Source: Penicillus capitatus
Lineage: Eukaryota; Plantae; Chlorophyta
Reading direction: 5' to 3'
DNA: 64,000 nucleotides
NCBI GenBank assembly: GCA_965649825.1
Contig: OZ287712.1
Location: 310,001-374,000 of the forward strand
Below are positions 1-64,000 of the stretch, piece after piece. The notes under the pieces are model-generated. The model saw only the letters and a list, made by a program, of their open reading frames with translations. It did not search any database and was not told the DNA's origin. Position 1 is the stretch's first letter. Each line of letters opens with the position of its first letter. The position numbers and the translations under genes were made by a program.

Positions 1-1386
1 AGTCCTTCCCTGGCATTGGCCTCGCGTCAGCAGACCTTCCCCTTTCAGCAGAGTCCGCCACAACCGTCCGAGGCATTCTCAGGTGTCATCATCCCTTCCA
101 GCCTCCCATCCTCTCATCGATGCTCACAACAGGCGTCCACGCCATCATCGATGGCTGCGATTCTGCCATCTCTGCCATGTGTTATGGATGTCTCTCGACG
201 ACCCAGGTGGCGTTTGGCACGATGGAAGGCAGCGTCTGGCTCCTGCACCTGCATCAGAGTGGATTCGAGCTCAAAAAGGTCGCCCAGATGCAAAGGCCCT
301 TCGAGATGTGTGATATCCTGCTTAGCTGCTGAGTCACGATGCCGAGATTCGTGGTGTGGATTGGTCACGAGACAACAGTCTCTTGCTGAGCTGCTCCATC
401 AATGGCTGCGTTTGCTTGACACATGTCGAACAGGCACATGTCTGTCGAAAATGGATTGCCAACACACGTACCACGTGTTGCAAGTGTGACCTCTGTATTG
501 CACACACTGATGAAGATCTCACTCTTTCTAGGTTCCACCCATTGAATCAGAACATGGTGATCGTGGGCGGCGGCGGCAGTATCTATGTCTTCAACTGCAG
601 CACAGGAGCACAGGTGCAGTGCCTGACGCCTATTCCAGCCCCCACGACCTACATCACAGGTCTCACTCTTTGTATCTCACTCTTTTCATGAGGTCGGCGC
701 AGAGATGGTGTGTACGGGGTCTTATATGTTTGTGGGGGACTCTGTTGGAGTGCTGCGTGTGTTTCGGCTAAAATTCGAGAAGAATCTGCTGCAGCTCTGT
801 TCACTGGGCAGTCCCTTTCCTCATCCCTTTAACACCGCCGCCGCTGTCGCCGGCATCGACACCCGAAGCTACAGCAACACGTGCAAAGGCCAGGCGGCAG
901 TCGTCTCGTACGAAGATGCCACGCTTGGCGTCTACAAAATTGGCATCTCTGTGACTCCCTTCCCAACACCGTCGGCAATTCGACATATCCTGTGTTTTTA
1001 GGTCCATCCCAGAGTCGAGCTCTTCAGTCAGTTGGAGATGGGTCCCATCGATCGTCGAGTCAAGGCGGTTTGGTGTCCAGCAATGGACATCGATCAGCCA
1101 GAACACATCGCCATAGGAGGAGAGCACGCCAATGTGCATATCTACAACCTCACTTCACAAGGCCCACTCCTCCTCGTCAACGCTCTCTCCGTACACACTA
1201 CCTTTCTCACTCTTTCACACCCCTTGCATCTCACTCTTGTGTTGTCTCCAGGCACATGAAGCCCCCGTTATGCGTGTTTGCTGGAGCTACGATGGCCACA
1301 GTTTTATTTCGGGCGATGAAAGTGGGACACTGATTGTGTGGAAGCCCAAGTCTAAGGGCAATGCGATGCACCGTTCGTACGGCTAA
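1..1386 (+). CDS. WDR13: WD40-repeat protein, WDR13-like (multi-exon; 5' end probably outside the window)
   Basis: Spliced WD repeats (VDWSRDNSLLLSCS; RFHPLNQNMVIVGG). The C-terminus VKAVWCP...IAIGGEHANVHIYNL...AHEAPVMRVCWSYDGHSFISGDESGTLIVWK resembles the WDR13 C-terminus. GT-AG introns such as 660-702. Stop TAA at 1384-1386. Confidence 0.72.
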
Positions 1387-1563
1387 TGTCTGCATGACGG
1401 CGTCTGTTCCATCTTGTTTGTTCGTGCGTTGTGCGCGCGTACGTATGCACGCTTCATTTGTACGGTGCCATTCAGTCAGTTAAGAGAGTTTCTTTCAGCT
1501 TTGTTCAGCAACGAGCCTTGCACAGACCGCGCGCACTTTTGAATTAGCGCCCCCGTTCCTTCA

Positions 1564-2775
1564 ATGTCGTCAAATCAAGGCGTCGCCGCGTCCACAGCAG
1601 CCGACTTAGAAGTCGGTGGTCATGAAGACTATTCGTTCACTTTTTCCGAAGCGTCTTTAGCCACAGCCGGCAATTCTTTTTTCGTAGAGCCCTCTCCCCG
1701 AGAAGGCGAGACGTCGACGGACGACGTTAAAATCGCGTTAAAATTCCTCCTTACGAATGTCGCCGCGGGGATCGTTATTGGGAAGGCCGGAACAAACATA
1801 ACGCTTTTGCAGGAAGCATCTGGAGCACGCATCCAGCTCTCACGCAATAATGTCTTCTATCCAGGGACGGCAGAACGCGTTCTTCTGCTCACGGGCAGCG
1901 TTCGAAGCGTCCTGGTCGCGCTCTATCTTATCCTAGTCAAACTCACTGGGCGCACAAAATGGCAAGCAGCCAAGTTGGGAGATGGAAGCGGTGGCGAAGA
2001 GAACAGTTCAGATGTCGACGTCGAATCAGAGACCACCCAAGTTAAAATCGTGATGCCGGCTGCTGTGTGTGGAGCCATTATTGGACGTGGAGGTGAGACC
2101 GTGCGAGGATTTGCCGAAGATTCCGGAGCGAGCATTTCTGTGTCGCCTCAGGAACGCAGCACACGTCCCGATCGCATGGGCCCCGCCACGGATCGCATCG
2201 TTACCATTACAGGCGGCGTTCAACAGATTCTGCGCGCCGTGGCGCTGATTGTCACGACAGTGGCCGAGGATCCCAACTACGTGCGCAATGTGGGTCTATC
2301 TGTCAACTATGCCCCTCGTCCTTCTGTGGGCACTCCGAGTGGACTCATGATGAATTCGCCCCAAAGTGGACTCAACAGGCCTGCGCCGTTCGGCCAGAAT
2401 ACACCGACACCAAGTTCAGGCTCTTTTACGCAATCTTCTTTTCCTCAAGATCCCGCTGCACTGTTTGCCCAACCGCCTCATAATGTCCTTCAGAGAACGA
2501 GCCCTTCTCATCCTGGCCGTGTGGAGACGAAGCTCTCGGTGCCGAACGAACATGTGGGCGCGATCATCGGGAAGGGAGGCGAGATACTGGCACAGCTTCA
2601 GGATCTAGTGGGTGTGAAGGTGACCATCTCTGGTCGAGGAGAGTTCGAACCTGGTACTCGTAATCGCGTCGTATCCATCACAGGTCCCCCAGATGCCGTA
2701 AATATCGGTCAGATGTTGATCACACAGAAAGTCCATGAACGCATTGAGCAGCTGCAGCGTCAAGGAAGCATCTAG
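1564..2775 (+). CDS. BTR1: Triple-KH-domain RNA-binding protein, BTR1/NOVA family
   Basis: Single-exon 403-aa ORF with three KH domains and intact GxxG loops (IGKAG, IGRGG, IGKGG). KH1 GARIQLSRNNVFYPGTAERV and KH3 ISGRGEFEPGTRNRVVSITG match the BTR1/NOVA pattern. Confidence 0.88.
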   Translation: MSSNQGVAASTAADLEVGGHEDYSFTFSEASLATAGNSFFVEPSPREGETSTDDVKIALKFLLTNVAAGIVIGKAGTNITLLQEASGARIQLSRNNVFYPGTAERVLLLTGSVRSVLVALYLILVKLTGRTKWQAAKLGDGSGGEENSSDVDVESETTQVKIVMPAAVCGAIIGRGGETVRGFAEDSGASISVSPQERSTRPDRMGPATDRIVTITGGVQQILRAVALIVTTVAEDPNYVRNVGLSVNYAPRPSVGTPSGLMMNSPQSGLNRPAPFGQNTPTPSSGSFTQSSFPQDPAALFAQPPHNVLQRTSPSHPGRVETKLSVPNEHVGAIIGKGGEILAQLQDLVGVKVTISGRGEFEPGTRNRVVSITGPPDAVNIGQMLITQKVHERIEQLQRQGSI

Positions 2776-3468
2776 ATACGCCGAGTCTCTCAGAATAAAT
2801 CCCCACCCCACGACTTTTCCTATTCTCTCCGTGTCCTTGTGGTTGTTGTTGTTGTTGTTCTCCACTTTCTGCTGTTCGATGGTGTTCATTGGTGATCCTA
2901 TCCATCTCCTGTCGTCTATTTCATCTTTCTGCAATAAAGACAAAAATCAAAATAGTTCAAGTTTCCATCCACTCAGTCCTACACAGTCTCTCCGTCCCCA
3001 CTTCTGGCCATACGTTTGTTTGTACAAGGCTTATTCATGAAAGGGTGGGTGGTGTTGGGAGACGCACGCAATCATGCACGACCGTCTGTTCATGAGACCG
3101 TAGAACAGTCCCATCCGTAGCTGTGTGCATCATAGAGACACAATGGCAGCATCTATGCAGCATCTCATGATGCATATCTGTGTTTTGCTGACAAAGGTCG
3201 TCGTATTGGAAGACTGCATGTTTTGGAATGTTATGTTGAATCATGCGTGCGATGAACGATGAATGACGGACGATGTCACCATCGCTGTGAGATTCAAGTA
3301 TAAAGTTCCCACGACCGACCGCTGACAACATCCGTCTTCCGATTCATATCGACGAGGCACTTCATCATCTCACGATTGAGGGTGGCCGACGCTCTCCCTG
3401 ATTTTTGACGCTTGAAGGTGGGAAGCCCAACGGACTGACTCTTTTCTTTCGTAAATAAACCGTCACGG

Positions 3469-3473
3469 TTACA
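3469..3473 (-). promoter_or_regulatory. Candidate chlorophyte-type poly(A) signal TGTAA
   Basis: TGTAA lies about 95 nt after the glutaredoxin stop. The same pentamer follows PDI (56191-56195, minus strand) and XRN1 (47871, 47912). UGUAA is the known chlorophyte poly(A) signal. Confidence 0.4.
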
Positions 3474-3568
3474 TAAGAGCCGCATCCCGAAATCATTCTA
3501 TTCCCGACACTTGACGACTTCCCTGCTGACAACGCTGTTTCCTTGTTAAATCGTATAAACCCCTTGCT

Positions 3569-3947
3569 TTAGACAATGCCTTTCTCCTCCAACATCTTCT
3601 GTAACTCGCCACTCTTCGCCATCGCTGCGGTCTCATCGCCGCCTCCGATGAACGCGCCATCGATGAAGACTCGAGGAACCGAACGCGCTCCTGTACGACT
3701 TGCCAGTTCGTTTTGGATGTCATCCATGTCTGAGCGATCTTCGATCTGGTTATCGCGCAGGGGTGACAGGAGATGACGGGGAGGGTCTCGTCCTTACTTC
3801 CAGGATGTAGAGTTTGGCTTGGTCGACAATTTGTAGGAGCGCTTGTTTGGCTTTGCGGCAGTAGGGACAGTAGCTCTTGCTGAAAACGACGATGCGATGT
3901 TGCGCGAGGGCATCGTCGATCAGTTTCTTCACGTCGCCGTTCGACAT
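3569..3947 (-). CDS. Dithiol glutaredoxin (CPYC class)
   Basis: MSNGDVKKLIDDALAQHRIVVFSKSYCPYCRKAK, then intron 3746-3797, then IEDRSDMDDIQNELASRTGARSVPRVFIDGAFIGGGD...EKGIV*. Confidence 0.93.
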
Positions 3948-4095
3948 GGCAAAACAGAAAGGGAAGAGGCAGAGGTGATGGCGAGAGCTCAGGGGACGGA
4001 CGATGCGAAAAGAAACATCGATCGCGTCATGCTTTGGCGCTGTCTTAAACGGTAACATCTCAGCCATTAAACACTCCTAACCGTCGCTCTTCGCT

Positions 4096-5120
4096 CTATT
4101 GCGGGCCAGGAGGAGGCATCGCCGGTGGTGGATGCGGCGGAGGTGGCATGCCGGGACGCGAGGCTGGATGCGGAGGCATACCAGGGCGAAATTGCTAGAC
4201 CACCACGCCGTGAGCGGCACTGGCAGGAGAGACAGGAGACTGACTGACCGGTGGTGGGAAGGCACCCGGTGGATTCATGCCCATGGCAGGAGGAGGTGGC
4301 ATTCCGACCGGCGGCATTTGGCCTGTGGACACAGAAGAGATGGCGATTGGCAAGAGCGGCGTTATTACCCATCGGCGCAGGCGGCACTCCTGGACGCACC
4401 ATGGGCGGTGGATGCATCATGGGAGGAGCTTGAACTTGGGGACGCGGTAACATCACACCGGGAGCAGGACCGCCCACACCCCTTGCTGCGCCGGCCAGTC
4501 CCTAAGCATCAAGCGTATGATACTGGGCTCCTACGCTGAGGACCTGCTGACTCCGGGTGCTTGACCGGGGACCGGAACCGGCAGTCCACGTCCCGCTGCT
4601 CGACCGATACCTGGACCGACCTGAAACGCCGCGTTGATAAAGTACTAGGAATGTGTGAGAAAGAGTAACCGCTGCGAGTTTGGCTTTGTCGAGACGGGAT
4701 TCTTCCTGAGGGGGTGGCCCTTCGATCGTCAAAGAGATCACCTCTTCCCCTCGCACCAGGACCAGCCCCAGCACACGTCGCTCTTCTCTCTATGACGTCA
4801 CACTTTTGAACCCGCTAGGCAAAGTGTGACCACGAGTGACCTCTTCTTTCCCCTTTTTGGGCGGCAGTCGACGATACTCTTCGGAATCGCCCAGGACCAC
4901 GTTCATGTGACGATCGAACGCCATAAACCTGAAGGCTCTCCTATGACGAGAAGCTGAGAAGAAGCTGCGTGGCCACCTGCCAATGATATAGCGACTGTCT
5001 GTCAGTGTCAAACGCATTCCTACACAACCACAGCGCCCCTTGTCGATCCTACTGAGCCGACCCGAGGCAGCTACTGTAGTTGATGTAGTTCATCAACTTC
5101 GGCGTCCTAGAGACCGACAT
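4096..5120 (-). CDS. SNRPB: Small nuclear ribonucleoprotein SmB/B'
   Basis: Spliced [59 protein letters not shown]...[21 protein letters not shown], followed by a Pro/Gly/Met-rich tail ending PPPGPQ* (TAG at 4096-4098). Confidence 0.95.
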
Positions 5121-5201
5121 CGCAAAAGGTACTGCCTTGAAGTCGCGACTCCTTCAGCAAAGCGGTCAGCCGTTTCGAGCAATGATCCACATTTGACGTT
5201 C

Positions 5202-6150
5202 ATGTCGCGTTGCATCATCGTCTCTTCGCGCCAAAAGAGCAACGCAGTGGTGCAACACATTCGAAACGTTCGATGGCGTTTCGGATCGCCCTTAGCTGGC
5301 GACTTCCAAATCGCAGACGACGCCTGCGTGCTGTTCCTCAGTGTCATGTGCCCACCTCGATCGATCGTCTAGCGCACGACACATAACGTGTGTCTGGTGG
5401 GCATAGGTATCACACATTGCACCCGGAATACATCCACACTCGCATTGAGGAAGTGAAGAAAGCCAGATGTCGTCTCTGCGTCTTACTGGTCTTGATCGAC
5501 GATGTGGATGATGTCACACAACTGATGGATATCACACATATCGCGACGTTCCATCATCTCACTCTTCTCTGTGCGTGGTCTCCGAAGGTACCTGTGAAAG
5601 GGTGCGAAGATTTTGGCAGGAGCCGCGGTGCTGTGCAGGAATGTGCGCGATGCTTAGAGACACTCAAAGCGTTCGAGCACAAGCCGCCAGATATGCTTAA
5701 GGGTATCGTTGAAACGGATGATAGGTCAAGGGCCTTGGATATCTTGACATCGATCAAAGGCAGGAGATGAGGAGACGGGATCTAAGCGATTTGAGTTCTT
5801 AGAGGTGAATAGGACGGACGCGGCGACGTTGATGAACAAATGTGGAGATGTCGGTAATATTTTTGCTGCGACAGATGAGCAGCTCTCGAGTTGTCCAGGA
5901 ATTGGATCGACAAAGGTCATCGATCCCTTTTGCGGCGCTGCCGCTCGGAAGATGCTTGGCATATGAGGTCGAAGAAATGATGAAGATCTTCAACGAGCCG
6001 TTTCTGGTATCTTCTGCGGTGCCACCATCAGAAGGACAGACGACGAAGGTGCCATCGGAGGGAGGGACGCCAGAGGTGCCGCCAAAGGGACGGGGCAGAC
6101 GACAGAAACGCCGTCAGAGGGATGGGACAGATGACAGTGAAGAAGTGTGA
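5202..6150 (+). CDS. ERCC1: DNA excision repair protein ERCC1
   Basis: IIVSSRQKSNAVVQHIRNVRWRF, YHTLHPEYIHTRI, TLLCAWS, ECARCLETLKAFEHKP and the HhH segment LSSCPGIGSTKV. Three introns, one of them GC-AG (5760-5802). The start codon is uncertain. Confidence 0.93.
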
Positions 6151-7311
6151 ATTGAGTGAGACAAGGCCAGACGCTTCTAAATTAAGTTCCTCTATTCGGA
6201 CACGCTCTGGTGCACTAGGATCACTAGAAATCGCTCGATCTTTCGGGCCATCTATTTCTCGACATACGGGGATACGGTGCATGGTTCCTTTAACGGCCGA
6301 AGCTCTGGGATCTGGTAAATTCATCGTACAGCATTTGTCTCGGTGGTGCACTCGGAGACACGAAAACCCACGTGTTACGAAAACTTCTAAAAACGGTCAT
6401 CAAATCTCGCAGTCGATTAGGGATGGAGAAATGCCGACGACATTCTAATGCCATACTCAGCTCACTTTATTATTGGATAGATTCACGAGGAGAGGGCGAG
6501 CAGTGAGATGGCGGCAATGACAGCGACACAATGACGCCCAGCCTGGCATCCGATGTGGTCACGAACAGCGATCTTCTTTCTATTGTACATTCAAATAATA
6601 ACAGCTCACACTTTGGACATCAGGCAGGCACGTGCTGTCAGCGTTTACTGTGTGGCGAGACGTATGGTCCGTTCTCGACTGACGGAGTCCACAGGATCGG
6701 GAAAGGATCTTCCATTCGACAAAATGAAGAAAAAAATCTATCAGCTATTTCTACCAGAGCGCTGTTGTGTTCTCTTCGCGTTCCGTCCATCGTGAACGAC
6801 AGAGTTCGTCCAGTCTGTATCGGAAACGACAGACAGTCGGCTCTCTCAGAGGGGAAAAGAAAGCATTCCCTTTTGTCATAGTTAAAGAAGTGATGATTGA
6901 TCATCAGCTTTGTAGGAAGAGGCGTCAAAGTCAGATTCTGTTCACAAGATGAATGAATGCTCTATCTCCACTACAGGCCCAACAAGAATCAACGATTCCT
7001 GCGTTATTTCCACAACAGTGCTAAAACAACAAAGCACATAAACTGAACGATCGAGCAGATAACGGAAGGATACGTCAGTAGCAGGAGGCGTGCTTGAATA
7101 TTGAGTAGTAAAAACAGGATAACATACGTAGACATTCAAAAACAAAGAGGAATGCTTGTCAGTTGAGAGGTCAGAGATAAAGCCGAGTGCGGACTCGACC
7201 ATCTTGTCAGAGAAAAGATACGAATGCCGTCGCTTAGGCAATGAAACTAAAAATGCTATACTTTAGACATACACAGATGCACCAATCGATTCGCTGTGGC
7301 AGACATTGTGC

Positions 7312-10300
7312 TCAGTTCGTCATCGAAGACGTGTCTCTTCGGTCAGGCCTCATAGTTGAACCCGGTCCTTTGAGTATTCCTCTTTGTATGTTCCTCCTGT
7401 ATTTTTCGATGGCATCGTTCCATATGTTCACGCTTTCTTGCGCGAACCAACGCACACCGCTCCATCCGTAGAGAAGGTAAACCTTCACGGCCACTTTCCA
7501 GTGCAATTCATGTCGATCGGGCTCCCGTCCGTATAGGCCTCTGGAAAACGTGCGGACCAACCATCGATCGGCATACTTCTTTGCCAGGTAATGCTCGTTC
7601 TGCATCATCAGTTTGTGCACCAGGTCGAAAAATTTGTGCTGATGTCTCGACTTCCATTCGTCATATCCTTCCATCGTCAAACCGAGACTGAGAATGCTGT
7701 ACTCCATAATCAGTGCCAGCAAGGCAAATGCCTCAGACAGGAGCAAAGCCATACCGATCTCTTGATCCGTATCCTCGTCGGTATCTGGCCCGATGATGAG
7801 GAAGAGTGCACAGGTGTAGACAATCAAATCGGCGACCTCTGCCAAGAGCAACATCAACATGTCAAGCCGCGACGGAAAAGGCTTCGCAATGCGCAGGAGC
7901 AGGATCAAAATCAAGGACAGTGCAATGAGCGCAACGATCGACGAAATGTTGTCGTCGGTGTCGCCCACTCCAGCAACGATGCAGCCAACGAGAATGGTCT
8001 TCATAATATCCAGCAGTTTCGTCGTCAGCTGCAGATGGTATCGGTAGATTTTCTTTGATCGGACTCGGAGTCGGTTATTTTCGAACGTCAGATGCGGGAC
8101 GATCAATAAAGGACGTTCTCTTAAGATCACGAGTTCCCCCCGATCGACCCGGCCTGTTGCGGGATCGACTTCTAGTGTGACATCGCGCCGGCCAATGGCT
8201 GGGCCTCTGTGTTCTTCGAATAGAAACCCATAACGCGCGTGGAATTTCGATCCTTGTGTCTTGGTCGTGACCCAATCGGCTTCTTCTTGTGGATCGCCGA
8301 GGAGAAGTGTCAGCAATGTCATGTTCGAAAGCGATTCCAGGATCTCTCGAAAGGTGAGGGCATTTTCGCCGTTCTCCCCATCCGATCCGACATGACCCGG
8401 TGCAGCTTCTTCCATGACGGCCTCCCGATGCATGGTATCGTGCTGTCCCGACGATTCTCCCCGTGATCCCATGGAGGTCATCTGCACAACGGCAGGGTCA
8501 GTCCTGGACGATGTGTTTAGCGATTCGCGTCCTGATCCGAATATGGATTCCGGATTGCGATGGTTCACAGCGGAAACTCTTTTCCGATCGCGCGTGAACA
8601 TTCTCCGCACTCGTCGAAACGCTCTTTGCTTTTTGTTGGGGATATTCGTGATGAGATTCACTTCTCTCCGATGCGGCGGCAAGCGCAGGACGTAGACCCA
8701 TAGCATATAGAAATTCCAAGTAATGAAGAGACCGGGTACCGCCACCAGCAGCCACGTCGCCAGCATCGCGTTATCTAAGAGACAAACATAGGCATCGCAA
8801 ATAGGCGGGATGGGCATCGCGCACTTCGGTCTGTCTTGTACAGTCCAGCACAGGCGATGGAGACTGGAGGCAGCGAAAAGAACGCTAACATGAGTTCCAG
8901 TCTTGGCGGCTGTAGTATATCGGGAATCTCCTTTTCGGTGACAACGAAGTAAGCGATGACGAGCGCGTGGCAAAAACAGACGACCAAGAAGAGTGCTGGG
9001 ACCCAGAACATCATTCTCTGGAAATAATCGAACTCCGATTCGTCGTCCTGAGACTCGAATGCCGCCTCGACGACTTTTAGCCGTCTTCGAGATGCACCTC
9101 CCGTTTCGTTTCTCCGCTGCCAGGAGATGCCATCGCTGATCGTATGGCATCGATGGGATGCTTACTTTCGTTGAATTGCTGTTCTCCCACGGCGTCTTGA
9201 TGTCCAAAACGGCCCATTTGACTTCGCCGGTGAAATTCTGATAGTTTGTCGGCATACGCGAGACCGCAAGCATCCCTGAAGACACGCATGCCGACCAACA
9301 GAGAGGTGCTGTTTACGAGACCCGTCATATGAAGCTTCTGCACGTTATTGATCATTGTGATTGACGACCCACCTCCCGAACCGCCACTCGCTAGACAGCA
9401 AGGCAGCTTCGTGGAGACAACAGGGATAGGGGCGCTGACCTGAAGATGTGGCAAAGCTCGCAGCACTGGCGCCAGCGACGGCCACACTGGCCGCTCTTCC
9501 TACCGCCTTCCCCGAAAAGTATCCCTTCTCCGGAAAGATGATCTCGCGTCCGAGCAACCGATCCTGTCGTGCTCTCGGTGGCGGAAACGGACGATAGTAA
9601 ATGATCCGACGCTGCCCTCTCCGCAACGCGTTTCCGGCAAAGTCTGTGAATCCTTCGTCGACCGTGATCTCGATATCCGCTGTTCGATTCCTGCTCTCTG
9701 TCCGAACGACGTAGTAGACGGAACTGAAATCCATCCGACCCACCACTTGGAATTCTCCACCTCGTATGCGGATTCCTTCTGTTATTCCTTTCTCCAGTAG
9801 ATTGCGGAAACATGAATCGGATTGCTGAGCAAGAGTGCTGACATTGTCGCGTCGTCGGGTGATCCGCGATATACTCGGGCAATCGCGTGGCTTGCTGTCC
9901 CACACGACGCGCTCCGAAAAGGAAACGCGGACGGTGTACTCCTGGGAATGATTTCCGATCCGTTCATCGAGCAGTTCGATGTCCACACGCGGCGGCGCGC
10001 TGTCTCGAATGAGTGTTAAGTACCGTCTCCATTCTCCCGTGCGCGCTTCCAGCAGTGCCCGGCCATCCGTCTGGAAGAATATGGTGACACGGGCGGCGGA
10101 GAGTCTCCTGGACGGTCGGCCGGACATCCGCAACAGTCCATCGACATAGATCTCCAAATCGTCTTCAAAATCCACAGCATAGCCATTCTCGTTTAGCCAA
10201 CTGACAATGACTTCAATTCGGTCAACGGACGTCAATAGTGTGACATCTTGTGGACAAGACTCACAGAAGAAAATGCGGCTCAAGCCAGCTGGGTGCCGCA

Positions 10301-10608
10301 CAAGTGTTCGCGTCGACTACAGAGCGAAGCTGCGTTTGCATGCAATAAGACGCAATGCGTTGTGACCTCATTGTAGAGAAAGATTTCGCCGTCGGCATTC
10401 GGCGTTGGGTAGAGTACGGGCTGAGCTCGGGAGATAAAGCCTGAAGGTGTCCATAGCGATAACTACGCACAGCCAGGGACTCGAACCGCAACGAAGCGGC
10501 ATCTGCGGTAGAGCGACCTACCCATAGCAGCGCGGCGGCAATGTAGGATATCTGCAGAGCAGGGCAGATACGGACACGAGGCGTTCGCAAAGCTGAAGCG
10601 TCATTCAT
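7312..10608 (-). CDS. Large multi-pass membrane protein with a bacterial Ig-like ectodomain (uncharacterised plant/algal family; TRP/FLC-like TM region)
   Basis: Signal-like N-terminus (ISYIAAALLWVGRSTADA). Ig-like strands YTVRVSFSERV and IEITVDEGFTDFAGNA. Ala-rich TM AASVAVAGASAASFA, spliced to VQKLHMTGMLAVSRMPTNYQNFTGEVKWA. Several C-terminal TM helices in ORF 7312-9285. Exon boundaries and start are approximate. Confidence 0.6.
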
Positions 10609-10740
10609 CGGCAAACGACGGAGTAGAAGCTCTGGGTACATCAGCACCATCATGGCCATCTAAACGAACGTTTGAGATTTGACGTCCGCTTGCAAATTAG
10701 GTTCGATCCATACCATCCTTGGCCACTCTGTTGGCAACCG

Positions 10741-11751
10741 TTAGGCCGCGATCGGCAACCGTCGAGTATCTGTATATTTGGTGTCTGAGGCAATGATGTG
10801 ACTTGAGTTGGGAGCGACGCTGCTTGGCATGGGGAGATAAACCATTCGGCAATGGCACCAAAACCGTCCTGAATGCAGGATCTCGAAGAGCGAGAGCTTC
10901 GAGTAGGGTAGGAGCCACATCTTAGGTGGCAAAGGATTGATCACTTCCCACTTGTAGACCCCTCCCTCAAAGCGGCCAACCAGGACTTAGCCCATGATGT
11001 CGCGTAAAGGACGCCGCCGCCCTTTTGGATCTAGATCGTCAGTCGTCAATGCAGATACGCATTGCGTCTTCCTGCATTACCCATGTTCTGGCCATCGACA
11101 CCTCTCTGTCGTCAGCATCCGAACCCATCAGTAGCATCGTAACGTAACTGTGACCCGTGGGATGGCAAAACGCCTTGGAGAAGTGTAATGAAGGAGGGTC
11201 AGTCTCACTTGAGCGAAGTTTCAAACATGCACGAGGGGCCTTCGATGTGAAGTCCGAATCCCCCGTCTTCGTTCTGGTGGTTTTTGACATAGCGAATGCT
11301 CTCTTCGCTTCTGCCGGAAAAAGAAGATCCGATGTTCTTGTTATGTAGGCGGCGATCACGAGTCCGGGAAGAAGGAACATAAGACCGCCGTAGTCGCCCG
11401 GCCAACATCCGCCTTTCTCCTGAAGGGGTTGGTAGTATCGACTCCCTGACTCTATGTGTTTCTCCATACGCGACTTGGTGACCGAGGCATTTCGGGAAGG
11501 GGTTCGGAGGGGACGAAGATTTCAGCTTGGATAATGCGCTCTCGTGCCTAGAATCTTATGAAGGCGTCGTCGGCGTCGCGTTTTTCGTGGCGACTGGCCG
11601 TGAATGCTCTGCGGAGCCTGTCGACTTCTGCGCGCTCGGCAGTTGTTCCAGATGAGGGATCGAACTCCCAGAACCAGCGGCCGACGAAATCGTTTGTCGT
11701 TTCGAGAATGGGATTCTCGCGAGAACTGCTCTGTGAAACGAATTGCCACAT
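10741..11751 (-). pseudogene. CAS1: Truncated oxidosqualene cyclase (cycloartenol synthase-like) pseudogene, N-terminal third only
   Basis: [60 protein letters not shown] and [16 protein letters not shown] are diagnostic oxidosqualene cyclase motifs. In-frame TAG at 11548-11550, at least two frameshifts, two retained introns; homology stops after MVYLPM. Confidence 0.88.
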
Positions 11752-12783
11752 GAGAGGCGAATGAGAAAAATCGATTACAGTCGCGCGTGTGAAATGAAAT
11801 CGGACGGAGAATAATCGTCTCCATTAATAATACCTGTCTGTCAAAAACCGCTATAGAGTGACCTCGAAAAGGAAAGTTTCCTAAAGGGAAATGCACAAAC
11901 AAACAGTTTCATGGTTCTTTTCATAGTGGTTGTCACATCAATTCGTAGACCATCAAACCCATTTTCCGACACTGTTGTACTCCTGTCATCGAAATCTCAC
12001 ATTCGTCTCATTCTGTGGCATGAACACTCGAAGAGCGCGATTCCGCATTTCAACCCTTTAAGTCGCAGAAGTGTCTTCCGTTTTGTTCTGGCAAGAACTC
12101 TGAGCGAGTGGACAGAGCAATCTTCTTTAGACAATGCGGCATTGTGCTTCTATGAGAGAACACGAAACAAAATCTCCTCGCATACCGAAAGCTTCCAATC
12201 GTGGGTGTCTAGCTGTCCAGATCGACTTCTTCCATCTGTTCGGACGACGGCCGTCTTGTGCACAGAGATTTCCATCACCGACTTTGCGATGATTAAACGG
12301 CTAGCTCATCATCGTCGCTAATGCTAACGGTCTTCGCCCAAGCCAATGAACAGAGGGCAGCGATGCATGCGCTTCGCACCCGAAAGCAAGAGTGGATCCG
12401 GTTGACCAGTGCGCTTATGCCACGGTCATTAACACGAAGCTCGAATACTGATGCTCCCAGTCGTAGGAATCTGATTTCAAAATGCTCGTCGACATCCAGA
12501 CGATGCGATGCCAGTTAATCATTCATTAGACTCCATGACTGATTTCGCTGAAAACACCTTATCCTCACTCTTAGGCTTCGTCTAGAATGGCACACAACGC
12601 TCGGCGAGTAATGAGATATGGAGACAGCGGTCTGCAAAAGACAATTTCGACAGCATCATGAACAGAGACTCCACTCTATGATCTGTTAGCACCAAACAAG
12701 GTAAATAGAAAAAAACCATCATCGAGTGAAATCAGACGGATGGCCTTCAGTTACGTTGGCATCCGGGCGAACAGGCCGACGGA

Positions 12784-13583
12784 TCACTGGAAGAAGCAGA
12801 GTTCGACGTCGCGACTTGGACTTGAACGTTTACCATGGCCCAGATAGCGACTCTTAGGACATGCTGCCGAAACGAAAATCTCCTGCTGTCGTGGATGCCC
12901 GACGCGCTGCACTGTTGGACGACTCAAAGTTGTTTTGTCTGCTTCGATTTTGGAAAAAACGTTTCCATGGAAGGTAGAACGCCCAGAATGTAAACAACTA
13001 CGGTCTGTAACTTGCCTCTGCTTCATTGCACTGCTGTAACCGAACCGGAGACGAATGCCATTAATTGCACAAGTGGCCGATGTCATAATGAAGGACAAAG
13101 CCGAATATGTTCATAAGACTCTCGAGTAGCCAACTGTCTTGGTTTCCTGTGAATGTTTACCCTCGATGACAGCGGTCTCTTCATGAGGTCGAGGGAAAGG
13201 TAGAAGAAGGTTGGCGATGGAGTTGCCGTGGAGGATTTGAAAACGTCGTCCGAAACAGGCAGTAATGCAAAAGCGGATTTAATAATCGAGCCAGTGTAAC
13301 ATCGAATCAATGCCCTTCCTGATGTTTTGACAGACACACAGGATTTGTGTATTGGCCGACATTCATTATCCCAAAGCCAGGGAAAGAGGTTCATGTGACA
13401 TTGAGGGATGCCGTAGAAAGTAATGCCAATAGCATTTTCAGAGGCAGGCGGATCCGGGCTCGGGGAGGCGTCGTCTCCCTGCAACAAGTGTCTTCTAGAG
13501 GATTTGCCTTCTAGTGCTCTCCCGACAGAAACACCTTTCCCTCCACTTCTTCCCATGCCAACACGCGACGCTGGCAAACACAT
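12784..13583 (-). pseudogene. Possible degraded secreted/membrane protein gene
   Basis: ORF with RRHLLQGDDASPSPDPP and an aromatic/Cys-rich segment (IGITFYGIPQCHMNLFPWLWDNECRP). Downstream frames are broken by stops and no family is recognised. Confidence 0.22.
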
Positions 13584-16500
13584 CCACCCTTGATCCGACT
13601 AAGAATTTCGTGTTCTGCCGTTACCTTCGCATGATGCGAAGCAACACACGACGATCTGTGGCAGACAGCGTGCGGTTAACTGGTGATGGATGAGATTTTC
13701 GGAAATTACGAGGTAAGAGATGCAGCACCTAGCGACTACAGTCGACATGGCGTACTATGCCGAAATACTTCTCGGATCCACTCTGCTATTTGCTTCGCAA
13801 ATCTGGGACGTTGCGCAAGACGCAGATCTCTGCAAGGCTCGAGAAAGGTACAAACTCATCCGCGTTCTCGGTCGCTATAGACGTCTGTTCAATTCATTCC
13901 ACCAGAGTGGCATCTGGACGCCAGATCCACGATTCTTCGATACCCAGTACACACCCTCGACACTAGAGAGCCTATGAACCGTCTACGATACATACACAGA
14001 CGGTCACACTTTCAAGGGACGGCATCCGCTTCCACTATGGATCGGAGGTTAGGAACCAGACGAGACTTCTTCTGGATGCGTCATTAGACGATCCAGATGC
14101 ATCCAAAGCAAACCCCGGCGCATCCATCGAAACCACGCTGTCACACAGAGCAGGTAAGTGACGAAGCACTCGATAATCGATAACTCTGTCCTTCTAGACC
14201 AGCCCCAACAACCAGAGCAGAATCAGCACAGGTACACGTCGCAGAGATTACTCATGGAGAGATGGAAGGCACCTCACCTTGCGGACAGTCGTCGATGGAC
14301 CCAGACACGCCTGTGCTCTTCCGATGACCGGCAACTGAGCCCCTGTAGACCCAGACAATGTTGTTCTCTGGTGGTCTCGTGTAACATTGTCAACACTTCC
14401 AGCCTCAGCAGCGCATCGCGTGTGCGAGCAGATAGGAAGGTGCTTCCCGACCTCCTTCGTCAACCGGCGCGGGAATCGGCGGTCTTTCGCGCGTGTCTTG
14501 GTCTGTCGACGCGATCTTGAATGTCCACGAAGGGCGGCGCGCTGGCCGACCGACGGAATGGATCTCCCTCGAGGCGTTGGCCTTTCGTCGAAACGATCTC
14601 TTGCTGCCCGCCAAGGAGCGCGAACGCAGTCTGCGCCGCCGTGGCATGCGACGCATCCTCTCGCGCCGTCTACGGCGAAGGACGGCGCAAGAGCCTCCGT
14701 CGTCGCGTCCGAGAGCTCGGCGCGCTTCACGAGAGGCATGAGCGCAGCTCCATTTCCTTTCCGTCTCAGCCATGCGAGGGCTGGGTAACGCTCCCGCTTC
14801 GTGGAGCGAACGCCTTCGCAGGCGGTGGGAGGCGAATGGTCGCTAACCGTAGAGTGGGTGCCGCGCGCACCGGATCCAGTCACATCGTTGTCTATTTCCG
14901 AAATTGGACGCGAGAATTTTGGGAGCTGGAGGCTTTTTCGGGCCAGTTAGGTTAAAGGAAAAAAAGTCAGAGGGAAGCACCAGACTCCAGATAAATGAGA
15001 TATCCACGCAGGTGAGGCCAGAAAACGTGTCAGCACGCGTTTGCTGTCACGATACGGGTGACAGCACCGCATCCATGACAAGCAGACCAGAAATAGATCA
15101 GGGTAGAAACTGGTGCCGGAACGACTGACTGCCTCGGCCGGGAAAAGAGCCCAGGTGAAATCTCATCGCGGCGTGCAGGCATGCTGCTGAGAGGCGTCTT
15201 CGCTTGGAGCAGGAGAGCTGCGCAACTGAGCCGATGAGATCGAACTCTGAGGTCGATCCTCCACGCATCTTCTATCTGGTAGGACCGGTGGCACGTCCGG
15301 CGCTGACAGAGGTCACTGACGGCGTCTGATCGAGGCTGCTCGACTTCTCTACAACTGCAAGCGGATACGGATTCCCACCGAGTCCGGCAACGGTCTGGGA
15401 TCCTCTGCATCTGAAGTCTGAGCTCCGATCCGGCTGCTGTTGTCACATCATCTGCTGGCTTCGGAGACTCTGCCATCCAGAGATCGTCAAAGTCACACGC
15501 GCGATGCGCATTTCCTGATCGCTCGGACAGCGATGCCGCGATCTCTCCCTTGTGACATGAACTCTAACACAGCTCTGGTCCTGTCACATCGCTGAACCAT
15601 AGTGACTCAGCACAGCATCATCTGACTCGTTGGCTCTCCAAGGCTACAGAAGTCCTCTCTCCGATCTTCAGGGATCTGTGAGATGGCCACACAGACAGTT
15701 CAGCCAGGAAGATCCCATCCCCAACTGCTCCAGAGAGAGAAAGAAGTTTTGGGATCGGCGACAGATTCCTGCCCTCGACAGGACAGTGCGAATCTCGACT
15801 GCCAGTGAAGAACAGGCGAGTCGAGTTCGGCGACCTCGGTCACAGAGAGAAGGCCTCTTGTCTTTCGCTGCTCGTCAGGAGGCCATCCATCTGTCAGATG
15901 AAATATTTGGCGACCGCACATGACGCGATCTGCTTCGATCTATCCTCAGCGGCTTCTTCGACCTCCCTTCTCCAGCTGCGGTGCCTGTCACAAAAGACCA
16001 CCCAGATGAGGGACGTTGCCAGCCATGTGTGAGTGGACACATGTTCTTATCAGAGTCACACGGATGTGTGACACCGCGACCGAGGTGTGAGCACGAAGAG
16101 TGATGATTCTGGGTCCAGTGTAGGGAACGAGATTGCATGATCCATCATGCGCCTGTCCGGCGAATCGGCTAGCTTCCTGGCAGATCCCAACCGAAGTACG
16201 ACAGTCAAATGGACTGTCAAGAGACAAGACCTACCTGTACAAAGAACACATGTAATGCAGAGACTTTGGATTTACATACCTGACAAGGTGCGTCGACGCT
16301 GATGTCATCGAGCAGGATGAAGGAACATGTCAGCAGGCATCACATGTTGGATGATGCTGCAGCTAAACGACTCCCATCCACCACCGCCTCGACATGTGGG
16401 AATCGGCAGTCCCGTGGCAGGAGGCGCGCCGTCGTCAGAGAGGGATTCTCGAAGGGTCGGCGTTCACTGCGGAGTCTCCTTCGGCGCCGCGACTCCGACG

Positions 16501-18265
16501 CCGCTCTGCCGACATGTGCCGTCTGGACTGGAACGCGTCTGGTTCGGGTTACGGTGAGATGACCTTCGCGTATTCACGGACATCGCACGCCAGCCTCGTC
16601 GTCTACGCGCGTCGCAAGACAGCGGCTACCCGTTTCCGACAGAACCGAGGATTCGCCGTCCCCTGCCTCCAAATAGCTGCGACGTGGTCTGAGAGAGGAC
16701 CGTTGTGCTCGGTTCACCGCTCCTTCGGTCATCGGATGACCATGGTCCACGAACTCCTGCGTACGTGCCACGCCTTCATTCGCGATCTTTCTCGTGTCAT
16801 TCGCATGGGAGATGCGCGTGTGGAGCGGGAGAAGGATCGGCGCGGCAAGACGATCGTTCTCGTCCGCGGAAAACGCGAGAACGCGCTGTCGCGCTGCTCG
16901 GAGTCCGTTGCTTCAGACAGCGGCATCATCGACCAGACGGACGGGTGACCGCGCCGACTGCCAAAAGGCGCTACGCAGACGCGGCGTCCGGACTCGGCCT
17001 GAGCAGACGGCCAGTCGTTCGCCCGCAAACCGGCGTTGTTAAAGGAGGGATCGCGGCAGAATTTCTGAGACTTGTCCATCCTTCTGGACGGATGAGTTTT
17101 TCGCCGACGCCGATTCTCCCGTCGAAGATGCGCCTGTCGCAGTGCAGCAGGCGCCACGGACAAGCTGGAAAGTGTCCGTTTCCTACGCGCCGTGTCGAAC
17201 GAACGCGCAGGTGACACGTCCGTCATCGGCGGCGTAGATCATCTTTTTTTCTAGGGTGTGTTTCTCGCTTGCACCTCTTTTTTGCCACCGCGGACAGCGA
17301 GAGAGCAGTCATTCGTCCGCGGCGCCTAAGCCATTCTCGGTAGCTGTGGCATCGGCGAGAAATGGCAGCAGGACACAGCGTCCTTGCGTCCGGACGGTCG
17401 GCCAAGTCCCCGTCGAGGAGGCTATTGGCCCCTCTTTGTCTCGCAGCGAACGTGGAAGGCGGTCGTCCGCGTTTCGCCTTCGCAGACAGACTGCCTCGGT
17501 TCGCGCTGGGAGAGAAATGGAGGCTAACCGTTCGGCACGTGCGCGCACCGCCAGATCAAGTCACATCGTGGCTGTTGCCGAATGCATCCTGAGAAAGCTC
17601 TCCATGCGACAGCAGCTGCTGGGTCACGGTCGACGGATACGACCGAATTGGCAAATGCGTTCGTCGGCAAACGAGGCACTGCCGAATTCGGACACGTCGC
17701 TTCTGGCATGCTGTCTGAATTCGGATCGCTAACTGTAGCTTCAAGGTATAAATTCCAGCAGAGTTCTCGACCATCGCCACTTCCCTTTACGCGTTTGTGC
17801 ATCTGCCTCTCTCAGGTTCTCCGGACTTCGTCTCGAACAACATGTCTGCCAACGCAACTCTGTTCTTCTTCGCCGCTCTCCTCTGCCTCTATGCAGCAAG
17901 ATCCATTCCGCTGCGGCAATTCTCCGTGGTGACTGTCTGGTGTTTGGCAGGCGACTGCTTACCGCCCGACCGCCGAGTCGGTCGTCGACGAGAATGGCCG
18001 CGTCGTCGGAACTCTGGTCCTGAAAACGAACCTCGCCAATCAAGCCAGTACGGATCAGCAGCTACCTGACAAAACCTCGTGCTCACTGTGGCGTTTGTCG
18101 TATGTGAAGTCGGCGGCGAGAAGTACGACGCCCTCCCTGAATATCAAGAGTATTCGTATTCGAAAAACACCTGCATCGAATCGATGTGCATCGAAAAACG
18201 TTACTTGCCGAATCTATTTAGTCGAGTATCGAACGCGACTGTCTGTATGTAGATTACGATGCATG

Positions 18266-18270
18266 GGACT
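18266..18270 (+). repeat. Target-site duplication GGACT (second copy at 24315-24319)
   Basis: gcatgGGACT|TGTTGG ... CCAACA|GGACTtctg. Confidence 0.95.
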
Positions 18271-19102
18271 TGTTGGTCCGCTGACTGATCAAGCGGAGAA
18301 GTCTTAGGCGACGGTTTGAAGGCCGTCAGGACTGGTCGCTTGAACGTGAGGAAGCAGTCAGCGACGGTTAAGAGAGCGCTCGAGAGGGTCAAGAGATGAC
18401 CAACGTAGGGTGAAAGACGAGTCTGCAAGAAGACGCGAAGGTCGTGAATTGCCAAATGTCCAGAGTTCTAGTCTGGGTGACGTGTATTCTCGGAATGATC
18501 GGAAAACGTCACTGTCATCTGTGAACACTTAGACACTCGCCAGAAATCTCAGAAACCGGTGGAATTCGATGATTGCTGAGGTCGAGGCGACGTCGAGTTT
18601 AACGCTACAAATGACCTGCGAGGTGCAAGCGACGTCGAGTTCTGAGCCGAAAGTCCGAGGCGACGAACGATGCTGTAACCCTGAGTGATCAGCCTGGATT
18701 ACAGAAAAGGCGAGGAAAGCGTGGCAGTCAGTTGACGTGACGAAATGGACAGTCGACGCGCTGAGAAGGAGACGCAGCCAGTGGTAAAAGCCTGAAGATG
18801 CAGCGTCGCAGTGAGGCGAAGACATGAAATCAAGGTGGCGCCAAAAGGCGACGTGAGACGCGAATTTAGTGTGTGTAACTAACAAAAACGCAAATGAAAC
18901 GGAGAACATGGGCATATAAAATAAAAACTTTAGGGGCAAGTTTGGGTTTAAAGCTTTCGGTGTTGCGTGCATATTTTGTCGATCGAGTCGCTTTGCGTTG
19001 CTGACGACTACAAGCGTAATCCCGCTGCCGTGCTGACGATTTTGGCCTGTTTTTCAGTGCCAATTCTGCCCCATCGTCGCATAGTACTGCAGAAAACCAA
19101 CA
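18271..19102 (+). repeat. 5' LTR (832 bp)
   Basis: Starts TGTTGG and ends CCAACA. Direct repeat of 23482-24314. Contains a duplicated GCGACGTCGAGTT (18587, 18629) and TATAAA/AATAAA at 18915-18925. Confidence 0.97.
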
Positions 19103-19120
19103 TGGTTTCGGAGCGAGCCA
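19103..19120 (+). promoter_or_regulatory. Primer-binding site (TGGTTTCGGAGCGAGCCA)
   Basis: Directly follows the 5' LTR and begins TGG. It resembles the tRNA-iMet-type PBS TGGTATC(A/G)GAGC with one mismatch. Confidence 0.75.
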
Positions 19121-19122
19121 AG

Positions 19123-20640
19123 ATGGCTCATGTGTGCCTTTGTTTCTGGCTATGTTTTGCACTGGTCTCATGCGTGAGAACGAGAAGTGGTACCTCGACA
19201 GAACCCAATCTGTCGCAGGAAAATCGCGAGTTGAGAGAGCAACTCGAACTGTTAAAAGAAGAGATTCAGCAGCTCAGACAGCCTAAGACTAGTTCTGAGG
19301 CCACTGGATCGAAATGGTTTCGTTGGGCATGGTCATTGGTGACAAGGACTAAAGTTCCACCGCTCGAATTTCCGGAGGACGATCAGGACGAGGTGGTTCC
19401 AGAGGAGGACGCAGGGATGGATGAGGCAGAAACGTCGTGTGATGGCGTATTATCCTGCTCTGCATCACTCTGTAGTCAGATCTGGAGGACTTGTCGTTTC
19501 TTTTTCGCCCAAATCTGGATACTGATGACGCGACCGACATTCTGGGTGTCACAGCTGAATCAGTCGTGCGTTGAACTAGTGTCTGTGTGGAAACAGGATG
19601 CGGCGCAAGTGGTTGGTTTGATGTTAGCCATTGCGTTTATCGCGTATCTTGTCAATGCTATTGCGTCCTTGACGCTCATGATATGGGAAAAGCGTCTTGG
19701 GTCTGTATTTCAGCGTTTCTCGAAAAAGTTGTCGTTTTTGGTCCTTATACTCAAGTTCAAGAACCTATTGGCTAGAGTAGCGAGATCGCATCACCAAGTT
19801 GAGAACGAGGTGAAGAGAAGGGTGCAAGAAGAGTTGGCCAAGGGTGGTCAGGCTCACGCTGTTGCAGCTGTCAATCACGACGCTAATCAGCGAGCTGTAC
19901 CGCGGAATTCAACTATGCTTTGTTTCAAATGTGGCAAGCCAGGTCATATCTCGAGAAATTGTCCTACCTGGAGAAACAAGTTTCAAGCTCAAGTTGAGGC
20001 GCCACGTGCGCAAGAGCAGTTTGTGATGCCTGCGCCAAGGCAACGAAGAGATCAACCGGTTCAAGTGCAGTCGGACGTAGCTATTTCGCCTGAAGTCGTG
20101 AGAGCGAGCCAGCTTAAGCTGCCGACTCAGACTCAGGTTGGAACTGTAAATAATGTCGAACAAGAAGAGACGGGAACTCAATTGAAGGCTCCTGCGTTTT
20201 TGGGACCAAAGGGTGTAAAATGCGTTTTGATCATTGATACGGGGAGTTCGGTGAACGTGATGCCTGAAGTGCGTGTCAAGAAGATGGGCCTGAGTGTCAA
20301 TGCGGATTTGGCGCCAGGGCAGACTCATCTTAGAGCGTTCAACGGAGGGATCGCGAGGGTCTTGGGTGTCTTGAATTTGAGGGTGAAGCTAGGAGCATGG
20401 GAGGTTGAGATACCTTTCTATGTTGCAAGAGGTGTGTCGCATGTCATTTTGGGAGTGCCGGGATTGAGTGCAATGGCCGTCACGATAGATCCGGCAAATG
20501 GCAGGCTTGTCAAGGGCGCGGATGCATTGCTGTGTGACGGATATCAGGATCATCCGCCAGCTTGCCACTTGGTTGAGGTTGCCGGATACGACATGCGAGA
20601 TGCACAACCCTCAAGTTCGCACCCAAATGTGTCCCAGTGA
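19123..20640 (+). CDS. gag-pro: Retrotransposon ORF1: signal peptide, coiled coil, TM helix, CCHC zinc knuckle, aspartic protease (atypical Gag-Pro)
   Basis: MAHVCLCFWLCFALVSC (19123; alternative ATG at 19102); heptads ENRELREQLELLKEEIQQL; TM VVGLMLAIAFIAYLVNAIASLTLMIW (19609-19686); CFKCGKPGHISRNC (19921-19962); LIIDTGSSVNVM (DTG at 20236-20244). Confidence 0.92.
   Translation: MAHVCLCFWLCFALVSCVRTRSGTSTEPNLSQENRELREQLELLKEEIQQLRQPKTSSEATGSKWFRWAWSLVTRTKVPPLEFPEDDQDEVVPEEDAGMDEAETSCDGVLSCSASLCSQIWRTCRFFFAQIWILMTRPTFWVSQLNQSCVELVSVWKQDAAQVVGLMLAIAFIAYLVNAIASLTLMIWEKRLGSVFQRFSKKLSFLVLILKFKNLLARVARSHHQVENEVKRRVQEELAKGGQAHAVAAVNHDANQRAVPRNSTMLCFKCGKPGHISRNCPTWRNKFQAQVEAPRAQEQFVMPAPRQRRDQPVQVQSDVAISPEVVRASQLKLPTQTQVGTVNNVEQEETGTQLKAPAFLGPKGVKCVLIIDTGSSVNVMPEVRVKKMGLSVNADLAPGQTHLRAFNGGIARVLGVLNLRVKLGAWEVEIPFYVARGVSHVILGVPGLSAMAVTIDPANGRLVKGADALLCDGYQDHPPACHLVEVAGYDMRDAQPSSSHPNVSQ
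20622..20628 (+). promoter_or_regulatory. Probable -1 ribosomal frameshift heptamer C CCA AAT
   Basis: X XXY YYZ pattern in the ORF1 frame. The Pol frame is open from 20577 (after TGA 20574-20576), is -1 relative to ORF1, and has no ATG before 20823. Confidence 0.65.
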
Positions 20641-23471
20641 TCACCCAGTTAAAGCACATTCCTGGTTTTTCTTTGAAGTTCAAGTCTGGAAGGACATCGC
20701 TTTGTTGTGGATCGCCACTCGTCATTGGCCCAAGTGACGTAGTGACGCGGAAGTTGCCTTTTTGTTTAGAATGTGTTTCTCATTGTTCTGTGTTCCCAAA
20801 GTTGTCGAGTCCGGGTCTTTTGATGTCGTTTTGGCTGTCAGACAAGGGTGAAATCTCTGTTCGCATTTGGAATAGTGGACGTGTCGCGCAATTTGTCGCG
20901 CACAAGACAATCGTCCTGGAAGTTTATTCATGTGTGTGTCCTGTGTTGCTTTCCAAGTTTGATGGCGCTGATAAGCCACTCTGTGCACCTGTTTCTGCGT
21001 TGTGCATGATGAAAGACAAGTTCTATTGGAGGGATCGTTTCCCGAGACTGTTTGACGATACGCTCATGTTTGGAACTGTAAAGGATTTAGAAGTTTCCTA
21101 CTCGGAGATCCATTGGAAAACGTCGTATTACGACATTCCGCTAACGAATCGTGGCTTGGAATACGAAGTGGGGGAAGTGAGCCCCGCAGAAGCGAGCGCC
21201 TATTTGGACACGCTGCTTCAAAAGGGGGTGATTCGTGAGATGGCCCCTGGAGAGAAAGGATTTTTCTCACCTGCAATGTTTCTGAGGAAGAAAGATGGCA
21301 GGGTGAGAAAAGTGGTTGATTTCAGGCTTTTGAATTCGTATTCGCATGCTTGGATAGTGCCGATGAGCGGAGGCACAATCGCACGGATAAGAAGGATACC
21401 GAGTGATTGGAAATACTTTACTAAGGTTGATTTGGAATCAGGATTTTCCAACGTGGGTGTCGATGAAAGGCTTCAAGCTTTATTTGCGTTTTCGTATCGT
21501 GGGAGATCGTTCACGTACAGAACGATACCGCAAGGTTGGTCGAGTGCTAGCGGTATCTTCGATAGTCGCATGAGTTCGATCTTTTCCTCGATTGGGGCTG
21601 TATCGTATATTGATGATGTCTTAGTTGGAGGGGATACTCCAGAGTCGCATGACAAGGCGCTACATGACCTGCTTGCGACACTTGTTTTTTATGGCTTTAG
21701 AGTCAATTTGCGGAAGCTTGAGATTGGTGCTTCCCAAGTCAATTTTCTAGGATTTGATCTAAGACAAGGTCACTTTTCGCTTCGCAGCTACATTGACCGA
21801 CAGTCAGCGGAGTTACCGTCGGCCAATACTTTGACTCAGCTGCGAAGGATGATAGGCATTTTTAACTTTGCACGGCCTTTCGTATCAAGAATGGACTCGA
21901 TGATACTGCCTTTGTTGGATGACCTGAAGAAAGCTCCATCTGATCGCATGCCTTTATTAGAACTGCAGGAGTGTTGTCGCGAGATTTGGAGACACGTCCT
22001 GACAGTCAATTTGGAACTGTGCATGTTCGATCAATGGACGGACTCAGAATGGACGCTTCTAGTGGACTGGAGTACCACTGGAATGGGATACATCTTGCTC
22101 AAGGGAGACCTCGAGCAGAGATGCGTGGTTGGGCTCGGATCAAAGAAAATGGGAGAGCGTGTCTCGTCTCATTTGGGAGAATTGTTGGCTGTAAAGTGGT
22201 CTTTGGAACAGGTCAAAGTCTTGACCTCTGGTCAGCGAGTTCGCTTGCTAAGTGACTCGGCATCGGTTGTCGCTCGTCTCCTAAGGGATTCGAAGCAGGA
22301 AGATGTGGTTGATGTCAGACAAGCTCGATTGTTTGCTTGGATTTGGGCAAACTTTCCGCTACAGTCAAGGCTTTTGGTTGAACATCGGCCGGGATCGTAT
22401 AACGAAATTGCTGACGCGTTATCGCGATGGCAAGACTCTGAAGTGGTGGGTGCAATTGAGCAGGCTCAGGATGAGCCGAAAATACCGGAAGATGCGATTG
22501 AAATAATGAAAGCCGTTCATGAAGAGGGACATTACAATGCCATTGCTACGTTCCTGCACTTGAAAAGAGAAGGACACTCATGGAAGCGCATGAGAGCCAT
22601 GGTCGATGAAGTCGTTCGGAGTTGTGAGCACTGTCAGATGTACGGGCGAGAGTGCCTGTCGCATGAATTTAGTGCGAGGATTTGTACCTCTGTTGGCGAA
22701 ATGGTCTACGTTGATTTTGCCGGTCCCTACCCACTACGTTACGGAAGAGGCAGGAGGATGCTCTTCGTAATAGTAGATGGCTACAGCCGACTCGTCAAGA
22801 TCAAGGTTGTTACCGCGGCCACCTCGGAGGTGATAATGGAAGGACTTTCTGAGTGGATCGACTTCGTTGGACCGATGACTGCAGTCCAAGCTGACAACGC
22901 GGCTGCATTCCATGCGGTGATCCTTAAGAACTGGTTGCAGGAAAGACAGATCCGTATCCAATATACTGGTGCGTACAGACCGCACAGCAATGGTCCCGTC
23001 GAACGAATGATCGGCAATATCAAAACGAGATTACGCAAGCTCATGCATCAGTCGCAGAGGAGCTGGGTGTCTCTGATTCCGGAGGTGGAACAAGCGATCA
23101 ACAATTCCATTAACTCCACCACTCAATTCACTCCAAACGAGCTTGCATTTGGAAGATGTCGAGACGGCCAGATGGTCGAGAATTCTGTCCGAGATCAGTG
23201 GCGAGAGCAGGCGCTACGTCGTCTGAGAAGTAGACGAAAAGGAAAACATCGTACTGTTGTTCGCATCCGATATCCGATCGAGATTGGTAAAGAAGTCCTT
23301 TGGAAGGTGCCAGGTCCAAAGCGTAATCAATTCTGGTCGCCAATCTGGGAAGGTCCATATCGGGTGATAAAGAAGGACAGTGCGATGTTCAGAGACATTC
23401 AATTGGTCGATGGAGAACGGACGCGTAGGCATGTTCACGTGAGAAGCTTGAGACCGTTCTTTCGGAGTTGA
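20625..23471 (+). CDS. pol: Retrotransposon Pol: degenerate dUTPase-like segment, RT, RNase H, integrase
   Basis: RT: SPAMFLRKKDGRVRKVVDFRLLN, KVDLESGF, PQGW, YIDD (21606-21617). RNase H: VDWS...GELLAV...LSDS...NEIADALSR. Integrase: H-x3-H...C-x2-C, YVDFAGP, QADNAAAF, NGPVERMIGNIK, and WEGPYRV (GPY/F). No stop codons. Confidence 0.97.
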   Translation, partial: KCVPVITQLKHIPGFSLKFKSGRTSLCCGSPLVIGPSDVVTRKLPFCLECVSHCSVFPKLSSPGLLMSFWLSDKGEISVRIWNSGRVAQFVAHKTIVLEVYSCVCPVLLSKFDGADKPLCAPVSALCMMKDKFYWRDRFPRLFDDTLMFGTVKDLEVSYSEIHWKTSYYDIPLTNRGLEYEVGEVSPAEASAYLDTLLQKGVIREMAPGEKGFFSPAMFLRKKDGRVRKVVDFRLLNSYSHAWIVPMSGGTIARIRRIPSDWKYFTKVDLESGFSNVGVDERLQALFAFSYRGRSFTYRTIPQGWSSASGIFDSRMSSIFSSIGAVSYIDDVLVGGDTPESHDKALHDLLATLVFYGFRVNLRKLEIGASQVNFLGFDLRQGHFSLRSYIDRQSAELPSANTLTQLRRMIGIFNFARPFVSRMDSMILPLLDDLKKAPSDRMPLLELQECCREIWRHVLTVNLELCMFDQWTDSEWTLLVDWSTTGMGYILLKGDLEQRCVVGLGSKKMGERVSSHLGELLAVKWSLEQVKVLTSGQRVRLLSDSASVVARLLRDSKQEDVVDVRQARLFAWIWANFPLQSRLLVEHRPGSYNEIADALSRWQDSEVVGAIEQAQDEPKIPEDAIEIMKAVHEEGHYNAIATFLHLKREGHSWKRMRAMVDEVVRSCEHCQMYGRECLSHEFSARICTSVGEMVYVDFAGPYPLRYGRGRRMLFVIVDGYSRLVKIKVVTAATSEVIMEGLSEWIDFVGPMTAVQADNAAAFHAVILKNWLQERQIRIQYTGAYRPHSNGPVERMIGNIKTRLRKLMHQSQRSWVSLIPEVEQAINNSINSTTQFTPNELAFGRCRDGQMVENSVRDQWREQALRRLRSRRKGKHRTVVRIRYPIEIGKEVLWKVPGPKRNQFWSPIWEGPYRVIKKDSAMFRDIQLVDGERTRRHVHVRSLRPFFRS

Positions 23472-23481
23472 CAGGGAAGCG
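23470..23481 (+). promoter_or_regulatory. Polypurine tract (gacAGGGAAGcg)
   Basis: Purine run immediately 5' of the 3' LTR, starting within the pol stop codon. Confidence 0.7.
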
Positions 23482-24314
23482 TGTTGGTCCGCTGACTGAT
23501 CAAGCGGAGAAGTCTTAGGCGACGGTTTGAAGGCCGTCAGGACTGGTCGCTTGAACGTGAGGAAGCAGTCAGCGACGGTTAAGAGAGCGCTCGAGAGGGT
23601 CAAGAGATGACCAACGTAGGGTGAAAGACGAGTCTGCAAGAAGACGCGAAGGTCGTGAATTGCCAAATGTCCAGAGTTCTAGTCTGGGTGACGTGTATTC
23701 TCGGAATGATCGGAAAACGTCACTGTCATCTGTGAACACTTAGACACTCGCCAGAAATCTCAGAAACCGGTGGAATTCGATGATTGCTGAGGTCGAGGCG
23801 ACGTCGAGTTTAACGCTACAAATGACCTGCGAGGTGCAAGCGACGTCGAGTTCTGAGCCGAAAGTCCGAGGCGACGAACGATGCTGTAACCCTGAGTGAT
23901 CAGCCTGGATTACAGAAAAGGCGAGGAAAGCGTGGCAGTCAGTTGACGTGACGAAATGGACAGTCGACGCGCTGAGAAGGAGACGCAGCCAGTGGTAAAA
24001 GCCTGAAGATGCAGCGTCGCAGTGAGGCGAAGACATGAAATCAAGGTGGCGCCAAAAGGCGACGTGAGACGCGAATTTAGTGTGTGTAACTAACAAAAAC
24101 GCAAATGAAACGGAGAACATGGGCATATAAAATAAAAACTTTAGGGGCAAGTTTGGGTTTAAAGCTTTCGGTGTTGCGTGCATATTTTGTCGATCGAGTC
24201 GCTTTGCGTTGCTGACGACTACAAGCGTAATCCCGCTGCCGTGCTGACGATTTTGGCCTGTTTTTTCAGTGCCAATTCTGCCCCATCGTCGCATAGTACT
24301 GCAGAAAACCAACA
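23482..24314 (+). repeat. 3' LTR (833 bp)
   Basis: Identical to the 5' LTR by eye except for a T6 run (vs T5) near 24261-24266. Confidence 0.97.
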
Positions 24315-25187
24315 GGACTTCTGCTCTGATAAGTATTATTGCAAAGACAAATTCCTTTTGTGCGAGGGATATTACGGCCATCCTGACGAAATGCCCGCAA
24401 AAGGATGGGAGAGAGGCCTCTGCTGAAAACGCGTCGCCTAACGGACGAGAAGCCGAACACATTCTTTCCGGGCATGAGTTCTGGAGATTTTGCATGACCC
24501 TCTGGAACAATCCGGTTACCTGTTAATGTTCGATCTTTAAGCATCGCAGCCGTTTTTTGAACTCGCTTTCACGACGCGCGTTTCCTGCGACGATCACGAA
24601 AAGCGGTCGACGGCGTCTTCATGGCCACGATCGCCAGGCGGTGTGCTTGCTGCCTGCCGTACCCGAAAAACGCCGCATTCGCGCGTTTTCTGAGCACGAC
24701 GGCCAACTGCTCCGGGCAGAGCGGCAGACGCGAATCCTCTCTCGGCGAGACGGACAGGACCCTCGTTCTCGTCGCACACTTCTCACGTCAAGCTCGGCGT
24801 GCTTTCTTACGTCGCGGCAGATGAGGGGAATCCGAACTCGGCATGCCGATCGGCGAAAGAAAGACACGCGCGGCTCGCGGAGAAGTACGAACCAAGGCGC
24901 TAGAGGCGCGGAGGCCTGAGCTGCGAACAACTGCAGGGACTCGACTTGGGAATCCTGTCCGCCGAGACACACGCCTCGAATGAGAAGGTGCGTCTGGCGC
25001 GTTTGCGAACCTTCACGCCGGAAGGCCACTCACTGCTTTCGGCGCATCAGCCTTCGTCATTCTTCCCGTTCGCCGGTCGAGGAAGAACTGGGCCATGAGG
25101 CGTCGTTTTCAGAATGGGGACTCGGTCGGTCGGACACACGATTACGGGGCAGCACCAGGTTTACAGACGGATCACTCTTAAAACCAG

Positions 25188-25772
25188 TCACTGTTCCGAG
25201 CGCAGCTGAGAGGCAATGGCAGATTCGAGTCTCTCCCGGGCGAATTCTCGAGGAAAGAGATCTCGGGGCATGCCGTCTCGGCCGAACAGGAACTTCTGGA
25301 AGTTCCACGGCAGATCGAAGTCCGCTGCCTCCTGTCCTTCGCCGCGCGGCAGATGCTGCTTCAGGAAGCTGAAGACGGCGTTCGTGTTCGGTCCGTTGAC
25401 GTCGACCTGCACAGCTGAGACATCTCAGCTGGCCTCTTGGGAGATTGGCTCACACTTTGGAGAACATCGGAAATGTGACGTGGTACTCTGCCTCGACGAA
25501 TGCCTTGATCTAGGGCACTCGTCTGGCTCTTGGTTTCCAGGCTGATTGCAAGGGAATGCCAGAACGGTGAGTCCATCGGAACGGTGCCGGTGGCAGAGGT
25601 CCTGCAGTCCTGCACATCAGCGTCTCCGAGCACGTCGCTCGCAGCCACACGTCAGGCTGCCTCTGCAGTCTGCCTCGGTGAAGCCGCAGCGCGAGGCGAC
25701 GTTCGCCACCACCGAGACATTCCCTGCAAACTCGGCCAGATCCTTCGACTCGCCGTTCGATGTCCTCGTCAC
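25188..25772 (-). pseudogene. GPX: Glutathione peroxidase (Cys-type) pseudogene with retained introns
   Basis: NGESKDLAEFAGNVSVVANVASRCGFT, GLTVLAFPCNQPGNQEP, a frameshift before IKAFVEAEYHVTFPMFSK, then VDVNGPNTNAVFSFLK and PWNFQKFL. Confidence 0.85.
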
Positions 25773-25808
25773 GAACGGATTGATATATGCTCGGCATCGA
25801 CGACAGCG
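25770..25808 (-). pseudogene. SEC24: Sec24-type zinc-finger fragment fused in frame to the GPX relic
   Basis: RCRRCRAYINPFV matches the Sec24 ZnF signature RCxxCR(T)YINPFV. The second CxxC pair is absent. Confidence 0.6.
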
Positions 25809-26242
25809 ACCCCCTGCACGAACAGACCGCACAGCATGAGGCTGCTGATCGGATTCCCTTCCAGGACCAAGACGCAGAGTCTGGTGGGCGGCAGCCGAGG
25901 ATCGGGAGTGCTCTCCGGGGTGTTTCCCGATCTGCTGAGAGGACGCGGGATCCTCCAGGCTTCATTCTGAGGGCCAGTTGAAGGATCTCCAAGTGGAGCA
26001 GACCACAGACACCCAGCCCTACGAGACACACACTGCCTTGCGGTGAGAACACCTTTCTCCTTCAGTACATGCATCACTTGACGATTCTGCGCAGCTCCCA
26101 CAGGCGTGTTTGCGTGGTCTTGGACGCCTTGTTCGTCGTTGCCGGCAGCGGCACGCGCTTCGTCCCTTGCATTCTCGGCAAATGGCATCCATTCTTCTTG
26201 ACACGGTAACGGTCATCGCCGATCCAAGCCCTCGCACATGCG

Positions 26243-26674
26243 TCATGCAGGCGTCTTGATCTCCGCGATTTCGACACCGAGCACGAGCGTGGTATCTCCC
26301 GAAGACCGGAACTGGATCTCTCTGTCGGATTGGGGGGCAGAGAAACGACATGGAATCTCTGGCGGTGAACCCGCTTCACCGTATAAGTGCCGTATCCGGT
26401 GGAACCTTCAGTCTGCGTCTTGGCCAACGCTCGCTCCAAGGACCCCCGCTTCCCGTCCCTGTGTTGCCTGCCGTGCTTCCAGCCTGACGCCGAGCGGCAC
26501 GTCGCCGCCGTGGCTGCTGTCGAGCACCGAACCATCCGTCCGACGACCCTGCGTTCTCACACTCCGCGATTTCTCACTCCATCTGCATCGACGAAACACT
26601 TTGCAATGCAACGTGACCATCTCGCCCCTCTTCGCCTTTGTTGAACATTCTGAAGGTGTGTGCAGAACAGGCAA
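26243..26674 (-). pseudogene. FKBP-type peptidyl-prolyl isomerase (FKBP15/FKBP2-like) pseudogene
   Basis: TPSECSTKAKRGEMVTLHCK|GRRTDGSVLDSSHGG...QATQGREAGVLGASVG, frameshift, RRLKVPP, frameshift, LYGEAGSPPEIP|...TLVLGVEIAEIK. Two frameshifts, and introns are retained. Confidence 0.8.
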
Positions 26675-27669
26675 TGGTGTGTGTCAAAGAGTGAGATGAT
26701 CACACTTTCACACCAAGCCAAAAAGCAGTTGTTTGATGCCGGTCTCTTTGGCAAGAGCAGCCGCCACCCTGCAAGACGAGAGATGCCAGAGGGTCTGCTG
26801 CATCGTTAGCATTCTACGTCATGAGGCGTTATCTGTCTCGTGTCACTCGATCGGATCGTTACCTTCTTTGTAGATGGTGAAGAGACGCGAAGGATCGGAT
26901 ATCCGAGAAAACATCGTGGTGGGCCGTGTGGGATTGTTCTGGGGGTACCTTGGCCTTGAACGTGGCGATAAGTGGGACATTGATGATCGCGCAGTCTGCA
27001 TCGTCCAAGCAGCTCTCGTATGCCTGGCACGAGCGTGAAGAGTAGGTGTTTCATACGCGAGGGCGTTAGAAGATCTGGCGCGCGGAAAGCATCGTGTGAT
27101 CCTGTAGATCAAAGAAACGGGCCGAAAGAGAAGCTCTGTGAATTCGCATCTGACGCCTTTTCGCAGTCGACTTTCCTTGGCGGCTTGTGGGACAAGCATT
27201 CTCTGAGAGTGGCGTGTCTGGATGATGACACCGGACTGGCAAACGTTTCGGATTTGAGCGTTTCGTGGAGGGACGCCTGTGTGGTAGCTGAAGAAGAATA
27301 CGATTAAGTGGTGCTTCGCGAAGCATGGCAGCAATGCTCGTTCCTCTTCGGCGAGCTCAAAGTGGCTGTCGAAGTTCCTGGATCCCGAGAATCCCTTATG
27401 GCATCCACAGAGCCTGATCTCGTCGTGTTTGGACGGCGAAGCCTCGGTCAGGTGGGAAACGGGTCGCGTATCGAAGGCGCCGCGGTGGCATTCGCGTCGC
27501 GATTGAGGTGAGGGAGGCGGTCGTCATCGACACGACGGTTGTTTGTCGCGCGAAGGGCAGATGGACATGCCCGACGTCGTCGTCCCTGCCGTTCAACAGG
27601 ACGCGACTGGTCCGTGCTCGAATGGCACGCCGGACGTATGGAGGCCTCCCCAGAACGGCGCCCGCCACA

Positions 27670-27745
27670 GAACGCACTGAGCGTGGCGAATGCTGCTGGC
27701 GAAGAACCGGAAGGAGGAGCAGCAGCTAGACTGGATGTACGAGAC
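27670..27745 (+). pseudogene. Short CWC25-like splicing-factor fragment
   Basis: SVANAAG, frameshift, KNRKEEQQLDWMYE resembles the CWC25 N-terminal motif (..EDVGAVKKKEEKLDWMY). Confidence 0.42.
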
Positions 27746-28034
27746 GGCAGATTGCGAGGTATTCAGCATAGGAATTGACATCGTGCCTTTCCGGCACTTC
27801 TACCGATTGTCTGAAGGAGACGGAGGTACTCGATTGAGGGAAATTCTGACGAAGGGATGTCCAAGAGTTCTTACCTTTCGCCTGTCGAGACACGGACTCT
27901 TGCAACCGGTGAATGGACTGGACAGACGCAGAGATGGATCGCGATTTCTCTGACGCGGACCCTTCACACAGTTTCTCTAACTCGTCGTTAAACAGTTCTT
28001 ACATCAAGGGTCGACGCGCACAGTAGCTCCCCAT

Positions 28035-28095
28035 TCAGCTGGTGTATGGCGTGCTGGCTGATCAAGAAAAGCGAAATGCCCTGTACCAGGAATCG
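28035..28095 (+). pseudogene. Possible J-domain helix III/IV fragment (DNAJC9-like)
   Basis: QLVYGVLADQEKRNALYQE resembles VYxVLSDxEKRxxYD. No HPD motif is visible. Confidence 0.28.
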
Positions 28096-30145
28096 CAGAA
28101 ATGCTCCCGTCCTTCGCCGTTACAACGCCGCAGTCCCGCAGCAACGCCAGACATATCTTTTGCATTGTTCGTGACTACCCGTCACATCCGTGACGTCGCG
28201 TCGCGCCTCGCCAAAGAGACGTCGTTATGTCCTCCTCGGTCACTTAAAGGGTCGTTGCGTGCTGATTGACTTGACTCGCGTCGCCTGGCGTCCTCGCCTT
28301 GCTCGCGATCTTGGCCTGTGTTTCACAGCGCCAAGTGCTGCTCGATTGTTTGGCGTTCTGACAAGTACCATCTGCGTGTGCACAGAGAACGTTTTTGACT
28401 CAAATGCTAGAAGTAGACCACTTTGTGTTTGCCAGATGAAGTGTCGAATATGTGCTAACGTGCTGCCGTCCACCAAGACTTCGGTGGGCATCGTCTATGG
28501 ACACCATTTCGATTGCACATAGACAGAGACAGTCTCTTACCTCAGCGTCCGAGAGCGTCGCCGAAAGCGCCTCAATTTATCATCCAGAACACAACCTTTC
28601 GCCTTCCAAGACGGGTTTCTGTGCTAATCCGCCTTTACGCATTCTCAATGTTACTTCGGCTGATGTTTTTGCAAAGTCCGCGTCCTCTTACTTTTGGAGA
28701 AGGATGGATGCTGTGTAAATAGTTCTGGCCTTCTGCAAGGAAACACCGATAACGGAATGCCTCAATTCAGTAACATGATTCAGCCCGCAATCGCCGCGTG
28801 CTGATGTGTCAGCAGATGGGCGTCGAAAGTGTAGCTAGGAGTAGAGAATAAAAAACAGCATTGGGAATCCGACACCAGTCCTTTCGTGGACATATCCGTG
28901 CCTATGTGTAAGCACCTTGGTACAACTTCGAGTCCTTTTGATTTGCAGTGAGAGAATCGACGCGGAGATGTGGTCACGAAAAGAAAAAGAAGCGGGACAT
29001 TCGATTCTAGTTCGCCAATTGTCTGGTTGACGGGACAGATTTCTGGATATTCGGAACCGGTTCAGACAGTGCACAGTGAAAAACAGAATCAGACTTTCCT
29101 ACAGGTCGTCACAATGGCAATGTACTCGATGGGCCCATGTTTTTATGGGGCATAGTCGATTAATTGCAATGACACAACAACAGGCACGCCGATTCGAATC
29201 GCACATCGGAAGCCGGTGGACGTGTCCTCCAGTGTATGCAACTTGCTCGGTCGTTGTTCCCAGATGAGCGGGTGGGCAGTCGTCGTCACGAACACCCTAG
29301 TCGTTCTCCCTGTGAAATAACCGAAAGACTGACTGCCGATCATGGCAAAGATGATGGTTGTCGGATAGAGTCCGATGAACTACTGGGGCAGTGGGTGTGT
29401 TTTCCAAGAACTGGAAATTCCGCCGTTCGTCTTTGACAAACCTTCAGGGACATAGATGCATGTTGCTGTGAGGGCCGGAGCAGCCGCAATCGGACTCGAA
29501 CTAATGAACTCTTAGAAAGAGACTATCATGCAACAACAATCGATTAATTTAATCCTTGCCTTCACATTGACCGCCAGGATTGCAGTAATATTCGTTCGTT
29601 GTATCTAGTAAAACATATTTAGACGAGAGATGACGTTATTGTCTTGTTGTCACGCTCTCGCGTGAAAGTCACATTAGCTACCTCGTTTCCTCGGGGTTCT
29701 GTGAATCTAAAGGCCGGACGACCTTTGAATTTGAGTTGGGAGTTCACGCCAACAGAGCAGTAGAACGCATGAATGGGCGCCTCCTCGATAGAGGAAGATT
29801 TGAATATAACCTTCGACGCGGCACACGCGGCACATCATGGTACGGAAAGCGAGTGCGTACAACAGACTGATGGGAAGCTTGCTCAGCGACTCGCACATCG
29901 CAACACATCTATCTGTTGTACGCACTCGCTCTCCGTACAATGATGTCATCACACCCGTTCTGTAGCATTGGCTGTTCGGGTAAATGCATCCCTTTCATGC
30001 GAAACGATCCAAGTGGCGACCGTTAGCCAGAAAACGTCTTCTTTGCTGCAACGAAGAAGAGCCAGTCCGCTTACATCGTTCGAGCTAGATAAGGTGCGTA
30101 GACTATCTGAGCAAGCGGATTGACCACGGTGTTTCTTTCTGGCAT

Positions 30146-33090
30146 TTGTCAATGGACCATGAGCATAATCGTAAAGGAGTTAGTTGGCTATCTAAAAAAC
30201 ACCGACAGAAACTCGCGGCGTCATTTCTCGGTGCTGCGCCCCTCTCGGATGATGTGACCTTTCGACTGCAATGGCTCCAAAACATACTGCTCAAGCATCT
30301 TCGGTGTCTAGTACGGCAAAGGCGACGACGCTTGTCGCAGATACGGTTTGACGACGCCGTAGTTGTTGCGCTACCGGTGGGCCAACATCAAGGTGCTATG
30401 TCGAGCCGCTTTTCTACTGATCCGTGGCTCGTCGATGCCTATCGGGCGTCGTGCACGCAAAAAGGTGCGACCACAGACGCGACAAACGAACGGGTTGTTC
30501 CGTTTCGAACAGGTCGCTTGCCGAAGAGATGGCTCGAGGAGCGACTGTTACAGATTCCACGACACCTTCGCGCCTTATCTCTCAGACTGACGCCGCAAGA
30601 GAGCGACGCCGCGCTTTCCCCGATCGAAATGCTCGCCATGATTTCCATCCTCTTTCGTCGCGAGCGCGCTCCAAATGATCGTCCACCTGAGATCCGGAAT
30701 CTCCAGACAGCGCTGCCACTGGCCGCAGCAATGACCGACAAACGACGTCGCGCGCCTTTCGTCATCCCCGGAATGCAGAAGAAGGCGGAGATCTCCTGCA
30801 GCAGCCCAACCGATCGACCAATCCCGATGCAGTCTCTGGAGATTGGCGGACCGGGAGTGACCACTGCCGTCGTGGAGGAATTGCTGTTCAGATGCATGGA
30901 GTTAAGTCAAGACTGCCAACTGAGAGATCTCGTCATCACCTACGTCCCAGAGTGGCCTACCAAACAAGGTACCCATCCACCTGGCGGTCGGACTGTCGAG
31001 GGGATCGCTCTCGTGATGGGGCAATGTCCAGATGTGGTGTCGTGTCTGTCATTGTGCGGACCGCTGAGGCGATCACTGAGGCGATTGGTGGTTGTGAACT
31101 GTCCGTCGTTTCGGATCACGTGCGAGTATGCGTGGGCGTTGTTCTTCGGCACGACGCCTCTTGAGCATCTCACTCTTCGCAACACAGGTGAATGCATGCC
31201 AGATGTGACAACACACATCTGCCTCTCCTGTCAGGCCTGGATGTGCATCAGCTGGCGACGCTCTGCGAGATCCTCTGCGACAACGAGACCCCGCAAGATC
31301 ACATGAGAGTCCTGAAATTGACGGCGACTGAGGCCGGACGCCCAACGGACGATGCGGCAGATCCGCTGTCGGACATAGAGTTTGTACACGTCAAACGATG
31401 TCTGTCAAAGCTGAGGAGGCTCGAATGCTTCGAAATGGATCGCCTCTGTCGAGGTCAGGAACTGGAACTGCAGCAAGTAGAGCCTGCCGCCGACCCCGTT
31501 CTCTCCCGGATGCTTGCTGTCTCGTAGGAATGGTCTGCCCTCCACGGAACGGCGCCTTCGGTCGAGATTCCTCTCTTCGTTGGGACGGTTCGGCTCTCAC
31601 GATCCAATAGGTCCGCCTGCTGCAGCACGTGACCTCAAAACGTCCAGTTCTGCCGTCAGGGTGGCGGCGGATGTGTTGGAAAAGGATATCGACTTCGAGA
31701 CCCTTCCAGACCTCCAGACAATGTTGCCCGCCCAGCCTCCGTGCCCTGCTCTCTCTTCATGTAAGCATAGCACGGCAGATCGCGCTCGGGAAATGAGTGA
31801 ATGCGTTTAGATCGAACTTTTCGTGTGAACAAGACGTCGGCGACGACCAGGTCGGGTGCTGCGTCTTTTCAGATTCAGAAGCCCTTGCTGGGAAGAAAAC
31901 TGCGGCAGAGGACACTCCTGGAGGACCAAAGAGCGGCCAACGGCCGAAGAGGGGATGCAGAGACTGCGTTGTCTATCGCCGAGAAGCTCTGGAAGCGGTT
32001 TCAGCCGCCAGCACAATCGCTGCGCGCCTTGTCCGATCCACATTCGATTTCTACCGATTCGCCGAGATTTCCCAAAAAACGAGATCGGCAAAGAGATGGT
32101 CTCTTCGGTCGCACGCGGCAGAGATCCAAGCCACTGGAGTGTTACTTTCATTCGCTTGACGGCGACATCGAGGAGGAGACAGATGGGCAAAGCAGCCCTT
32201 CCTTGGATGACGATGCGGAACCGAGAAAGGGACCCAAGTTCAAACGCGTCTACTCGCCTAATCCGACGCAGATCGATCCAGCGATGATGGCATCGACGTC
32301 GCAGCGCTCACCGGCGGTGCCCCGAGGCAGAGGTGCCAGAGAGAGGTTTGTCTGCGAGGATGTCTTGGACAGGGACGACGACGACCTGGACTTGGAAAAC
32401 GAGAAGCTCTACGGTCCACCTCCCGGAGGCCGAACCGTCGAACTGCAAGGAATGGAGAAGGATGCCGGTACAGTGCCCTCTCGCTTGGACCGGGATCGTT
32501 TATGTGGGTTTGCGTCAGATCTCATGGGGTACTTCTCGGATGGATTCATCCGTCCGGATGACGAACTCGTCTACACGACCAGCGCCTCAGACGAGGTACA
32601 CTCTGACTCCTGGGTCAGTAAGATGACAGCCTTTCTGGTTCAGGAGATCGAACAAGATCTGGAGGTTCTGTGCCGAAGAGGTCGTCGGATGATTACCCTG
32701 GCACCCAGCAACTCGGAATCGAGCTCTCCTTCCGAGGACGGGGTGGGAGAAGTGAGCGAGATGCACGTGGCAGAGGAGACGATTCTGGTGAAGTGTGATG
32801 GAAAAGTGGACAGGAAGGATGATGACAGCGGACAGCGATCATCTCGCAAGCAGATCAGCCTCAGCGCTCTGGAGAAAGAGCTCAAGGAACTCGAACCGTT
32901 CTACTACGACAGAAACAGGCAAAAGTACAAACCAGGGCAGTTCTTCGAACTCGAAGCGCAGTCAAACCACACGCAAGGCGTCACCCTACGAAGCGGTCGA
33001 CACGTTGTGCATTCGGACGCAGCTTCAGAAGGGCATCTAGCTTCGACCCAAGACCCTGTGCAGTGTACACACCCATCGAGTGACGAATAG
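30146..33090 (+). CDS. Hypothetical multi-exon protein with an RNI-like/LRR-type middle and an acidic low-complexity C-terminus
   Basis: ORFs 30146-31306, 31192-31527 and 31801-33090 join through plausible ~50-nt GT-AG introns. LRR-like strands: SLEIGGPGV, LRDLVITYV, LRRLVVVNC, LEHLTLRNT. Confidence 0.55.
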
Positions 33091-33655
33091 ATTGTCTCAG
33101 GTTTAGGAGGACGCACTAGAGCGGAGTGTGGAGAGGCCTGGTCACGAGATGGCAGATCGGCAGCGAGAGGAGACTCCGATTCTGCAATGGTCTGAATTCT
33201 TGGTGCCGAGTGTCGGTGGCGTCAGCAACGAAGGTGCGTGGTGCCAATCTGTCCGGCTTTTCTGTTGCATTGAGATGTGTCTGCATTTCTAGAGCGGCAG
33301 CATGATCGTGAGAAGAAGGAGAAGCCATCTCCTGTGCCAGCGCAGCGCCGTCGAGGACCGAGAGAACTTCAACAGCTACAGTTCTGGTCGTGGGATCAGT
33401 TAAGACACTCAATGGCACGTCTTTGGAGAAGACACGTGTGTTTGTTTAGGCGTTTTGAGGAATTCCCACCGAATGAACGCATGTACTTCAGCCGATCGAC
33501 CCGGCGAACGGCGAAAAACGCAAGATCGGATGTGCCAGAAGCCCGTCATTAGAGTCTCGAGTTCATCACAGCTACCCATCCATCCACCCTCTTCCGTTAT
33601 CCGAATAACCGGCAAACACGTGACGCGTGCTAGGGCCTCTGTGCCAGACCGTTTG

Positions 33656-35734
33656 TCAAGACGATAACGCTTCTTGGTCGTTTGATGGGACGGGCATTCC
33701 TGTAAAGAGCTCGAACTGTCTCCGAGCTTGTTGCACGAACATGCCAAGGCCGCTGGCGCTGCAGCATCCCACTTCAGCCGCTTCTCTCAGCAGTCTGGTC
33801 TCCCGTGGTGTATAGACAGCGTCGAATACGAGCTTGAAGTTCTTTAGGGCGTCCTGGGGAACGGCAGTGGTATCTTCATTCGGCTCCATCCCCAGAGACG
33901 TCCCGTTTGCCAACACATCGGCCTTGATCTTGCCGCTCTGTAGATCTTCCATCGATGCCACACTACCGTTAGGTATACTGTCTGCCAGATGCTGTGCTTT
34001 TTCGAAAGTTCTGTTACACACCGTCACATATGCTCCTCTGCGAAAAAGTCAAGTATAAGGGACGACAGATCGGAGGAGCTGATGCATCGAAACCTCAGGG
34101 ACCCGCCGAAGGCCAAGGCTTTGGAAACACCGCCGGCTCCAACAACGACCATTGTCTTGCCCTCTAGCGTCCCGTTCTGTGCATCCATTTCCTCCAACCC
34201 GTCCTCTATGATATCCATCGCTGCCAAGCAGTCCGTGTTCCATGCTGCAGACATCCATCGCTGTCGGAACACAAGAGATCAGGAGTGCGTGCGACCATCG
34301 AATGTTCCGTCATCCTGTCGGATGAGCGTGTTGCAGGCGCCTGTTCCGGCAGCCACTTCATCCAGCTTATGCGCCGCTTTGAACGCCGATTCCTGCACAG
34401 GATGCCTTCCTCTTGCATCTAAGGCTGAATGGCGGCGTCACTTTGTGAGGAACGGTCACACTGTACCCAGCGAATTCGGGATCGGCATGAAAGGTTTCCA
34501 CAAAATGCCCAAAATCGTCGACCAACAGAGGGAGATAGACCGCATCGTATCCTGCCAGTTTGTCAAAGAGATGGTTGAGAGGCGCGTAGATCGGCAGGAC
34601 CTGTCGCTTCAAAGCATCTGTTGTGGTAGAGTGGACCTTTGCTGTGGGCAATTGGCTTGCCGATCACGCCATAGATCTTTGTCGACGGTTTGATGTGGTG
34701 CACACGATACATCCTCCTCAACGATTCGATCGTCGGTTGACCGGGAGCGCTCTCGTGGCCAGAACTCAAAGCGCCAAAGGTCAAGAACCCGCCATACTTA
34801 GGCGCCAGGACGCGCGTCATCAGACCCCTTTCGCCCATGCCGATAACAATCGCCGGCTCTGTTCCGATGCGCTCACAGAGAACCCGCCATCCTTGCTGAA
34901 AACAATACACCTACCTGTTTGTCGCTTGAGGACCGTGAGCAGTCGATGGCACTCCGTGATGTCGCACACCGTCGTCGCCACCTTGGCGATGTCGGCTCCC
35001 GCGTCCCTCATGCGCTGCAGCAGCGTCATCAGCTCCTCCAAACTCGGCGTCGATTCGAAATCGTGGTGCGAGAAGATGAACGCCGTGTTCGTTGTTCGAT
35101 TCGGATCGGCGGAGAAAAACGCGTCGGCCGCCTTGAATTCGATATCGACGAAGGGCGCCCCCATCTCGGCGGCTGCTCTCAGTGTCGACAGCCGCTTTTC
35201 CTCATCTCCATCATATCGACCACTAACCCAAGACCTCGACCAAACTCGCCTTCCGTTCGGGCCTTACCCTTCCCACGTCGGACGATAGGTGACGATGAAC
35301 GGGATATCGACATCCCTCAAGAGGCTCTTGAGATCCTGCGGCGGCTGAAACTCCTCCAGGAAATCGAGGCGGAATTCCACACAGTCGGCTCCCAGCTGCT
35401 TCGCTCTGTTCAACTGGCGTCGCGCTTCGTCCACCGTCGTCGCAGTAATGCTTGTGCAGATACCTCCTTCAAACGGACGCTTTCCTTCGATCGTGGTCGC
35501 CGTCTGGATTCGTGTGTTCTCCGACGCCCTCTTCGCCCGCACCATCAATCGCTTTGCAAACACCGACGATCGTTTTCCGATCTCCTCGACACTTTTGCCC
35601 CGGCGCCGCGTCTGGACCGTCCACCTGAACTCGACTGCTCCTCTCGTTCGTCGCCGCACGTGGGATCCCGGAAAACGACAGACCGGTGCAAGCAAGGCGC
35701 ACCGTGTCGTACGCGTGATTCTTGGTTCAAACAT
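33656..35734 (-). CDS. DHQ-SDH: Bifunctional 3-dehydroquinate dehydratase/shikimate dehydrogenase, plastid-targeted
   Basis: Arg/Ser-rich transit peptide; ADCVEFRLDFL; IFSHHDF; ADIAKVAT; IGMGERGLMTRVLAPKYGGFLTFG; APGQP; YGVIGKPIAHSKGPLYHN; SVTVPHK; NTD; VVVGAGG; ANGTSLGM; FDAVYTP; GLGMFVQQARRQFELFTG. Confidence 0.96.
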
Positions 35735-35778
35735 GCGGACGATGGTGGATGAGTGGTGGGATTTCACTTAGAAAAGAA

Positions 35779-36228
35779 ATGCAAACGCGAATGCGATCGA
35801 CGATGCATCCGCCTCCTTCCGCGAGTCCATCCAGACAGAGTCGTCTTCTATTCGACATCGTGTGGCATCGATGCTCTTCATCTTGTGATCCCAACAGCAA
35901 CGTGCCCAGCGTCAAAGATACGAGACGGTTGGGAGTGATAGCCGCTACGAATAGAAAACGAGAGGAAGGCGATTCAGTGGGCCACAAAGCGCGTATTCGA
36001 CAGGAGAAGGCGCAACGCTAGAAAGAGAAGAAGAAGGTCCGCCGCCACGCCGAACGCCATGTCCTCCAGGCTGATGCGGTACTCGTGGTGTGGCAGCGTC
36101 GAAAATTCGCGGTCAAGATAAGATATCCTGCCCGACAGCACTTGGCAAACGCACGCAAGAGATACAAGGGCCAATTTATCAGCAATAAAGTGACGGTGGA
36201 GGACACAACGGGGAGCTCTCAGGCATGA
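35779..36228 (+). pseudogene. CCT-domain protein gene with an in-frame TAG inside the CCT motif
   Basis: RQEKAQR*KEKKK, intron 36037-36096, then RRKFAVKIRYPARQHLANARKRYKGQF matches the CCT consensus. TAG at 36019-36021 replaces the conserved Tyr. Confidence 0.7.
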
Positions 36229-37025
36229 ATGATGATCTCTTGTCGCCGTACCGGGCACAACCTTCCCCTCGCAGCTTCTCTCCCTTAGCCCTAACTGAGC
36301 AAGAGACTTCTTTGGTTTTGCAATGCATTCTTCGCCTCTGTTTTCCGCAGCCAATTGCAATGTACGTATCTTTCTTGCCTCAGCTCCTAGTCGTCAGTCA
36401 TACTATACTTGTGTCTTTAATTTCTAACGCAGACTTCGAATGCTGACGCTGATCCTGTTAAGAGCCTTGCATTTCATGGCTGAGCAGAGTACGTATCCGC
36501 GTCTGAGACACTCTTGACAACATATATTCTTTGTGTACGACGCATGGCACTCCGTGACAAAAACGACGGAATTGGTGGCTCGAACTCGTCATCGTCGTCA
36601 ATACTGACGAGAGCGGCCAAAAGCAGTTCCCTTCGTTCTTCCCAAAACTCGGTGGCGCTCTGCAAGACTCAGCGAATTTCGTCGGCGTATGGAGGCCGCA
36701 ATCATCTTCCTTTTCCTTATGCGCCATGTCGTAGCGCAAAACGTTCACATGAAAAAGCTTCTCACGGACGAGACCCTGTATGTGCACGACCGTGCGTCTA
36801 TAGGGTGTTCACAGACGTCGCGTTCGGTATCGGACCCTGAACAGCATACGTGTGTTCTTCTTGTGGTGCGATCAGCCGACCGGTTTATCGCTAATCAAAT
36901 TCGGCGTTTTTGAATGACTTCGACAACCAGTGAATGCATGTCGATCGAAATAGGGACACAACTCAAATCGCATGCGTGTTTGCACGAAACTGATTGACTA
37001 AGCAACGGTCATCGAACAGTTCGTT

Positions 37026-38620
37026 GCTTCGTTTCTGGCCAACCTTGCCGAAATGTTGTAAATTGTAACACAAGGTGTCCATTTACGCGTGTCATTAAGA
37101 AACGTACGTAGATTGTTCGGCAGAAGACAGTTGCGCCGCAGTCCTTCATGGCTGAAAACGCCGTCAACGAATTCTCTCAGCAGGTGGTTTCGGAATGGAG
37201 AGCGAACCACCTCAGCGAAAGCCTCATCTTCTCCCCACTCTCCATCGCCATGTGCTTTCTGCTCGTCTATCATGGCGCTGCCGGGAAGACCAAGTTAGAA
37301 ATCGAGGACCTCTTCGGATTTGACGTACGCTTTCCGTTATACAGCAACGACGTCTTCATGATTATGCGTTTAGGACAAGCGCGAGAAGCGTCGCCTTTCA
37401 GACAAGATGGACGACTACAGCAGACACTCCGCCGCCAAGATGGCAAATCGCGTGTACGTGGAAGAGGAGTTGAAAATCAAAAATCGCTTTGTCCGGGACG
37501 TCGGTCGTGACAACCTCGAGCACGTCGATTTCGTTCACGGATACGATGCCGTTGGACGCGACATCAATGCATGGGTGGCAGAAAAAACGGAGGGGATGAT
37601 TCCAGAGATCATTTCACCTGGCGTACTTGATGCTAACACGGCCTTGGTGGCTGTCAACGCCCTCTACTTCAAGGACAAGTGGCAGACACAATTCTCCCCA
37701 CAGGACACTGCCGACGGCATCTTTCACGGGGTTGGTGGAGACCAGACCGTGCCTTTCATGATGCTTCGCCACAAGGAAATCCTTCTAAAAAGGGTTTGGG
37801 CATTGGACAGTATGCTTTTCAAACTGCCGTACGACGGAGGCGAGTTTTCGATGTACGTGTTGTTACCCGACAAGAAAGATGGATGGAAGAAAGCGGAGAA
37901 GAACCTTGCATCCGAGATAGATTCTCTCTTCCGGGGTGGATTCTATTCAAGCTTCGTGGGGATGTTCAAAATCCCCAAGTGGGAATTGGAGCTGTCGCTC
38001 GAAGGACTGGAAGAAATTCTGCACAGTCTGGGATTGACTACCGCGTTCGGCGAAGATGCAAACTTCACAGGCATCATAGACTATCCTCCCCTTGCCATAT
38101 CGAATGTTCTTCACAAGGCCAAGATCGTTGTGGATGAAGAGGTGGGTATGAGAGTTGACTATTCTTTGCTTCTAATGGCGTGTGTCGTTGAAGGGCACAA
38201 AAGCGGCAGCGTCAACAGGGTTACGCGCTGTACCGCTGACGATGCCGCCTGACTACTATGTGGATCGCCCCTTTATCTACTTTATCGTCGACGAGAAGGA
38301 TGCGACGATTCTCTTCCAAGGGACACAGACCCGCTTCCCGACAACACAGACCAGTATCCCGAAAACACGTGTTGGTCGAAGGAAAAGGCACAGAAGAAGA
38401 GTCCATCCGCCAACATCTCCGCCGTTTGTTCCAGTTTTCTAAATTCTGCCGCTGTCTCTCAGTAAGACAGATCGCATAGATGAGTGACTGACTCTCTATT
38501 CGGAGGTCGAACTCTCGGGAAACATCAGATTGAGGAATGAACGTCTGGCAAACCTGTTTGGTATCGTTGCCCGTTGAACGAACAGCCGAATGATGCTTGT
38601 GTCAAGTCATCTTTGTCTTG
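37026..38620 (+). repeat. About 1.6 kb inverted segmental duplication (partner about 62315-63906)
   Basis: Promoter-side sequence, exons, introns and 3' flank all align to the reverse complement of 62315-63906. Boundaries are approximate. Confidence 0.9.
37148..38442 (+). CDS. Inhibitory-type serpin, paralog A (predicted P1 Leu)
   Basis: SLIFSPLSI, INAWVAEKTEGMI, VNALYFKDKW, SMYVLLPD, IPKWEL, NVLHKAKIVVDEE|GTKAAASTG, YYVDRPFIYFI. Introns 37325-37373 and 38142-38193. Confidence 0.93.
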
Positions 38621-39727
38621 TACGTGACGCTTAACGAATCAAGACGTCCAGTACATCTTTTCTCTTTGTTCGAATCAAACAAGAGTCTTAAAAAAATGAT
38701 ACTACTCAAGGGAGAATGTCGACTGTTTCAGTTCGGCTTGTCGAAGAAGGAATTTCACCATCGAGACGGCAGAAAGAAACGCAATGCATTCACAGATTTG
38801 CTTCGCGATTGGAGACGAGCGTCTGGCGTCGTCGCAGAGAATCGAACCGCTGAAGAGATAGCGACTTTCTTAACGATAATGGGAACAGGCGAATGCAATT
38901 CGACACTTCGAGAGAGGACTCGTCTTCGTATCGAACAATCTTTACAAAAACGTATGCCAACGATCGTTATCCCTTCTCTTTCTCGTGGTCGGGTACCCTA
39001 TCTGTAACGTAGCGTACTTTGCGGGTTCGTTGTATTTAAACGGAGTCGACTTCTTAGTCTCTGATAGACGCATTTGGCCTGCAGGACGCTTTTCGTTTGT
39101 GTATGAGCCGCCATCGACGCAAAAGCGGCAGGACTCTAAGAGAATCTGACACTTTGAGACGGTGAGTTGTTGAAGGAGTGTCTTCTAGGTCGGACAAAGG
39201 ACCGATTCAGCTCATTAACGAAGTCTCCGCTTTCGCATTCCCTCGTCAGAAGACGGAAATGTTTACGCCTGGTACGACGCGTTTGACAAGACTTGTGACA
39301 TAAAGCTGCTAACCGCAGAACGACACGCTTCTTTACGTCACATCCCTTCGCACACGTGGCAGATGGCTGGTCGTCCGGCGTTGTAAGTTTGAAGGAAAAA
39401 GGCGGACGGGGACAGTTTTACGTTGTGAACTTCTCTTTCCATTCGCCGGCATCGGTATTCGGATCTCAAATTCGTGCAAGTTTTGTTTCGGTCGAGCTTC
39501 TGCTTGTCGCTTTTGAAGTTCTGCGTCCCGCATCGTCGAGGACTGAGTCGGTAAATGGCATTACCGCAAATACATTACGCATACGAACTGCGAAGAGGTT
39601 CGCCGTCGTCCAATGAACAGGACTCCCATGTAATACACGTACAGGTGAGAGAAACTAGTTATACAGCCAGAGAGACAATCTTTGGCAGTTCTCGGGAGAA
39701 AAAGCAACAAGTCTAACGTTTCCGCCT

Positions 39728-40429
39728 ATGCGCACGAATGGAAGAATCGTTCTCTGCGGGACAAGTGAAATCGTGAAGGAAATCCATGACTGCATAGTGA
39801 AGGTGACGATCGAGGGGCTTGAGCTTCCAGAAGAGGTGGGATATGCATTGAAAAAGAATATGGACGAAGCAGCAGATAAAGACAGACTAATACAAGAGCT
39901 GACAGAACGCTTAAAAGCATTAAGAGAGTTGTTGGAGATGCTGAGAAAGCGAGATCGGACTGAGAGATGTCAGGAACTAACCTCTCAGCTAAACGATACG
40001 AAGGAAACGTTTTGCACTTCGTCAGTAAAGTACGAGGAATTGACATCAAACTTTAAAGAGCTGGAGGAAGCACTTGTAACGCAGATGCAGCAGCACTTCG
40101 CACAGGAAGCCAGATGGAAAGAACAACTCGAAGATATGCAAGATGACGCGAAAAGGGCAGCGATGGAATTGCAAGAAAAAGGTAAAAACATGTCCAAACT
40201 GCAGAACGAACTCTCTGAATGCCAAAGCGTTATCTACCTCCGCGACGAAGAGATCCGTGTCCTCGAACACGCGCTGCAGATTCGCCGAATCCGTACGTCA
40301 GTCAGTGCCTCGCGTCATACGCTGTTCGCATGCAGCGATCAATGCGACCTGGACCTCAGCCGATTCGAACAAAACCAAATAACAACGCATATCCTTAAAG
40401 TCCATGGCGTCGTCTTCGTTAACGCATAG
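39728..40429 (+). CDS. Hypothetical coiled-coil protein
   Basis: 233-aa ORF rich in E/L/K/Q heptads (LIQELTERLKALRELLEML; KYEELTSNFKELEEAL). No family recognised. Confidence 0.5.
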   Translation: MRTNGRIVLCGTSEIVKEIHDCIVKVTIEGLELPEEVGYALKKNMDEAADKDRLIQELTERLKALRELLEMLRKRDRTERCQELTSQLNDTKETFCTSSVKYEELTSNFKELEEALVTQMQQHFAQEARWKEQLEDMQDDAKRAAMELQEKGKNMSKLQNELSECQSVIYLRDEEIRVLEHALQIRRIRTSVSASRHTLFACSDQCDLDLSRFEQNQITTHILKVHGVVFVNA

Positions 40430-40634
40430 CGTCTTCACGGCCCTTTTCGTTTTGAAAACACGCAATCGGGTCATTGGGTCCGTGGACGAGATGGTTAAAT
40501 GGCATTCCATACGTCGGCTGTATAAACAGAGCTATCCCCTACAGACGGTGCTTATTGCACGGCACGTTGCCACAGCCTTCATTTCTGACGGACTCTTTAC
40601 CCGAAGCCTTTTTTCACTTCTCCGCAACGAAACG

Positions 40635-40880
40635 ATGATACTCGAGGCCATCAATTTTCTCTTCTTTCTCCTCAGCGTTGCCTTCCTCGCCGTGAGCGTC
40701 AGCTCCAGGGTACGAAGGGAGTACGAAATCTTGACAGCTATGGATGGTCATGATATCGAAGACTCCAGCGCCGGCGAATCTTTACTTAGCGTAAGTACTC
40801 GGCAAACGTCCCGTTCTCGCTCCTCAGAAAGGTCAACTGTAGACAAAGACATACGTCTCTTCCTCTACCGATGTCGGTAG
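40635..40880 (+). CDS. Possible small membrane protein (exon structure unresolved)
   Basis: MILEAINFLFFLLSVAFLAVSVSS hydrophobic N-terminus, followed by a strong donor AGC|GTAAGT at about 40791. Confidence 0.25.
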   Translation: MILEAINFLFFLLSVAFLAVSVSSRVRREYEILTAMDGHDIEDSSAGESLLSVSTRQTSRSRSSERSTVDKDIRLFLYRCR

Positions 40881-41442
40881 AAACGGTTACAGCGCGGGTC
40901 GTGTTGGACTGGAGTGTTGCTGAAAGAGAACAAACGTGTCGAAAACGAATGCTGCTCGCACGGAACATCAAGGGGTTTTGGCGGCGGCGGCGGCGGCGGG
41001 TCACCCATAAGGCTCGTGTTGTGACATATTGGTGTATGTACGACAAGACCAGGGTGACGGTAATTCTGATTTTGGAATGAAAATCGGCGAAACGTCCGAC
41101 GCGTTCTTCGTTCGATCGGCTCGGCAGAATCTGCCTTCTGCCTTGGAGATATGTCACGGCGTTCCCTAAGAAACGCAGCCATGGAAAGAGAACGGCAAAA
41201 AGGCCATTGCCACGTCGTCCACACCTCGCTGCGCAATCCCTTTACTCCGATTCGATGCATCCCCGACTAAAGGAGTGAAGGCAAAACATAAGACCGACCG
41301 AAACGGCGGCTTGGACGCGCGAATGGCGTCCTAACGCTTCGGCCTTTGTACACAAGCGAGAGAATACTGTGCGACGTCGTTGCCGAGCGTTGTTGAGTAT
41401 GATGCGACAGGTGCGGTGCGGCAATGGCACTGCTCGCGAGAG

Positions 41443-42288
41443 ATGGAACGATCATTGGCGACCGTCATCATCTCCGTCGCCACCGTGACTGCCGCCACCG
41501 TGGTCTGGCAGTTCTACGATGCCTCGCTCTTCTCCTATCACCCCGTCGCCATGACGACGGGCTACGCACTGCTCATGACCCTGGGTCTACTACAAGCCGT
41601 CTCCGCACGAGATACCATCGCTGAGCAACGCACCGTCGCCCTAAGCAGGCACATGTATCTTCAGCTCGCTGCTGCTGGATGCATTTTTATTGGATTCATT
41701 GCTATCTACTCTAACAAGGTCACTCTTTTGAGATATCTGTCACACATCGCACAAAGGCTTTGCAGATTCGATACGGCAAAGAGCATTTCGCTTCATGGCA
41801 TGCCAAGGTAGCGCGCTATCTCATCGACATCTGCTGTCCGTCTCTTGAGATGTCGTGGATGGAGGTTGGCGTGGGGACAGTGATGTTGAGTGGGTCGACG
41901 GTGCTGCTGGGTATCATGAGCTTCCGTACCTTGGGCCTCTTCGAAATCCTGCCAGCTTTTGTCAAACGTCGCATCAAGACCGTTCACACTCGGGCATGAC
42001 CGCCGCCAATGTCACTCTTCTACGCTTCAGCCATGGTGTGACTGACAGGCAGGGATGCTGACATGGTACGCTGCCGTGCTGGTTATGGTACTGGGCATCC
42101 GCACACCGAAGCAAGACAAAGTCCGCCACGCTCACACTTCTGCCCTCCAGCATCTGCTGAAGAACTAGGGTTTGTGGACTGTTCTATTGCAGTGTTGGTT
42201 AGCCAGTGTCGCCGCCGCGACGGCCTACGTCCTCTTTCGCAGCACCAAGAAGAGACAGAACCATTCCATCCTACCCGAACAGCAGTGA
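41443..42288 (+). CDS. Cytochrome b561 family protein (CYB561D-like)
   Basis: LFSYHPVAMTTG, SRHMYLQ, IYSNK|IRYGKEHFASWHAK and IKTVH give four heme-ligand His positions in a multi-TM protein. Four introns, one GC-AG (41994-42048). Confidence 0.8.
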
Positions 42289-42822
42289 ACACCATTCCGC
42301 TATGAATCATCTACAAAGAGTGATATCCCAGACCATTGTCCACGAACGCCGCCACAAACGCACGCGCTCCGTCAAGCGCCACGCCAGACGGCCGAGACGC
42401 AACGCATCGTGCTGTGCCCTATTGACGGCGCTTTGCACACGCCGCGTCTTGGCGAAGGCCGTTTCGCCAGAAAAGGTCCAGCTGCGTTGTTCGCTTCCCG
42501 TTCGTTACAGCGTCCATGCAGCGCATCCGCCACAGCACGACCCTACATCTCCCATACCATCATGTCAAACGATCTTCCCTGCGTCAGGGCGACGCGATCG
42601 TTCCTACGGTACTGCTGTCCTGACGACCATCGTCCTGCAGAAACCGTCGATGTGTCTCGCCTGCTTCGGAAGAAGTAACGGACGTCATCGACGTCACATG
42701 CATCACGCGTCCCAACGTCGCATCGTCGTCTACGAACACCGTTGCCATTCGTAGCCCGTTGCATGACGTTATAACCCGTTGTTCACTTCTTCATCGCCGA
42801 ACTCTCCATTTCATCCATAGTC

Positions 42823-45800
42823 ATGGGTCCGTCCACTGACCCATCGCTCTCTCCACCCATCGACACCCTTTTCCTGTATCGTAGGCGTTCCACGTTTCTT
42901 TCGCTGGGTCGCCGAGAGGTGGCCCTGTGTTTGTCAAACGATATCCATGGAATCCGCGCCTCCGACGGACAACCTCTACCTCAACCTGTCAGCCGTGCTG
43001 CAGGAGGCTGCCCTTCATTCAGGCGGACATGGAGACACGAGAGCCATTATGGAACACATTGAACACGCCGTGAACAGGATTGTCAGTCTTACCAAACCAA
43101 AATCTGTCGTCTTCCTCGCCATGGACGGTCATTCCACCACTCCTCCCTCACGCACACCACTCACGCCCCTCCCCCTTCAGGAGTGATACCGAGAGCCAAG
43201 CTGATGCGCCATCGATCGAATAAGTTTCGAATTGCTGAGAATATGAAACTGGTAACAGCCCGTGGAATGCGGCACCATCGATGCGTGCGTTGTGATGGAT
43301 GTTAGGCATCAGCCGCCGCCGCTCGGAGAGGGGAAGTATTGAAAACGTTCGATTTGAATGCCCTCACGGCCGGAACGGAATTCATGGTCGAGTTGATGCA
43401 TCGATTGAAGTCATTCGTGCGGCAGAACATCAGTCAAGGTGCTCCATGGGCACCGGCTGTGATTCTTTCAGGCAGAACCGCACTCTTTTAGTCGGTTGCG
43501 ATGGATGCATGGGGGTATAGGGTCGGATGTACCGGGCGAAGCCGATCACAAGATCTTGGACTACATCCGCAATCTCAAACATGCGTCAGAGTGGCGACCG
43601 AATCAAAGACATGCGTTCTATGGCCTAGACGCTTCGATCCTTCTGTCCGCGTTGGTGATCCACGAGCCACATTGTTATTTATTTAAAGAGAGAAGCTCCA
43701 AGTCTAAAGGAAGCAAGGGACCGGCTGCCAGAGTGATGTTGGAGAATCATCTGCAGGAGGAGTTCCTTCTCTGCAGCATCGGGTGCGTGGAAGAAGTGTG
43801 AGATGTGTGCGGCATGGTGTGATGGTGTTCAGTTTGCTGAGGGACTATCTCGAGATGGAGTTGGAAACGCAGCTTCCTCGCAGCTTCCGGCTAAACATCG
43901 AACGTGCCATCGATGACTTTGTCCTTTTCTGCATGATCGCTGGAAACGATTTTCTACCGGGCACGATCTCACTCTTTTCAGAACGCGCCATTGTGTGACG
44001 GATGGGCTCCCCTCTTTCTAGGATTGGAGTGTTTTGATGGGGTCGATGCTCTGATGGAAAATCTCATGGAGAGCTATAAAGTCATGTTACCTGTTCTGGG
44101 TGGGTACATTACGCAAATTGGCCGAATCAACGGCGAAAGACTACAAAAAGTACCATCCCCTTGTCGCCCCTCCCTCCATCCGCATACTCCTTCCTACCCT
44201 CAAGGTCCTGCATCACTGTTCGATCACCGAAGAAGGGCACGTTCGACGGCAGCTTCATGTGAGACCTACCTGCCTTAAGTACAGAAGGGCATCCGTGGTG
44301 GTCTTGTCGCCTAGGCTATGAACGAAGGGAAGCTTCAAGAGAAGGACAGAGTTGTGGATCAGGACTTCCTGTTTCTGAGCAACCGAGCGGCCAGAGATAT
44401 CTTTAACGAATCGCCCACGCCCGAAGATGCCATCGAAGCTTGGAAAGTGAGCGACGGCGGAGTGTCGTGGAAGACTGACTCGCTGGACGTGTCTGTTTAG
44501 CGTCGGCATTATCAAGAGAAGCTTCATGTTCCACCCCATTCAAAACAGACTGTCATCACGCAGTACTTCGAAGGACTGAATTGGTCCATGAGATGCTTTT
44601 ACAGAGGAATGCCGAGCTGGAACTGGTATTATCCGTATCACTATGCGCCGATGATTTCTGACATGAATGACATGGACCCGTCCAAAGGTCACATCACTCT
44701 TTATCTCACTCTTTTGATATAGATCCTTCGCTCTGCTGTTTAGTTTTGTTCAGAATGGGCAATCCAGTGTCGACGTTATTTCATTTGATGTCCGTCTTGC
44801 CGCGTGCTTCACACAAACTTGCACCTCGAATACTGCAACCCCTGATTATGGATCCCAAATCTCCTTTGGTATCTTATTACCCAAATGACTGCCGAGTGGA
44901 CATGGAAGGTCACACTTGTGTCATGCATCTCACACTTTCCTCTTGACCTCTGCCTGTGCATCGTAGGGAAAAGAATGGACTGGGATGCTGTTGTATTATT
45001 ACCTTTTTTGGAAGACAGAAAACTGGAATGCATTCTGACCAAGGTCCAATCTCAGCTGACAAACAACGATCTTGATCGAACAAAAAACGGCCATTCTCTG
45101 ATCTTTACCTCTAAAGAAGGCACCCAGTCTATCGCCCTTCCTGCTTTGACTGTGGTTTCCAGGTCTGATTCGAGTGGCCCTATGTATCCACGACCCATCT
45201 GCCATGACGAACCTCTCCGCCAATGGAGAATCAAGCAACTCGAGGAAGTCCTCGTCGAGCATCGATCTGAATAGTTTGAGTTCTCTTAAGGCTTTTAGAA
45301 GTGAACTAACACCTGATACTGTGACTGGCACTCAAGCTCCTAGTGGATACTGGACACTTAAGTCACACAAGGCGCCGCCGCCAGCCGCCGTTGCCGATCG
45401 TTAGGGTTTGGGTGTTTAGGTGATTGCATCTATGAAGGAATTGGAAGTGTGCCTGTTCAATTATCCAAGCGCAAGGCGTACCTTGCAGTTGACGCTGCCT
45501 CCCGCTGCATCTCTCTCCTGTCCCGAACTGCTGATCGGTAGAGTTGTGTTTGTGGACTGGCCCTCGCTGCAACGAGCACGGGTGGTCCGAATTGAAGACC
45601 GGCGTTGCATTACCGAAACGAAAGTGAACTATAGTGATGAACCGTCCTACAAAGCCCAAACCTGTCAAGCACATCACGTCTTCAAACAGACGCTAAATTC
45701 CCAGGAATGGTCCAACAAAGTGCAACAGACCACCCGTCTTCTCCGAGAGAAGAAAGGAATTGAAGTGGGACTCGTAGAGGTCCTTGTCACCGTCAAGAAA

Positions 45801-47604
45801 ATTAATGGCGCCCTACGACTCGGCCTGGATCATTTCGTCGAGCGATACGGCGGTCACGAAACCTATCCCCTACAGGTCGCGCCGCCAGCCTATCACATCA
45901 TCGAATGATCATCTCTTATGTACGCAGGCCGTCATGTTGGAGAATGTCTACCCGAATCATCCAGTCGATCTAGGAGACGAGCAAAAACTGACGTTATGTC
46001 CACACGACCGTCTTCTTTATGTTGGAGAGGACTATCCAGGAACGGTCGCGACAGTGTTGGACGACGAGGATTCCCCGACAGAAACGTCATCGCTGAAAGG
46101 CACGTCCTCCCTGCGCCATACCACAAGCGCGATCGATCGATCTGTGTACAGAAGACGAGGTGGATCTCTGTTCGAGGGAGAACGAATCCCTGGCTGTCTC
46201 GCTCCAAATGCCCGCCTCTTGTGCCACATCTGCTCTCAGATCTGTACAGAAACGGCTGAGAAACACATCTGAGCACTACTATCCGAGCGGAGCTGTCGCC
46301 ACGCGTCTGGGTGTCACGCCTCAGGGACTCTCGCGCATTACTGGAAGTCTCTGGGTCAATACGGGTCAAGAACGACAAGAGATTGGACTGGCGGTTAAGC
46401 TAGGGAGCAAGAACATGTGTGTCGTGGGCTATGTGCGCCCAAGCTCCAACGGAACCGGTTGGGAATACACCGAATCGCTCATCCGCATACTCGAGAGCTA
46501 TCACAGCGCCTTCTTTTGGGTCTTCGAAGCAGTGGATGCCACGCCCGAGGGAGGAGAGATCAATCTGAAACACGTTTTTCCTCACCGATCTGACACAGAC
46601 CTGACAGAACTGGTCAAAAGAACACGAGAATGGCTGAACGGGCTGCCTCTCACTGGACGACCCCTCGTTACGGTAACGCAGCCCACGGCATCGACGTCGA
46701 CTCGAGGCGGTGCCCTTTATGTAGGCCGATGCGTGCGTCGGGAGCATCGCCGTTATCGAAGAGGCCTGTGAGACGCTGTCCAAATCGAATGGCGGCGCAA
46801 AGCCTATCCTGACGAGATTGCCCCGATCCCAACTCATCCCGCCGACAGACAAGTCCACTGTACGATCGAAAGAGGTACCGTCGTTGCGTCGATCGATCGG
46901 GCGATGCGTGAGCGGAGTGCGCTAGGTGGCTGGTGAGATGTTGATCGGCGATCTGGTGATCTACATCGGCACGTCTGTCATCAGTTTTGGATCGTCCGGC
47001 GTCGTTGTCGGAACGTTGAGGGATCAAGTGGAGGTGCTGTTTTCTTCGAAAGTCCTCCACGCTGTCTCGATACTAGGCAATTCAACAAAGAAACGCAGCT
47101 GCCTTGTGAATACTATGGACTTGGTCAATATCTCACGATTAAGGGGGGAAGAACGGTCGAAACACGAAATACATAACAACAAAAATACGCAGCACCACAA
47201 CCACCAGTACTCTCAACGAGCCAAACGTGAGCCGCCATAGAGTGACGGACGGTCGACGGGGTGTCTGTGTTTGTGGTGCAGATGGCAGTATGGGTGGTCG
47301 TCTACAGAGTCCATATCCGCAGCAGAACAGCGCGAGAAGGCGTGGTCATTTGAGCTGGAACGATCGAGGAAGCCGAGTACTGCACGGTGTCCTTCCGCAG
47401 CATCATCACCAGCAGCAGCATCACCAGCAGCAGCATCACCATCATCCAGGGCAACCTGTTCCCGAATCCGTCTGTGCGATGCGTCCAGTGATGGCAGTTC
47501 CTGCTTACGGCTCAGGCGTGTACATTCCTGGGATGACACCAATGCCAGGTCCATAGATCTCACTCTTATGTCTCCTCCTCACACATATAGGATGGCTGTC
47601 TTAG
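42823..47604 (+). CDS. XRN1: XRN1-type 5'-3' exoribonuclease homolog with a degenerate active site (about 18 introns)
   Basis: MG|VPRFFRWVAERWP, DNLYL, AMDGVIPRAK, AGTEFM, SDVPGE, YGLD, HEPH, GNDFLP, WNWYYPYHYAP, WDAVVLLPF. XRN1-specific winged-helix (LSRITGSL...IGLAVK...VGYVR...WEY) and SH3-like (IGDLVIYIG...SFGSSGVVVG...VEVLF) domains are present. Confidence 0.92.
47398..47445 (+). repeat. 15-nt tandem repeat encoding a Gln/His tract
   Basis: (CACCAGCAGCAGCAT) about twice, encoding QHHHQQQHHQQQHHHH in the XRN1 tail. Confidence 0.7.
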
Positions 47605-48209
47605 GTGTCCAAGGCAGTGTCCCTTCGCATCCAATGCCATTCATAAATTATTCATTGACACCTCGCTATTAAATCTGTGGTCATGATAAATCGACAGATA
47701 TTGTTATAGTTAGCCGCATTCATCCGTTTTGGAATTTGATTGTGTCCTTCTGCCTTGCTACTGTGATTACTGCCAGCTTTCGTGGGTTGTCAACTGCATC
47801 GACGCACGCGCTGCATTGCTCAAAGACATGATGGGACATGTGTCTTTTCGGTTTCCTCGGCGACATACTCTGTAAGTGCTAGTGCTAGAAAGACAAGAAC
47901 GCTTTTGGAATTGTAAATAACGCGAGGCGGTTCACATCCAGCACAGAGAAAGTGACGGAGATGCGAAGGATTCTCTTACAGATTTTGTCGCGTTCAGAGA
48001 AACGACCAGCCGATGCAAAGAGAGATCAAGAGAGATCGAGGAGCGTCTACCCGTGAAGAGCAGCTCGACGAGTGGCGGCGCGCGTCTGCCGCATGGTATG
48101 TGTGCTCGTTGTGGATGTCGCCGTCTGAAAGGACTCGGGAATAGATTCGGCATCGCTCACATCTCCCATCTGAAAGACTTGCAGATCGCCATCGGTGTGC
48201 ACTAACTGA

Positions 48210-51200
48210 TCATGCATCCCTGCCAAGAAGACCTCCTCTGATGCCGAAGGCGATGCGGGAACAGGCGCGTCGACCTGAGGCGTAGCGATGGGAGGCGGGA
48301 AAGGGACGTCGATCGTCGAATGTGCTGACAGGCGTGCCGGGACGCGTTCCTGATCGATAGGAAGCGACTTCTCCCTGAGGAAGAGAACAGACGGTTCAGA
48401 TCAGGGGCGAAAGTGTCCGTAGGGTTACGGGAGAGAGGAGGACTTCGCTCGTGTCGTCTGCATCGTGCCCCGCTTGACGGCGCATCCCAGAACGCAGCGA
48501 TGTGATCGGACTGCCGAACGCAGTTGGCGTCTCGGGAGGGTCATCGTTGCGGTCGATGTCGCGTCTCCCATCTCTTTGCATTCTGAATAAGGCGCCCGTG
48601 ACGACAAGGGCAATTCCCACGAGTAGCCATATCACACGTGAGAGATCCAGCGCTGCCTGTGTCTCCGTCGACGCGTCTTCGATCACGAGCGGCGCATCGA
48701 ACGAGAACGCCGGGCATTTCGCATAACCCAGCGCCTTTTCTGCCAGCGAAGCGCACAGAATCCTCACGTCATCTGATCTGCGGTCCTCGTTGGCGGCCGC
48801 CGCCGCCGCCGCCGGGCACATGAACATCGGCGTGTAGACTGGACATGTGTCGTCCCTCGGCACGAACCGCACGTCCACTCCGCCGATCTCTTCGACGCCA
48901 CTCGGTGCGTGCCACAACGGACAGAACTGAAGAAACGACCAGAGAAAAACGCTGGCGACTAACAGCCACGAGATGAGCTTCTGTCCGTGCCCCTCTCGTC
49001 CATTCGCATTCCATTCCCACGAGAACCGCAAACCTTTTGCCTTGCCCTCCTCATCCTTCCCTAAGAACAGCCACCTCTCCAGCGGCAGTCGACGTCTGGC
49101 ACACGTCGGATACCTTCCGTGATAAAAACTTCGGAGTCGTGGCCTGTGGACGTCATCTTTCGAGGCGGAACTGGAATCCGAGAAGATCCGTTTTTCCGGC
49201 TGCTCTTGTTCGTCGTTGGTTCGCCGCCCGAAGGTAATTCGCTTTCCGCGTGTCCGTGCCGCGGCGTATTCGTCAAATCCGTCAGTTGTATGTCGCGTGG
49301 GCGATTTGGACGTGGCGGCGTTCGTTTTGACGCGGAACTGCGGGATGGCTGATCGGCGGCATCGCGTGTGCGTTCAGGTCTGGGCAGCTTAGTGCCGGGC
49401 GATTCGGACGTCGTCGAGACCGACGTCTTTTCATCGACGATCAAGATTTTGATACTCTCCGGCACCGAACCACGCTGCCTCTCGTTCTTCTTCGACGGCG
49501 ACGGACACGGCGGAATGCTTGACGTCGCAGAAGCGCCTCTTTCACTTTCGACGACGATCGACATCCCCTCGTCGTCGACCACCTTCGCGCTATCATCTCC
49601 GGTCGTCTCGTCAATGACGGCGGTCTTGATCGAGTGATCTGTCTTTGTCGCCGCCGGCAACGCAGACGGCTTCTTATTGGCGTTCTGCGCGAGAGGAGCC
49701 TCCGGAGTCGTATTGCGAATGATGCCGATGTCGGCAGAGGTCTCGCTGACCATGCCACGACGCACGGATTCGGTCAGCGCCGAAGTAGGCCGTTTGACGT
49801 CGTGCTTCTCAGAAAAACGCTTCGCTGGCGGCGACGTCTTCGTCTCCGTGCGTTCAACCGCTTGGCACAGCTGACTGAGTCGCTCCGACAACGGCAAGAC
49901 GTTGCTCCGTGACAAACGTCCGCTGTCGCCGCCCTCATGCGTCGCTTTCTCACGCGTTTTGCTTTTTCGCGTGGTCTTCGTCGCCTGTTGGCCATCCGTC
50001 TTCTTTCCTTTTGCCTTTGCCCGTTTTCTTCGATAGCGCTGAACTCGAGGCGGCTCCGCATCACGTGTCCCCGTCACACGGAAGAGGCCCTCGGCGCGTT
50101 CGTCGTACGAAAAGGTTCCGTCTCGGTCGCTTTGCGTCACCGTGTTCGACAACGAAGCGTCCTCCCACACTTCGACGTTGCTCAAGCCGTTCACCGCTCC
50201 GAACGCAAACAGGTCGATATCGTCTGTCGAGACGCTCTCGATATCCGTCGCTTCGGCACGGAGAAGTGGCGTTGTCACTCGGGCGATCTCTGTCGTCTTG
50301 GCACCGGATCTCTTCCGAAGAAATCCACTTCCTTCATCCTCTCGGCTCAGTTCCTCTTTTCTATCGCACAGACAAACGACGTCGAGAGATGCCTGGCTAA
50401 GCGTGTGCCTTTCCCCTGACGTTTCTTTGAGGAATTTATCGAGTTTTCGGCATCGTCTGGAGTGGGGATTGATGGTGTAGCCCGAGGCGTTGGATATGGT
50501 GTCGTCGTACGAAGGGTAGTGGACGGAGTCAACGAGCGACGAATGCGGTCGCGGAAGTGTCCGTCCATCACGTCCGTCGACGTTTTCCGCCTCGTCTTGT
50601 GACGCACCGCTCCCCTATCAGACCATCTGAAGGCGATTCGCAAAACGTCCGTCGCGCTCACGTAGAAGGTCAGCCGCGATGCCGATTCGCGCGACTGGCG
50701 GTCTGCCTGTACGTCGGCAGTGACCTCAGACGGTGCCTCCGAATCCGCAAAGACATCGACGTGCACGCGAGGACTCGCCGTATGCGAAGCGACTTTCGAA
50801 CTCGCCCCTGCGACGCACAACGTCCGTCTCTGCATCCGAGGAGACAAAAGTGTAATAGAGTGACGTCACCTGTGGACTGCGACTGCAAGTACTCGGTAAA
50901 TGTTTGTAACGTACCGCGAGTCGACAGCTCAAGTGAACCTAGACGCACTCCACACCACATCCGACGCGATCCTTCCACGCCTACCGGAGTCGTTTAGGCT
51001 CGACGGTATGCTCGAGTCGGATCTTCGTCTGAGGGGCGTCTGTCGAGTGACGGCCGCCGGCGAGGCGTCTGGAGACGATGGATGCAGGGCGAAGCTGGGC
51101 AAGGGTCGTCGTACCTTGTCGGAGGTTCATGTCGTTTGGCTTCCATCCGAAGGCGCCGCTCTCTTCTTCCGTCGAAACGATGCCCGTCCATCCACGGGCG

Positions 51201-51391
51201 GCATTCGATACTAACGGCCCCGTCGTCAGCGGGACGCCACGTGTGCCGCGCGTTCCGGTGCTCCTCGGCGGCAGAAGGTTCTGTTTGTCTTTCGTGCGAC
51301 CGGAGCTTTGACCCGCGACGGACGCCGAGCGCGGCAACGGCGACGAAGAATGCGTGTCGCCGTGTCCGTGTGTCGTGTCTGCTTTCTTCAT
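48210..51391 (-). CDS. Hypothetical low-complexity protein with two C-terminal TM segments
   Basis: ORFs 50981-51562, 50347-50847, 49061-50278 and 48396-49031 chain through in-phase GT-AG introns. TMs are LISWLLVASVFLWSFL and VIWLLVGIALVVTGALF. Confidence 0.55.
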
Positions 51392-51898
51392 AGGATAGTG
51401 TCCGACCAGAAACTCGGCGCCAACCTGAAAACGCCATCGGCGTTTTGCCGAGAGGCATCTCGTGTCTTGCCGTTTTTTGCTCGTGAACAGACTGTTGACG
51501 CATTTGGGGCCCCGCGTTCGATGGGTGACCGTCAGCAAATGAAAGCGACCGTTGTCGCGCACAGCTCTTTCGCGTTGCGTGTCAAAGATAGCGTCAACGG
51601 ACAGGAGATAGTGCGCAACGTTTGACGATTGAATGAAAGTAATGGCCTTCTCTTAACACCCACCCCTCGCGCCGCCGTACGGACACCGGTATCCAAAGGC
51701 ACGTTCTCTTAGAGCAAAGGCGGCGGCGCCTTGACGCGCATTTCTCCCGTCGAGCTGACAGGCAAAGCCCTTTGGTCTATCGACGATGAGACGGTTGTCG
51801 ATTCCGTCTCATCAAGACAGGCTGCCTCAGAGAAACGCCCGTCTTCCAGGATTCTGGACAGGAATATGAAGTGACCGAGCGCCTGCGACGAGAGGATG

Positions 51899-54800
51899 TC
51901 ACTTTCTTAAGAGACAGACGCCAATGGCGAGCATCGTGACGAAGAGACCTGTGACAAGACCCAGTGCAAAAATCAAATACTCAATCACGGCAAAATGCCG
52001 AGCGTCTTGGGCTGTCCCATCCGAGCGCAGGTCTACAGCAAAGGCAGCCAGCCGTAGGTGCTCGCTTTGGTGTGGAAAGAGCGACGTGCCTTTCAGTAGG
52101 TAGTACTTCATGAGCGTGCCCAGGGCCTTGTCGACGGGCGCTTCGTCGTCGAAGGCGCCATAATCAAACGCGTGTTCAAAATGGTGTTCTTCAGGAACGG
52201 CAAGCGTCTTGCCCGACCACCACTGAGGACGATCGATGTTCTGCGCCTCCGACAAACCGGGTACGAAAGGAGACAAGGTCGACATCGCGTAGTCCTCTGC
52301 AGTTCTCGGACGCTCCTCCTCCAGCACCGCCTCGTCGCGAGCATCTTCGCTGGCAACATCTCCTGACGCTACGCACAAACCCGACGTGCGTTCTTTGTCC
52401 GTATCCGTAGAGATATACCCTGAAAAGTCTGCATAGGAGAGGGGTAGGCCTGTAGCAATGCTCTTTGTTTCCTTTGGCGGTCTGCTTTGCCATCTCGCCG
52501 TTTCGCCCGTCGGATTCCGTACGTCGTTTCCTGCAGCGCCGACAACGCCTTTACCGTTCGACCGACCTGAAATCACATCGTTGGAGGACAGACCGACATA
52601 CGATGCCGTCTTTGACGGAGATGGACCTCGGAGAGGATCTCGTCTGAACCCGTTGGTAAGTGATCGAGCTTGAGAAGCTCATTGGGAAGACCGTGGTCCA
52701 TCGTGGAATGAAAATGCGCGTCGTGTGCGACGATGGCGGTGGATGCTTTCAAGATACGTCGCATCTCCTCTTCTCCGTCCTCCACGATGCGTGACCATCC
52801 ATTGCCCAGGTGCTCACGCAACGATGCATCGAGCTTAGCGATGGTCGCCTTCATATCCTCTCCGTTGTCTCCGTTCGCCGCGTGCTCTTCTGTACCGCCG
52901 AGCGTCTGTCGAACCAGATCCACTGCCGCTTTTGTCGACGGATTTTCGATATCGATCGTGTCGAACTGTTCTCGGAATCGCAGCCAATCGCCGTTTCCAT
53001 CGGTTTCCAAAGAATCGATCAAGGAACGGAGCTGCTCTCGAACAGGCTGCGGAAGATCCTCAATAGACGTTGCACGGGTCCGGGCGCGTTTTCGAGTCAT
53101 CGTGGCTTTCCATTCGCCGAGGCGCTTCGTTGACGCCGACGCTTTCTCTCTGAAGATGCGCTGAATATCCGGCACGTCAGCAGGCGACATAGCACCCGCG
53201 TCTGCCAGAAGCTTTCGTTTGCGTTCGGAAAGAACATCTTGAATCCACTCCTCCAATCGATTCTGCACTTTGGTCACTGTCTGGCTCTTATCCACTCCCA
53301 TGACCCTTCTGCCTATGGCCTGAAGCAGCTCTTCACGAAACGCCGCCACTGGCGTTGGCGCTTCGTCTGCATACTCCTCCTTTTCTTTAAAGCCCGACGA
53401 GAAATGCAAAGCGTCTGCGGAAAGGTGCTCGGCGCTTGCGTCGCTCGACTCTGTTCGCCGAGAGAGAAGCGTCTCGAGTGTATCCACGACTGCGTCTAGA
53501 TCCACGTGGTATTCTGCCAGCACGTCTGGATGTGCGTCAGCGTCGGCTTCAGACAAGAGTCGTCGCTTCACCGAGGGCTGTTCATCGTCGTCTCGTTTTT
53601 GCACTCGAGAGAACTGGCCGATGTTGCGAACGAAGGCCTTGAGCTTCGAAACGGTATCTTTCAATTTCTCAATCGGTCGTTCCTTTGCCTCCGCAGCTGA
53701 CTGAACGTCGATGTCATCAATGAGTTCTCTGAGTGTCGTCGGCGGAGCGTCGACAGGCAAGTGGCGTGCGACGATTGGATTGGTACCCGGTATGTAGCTC
53801 TCGATGCTGAGTATCTGCTTCAGTAACTGAACCAGACGAGCGTCACTTTTCGACAGCGCCGCCGTCTCCAGCTGTGCGTATCTCTGCTCTATGGCGACGA
53901 CGCTTCTCCACCACTGTGCCAGACAAGGAATGCGCTTGAGATCCCGAAACTCCACGCATTCACGGAATCGCGTTATGGCGTCACTCATGTCCTGACGAAA
54001 AGAAGAGAGCAGAGGGATCTCGGCAGCTCTGCTCTGTGTCACATAAGCGCGAGCCTCAAAATCGGCAACGGTCGACTCCAACTCGCGGACCAACTACATC
54101 GAAAATGAACGTCTGAAATAAAAAGAGGCATTGGCAAAAAGAGACGTGCCTCGGCGAGACATACGAGGGAGGTATTGCTGGCATCCTGACGGCACGATTC
54201 ATAACGGCGAAAAAGAGTGAACACCACCTGGAATGGCGCGCTCAAAACGTTTGAAAAGAGTGACAAACTCTACCTGGGCGAGATCGACGCGTTGTCGGAG
54301 ATCTTGAACGTCTTCTATACTTGCTTGTAGACGCTCCCAGGCGTCTGTCTCCAGCGTCGTGCTCTTTTCTAGATTCCAAAAGAGTGAGATGACCTTAACC
54401 GTAGAGCCGTAGAGCCGTAGCGCTCGACAGTACTTTGTTGTTCAAGAGTCAGGTCTTCCAAGATGCGTTGCATCAGATCGTGTAAGTGTGGCATCGAAGA
54501 CGCATCGCCGAGTCCTTGATCGAAGACCTCCTGCAACGTACGCGTCTGATCGACTTGCTCGACGGCGTCTTCCTGAACGAGAGACTCGAGCAATGTCGTC
54601 CACGCTGCGCTTGGACGTTGCCATCGTGAGGGTGTAAGGCATGGCATACTTGCTATCCAGTCGCTGGGATCTGCGTCCGTCATTTGCTGCAAAGGACGCT
54701 GTTGCGTTTCTTCTTCCACGACGCGCAGCGCAGCGTATGCCGCAAGCGCTTCGCTATGTTGCGCAAGGAATGCCCTTCGTATATAAACTGTCAGATTTAG

Positions 54801-54917
54801 CTCGACACAGGTAGAGCAGCGCACTGGATTTTCGACCGAATCGTCTCGTCGCCAGTATCTGACGCAGCGTCGTCGAGCAGAGACCGCAGCTCGGCCTGTC
54901 GGGCAACACGTGTCCAA
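51899..54917 (-). CDS. Hypothetical helical/coiled-coil protein with a C-terminal TM anchor (5' end uncertain)
   Basis: Consecutive same-strand ORFs (54369-54917, 52573-54093, 51899-52576) ending AVIEYLIFALGLVTGLFVTMLAIGVCLLRK*. Confidence 0.55.
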
Positions 54918-55658
54918 TACGACGACGGCGATCCTTGGCCGTCGTCACGACTACTCTACTGGTCAGACACTCGCCCCTCTTTATGTGGCGATTCGGCACA
55001 CCTTTATCATGTCAACGGATGCTCCACGAGCGACAACGGCCACAAATATACAAACAAGAAGGAAGCACACATGGCATAGGTGTTGCTTTGACATGATCTG
55101 GACGCCGATGTTAGCAGGGACAGATCTGGAAAGAGATGACTGAATGCGGGACGATGGTGTGTATGGTCACGCGTCTCTTCGAAGGACATCCTATAGACAA
55201 CTCGACCTGTCTCGACCGAGAGCCATTCTCTTGGAGGCGCCGAATCGTCAAGACGCTTTGCAAAAGAAGACCGAGCGCTTGATTCCAGAGCATCGTGTCA
55301 CATCATTCTGTGACGTTTCGTCGGACGTCTGCCGCCTCGTGACGTGACAGCTGACGCACGTCACATCAAAAACGCTACGCGTTCATCGCGACGCCGTCTA
55401 TATCTGACGGTTTTTGCCGCGGTCGATCCAGTATCGACCGAGCAACTTCGTGGCTTCCCTTGATAATAGCATCGAACCCACGTCCAACGTCGGCTGCCCT
55501 TGTTTGATTATTGCCGACATGAAAGTGGAGGGCGAACCGAGTGGTCCACTCAATCTAGTTGATCGATGGCTTCTGATGTGACGTTGTTGGCTAAGGGATG
55601 CGATGACGGGGTCTACACGTGCTTTGAGTACGATTTCAGTTTGTACAGTCGTTTGCCT

Positions 55659-56118
55659 ATGTCGAAACGCGTACGCACTTCGGACAATAGCGTGCCACCA
55701 GATGACGGCGCGAGCACGGCGTCTAAAAGTGCCGCAAGTCTTGTCGACGGTGCACAAGACGGTCGCTATTTCACCGACATCATTTACAACCTCGCCGACG
55801 AACTCGCTGTCGATCTGAAGGTCCGCCTCGGCGCACCGATCGATTCTCGAGTACCCATCATCTCAGGGGGCATTGGAATCGCATGCGATCGCACTTAACG
55901 ATAGCGTGCGTACGTTGCAGCGTATGGCCGAAGGTAGAGCAACGGGTCTGTCCGTGTGATGTGACAGCTGGCTGTTTGGTACAGAGATCACGGCGCAACG
56001 CGAAGCCGAGGACCGAGAGATCCGCGACGAAACGGATCACCTCGTGAGCAAAGTCGCGAGCATTCAGTCGACGATCGCCGCCTTTATGGACACCAATCAG
56101 AAACGCACGGATGCTTAG
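55659..56118 (+). CDS. Small hypothetical coiled-coil protein (3 exons)
   Basis: MSKRVRTS...ADELAVDLK|GALESHAIALNDSVRTLQRMAE|EITAQREAEDREIRDETDHLVSKVASIQSTIAAFMDTNQKRTDA*, with two clean GT-AG introns. Confidence 0.55.
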
Positions 56119-56215
56119 GAAAAGAGACGCTTTCACGGGAGGCGCTTTATTTCATTAGCGTTGTGCATTGGGGATGCTGAAATTCCTCCGTTACACTGAA
56201 GTCCGATCTCGACCT

Positions 56216-58122
56216 CTACAGCTCCTCCTTCTTCTCTGACTCTTTGGTCGCAGCGGGCTCCTTTTCCGCCTCTTTGGGATCTTCGCTGGTAATGCCCAGC
56301 TTCGTTTCGACGAATGTTATGAGATCTTTTAGAGAACGATCTCCGGCGTAGTCCAGAACCTCGCCGCCTTTTTTCACGTACTTAAGCGTCGGATAGCCCT
56401 TCACCTGTAAAAGCGTCCATGTGAAGCCAAGATATGACGAATGTGAGAGAGATAGACTTCGAAACGACCGTCGGGGATGTCGTTGGCTGTGGCATCCATC
56501 TTGGCGACGATGAGATTGTCGTTATCCTTGAAATGCTTGGCGAGGTTCTCGTAGATCGGCGCCAGTTTCTTGCAATGGCCACACCACGGAGCGTAGAACT
56601 CCATAAGGACGTCTTTTCCGGACGATAGAACTTCGGCAAACGTCTTGGCCACCACGACCTAAACACAACCGCCTTATCAGGCGAAATCTCTTCCAATCTC
56701 TTCCCACTTTGACAGGGCCGCTGTCATCTTTTGGCGGCTCCTCCGATTTGATGGTCGGTTCCAGTTCTCCCGCCTGGTCGCAACAGCAGATCGTTGTTTA
56801 TCCAGAATCGTGGTGCCTGTGCCTCACCTTCCATTTGGCGACGAAGGATTTGATGTCGTCCACTTTAACTTTTTTCTGCACGAATTTCTTTCCATCCGAG
56901 TGGTCGTGCATCACAACAGCGGGGCAGTCACCCTCCTCGATGCCAAAGTATCGGGCAGCCTTTGAGTTGATGGATGCATCGATAAAGATCACATTGAAGC
57001 TCGTGTGTGCTTCATCTACTTCAGTCAAAATCTCCTTCATTTCCTGCAGCTGTTTGTCATCCTATACAAGACCCTCACTCAAAATCACACCACAAAGAAT
57101 GAGAGTCACATACAGGTTGCACGTAGGCGATTAGACGCGGCTCCGGTTTGGCAAAGATCTCTTGTACCCTCTTCATGTGTCGCGGACTTGTTCTAGTCAC
57201 AAACAGAAGAGTGAGAAAGTGTGAGGGATCGTCGATGCAGCTACTGGATGAGTTCAGTAAGACGAGGGGTGGACGTTTTGATGGCCCAATCCACAATGGC
57301 ATCTACCGTGAACTCTCCGTTATACTTGGAGATGTTTTTCTCGGTAGCTTTGAGGAAGAACACCATCGATCCCGTACAGAATTCCGGATCTATCTCACAC
57401 ATGTCACACTTTCGAAATGGCCACTTAATAATAATACCCGCTGTGCATTTTTCGATGAGTTTTGGATTGAACGTATGGGCGATGGCAAATCCTTCAGTCC
57501 TCACCTTCTCCGCAACTTCCAAATACACCTTCGATTCTTTGCTCTCTTCTCCAAAGGCGCCGATCATAATTGCCTCATTCTTCGCCAGTTTGACGCCCTC
57601 TTCTTTGGTCTGAATCAGGGTGGAGGCTGGACCGAACGCCTTGTTTACTTCCTCCACGATCCCAGCTGCCGTTCGCGGTCCATTATACTCCTCGGGATTC
57701 TCCAACGAGCCGTTTCGGAACAGGCGAATCGAAGGAAATCCCTTGATGTCATATCTGCACGTCATCCATCAGAAAAGTGTGAAAAGTGTGAGATCGTTGC
57801 TTTTGAGCAAGTGGTTTGTTTTTCTGGTCATCCACATCACACTTGGCAAGCTTGACACTGGAGTTGCTCTCTTTGAGCAATTGGGCCGCCTTTTCGTATT
57901 CCGGAGCGAGTTTTTTGCAGTGTCCACACCATGGCGCATAGAACTCCACGACGATATCTCCTACCAGGTGCAGAATCGTCAGGGCGTGTAGAGGACACGG
58001 ACGAAGCGACCTTGTGCGACAACGGTGTCAAAGTTGTCGACGTCCAGGACGATAACGTGATCTTCAGCAGCGGCGCTAACGAATGCGCCGACAAAAACGA
58101 GGGCACAGATAAAGAGACGCAT
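56216..58122 (-). CDS. PDI: Protein disulfide isomerase (a-b-b'-a')
   Basis: Signal peptide [19 protein letters not shown], two [15 protein letters not shown] sites, KGFPSI and KGYPTL, and C-terminal KEEL. One GC-AG intron (57755-57800). Confidence 0.97.
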
Positions 58123-58237
58123 CAGGACTCGGGCGCAACGAAGGCGAGAACGGGGCAATTGTGGCGGAAGCTGAGCTCAAAAGGGCCTTGGTGGCAGGTG
58201 GCGACGTGTCTCATGTGATGTGACAGATGAATCGTCG

Positions 58238-59748
58238 TTACAGGATGGCCTCAGCGGGACGCAGACCGAGTTCTCGAAACATGACCTCATCTTCGTCTTG
58301 ATCATTGTTGGATGTCGTCAGAAGCTTGTCGCCTAAACAGAGCGTCGTTGGCCTCTCCCGATCGATCAAAAGAGTGCGCGCCTGACCTGAGAACACGCTG
58401 TTGGCGCCGGCCAGAAAACAGAGAGCCTGATCTGAGAATGTGAGGTTCAGACGTCCAGCAGCGAGGCGGACTTTAGACTTGGGCATTAGAATCCTGGCCG
58501 TCGCGATGCATCTGTTTAGGGGAAGAGACCAAAAAGAGTGACCAGAATGTGTGAGGTGTTGTACCGGACCATCTCAGGTGCAGCGACCGGTGCCTCGTTC
58601 TCAAGCGGTGTGCCTTTAATGACCACCAATCGATTGATGGGAACCGATTCGGGATGAACAGGCATCGAGGCGAGCTGATGCAGAAGACTGATCCGATCTT
58701 GCGTTTCCTCGCCTAGAAACGCTCTCTCATTCAAAATCACACGATCTGCATACGGTGTCCATACCGAGTCCCAGGATTCCACCACAGCAGACACTGATCC
58801 CAGCTGCTCTCACTTTTTGGACGGTATCCAGCCGGTCCTGTCAGAGAAGATCGAGATGCGTTTCGCCCGTACGCTGTCGTGTACTTCGTATTTTCGAGTC
58901 GTCGTGATTTTGGGGTAGTGTTCGGGACTGGTATCCAGATTGTGGTTGTAGGCAGTGAGTCCAGCTTCCTTGAGTTGCATCGCCTGCTCAGCTGTCAGCA
59001 TTCCTGTTCAAGAAGCTGGCGTGTTTCTGCATCTATATGAGGAAAGAGGACAGACCCAACGTGGCACAGACTTCCATGCCTAGGCCTCGCACTTTGGAAA
59101 CCATTTCCAGAACGCGTTTGAATTGATTGGGTCCGACTTGAGATGGCCCTCTCCATGCAGCTCCCATGCAAAATCGTGTGCTCCCTGCTTCTTTGGCTTT
59201 CAGAGCTGCCTAAGATTGTGCGACCACGTTCTGCGACAGTCTTGTCTATGGCGATGTGACTTGGTAGACGTCATCAATGTTCATGAGCCGTTCTGCTTTG
59301 GTCCCAGTCGTGGCTTTGTACTTTGAGCTTTGTGAACAGTAATGGCAGTCTTCGGGGCATCCACCGCTCTTGATATTCAATAGAGTGCAACGCTGAACCT
59401 GTCACATCAGATAGATATGAACGCCATCGCCATGTGCGTGGCCGCACGCTTCGAGGGTCGTGATAGAGACGATGCACCGAAGCTGCTTGGTAGACGAGAT
59501 CGAGCAGGGGCATGGAGTAGACTCCTTTGATCTCGCCCTTGCTACGTTAGAAATAGTTGGGAGTCGAGAAAACAAGGGGCGGAAGGCTACGTCCAGTCGC
59601 TGCGTATGTCGCCAATCTTCGTTCGCCATGAGTTCGGTGGCGGGGTCTCCTCTTCCGCTGCCGCGACAGCGGATTCGAAACGTATCAACGTCGACTGGAA
59701 AAATCGAAAGGGCGAGACGCGAAACAGACGGTGTAATACGATCGCCAT
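58238..59748 (-). CDS. BIO2: Biotin synthase (radical SAM), mitochondrial
   Basis: Transit peptide; IRSDWT; [10 protein letters not shown]; [20 protein letters not shown] (CX3CX2C); [12 protein letters not shown]; YNHNLDTS; HPESVPIN; [12 protein letters not shown]|DKLLTT. Confidence 0.96.
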
Positions 59749-62314
59749 TTCGACGTGTTACGCAAGGTAGGATGCAGTTTTGGCACTTTTACGCTTCGTG
59801 TATACGGTACCGTATTCACGAAACATAAGGTACGACACTTCTCGGGTGCTTACTAAAACAGCTTTTAGACAACGTTCAGATATTAGTAAGTCTACAATCG
59901 TACGCGAACAGGTTTTATGACGAACATCTTCATATCAATGGATTATTAGTCAAACACCTCCTTCAAAGTTCGCTAATGATAAGAGCATACATATCATATA
60001 ATCACGATTTCTATTCATCCACTCAGAGTTCCAAATAAGCACACGAATGTCGAGGAAAGGACTATCGGAGCCTGGGATTTTTACGCAAACCTGGGTAACA
60101 CTCGTTTAGCTACACAGTATTGTCCCGAATAAGCGATTAGTATGATAAACTTTAAGCGTCCCCCTTCGTACATCACTGTATGTGTCATCGTGTGAACGTT
60201 GACCATTCTTTTAAGGATGAGCTTTTTGTCTTGTCTTGGAACGCGAATATGGTTTCAGAGCGGTATCTTTCATGTGTTGGACGCCAGATTTCCAACAATG
60301 GTTAATTCCGTTCTTCTTCTTAACGGAAGCAAGACATTGGACACGACCGCCTACGATGACTACTAAAAGCACATGGACACTAGCTCGTCCAGAGGACAGG
60401 CTGTGGCGAAGATGGCGGCTCGTTACCAGAATACGTCACGAGTCGAGATCCTTGCAGATTACACGCAAGAAACAGAACGTGCCGAAGCCGATGCAGTAGT
60501 CGGACTGCTTCAAATTCTCTGGTATTGTACTAAACTCGCTTTGCAAACGCTACACCCTTGGAAAATGCGGTAGCTCTTAAAACGCAGCTTTTCACTAGGC
60601 ATCGGTGCAACAAGAGGTAGAACAAACGTGCTCGAATTCTTGTTTGGGATTCGCAGATGAATTTATAAAGCATGTCATGGCCACGAAAGAAAGCTGCTTG
60701 ATATGTTACACACCATGATATCGATCGTTCAATTCAGGAACCTTAGATACGGTGGACATCATCCAGAACAAACTCGATTCGCTATTGTCAGCAATCATTA
60801 CGGAAGTGTTAACGAGTAGTTTCAGAAGGTGAACTACAATCATCTTGTTAACAATCCAAGACCGTCTTGTACAACGTTTTCTATGCGATTGTGAAGGGCT
60901 GATGTCAAGAAACAGCTGTAAGCTTCACTGTCTTGCCCTCTGGACAGCTGTCCCCTTCCGGGTTCTATCAACATCGAGATACTTAAACGCGTCCACTGTA
61001 GAACCCTGCCTTTCTGTAATCATCCTCGTGTTTGTGGCTGGACACCTTGACGATTGAATAAGTTTAATAGTATTGTTATATAACAGTGATTCGTTTTTTG
61101 AAAGATTTCAGTCTGCTATCGACCGTCCGTGAGGTTAACAGTAATGTTTCATTCATCTTGCCGATATGTCCTTACAGCTGTCAAATACAAAACCAAGGGA
61201 ACACGTCACGAAAGAACTCGGTGATTACATTGTCACTGTCAGGAAGGGAGAAGAACTTAAGAAGAAGGTCATAACATGACATGAGGCATGTCGCCATCAT
61301 AACGTCATGCAGAAAACCACTATAAAAAGGGGGTTATCCGAACAAAGATCTGTAACAAGTGAACGTCTATCTGTTTTAACAAAGTTTGGTATTTGCTCAT
61401 ATCAACATGGAAGTGGTTGTGGTCGAGCTCGATGCATGAAAAATGAGAGACAAAGAATGTCGTGACATGCATGGAATGGTCATCTCAGGGACGGATATCA
61501 GCTTTTAATGCCATTACGAATGCAAGTGGCATCATGATCGCGTGGTTTACAGACTCGGGAGCGAAGAGACTGACGTGCATAAATCTAAAAACAACTCAAT
61601 GGCTTAAACAACACTCTTCATAGCTTCTGAATGGAATGTTTCTCGTTACAAGAAACGAATGAGATGTCTTGGCACTGTTTAGAACTGATTGTTCATAGAA
61701 CACTTGTACAAACTTGCTCGTGCGATTCGTGCCGGATGTGTGAGCCTATTGTCACGGCGTTTTTAATTGACATACCCTTAGTCATCATTCGACAGGAAAC
61801 GCTTTATCTTTGTGTGCATTTACGACGACTGTTCTCAAGCTGTTCTTTATTTTCTGACCGAAATGCGGTCGACGGAAAACATGACTGTGACAAGTATCCG
61901 CCGAGGCCGATGGAAGAAACCGCAACGCAGCAAGCTCCCTCCTAACGCCAGAAATCAAAGATAGTCGCGGCGAAGCGATTGCAAAATAAAACAAACAGAA
62001 CTAGGCAGCTCGCGTCACACTACGGTTCGCCCGCAAAGCGTTTGCGTCTCATCTCGCGGCCGAGGTTACGCAGAAATCATTAAGATCCATAAGCTGCATG
62101 AAGTAGCGACCACTTCACGGCTACGCCCAAAAGAACGAATGGCTACAGCTAGCAAAACAGAAAACATTCAGCTAGAGACGTTCGTTGTCTTTACAGCCGA
62201 GCAACAGCTCACATTTAACAAGCAAATGAGAGTTATACCAGAAATGCACATAAAATGTATGCCGTATTCGAACGCGCCTAAAGAGCGAATTCAACAGTGA
62301 CCTGAGTGTCGTCT

Positions 62315-63906
62315 CATACCAAACAAAGATGACTAGACATGTGCTTCATTCAACTGGCCATTCAACAGCCAACGATACCAAACAGGTTTGCCAGACGTTC
62401 ATTCCTCAATCTGCTGTTTCCCGAGAGTTCGACCGCCGAATAGAGGATCACTCATCCATGCGATCTGTCTTACTGGGAGACAGCGGCAAAATCTAGAAAA
62501 CTGGAACAAACGGCGGAGATGTTGGCGGATGGACTCTTCTTCTGTGCCCTTTTCTTTGACCAGCACGTGTTTTCGGGATACTGGTCTGTGTTGTCGGGAA
62601 GCGGGTCTGTGTCCCCTGGAAGAGAATCATCGCATCCTTCTCGTCGACGATAAAGTAGATAAAGGGGCGATCCACGTAATACTCGCGCAGCATCATTCTC
62701 GCTGCGATGCGTAACCCTGTTGACGCTGCCGCTTCTGTGCCCTTCATTACACGCCATTAGAAGGAAACAATAGTCTACTCTCATGCCCACCTCTTCATCC
62801 ACAACGATCTTGGCTTTGTGAAGAACATTCGATATGGCAAGGGGAGGATAGTTTGTGATGCCTTGGAAGTTTGCATCTTCGCCGAACGCGGTAGTCAATC
62901 CCAGACTGTGCAGAATTTCTTCCAGTCCTTCGAGCGACAGCTCCAATTCCCACTTGGGGAGTTTAAATACCCCCGCCTCGATCGAAGCGAATCCACCCTG
63001 GAAGAGAGAATCTATCTCGGATGCAAGGTTCTTCTCCGCTTTCTTCCATCCATCTTTCTTGTCGGGTAACAACACGTACATCGAGAAATTTCCCCCTTTG
63101 TACGGCAATTTGAAAAGAATACTATCCAATGACGGCACTCTTTTTAGAAGGATGTACTTGTGGCGAAGCATCATGAAAGGCACGGTCTGGTCTCCACCAA
63201 CTCCGTGAAAGATGCCGTCGGCAGTGTCCTGCGGGGAGAATTGTGTCTGCCACTTGTCCTTGAAGTAGAGGGCGTTGACAGCCACCAAGGCCGTGTTAGC
63301 ATCAAGTACGCCAGGCGGAATGATCTCTGGTATCATCCCCTCCGTTTTTTCTGCCACCCATGCATTGATGTCGCGTCCAACGGCATCGTATCCGTGAACG
63401 AAATCGACGTGCTCGAGGTTGTCACGACCGACGTCCCGGACAAAGCGGTTCTTGATTTTCAACTCCTCTTCCACGTACACGCGATTTGCCATCTTGGCGG
63501 CGGAGTGTCTGCTGTAGTCGTCCATCTTGTCTGAAAGGCGACGCTTCTCGCGCTTGTCCTAAACGCATAATCATGAAGACGTCGTTGCTGTATAACGGAA
63601 AGCGTACGTCAAATCCGAAGAGGTCCTCGATTTCTAACTTGGTCTTCCCGGCAGCGCCATGATAGACGAGCAGAAAGCACATGGCGATGGAGAGTGGGGA
63701 GAAGATGAGGCTTTCGCTGAGGTGGTTCGCTCTCCATTCCGAAACCACCTGCTGAGAGAATTCGTTGACGGCGTTTTCAGCCATAAAGGATTGCGGCGCA
63801 ACTGTCTTCTGCCGAACAATCTACGTACGTTTCTTAATGACACGCGTAAATGGACACCTTGTGTTACAATTTACCACGTTTCGGCAAAGTTGGCCAGAAA
63901 CGAAGC
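62315..63906 (-). repeat. Second copy of the serpin-containing inverted duplication
   Basis: Reverse complement aligns with 37026-38620. Confidence 0.9.
62493..63784 (-). CDS. Inhibitory-type serpin, paralog B (predicted P1 Arg)
   Basis: Inverted paralog of 37148-38442. Introns 63559-63607 and 62742-62790. RCL EE|GTEAAASTGLRIAARMMLREYYVDRPF. Confidence 0.93.
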
Positions 63907-64000
63907 GTTTTCCCGTCTAAGGATCGTCTGTCGTCCTTCCTGTATAGCATCTCATTAAGGCCGACTATCATCTAGAGAATCGACAATTGTCCGGTGAGGT

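Follow-up and report, generated by a model that had tools for sequence, protein, structure and literature searches.

A Ty3/gypsy-like LTR retrotransposon with a predicted membrane-anchored nucleocapsid-protease polyprotein in the place of Gag

As far as we know, every LTR retrotransposon and retrovirus described so far carries out reverse transcription within a capsid shell of Gag, and the membrane proteins that we know of in such elements come from ORFs of their own, either env-like or accessory. Murine IAP is an env-less retroelement whose particles bud into ER cisternae and whose Gag keeps MA-CA-NC and forms capsid shells. As cited in PMC3945221, IAP Gag is brought to the ER membrane by SRP. 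For Ty1, assembly sites are nucleated when SRP takes the Gag-coding RNA to the ER co-translationally (PMC3945221). The Ty1 Gag protein itself, soluble and without a recognisable signal sequence or transmembrane domain, goes back to the cytosol and forms capsids. The glycoGag of MLV (gPr80) is a Gag-derived integral membrane protein (PMC12530543), which is type II with the Gag part outside, keeps CA, and is an accessory beside the normal cytosolic Gag. Outside the retroelements, the glycoprotein Gn of bunyaviruses spans the membrane and has CCHC-type zinc fingers in its cytosolic tail, which binds RNP or RNA and stands in for the matrix protein that these viruses lack (PMC4014721). Lastly, sORF2 of the MDG1-group Drosophila retrotransposons is a small FAST-like transmembrane protein in an env-less LTR element (PMC11952523), and it is a separate short accessory ORF alongside normal capsids, neither fused to NC-PR nor replacing Gag.

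The element described here lies in a 64,000-nucleotide stretch of the Penicillus capitatus assembly GCA_965649825.1 (contig OZ287712.1, positions 310,001 to 374,000 of the forward strand), which is referred to as the window and in which all positions are counted. The surroundings have a GC content of about 53%, long exons, and serpin genes, and a KH protein encoded in the window is only distantly Nova/PCBP-like. Sequence clusters that contain the window's proteins gave no named members. Positions 18271-24314 make up a complete LTR retrotransposon with an LTR pair, a 5-bp target duplication, a primer binding site (PBS), a polypurine tract (PPT), and two conserved ORFs. Its non-coding features are as follows.

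18266..18270, + strand: left copy of the target-site duplication, GGACT, the identical 5-mer found outside both LTRs
18271..19102, + strand: 5' LTR, 832 nt, TG...CA (blastn against the 3' LTR and reading of the sequence)
18915-18927, + strand: TATA-like box within the 5' LTR
19103..19120, + strand: PBS (TGGTTTCGGAGCG...), which begins with TGG directly after the terminal CA of the LTR
23470..23481, + strand: PPT (GACAGGGAAGCG), adjoining the 3' LTR
23482..24314, + strand: 3' LTR, 833 nt (blastn against the 5' LTR)
24315..24319, + strand: right copy of the target-site duplication, GGACT, matching the left copy

When the two LTRs were aligned by blastn they were 99.88% identical, with one difference in 833 columns, and both end in TG..CA. 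The PBS overlaps the first codons of ORF1; 13 nt of it are identical in the related locus L001, where ACAGGGAAGCG also precedes the 3' LTR. No primer tRNA for the PBS was found in the family loci examined: the window gave no match to tRNAs or Rfam families, and a tRNA-like ARAGORN call near L001 had no Rfam confirmation. Three copies of the family (the window element, L001, and L002) are young and intact, with ORF1 and ORF2 open in each, and the LTRs are 100% identical in L001 and 100% identical over the first 300 nt in L002. The element inserted recently and is probably autonomous, and the family is evidently mobile.

The second gene encodes Pol and has the following features.

20574..23471, + strand: ORF2 (Pol), in the -1 frame relative to ORF1
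20622..20628, + strand: slippery heptamer C_CCA_AAT, in phase with ORF1 and 10 nt ahead of its stop codon, the putative -1 frameshift site
21285-21758, + strand: RT (Pfam)
22041-22430, + strand: RNase H (Pfam)
22500-22643, + strand: IN zinc domain (Pfam)
22695-23060, + strand: IN core (Pfam)

The CCHC knuckle and the protease are encoded in ORF1, and RT, RNase H, and IN in ORF2; the domain order by Pfam is PR-RT-RNase H-IN. In-phase slippery heptamers are present in all four full-length lineages, the other three being CCCAAAC in L001, CCCAAAT in L002, and AAAAAAG in L004. No stable stem was found 3' of the heptamer, the minimum free energy fold being no better than that of shuffles (z +0.68, for folds without pseudoknots). 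Among solved structures, Pol matched the Ty3 Gag-Pol best (E 1.3e-27), followed by foamy virus PR-RT (4e-25) and foamy virus IN (1.3e-21). Among 5.8 billion proteins, no Pol from outside the family exceeds 26% identity to it, and judged by this identity the family is placed on a deep branch of the Ty3/gypsy-retrovirus group that has hardly been sampled. The N-terminus of ORF2 is a domain of about 110 aa without an assigned function that is conserved in four lineages. This domain was considered as a hiding place for a capsid and rejected because CA is longer and of another class; the AF2 model of the domain is beta-rich and of very low confidence (pLDDT 39), which makes it unsuited to a fold search.

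ORF1 and ORF2 together occupy the whole internal region (19103-23481), and none of the minor ORFs is common to the window element, L001, and L004. Thus, the claim of the first-pass annotation that there is no space for a separate capsid or env ORF stands. No third conserved ORF and no separate env with a receptor-binding subunit was found 3' of pol, and the membrane module is the N-terminus of ORF1 itself. The ORF predicted earlier at 19123-20640 is confirmed, and an in-frame ATG is also present at 19102, which is 21 nt upstream of 19123 and is the first ATG past the TATA-like box of the LTR. Amino acids of ORF1 are numbered from this ATG.

19102..20640 (512 aa from the first ATG) or 19123..20640 (505 aa), + strand: ORF1, polyprotein in the place of Gag
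19102..19176, + strand: signal-peptide-like segment, aa 1-25 (KD11 maximum 2.69; dN/dS 0.035)
19210..19287, + strand: leucine-zipper-type heptad repeat, aa 37-62 (AF2 helix at 37-58; weak bZIP_1-type matches)
19309..19365, + strand: Trp motif W-x2-W-x-W ... T-R-x-K-x-P-P, aa 70-88 (highest conservation in the family; dN/dS 0.01)
19366..19437, + strand: acidic linker, aa 89-112, probably disordered (pLDDT <50 at aa 82-112)
19438..19596, + strand: CX5C pair (aa 113-119) plus two helices (aa 116-165) that include a conserved P-x2-W turn
19600..19686, + strand: predicted transmembrane helix, aa 167-195 (KD19 maximum 2.42; dN/dS 0.06)
19687..19917, + strand: basic juxtamembrane stretch and long helix (AF2), aa 196-272, putatively cytosolic
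19921..19965, + strand: CCHC zinc knuckle (nucleocapsid), aa 274-288 (Pfam zf-CCHC, E 2.5e-7)
20212..20460, + strand: retropepsin domain, aa 371-453 (Pfam Asp_protease_2, E 2.9e-6; dN/dS 0.086)

The order along ORF1 is therefore a signal-peptide-like segment, leucine zipper, Trp motif, acidic linker, CX5C, and two helices, and then a hydrophobic segment of 26-29 residues, a basic helical linker, the CCHC knuckle, and the retropepsin, whose active-site DTG is at 20236-20244. The knuckle is upstream of PR, and L004 carries two knuckles. The signal-peptide-like segment was found in all seven family members that have an N-terminus. In the window its basic n-region is encoded by the PBS and is followed by an h-region of 15-16 residues and by small residues ahead of a conserved R-T-R; across the family the h-regions have 9-20 residues, mostly 12-17, and positions -3/-1 hold small residues just ahead of a conserved basic R-[TS]-R. 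In Kyte-Doolittle windows of 19 residues the value peaks at 1.91 for aa 7-25 and at 2.42 for aa 170-188. Around the second peak lies an uncharged stretch of 29 aa, AAQVV...LMIW, which encloses the 26-aa transmembrane segment proposed earlier and is followed by EKRLGSVFQRFSKK; its flanks are neutral before and strongly basic after. This segment is hydrophobic at one alignment position in the window element, L002, L001, P0006, and L004, and an Asn inside it (N185) is present in all six sequences that reach that column. When each sequence was shuffled 5000 times at constant composition, an N-terminal and a central hydrophobic segment came together in only 3-14 of the shuffles (≤0.3%), and in the closest outside relatives the N-termini of the capsid-type Gag get no higher than a hydropathy of 0.7-0.9.

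Between the two hydrophobic segments, the heptad leucines L44, L51, and L58 are invariant in alignment A2, and for aa 37-62 Pfam returned leucine-zipper-type noise only. W75, W77, and P87 are invariant across eight sequences, C119 is invariant, and C113 is kept in most family members. The acidic linker has the weakest constraint of all parts (dN/dS 0.40). N-glycosylation sequons in the outer domain were not more frequent than expected by chance. In the AF2 model the helices at 116-143 and 145-165 have a pLDDT of 79-88 and those at 200-209 and 211-264 a pLDDT of 80-86; the model of the N-terminal region as a whole, built on an 8-sequence alignment, is weak (pLDDT 66.6, pTM 0.30). Hydropathy, h-region length, the -3/-1 residues, and the basic C-flank are conserved and compatible with a type I membrane protein, whose sequence hallmarks ORF1 appears to carry ahead of NC and PR. 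The basic charge after the first hydrophobic segment, which equals or exceeds that before it, is atypical for a cleaved signal peptide, and because of this basic flank other topologies are allowed.

At least five lineages, drawn from four metagenome samples, have this architecture, with its parts at homologous positions. The module order recurs in L002 (ORF1 69% identical), L001 (32%), P0006/L006, L004/P0007, P0008, P0009, and P0010, and within the family identity falls to 41% in Pol and to about 20% in the ORF1 N-terminus. The N-terminus evolves faster than Pol, the window element and L001 being 30% identical in the former and 54% in the latter. Between two lineages, dN/dS was about 0.13 over the N-terminal 262 aa as against 0.086 for PR, and the ORF1 N-terminal module is under purifying selection. 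A profile search with the module in 1.84 billion representatives returned eight proteins, which were seven retroelement ORF1s or fragments of them and P0010 (L005), the one solo homologue of the module, which is without NC, PR, or Pol; no cellular homologue was found. A scan of JGI metagenome contigs gave no further family copies, and little was gained by a second word-index search. No near-identical or closely similar Pol paired with a normal Gag was found among the relatives, and all Pols outside the family are as distant as stated above.

The first-pass annotation had called the element apparently capsid-less, and every search for a capsid agreed with this. No gag family was detected by Pfam in eight members even at E≤10, a sequence and profile search of the PDB with the ORF1 N-terminus gave no match, Foldseek of the AF2 model against PDB and BFVD gave nothing at E<1, and hhalign of the module with the Gag of the closest outside relatives, which is of the capsid type, gave a probability of 0.2%. 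Pfam, PDB, Foldseek, and hhalign searches of ORF1 thus brought up neither a family nor a fold of the gag, PNMA, or Arc kind, the structural part being done on a weak model. The same tests do find CA in the nearest outside Pol relatives, which show a PNMA-type Gag and match the Arc capsid, and a control profile made from only two sequences still finds the Arc capsid. The AF2 model consists of long helices (29-54 residues), far longer than those of CA. A capsid fold in ORF1 was thus rejected, all four approaches being negative with positive controls; because the AF2 model is of low confidence, the missing CA fold falls short of proof. An Env or fusion family or fold was likewise not found by Pfam at E≤10, by PDB profile search, or by Foldseek against PDB and BFVD.

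With these results the element can be set beside the known systems. It is like Ty3/gypsy elements (Metaviridae) in its TG..CA LTRs, 5-bp target-site duplication, PBS at the LTR edge, and PPT, in its CCHC nucleocapsid, PR-RT-RNase H-IN order, and putative Gag-Pol expression by -1 frameshift, and in that the best solved-structure match of its Pol is Ty3 with foamy virus close behind. It is unlike them in that the capsid domain is replaced by a predicted signal peptide, ectodomain, and transmembrane helix, in that its Pol is so distant and its IN matches foamy virus IN over Ty3 IN, and in that ORF1 starts at the LTR/PBS junction. Like murine IAP it has no env and a product in the Gag position that would be co-translationally targeted to the ER, whereas IAP Gag is not membrane-spanning and has no ectodomain. 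Unlike MLV glycoGag, no CA was detected here, the predicted orientation is opposite, and there is no alternative ORF for a normal Gag. The cis-localising logic for RNA in Ty1 would apply equally to the window element. The likeness to bunyavirus Gn is one of working principle only and not of homology, and bunyaviruses have a separate nucleoprotein, zinc fingers of another fold, and no attached protease or RT.

Based on these findings we propose, with a probability of roughly 60%, that this is an LTR retrotransposon of a deep-branching Ty3/gypsy-retrovirus-like lineage whose first gene codes for an integral membrane polyprotein and not for a capsid protein. Membrane insertion, type I topology, oligomerisation, and the use of membrane in place of a capsid are what we infer from the sequence. 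The signal peptide would direct the nascent chain, and hence the element's own mRNA, to the ER; about 140 residues with the leucine zipper, Trp motif, CX5C pair, and helical hairpin would reach the lumenal or outer side; and the single transmembrane helix with its conserved Asn would anchor the chain. The basic helical linker, CCHC knuckle, and protease would remain cytosolic, as would RT-RNase H-integrase after the -1 frameshift. The protein may then oligomerise by way of its zipper, its transmembrane Asn, and its cytosolic helix and so gather RNA, RT, and IN at a patch or invagination of the membrane, which would perform the role of the Gag lattice until the protease later releases the enzymes. 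Since the capsid domain appears to be replaced by a signal peptide, a helical outer domain, and an anchor, the membrane may substitute for the capsid shell.

Another reading is that aa 1-265 are a very divergent but ordinary soluble capsid protein, with the hydrophobic helices buried in its fold or lattice and no membrane involved. Gag is fast-evolving and frequently missed by HMMs, and the region is all-alpha, has a length near that of Gag ahead of NC, outpaces Pol in divergence as Gag does, and has a structure model too weak (pTM 0.30) to exclude a capsid. This reading has to explain, however, why the uncharged 29-mer (KD19 2.42) and the N-terminal h-region stay hydrophobic despite sequence divergence while the capsid-type Gag N-termini of the nearest relatives do not approach such values, why no search returned a CA match when a two-sequence control finds the Arc capsid, and why the modelled helices far exceed the length of CA helices; we therefore regard it as improbable. 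That the protein is on the membrane in another topology is also unlikely. Here the first segment would be an uncleaved N-terminal anchor and the second a re-entrant hairpin or in-plane anchor, so that the Gag-like region would be cytosolic on the membrane and the anchor and basic patch would play the role of the myristate and basic patch of retroviral MA. The R-[TS]-R cluster, which is as positive as the N-terminal flank or more so, and the Asn midway in the 29-residue second segment would fit, and the proline-rich motif behind the Trp motif would be reachable by cytosolic partners. Opposed to this are the h-regions of mostly 12-17 residues with small -3/-1 residues, which are signal-peptide-like and not anchor-like, the flanks of the second segment, which are those of a spanning N-out/C-in helix, and the conserved CX5C pair, which suits an oxidising compartment.

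The product could also be Gag and Env in one, its outer domain being a small module for fusion or attachment, of a class I-like or FAST-like type, by which capsid-less enveloped vesicles pass between cells. The order of signal peptide, heptad repeat, Trp motif, Cys loop, helical hairpin, transmembrane segment, and basic tail is suggestive of this, as are the small transmembrane fusogen-like proteins of MDG1-group retrotransposons (PMC11952523) and the presence of the element in four different samples; but with an ectodomain of just about 140 aa, no receptor-binding subunit, and no Env or fusion family or fold detected, we give this reading little chance. Least of all do we favour a non-autonomous chimera, which the first-pass annotation had offered as a one-off capture of a host membrane-protein exon with capsid borrowed in trans from another element. 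In favour of it are the existence of the one solo homologue, P0010, and the rve and RT fragments of other LTR elements that lie nearby, in L006 of the same genome, so help in trans is still conceivable. On the other hand, five or more lineages, whose Pol identity goes as low as 41%, retain the module under purifying selection, the 1.84 billion representatives yielded only family members and no cellular protein family, and three copies are young and intact. Moreover, NC and PR share a reading frame behind the anchor, so that the element's own RNA-binding part would be membrane-bound. The capture reading is therefore very improbable and was given up.

Returning to the integral membrane polyprotein, the window element represents a variant of the LTR retrotransposon with a predicted membrane-anchored NC-protease in Gag's place. 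A bolder form of the proposal, which we put forward only tentatively and consider rather doubtful, is that this is a retroelement lineage without any capsid, in which one membrane-spanning protein carries an oligomerising outer domain opposite NC, PR, and RT-IN, reverse transcription takes place in membrane-bounded invaginations or vesicles, and there is possibly a minimal enveloped particle whose Gag and Env are one protein. In this form, the lineage would have a retroelement version of the membrane compartments in which positive-strand RNA viruses replicate. For the family as such, a capsid domain replaced by signal peptide, ectodomain, and anchor would mean that an LTR retroelement does not require a capsid. 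The long-discussed likeness of retroviral cores to the membrane-bound replication compartments of RNA viruses could then be examined in a natural case, and the family would bear on the origin of enveloped retroviruses.

The segment at 18271-24314 of the window is a complete LTR retrotransposon that has a 5-bp duplication, GGACT, on both sides and an LTR pair that is 99.88% identical, with one indel as the sole difference over 833 columns. Its internal region of 4.4 kb holds two ORFs and no other conserved content.

18271-19102: 5' LTR, starting with TG and ending with CA
From the first base past the 5' LTR: primer-binding site (PBS), TGGTTTCGGAGCG...
19102 or 19123 to 20640: ORF1
20574-23471: ORF2, open in the -1 frame
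Adjoining the 3' LTR: polypurine tract, GACAGGGAAGCG
23482-24314: 3' LTR, starting with TG and ending with CA

Pfam places a CCHC knuckle at aa 274-288 of ORF1 and a retropepsin at aa 371-453, assigns RT, RNase H, an integrase zinc domain and an integrase core to ORF2, and finds no gag family in either. Every structural feature looked for in a Ty3/gypsy-like LTR retrotransposon was found but the capsid. ORF1 residues are numbered here from ATG 19102, the first ATG past the TATA-like box of the LTR, and the features that precede the knuckle are as follows.

aa 1-25: signal-like segment, with a basic n-region, a 15-16-residue hydrophobic core, the small residues V-S-C and then a conserved R-T-R
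aa 37-62: leucine-zipper heptad repeat (L44, L48, L51, I55, L58)
aa 70-88: Trp-rich motif, ending C-terminally in T-R-T-K-V-P-P
aa 89-112: acidic linker
aa 113-119: CX5C
aa 116-165: helix pair
aa 167-195: uncharged stretch of 29 residues, maximum Kyte-Doolittle hydropathy in 19-residue windows (KD19) 2.42
From aa 196: EKRLGSVFQRFSKK, then more basic residues

The signal-like segment, coiled coil, acidic linker, Cys/Trp helices, hydrophobic span and basic flank that the first-pass annotation had described are all present in the sequence. Per sequence, only 3-14 of 5000 shuffles with the same composition contain both the N-terminal and the central hydrophobic segment, and in the nearest relatives outside the family the N-terminus of the capsid-type Gag peaks at a KD19 of only 0.7-0.9.

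The relatives recovered by protein searches are few, yet informative.

L002 (ENA ERZ26696514): ORF1 69% and Pol 84% identity; ORFs open; first 300 nt of the two LTRs 100% identical
L001 (ENA ERZ26696514): ORF1 32% and Pol 54% identity; ORFs open; 198-nt LTRs 100% identical; target duplication AGGGT; PBS identical to that of the window
L004 (JGI 3300015263): Pol 41% identity; near-complete element on a 4.5-kb contig
L006 (protein P0006; ENA ERZ26696514, 4.1-Mb contig): Pol 43-57% identity; degraded, with a single frame change in ORF1, while ORF2 has at least two and an insertion of ~1.3 kb
L007 (ENA ERZ25074695, same sample as the window): degraded, with ORF1 broken into two ORFs and an intact ORF2 not called
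P0005, P0008 and P0009: fragments; P0010: solo ORF

All members that extend into the columns concerned have an identical module order: a signal-peptide-like h-region, basic R-[TS]-R, heptad repeat, W-x2-W-x-W...P-P, acidic stretch, Cys pair, P-x2-W turn, hydrophobic span with an internal Asn, basic flank, helix, zinc knuckle (single in the window, double in L004) and protease. W75, W77, P87 and C119 are invariant in the eight sequences, and the Asn within the membrane span is found in six of six. Between the window and L002 the Nei-Gojobori dN/dS is 0.13 for the N-terminal 262 residues of ORF1, where it is 0.035 in the signal-like segment, 0.01 in the Trp motif and 0.06 in the hydrophobic span, and 0.086 for the protease, ratios that are rough because dS, at ~1.2-1.5, is near saturation. 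The predicted membrane-type ORF1 is a family trait, and the possibility that the element is a one-off chimera with a host exon is rejected since the same modules recur across the family lineages.

The ORF1 start codon is formed by the final A of the LTR and the TG of the PBS (window 19100-19120, L001 7999-8020, L004 125-170), so that the signal-like peptide takes its n-region from the PBS (sequence MVSER in the window and L001, HGETDV in L004 and P0008) and the LTR directly abuts the coding sequence without a leader. LTR lengths vary more than 4-fold in the family, from 832 nt in the window (18271-19102) and ~880 nt in L002 to 198 nt in L001 (7804-8001) and ~168 nt in L006 (6839-7005), and the window LTR has short internal direct repeats around 18574-18641. 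GC skew of the element coding strand (window 18001-24000) is strongly positive, 0.15-0.19, and ~0 in the flanking host DNA. The 270-aa P0010 (L005 1438-2250), next to an A_deamin gene, keeps the Trp motif, CX5C and P-x2-W turn between a signal-like segment and a transmembrane helix that contains the Asn. Downstream of it neither a knuckle nor a protease nor Pol is present, the next 900 nt holding 14-15 stops per frame, and P0010 represents a relic or else a copy that was domesticated.

A slippery heptamer, C_CCA_AAT, lies in phase at 20622-20628, 10 nt ahead of the ORF1 stop, and the equivalent site reads C_CCA_AAC in L001, CCCAAAT in L002 and A_AAA_AAG in L004. From these in-phase heptamers it is most likely that Pol is produced as an ORF1-ORF2 fusion through -1 frameshifting; no stable stem was found 3' of the window heptamer. 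The best PDB match of Pol is Ty3 (E 1.3e-27), closely followed by foamy virus RT (4e-25) and foamy virus integrase (1.3e-21). The last covers the integrase at window 22500-23460, its C-terminal part included, and the Ty3 polyprotein chain matches in RT-RNase H only, a hint that the lineage may sit between Metaviridae and retroviruses. Between protease and RT, ORF2 aa 1-110 (window 20637-20970) is conserved in all four lineages, has no Pfam match and is the sole further stretch left unassigned. A capsid hidden there was rejected, as the region is too short and its AlphaFold prediction is beta-rich at very low confidence (pLDDT 39).

For the ORF1 N-terminus of eight members Pfam gave no gag family at E<=10, only coiled-coil noise. 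Its profile matched no PDB sequence, and a search of 1.84 billion cluster representatives with it returned just eight proteins, each a family member; neither an Env nor a host donor was found in Pfam, PDB, Foldseek or the cluster representatives. AlphaFold2 on the eight-sequence alignment gave an all-helical model of low global confidence (pLDDT 66.6, pTM 0.30), and in this weak model the helices are 4-25, 37-58, 68-81, 116-143, 145-165, 167-195, 200-209 and 211-264, with aa 82-112 disordered. In line with the earlier claim of a capsid-less element, Foldseek with this model returned no capsid or other match at E<1 in PDB or predicted viral structures. Outside the family, the closest relatives by Pol (24-26% identity) bear an N-terminal PNMA-type Gag domain, and a two-sequence profile of their Gag region matches the Drosophila Arc1 capsid in PDB (E 0.009). 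Thus, these methods are able to detect a capsid where it is present. By hhalign, the family profile matches the capsid-type Gag of these relatives with a probability of 0.2%.

The best reading of ORF1 is that of an integral membrane polyprotein occupying the place of Gag. Of the earlier proposal of a type I membrane Gag, possibly with a vesicle instead of a capsid, what is supported is the predicted membrane protein in the place of the capsid and its conservation across the family. We infer a type I topology, in which the signal peptide would be cleaved, aa ~26-165 would lie outside and NC-PR-Pol would be cytosolic, because in most members the h-region is 12-17 residues long and small residues occupy -3/-1 (V-S-C, T-V-A, A-G-A, V-D-S, A-E-G, V-D-A), the second span has a neutral N-flank and a strongly basic C-flank, the Cys pair is conserved and the knuckle must meet RNA in the cytosol. 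The basic cluster past the first segment has a charge equal to or exceeding that preceding it, and therefore an uncleaved anchor with a different topology is possible.

IAP Gag is targeted to the ER and retains its capsid, whereas ORF1 has no detectable capsid. In Ty1, ER targeting localises its RNA co-translationally without a signal sequence, and its Gag transits the ER as a soluble protein, unlike the predicted membrane-spanning ORF1 (PMC3945221). ORF1 also differs from MLV glycoGag, a type II form that is accessory to a normal Gag (PMC12530543), and from the FAST-like sORF2 of the MDG1 group, a small separate ORF (PMC11952523). The zinc-finger tail of bunyavirus Gn, a matrix surrogate, resembles the predicted cytosolic knuckle in principle (PMC4014721). 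The full-text literature searched did not yield any retroelement described as having a membrane-spanning protein as its sole Gag-position product.

The host eukaryote is represented by metagenome contigs of 0.5-4 Mb. The window also has host DNA with long exons and GC ~53%, with these genes.

1564-2775 (+): three-KH-domain protein, only distantly Nova/PCBP-like
37407-38252 (+) and 62470-63525 (-): two serpin ORFs, 25 kb apart (Pfam E ~1e-51 to 1e-53)

The L002 copy is embedded in tandem repeats of a 157-bp satellite (L002 1-7100 and 13200-17461; at least 56 units, ~90% alike), a long array that may represent a target of centromere-like or heterochromatic type. At L001 7613-7685, some 120 nt before the 5' LTR, ARAGORN predicts a tRNA-like sequence whose anticodon loop is odd and which Rfam does not confirm; it might be either a SINE close to the insertion site or a degenerate tRNA gene. 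Integrase and RT pieces of a different LTR element, 26-34% identical to the family Pol, flank the degraded L006 copy (6043-6583 (-), 14290-14646 (-)), and so the host has further retroelements.

With ORF1 as a membrane polyprotein, ER targeting during translation would localise the element's own RNA, the zipper, membrane Asn and cytosolic helix would oligomerise the protein, the cytosolic knuckle would collect RNA at the membrane and the protease would free the enzymes; other elements may help in trans. The open ORFs and the identical or nearly identical LTRs of three copies argue for the mobility of this predicted membrane-type design.
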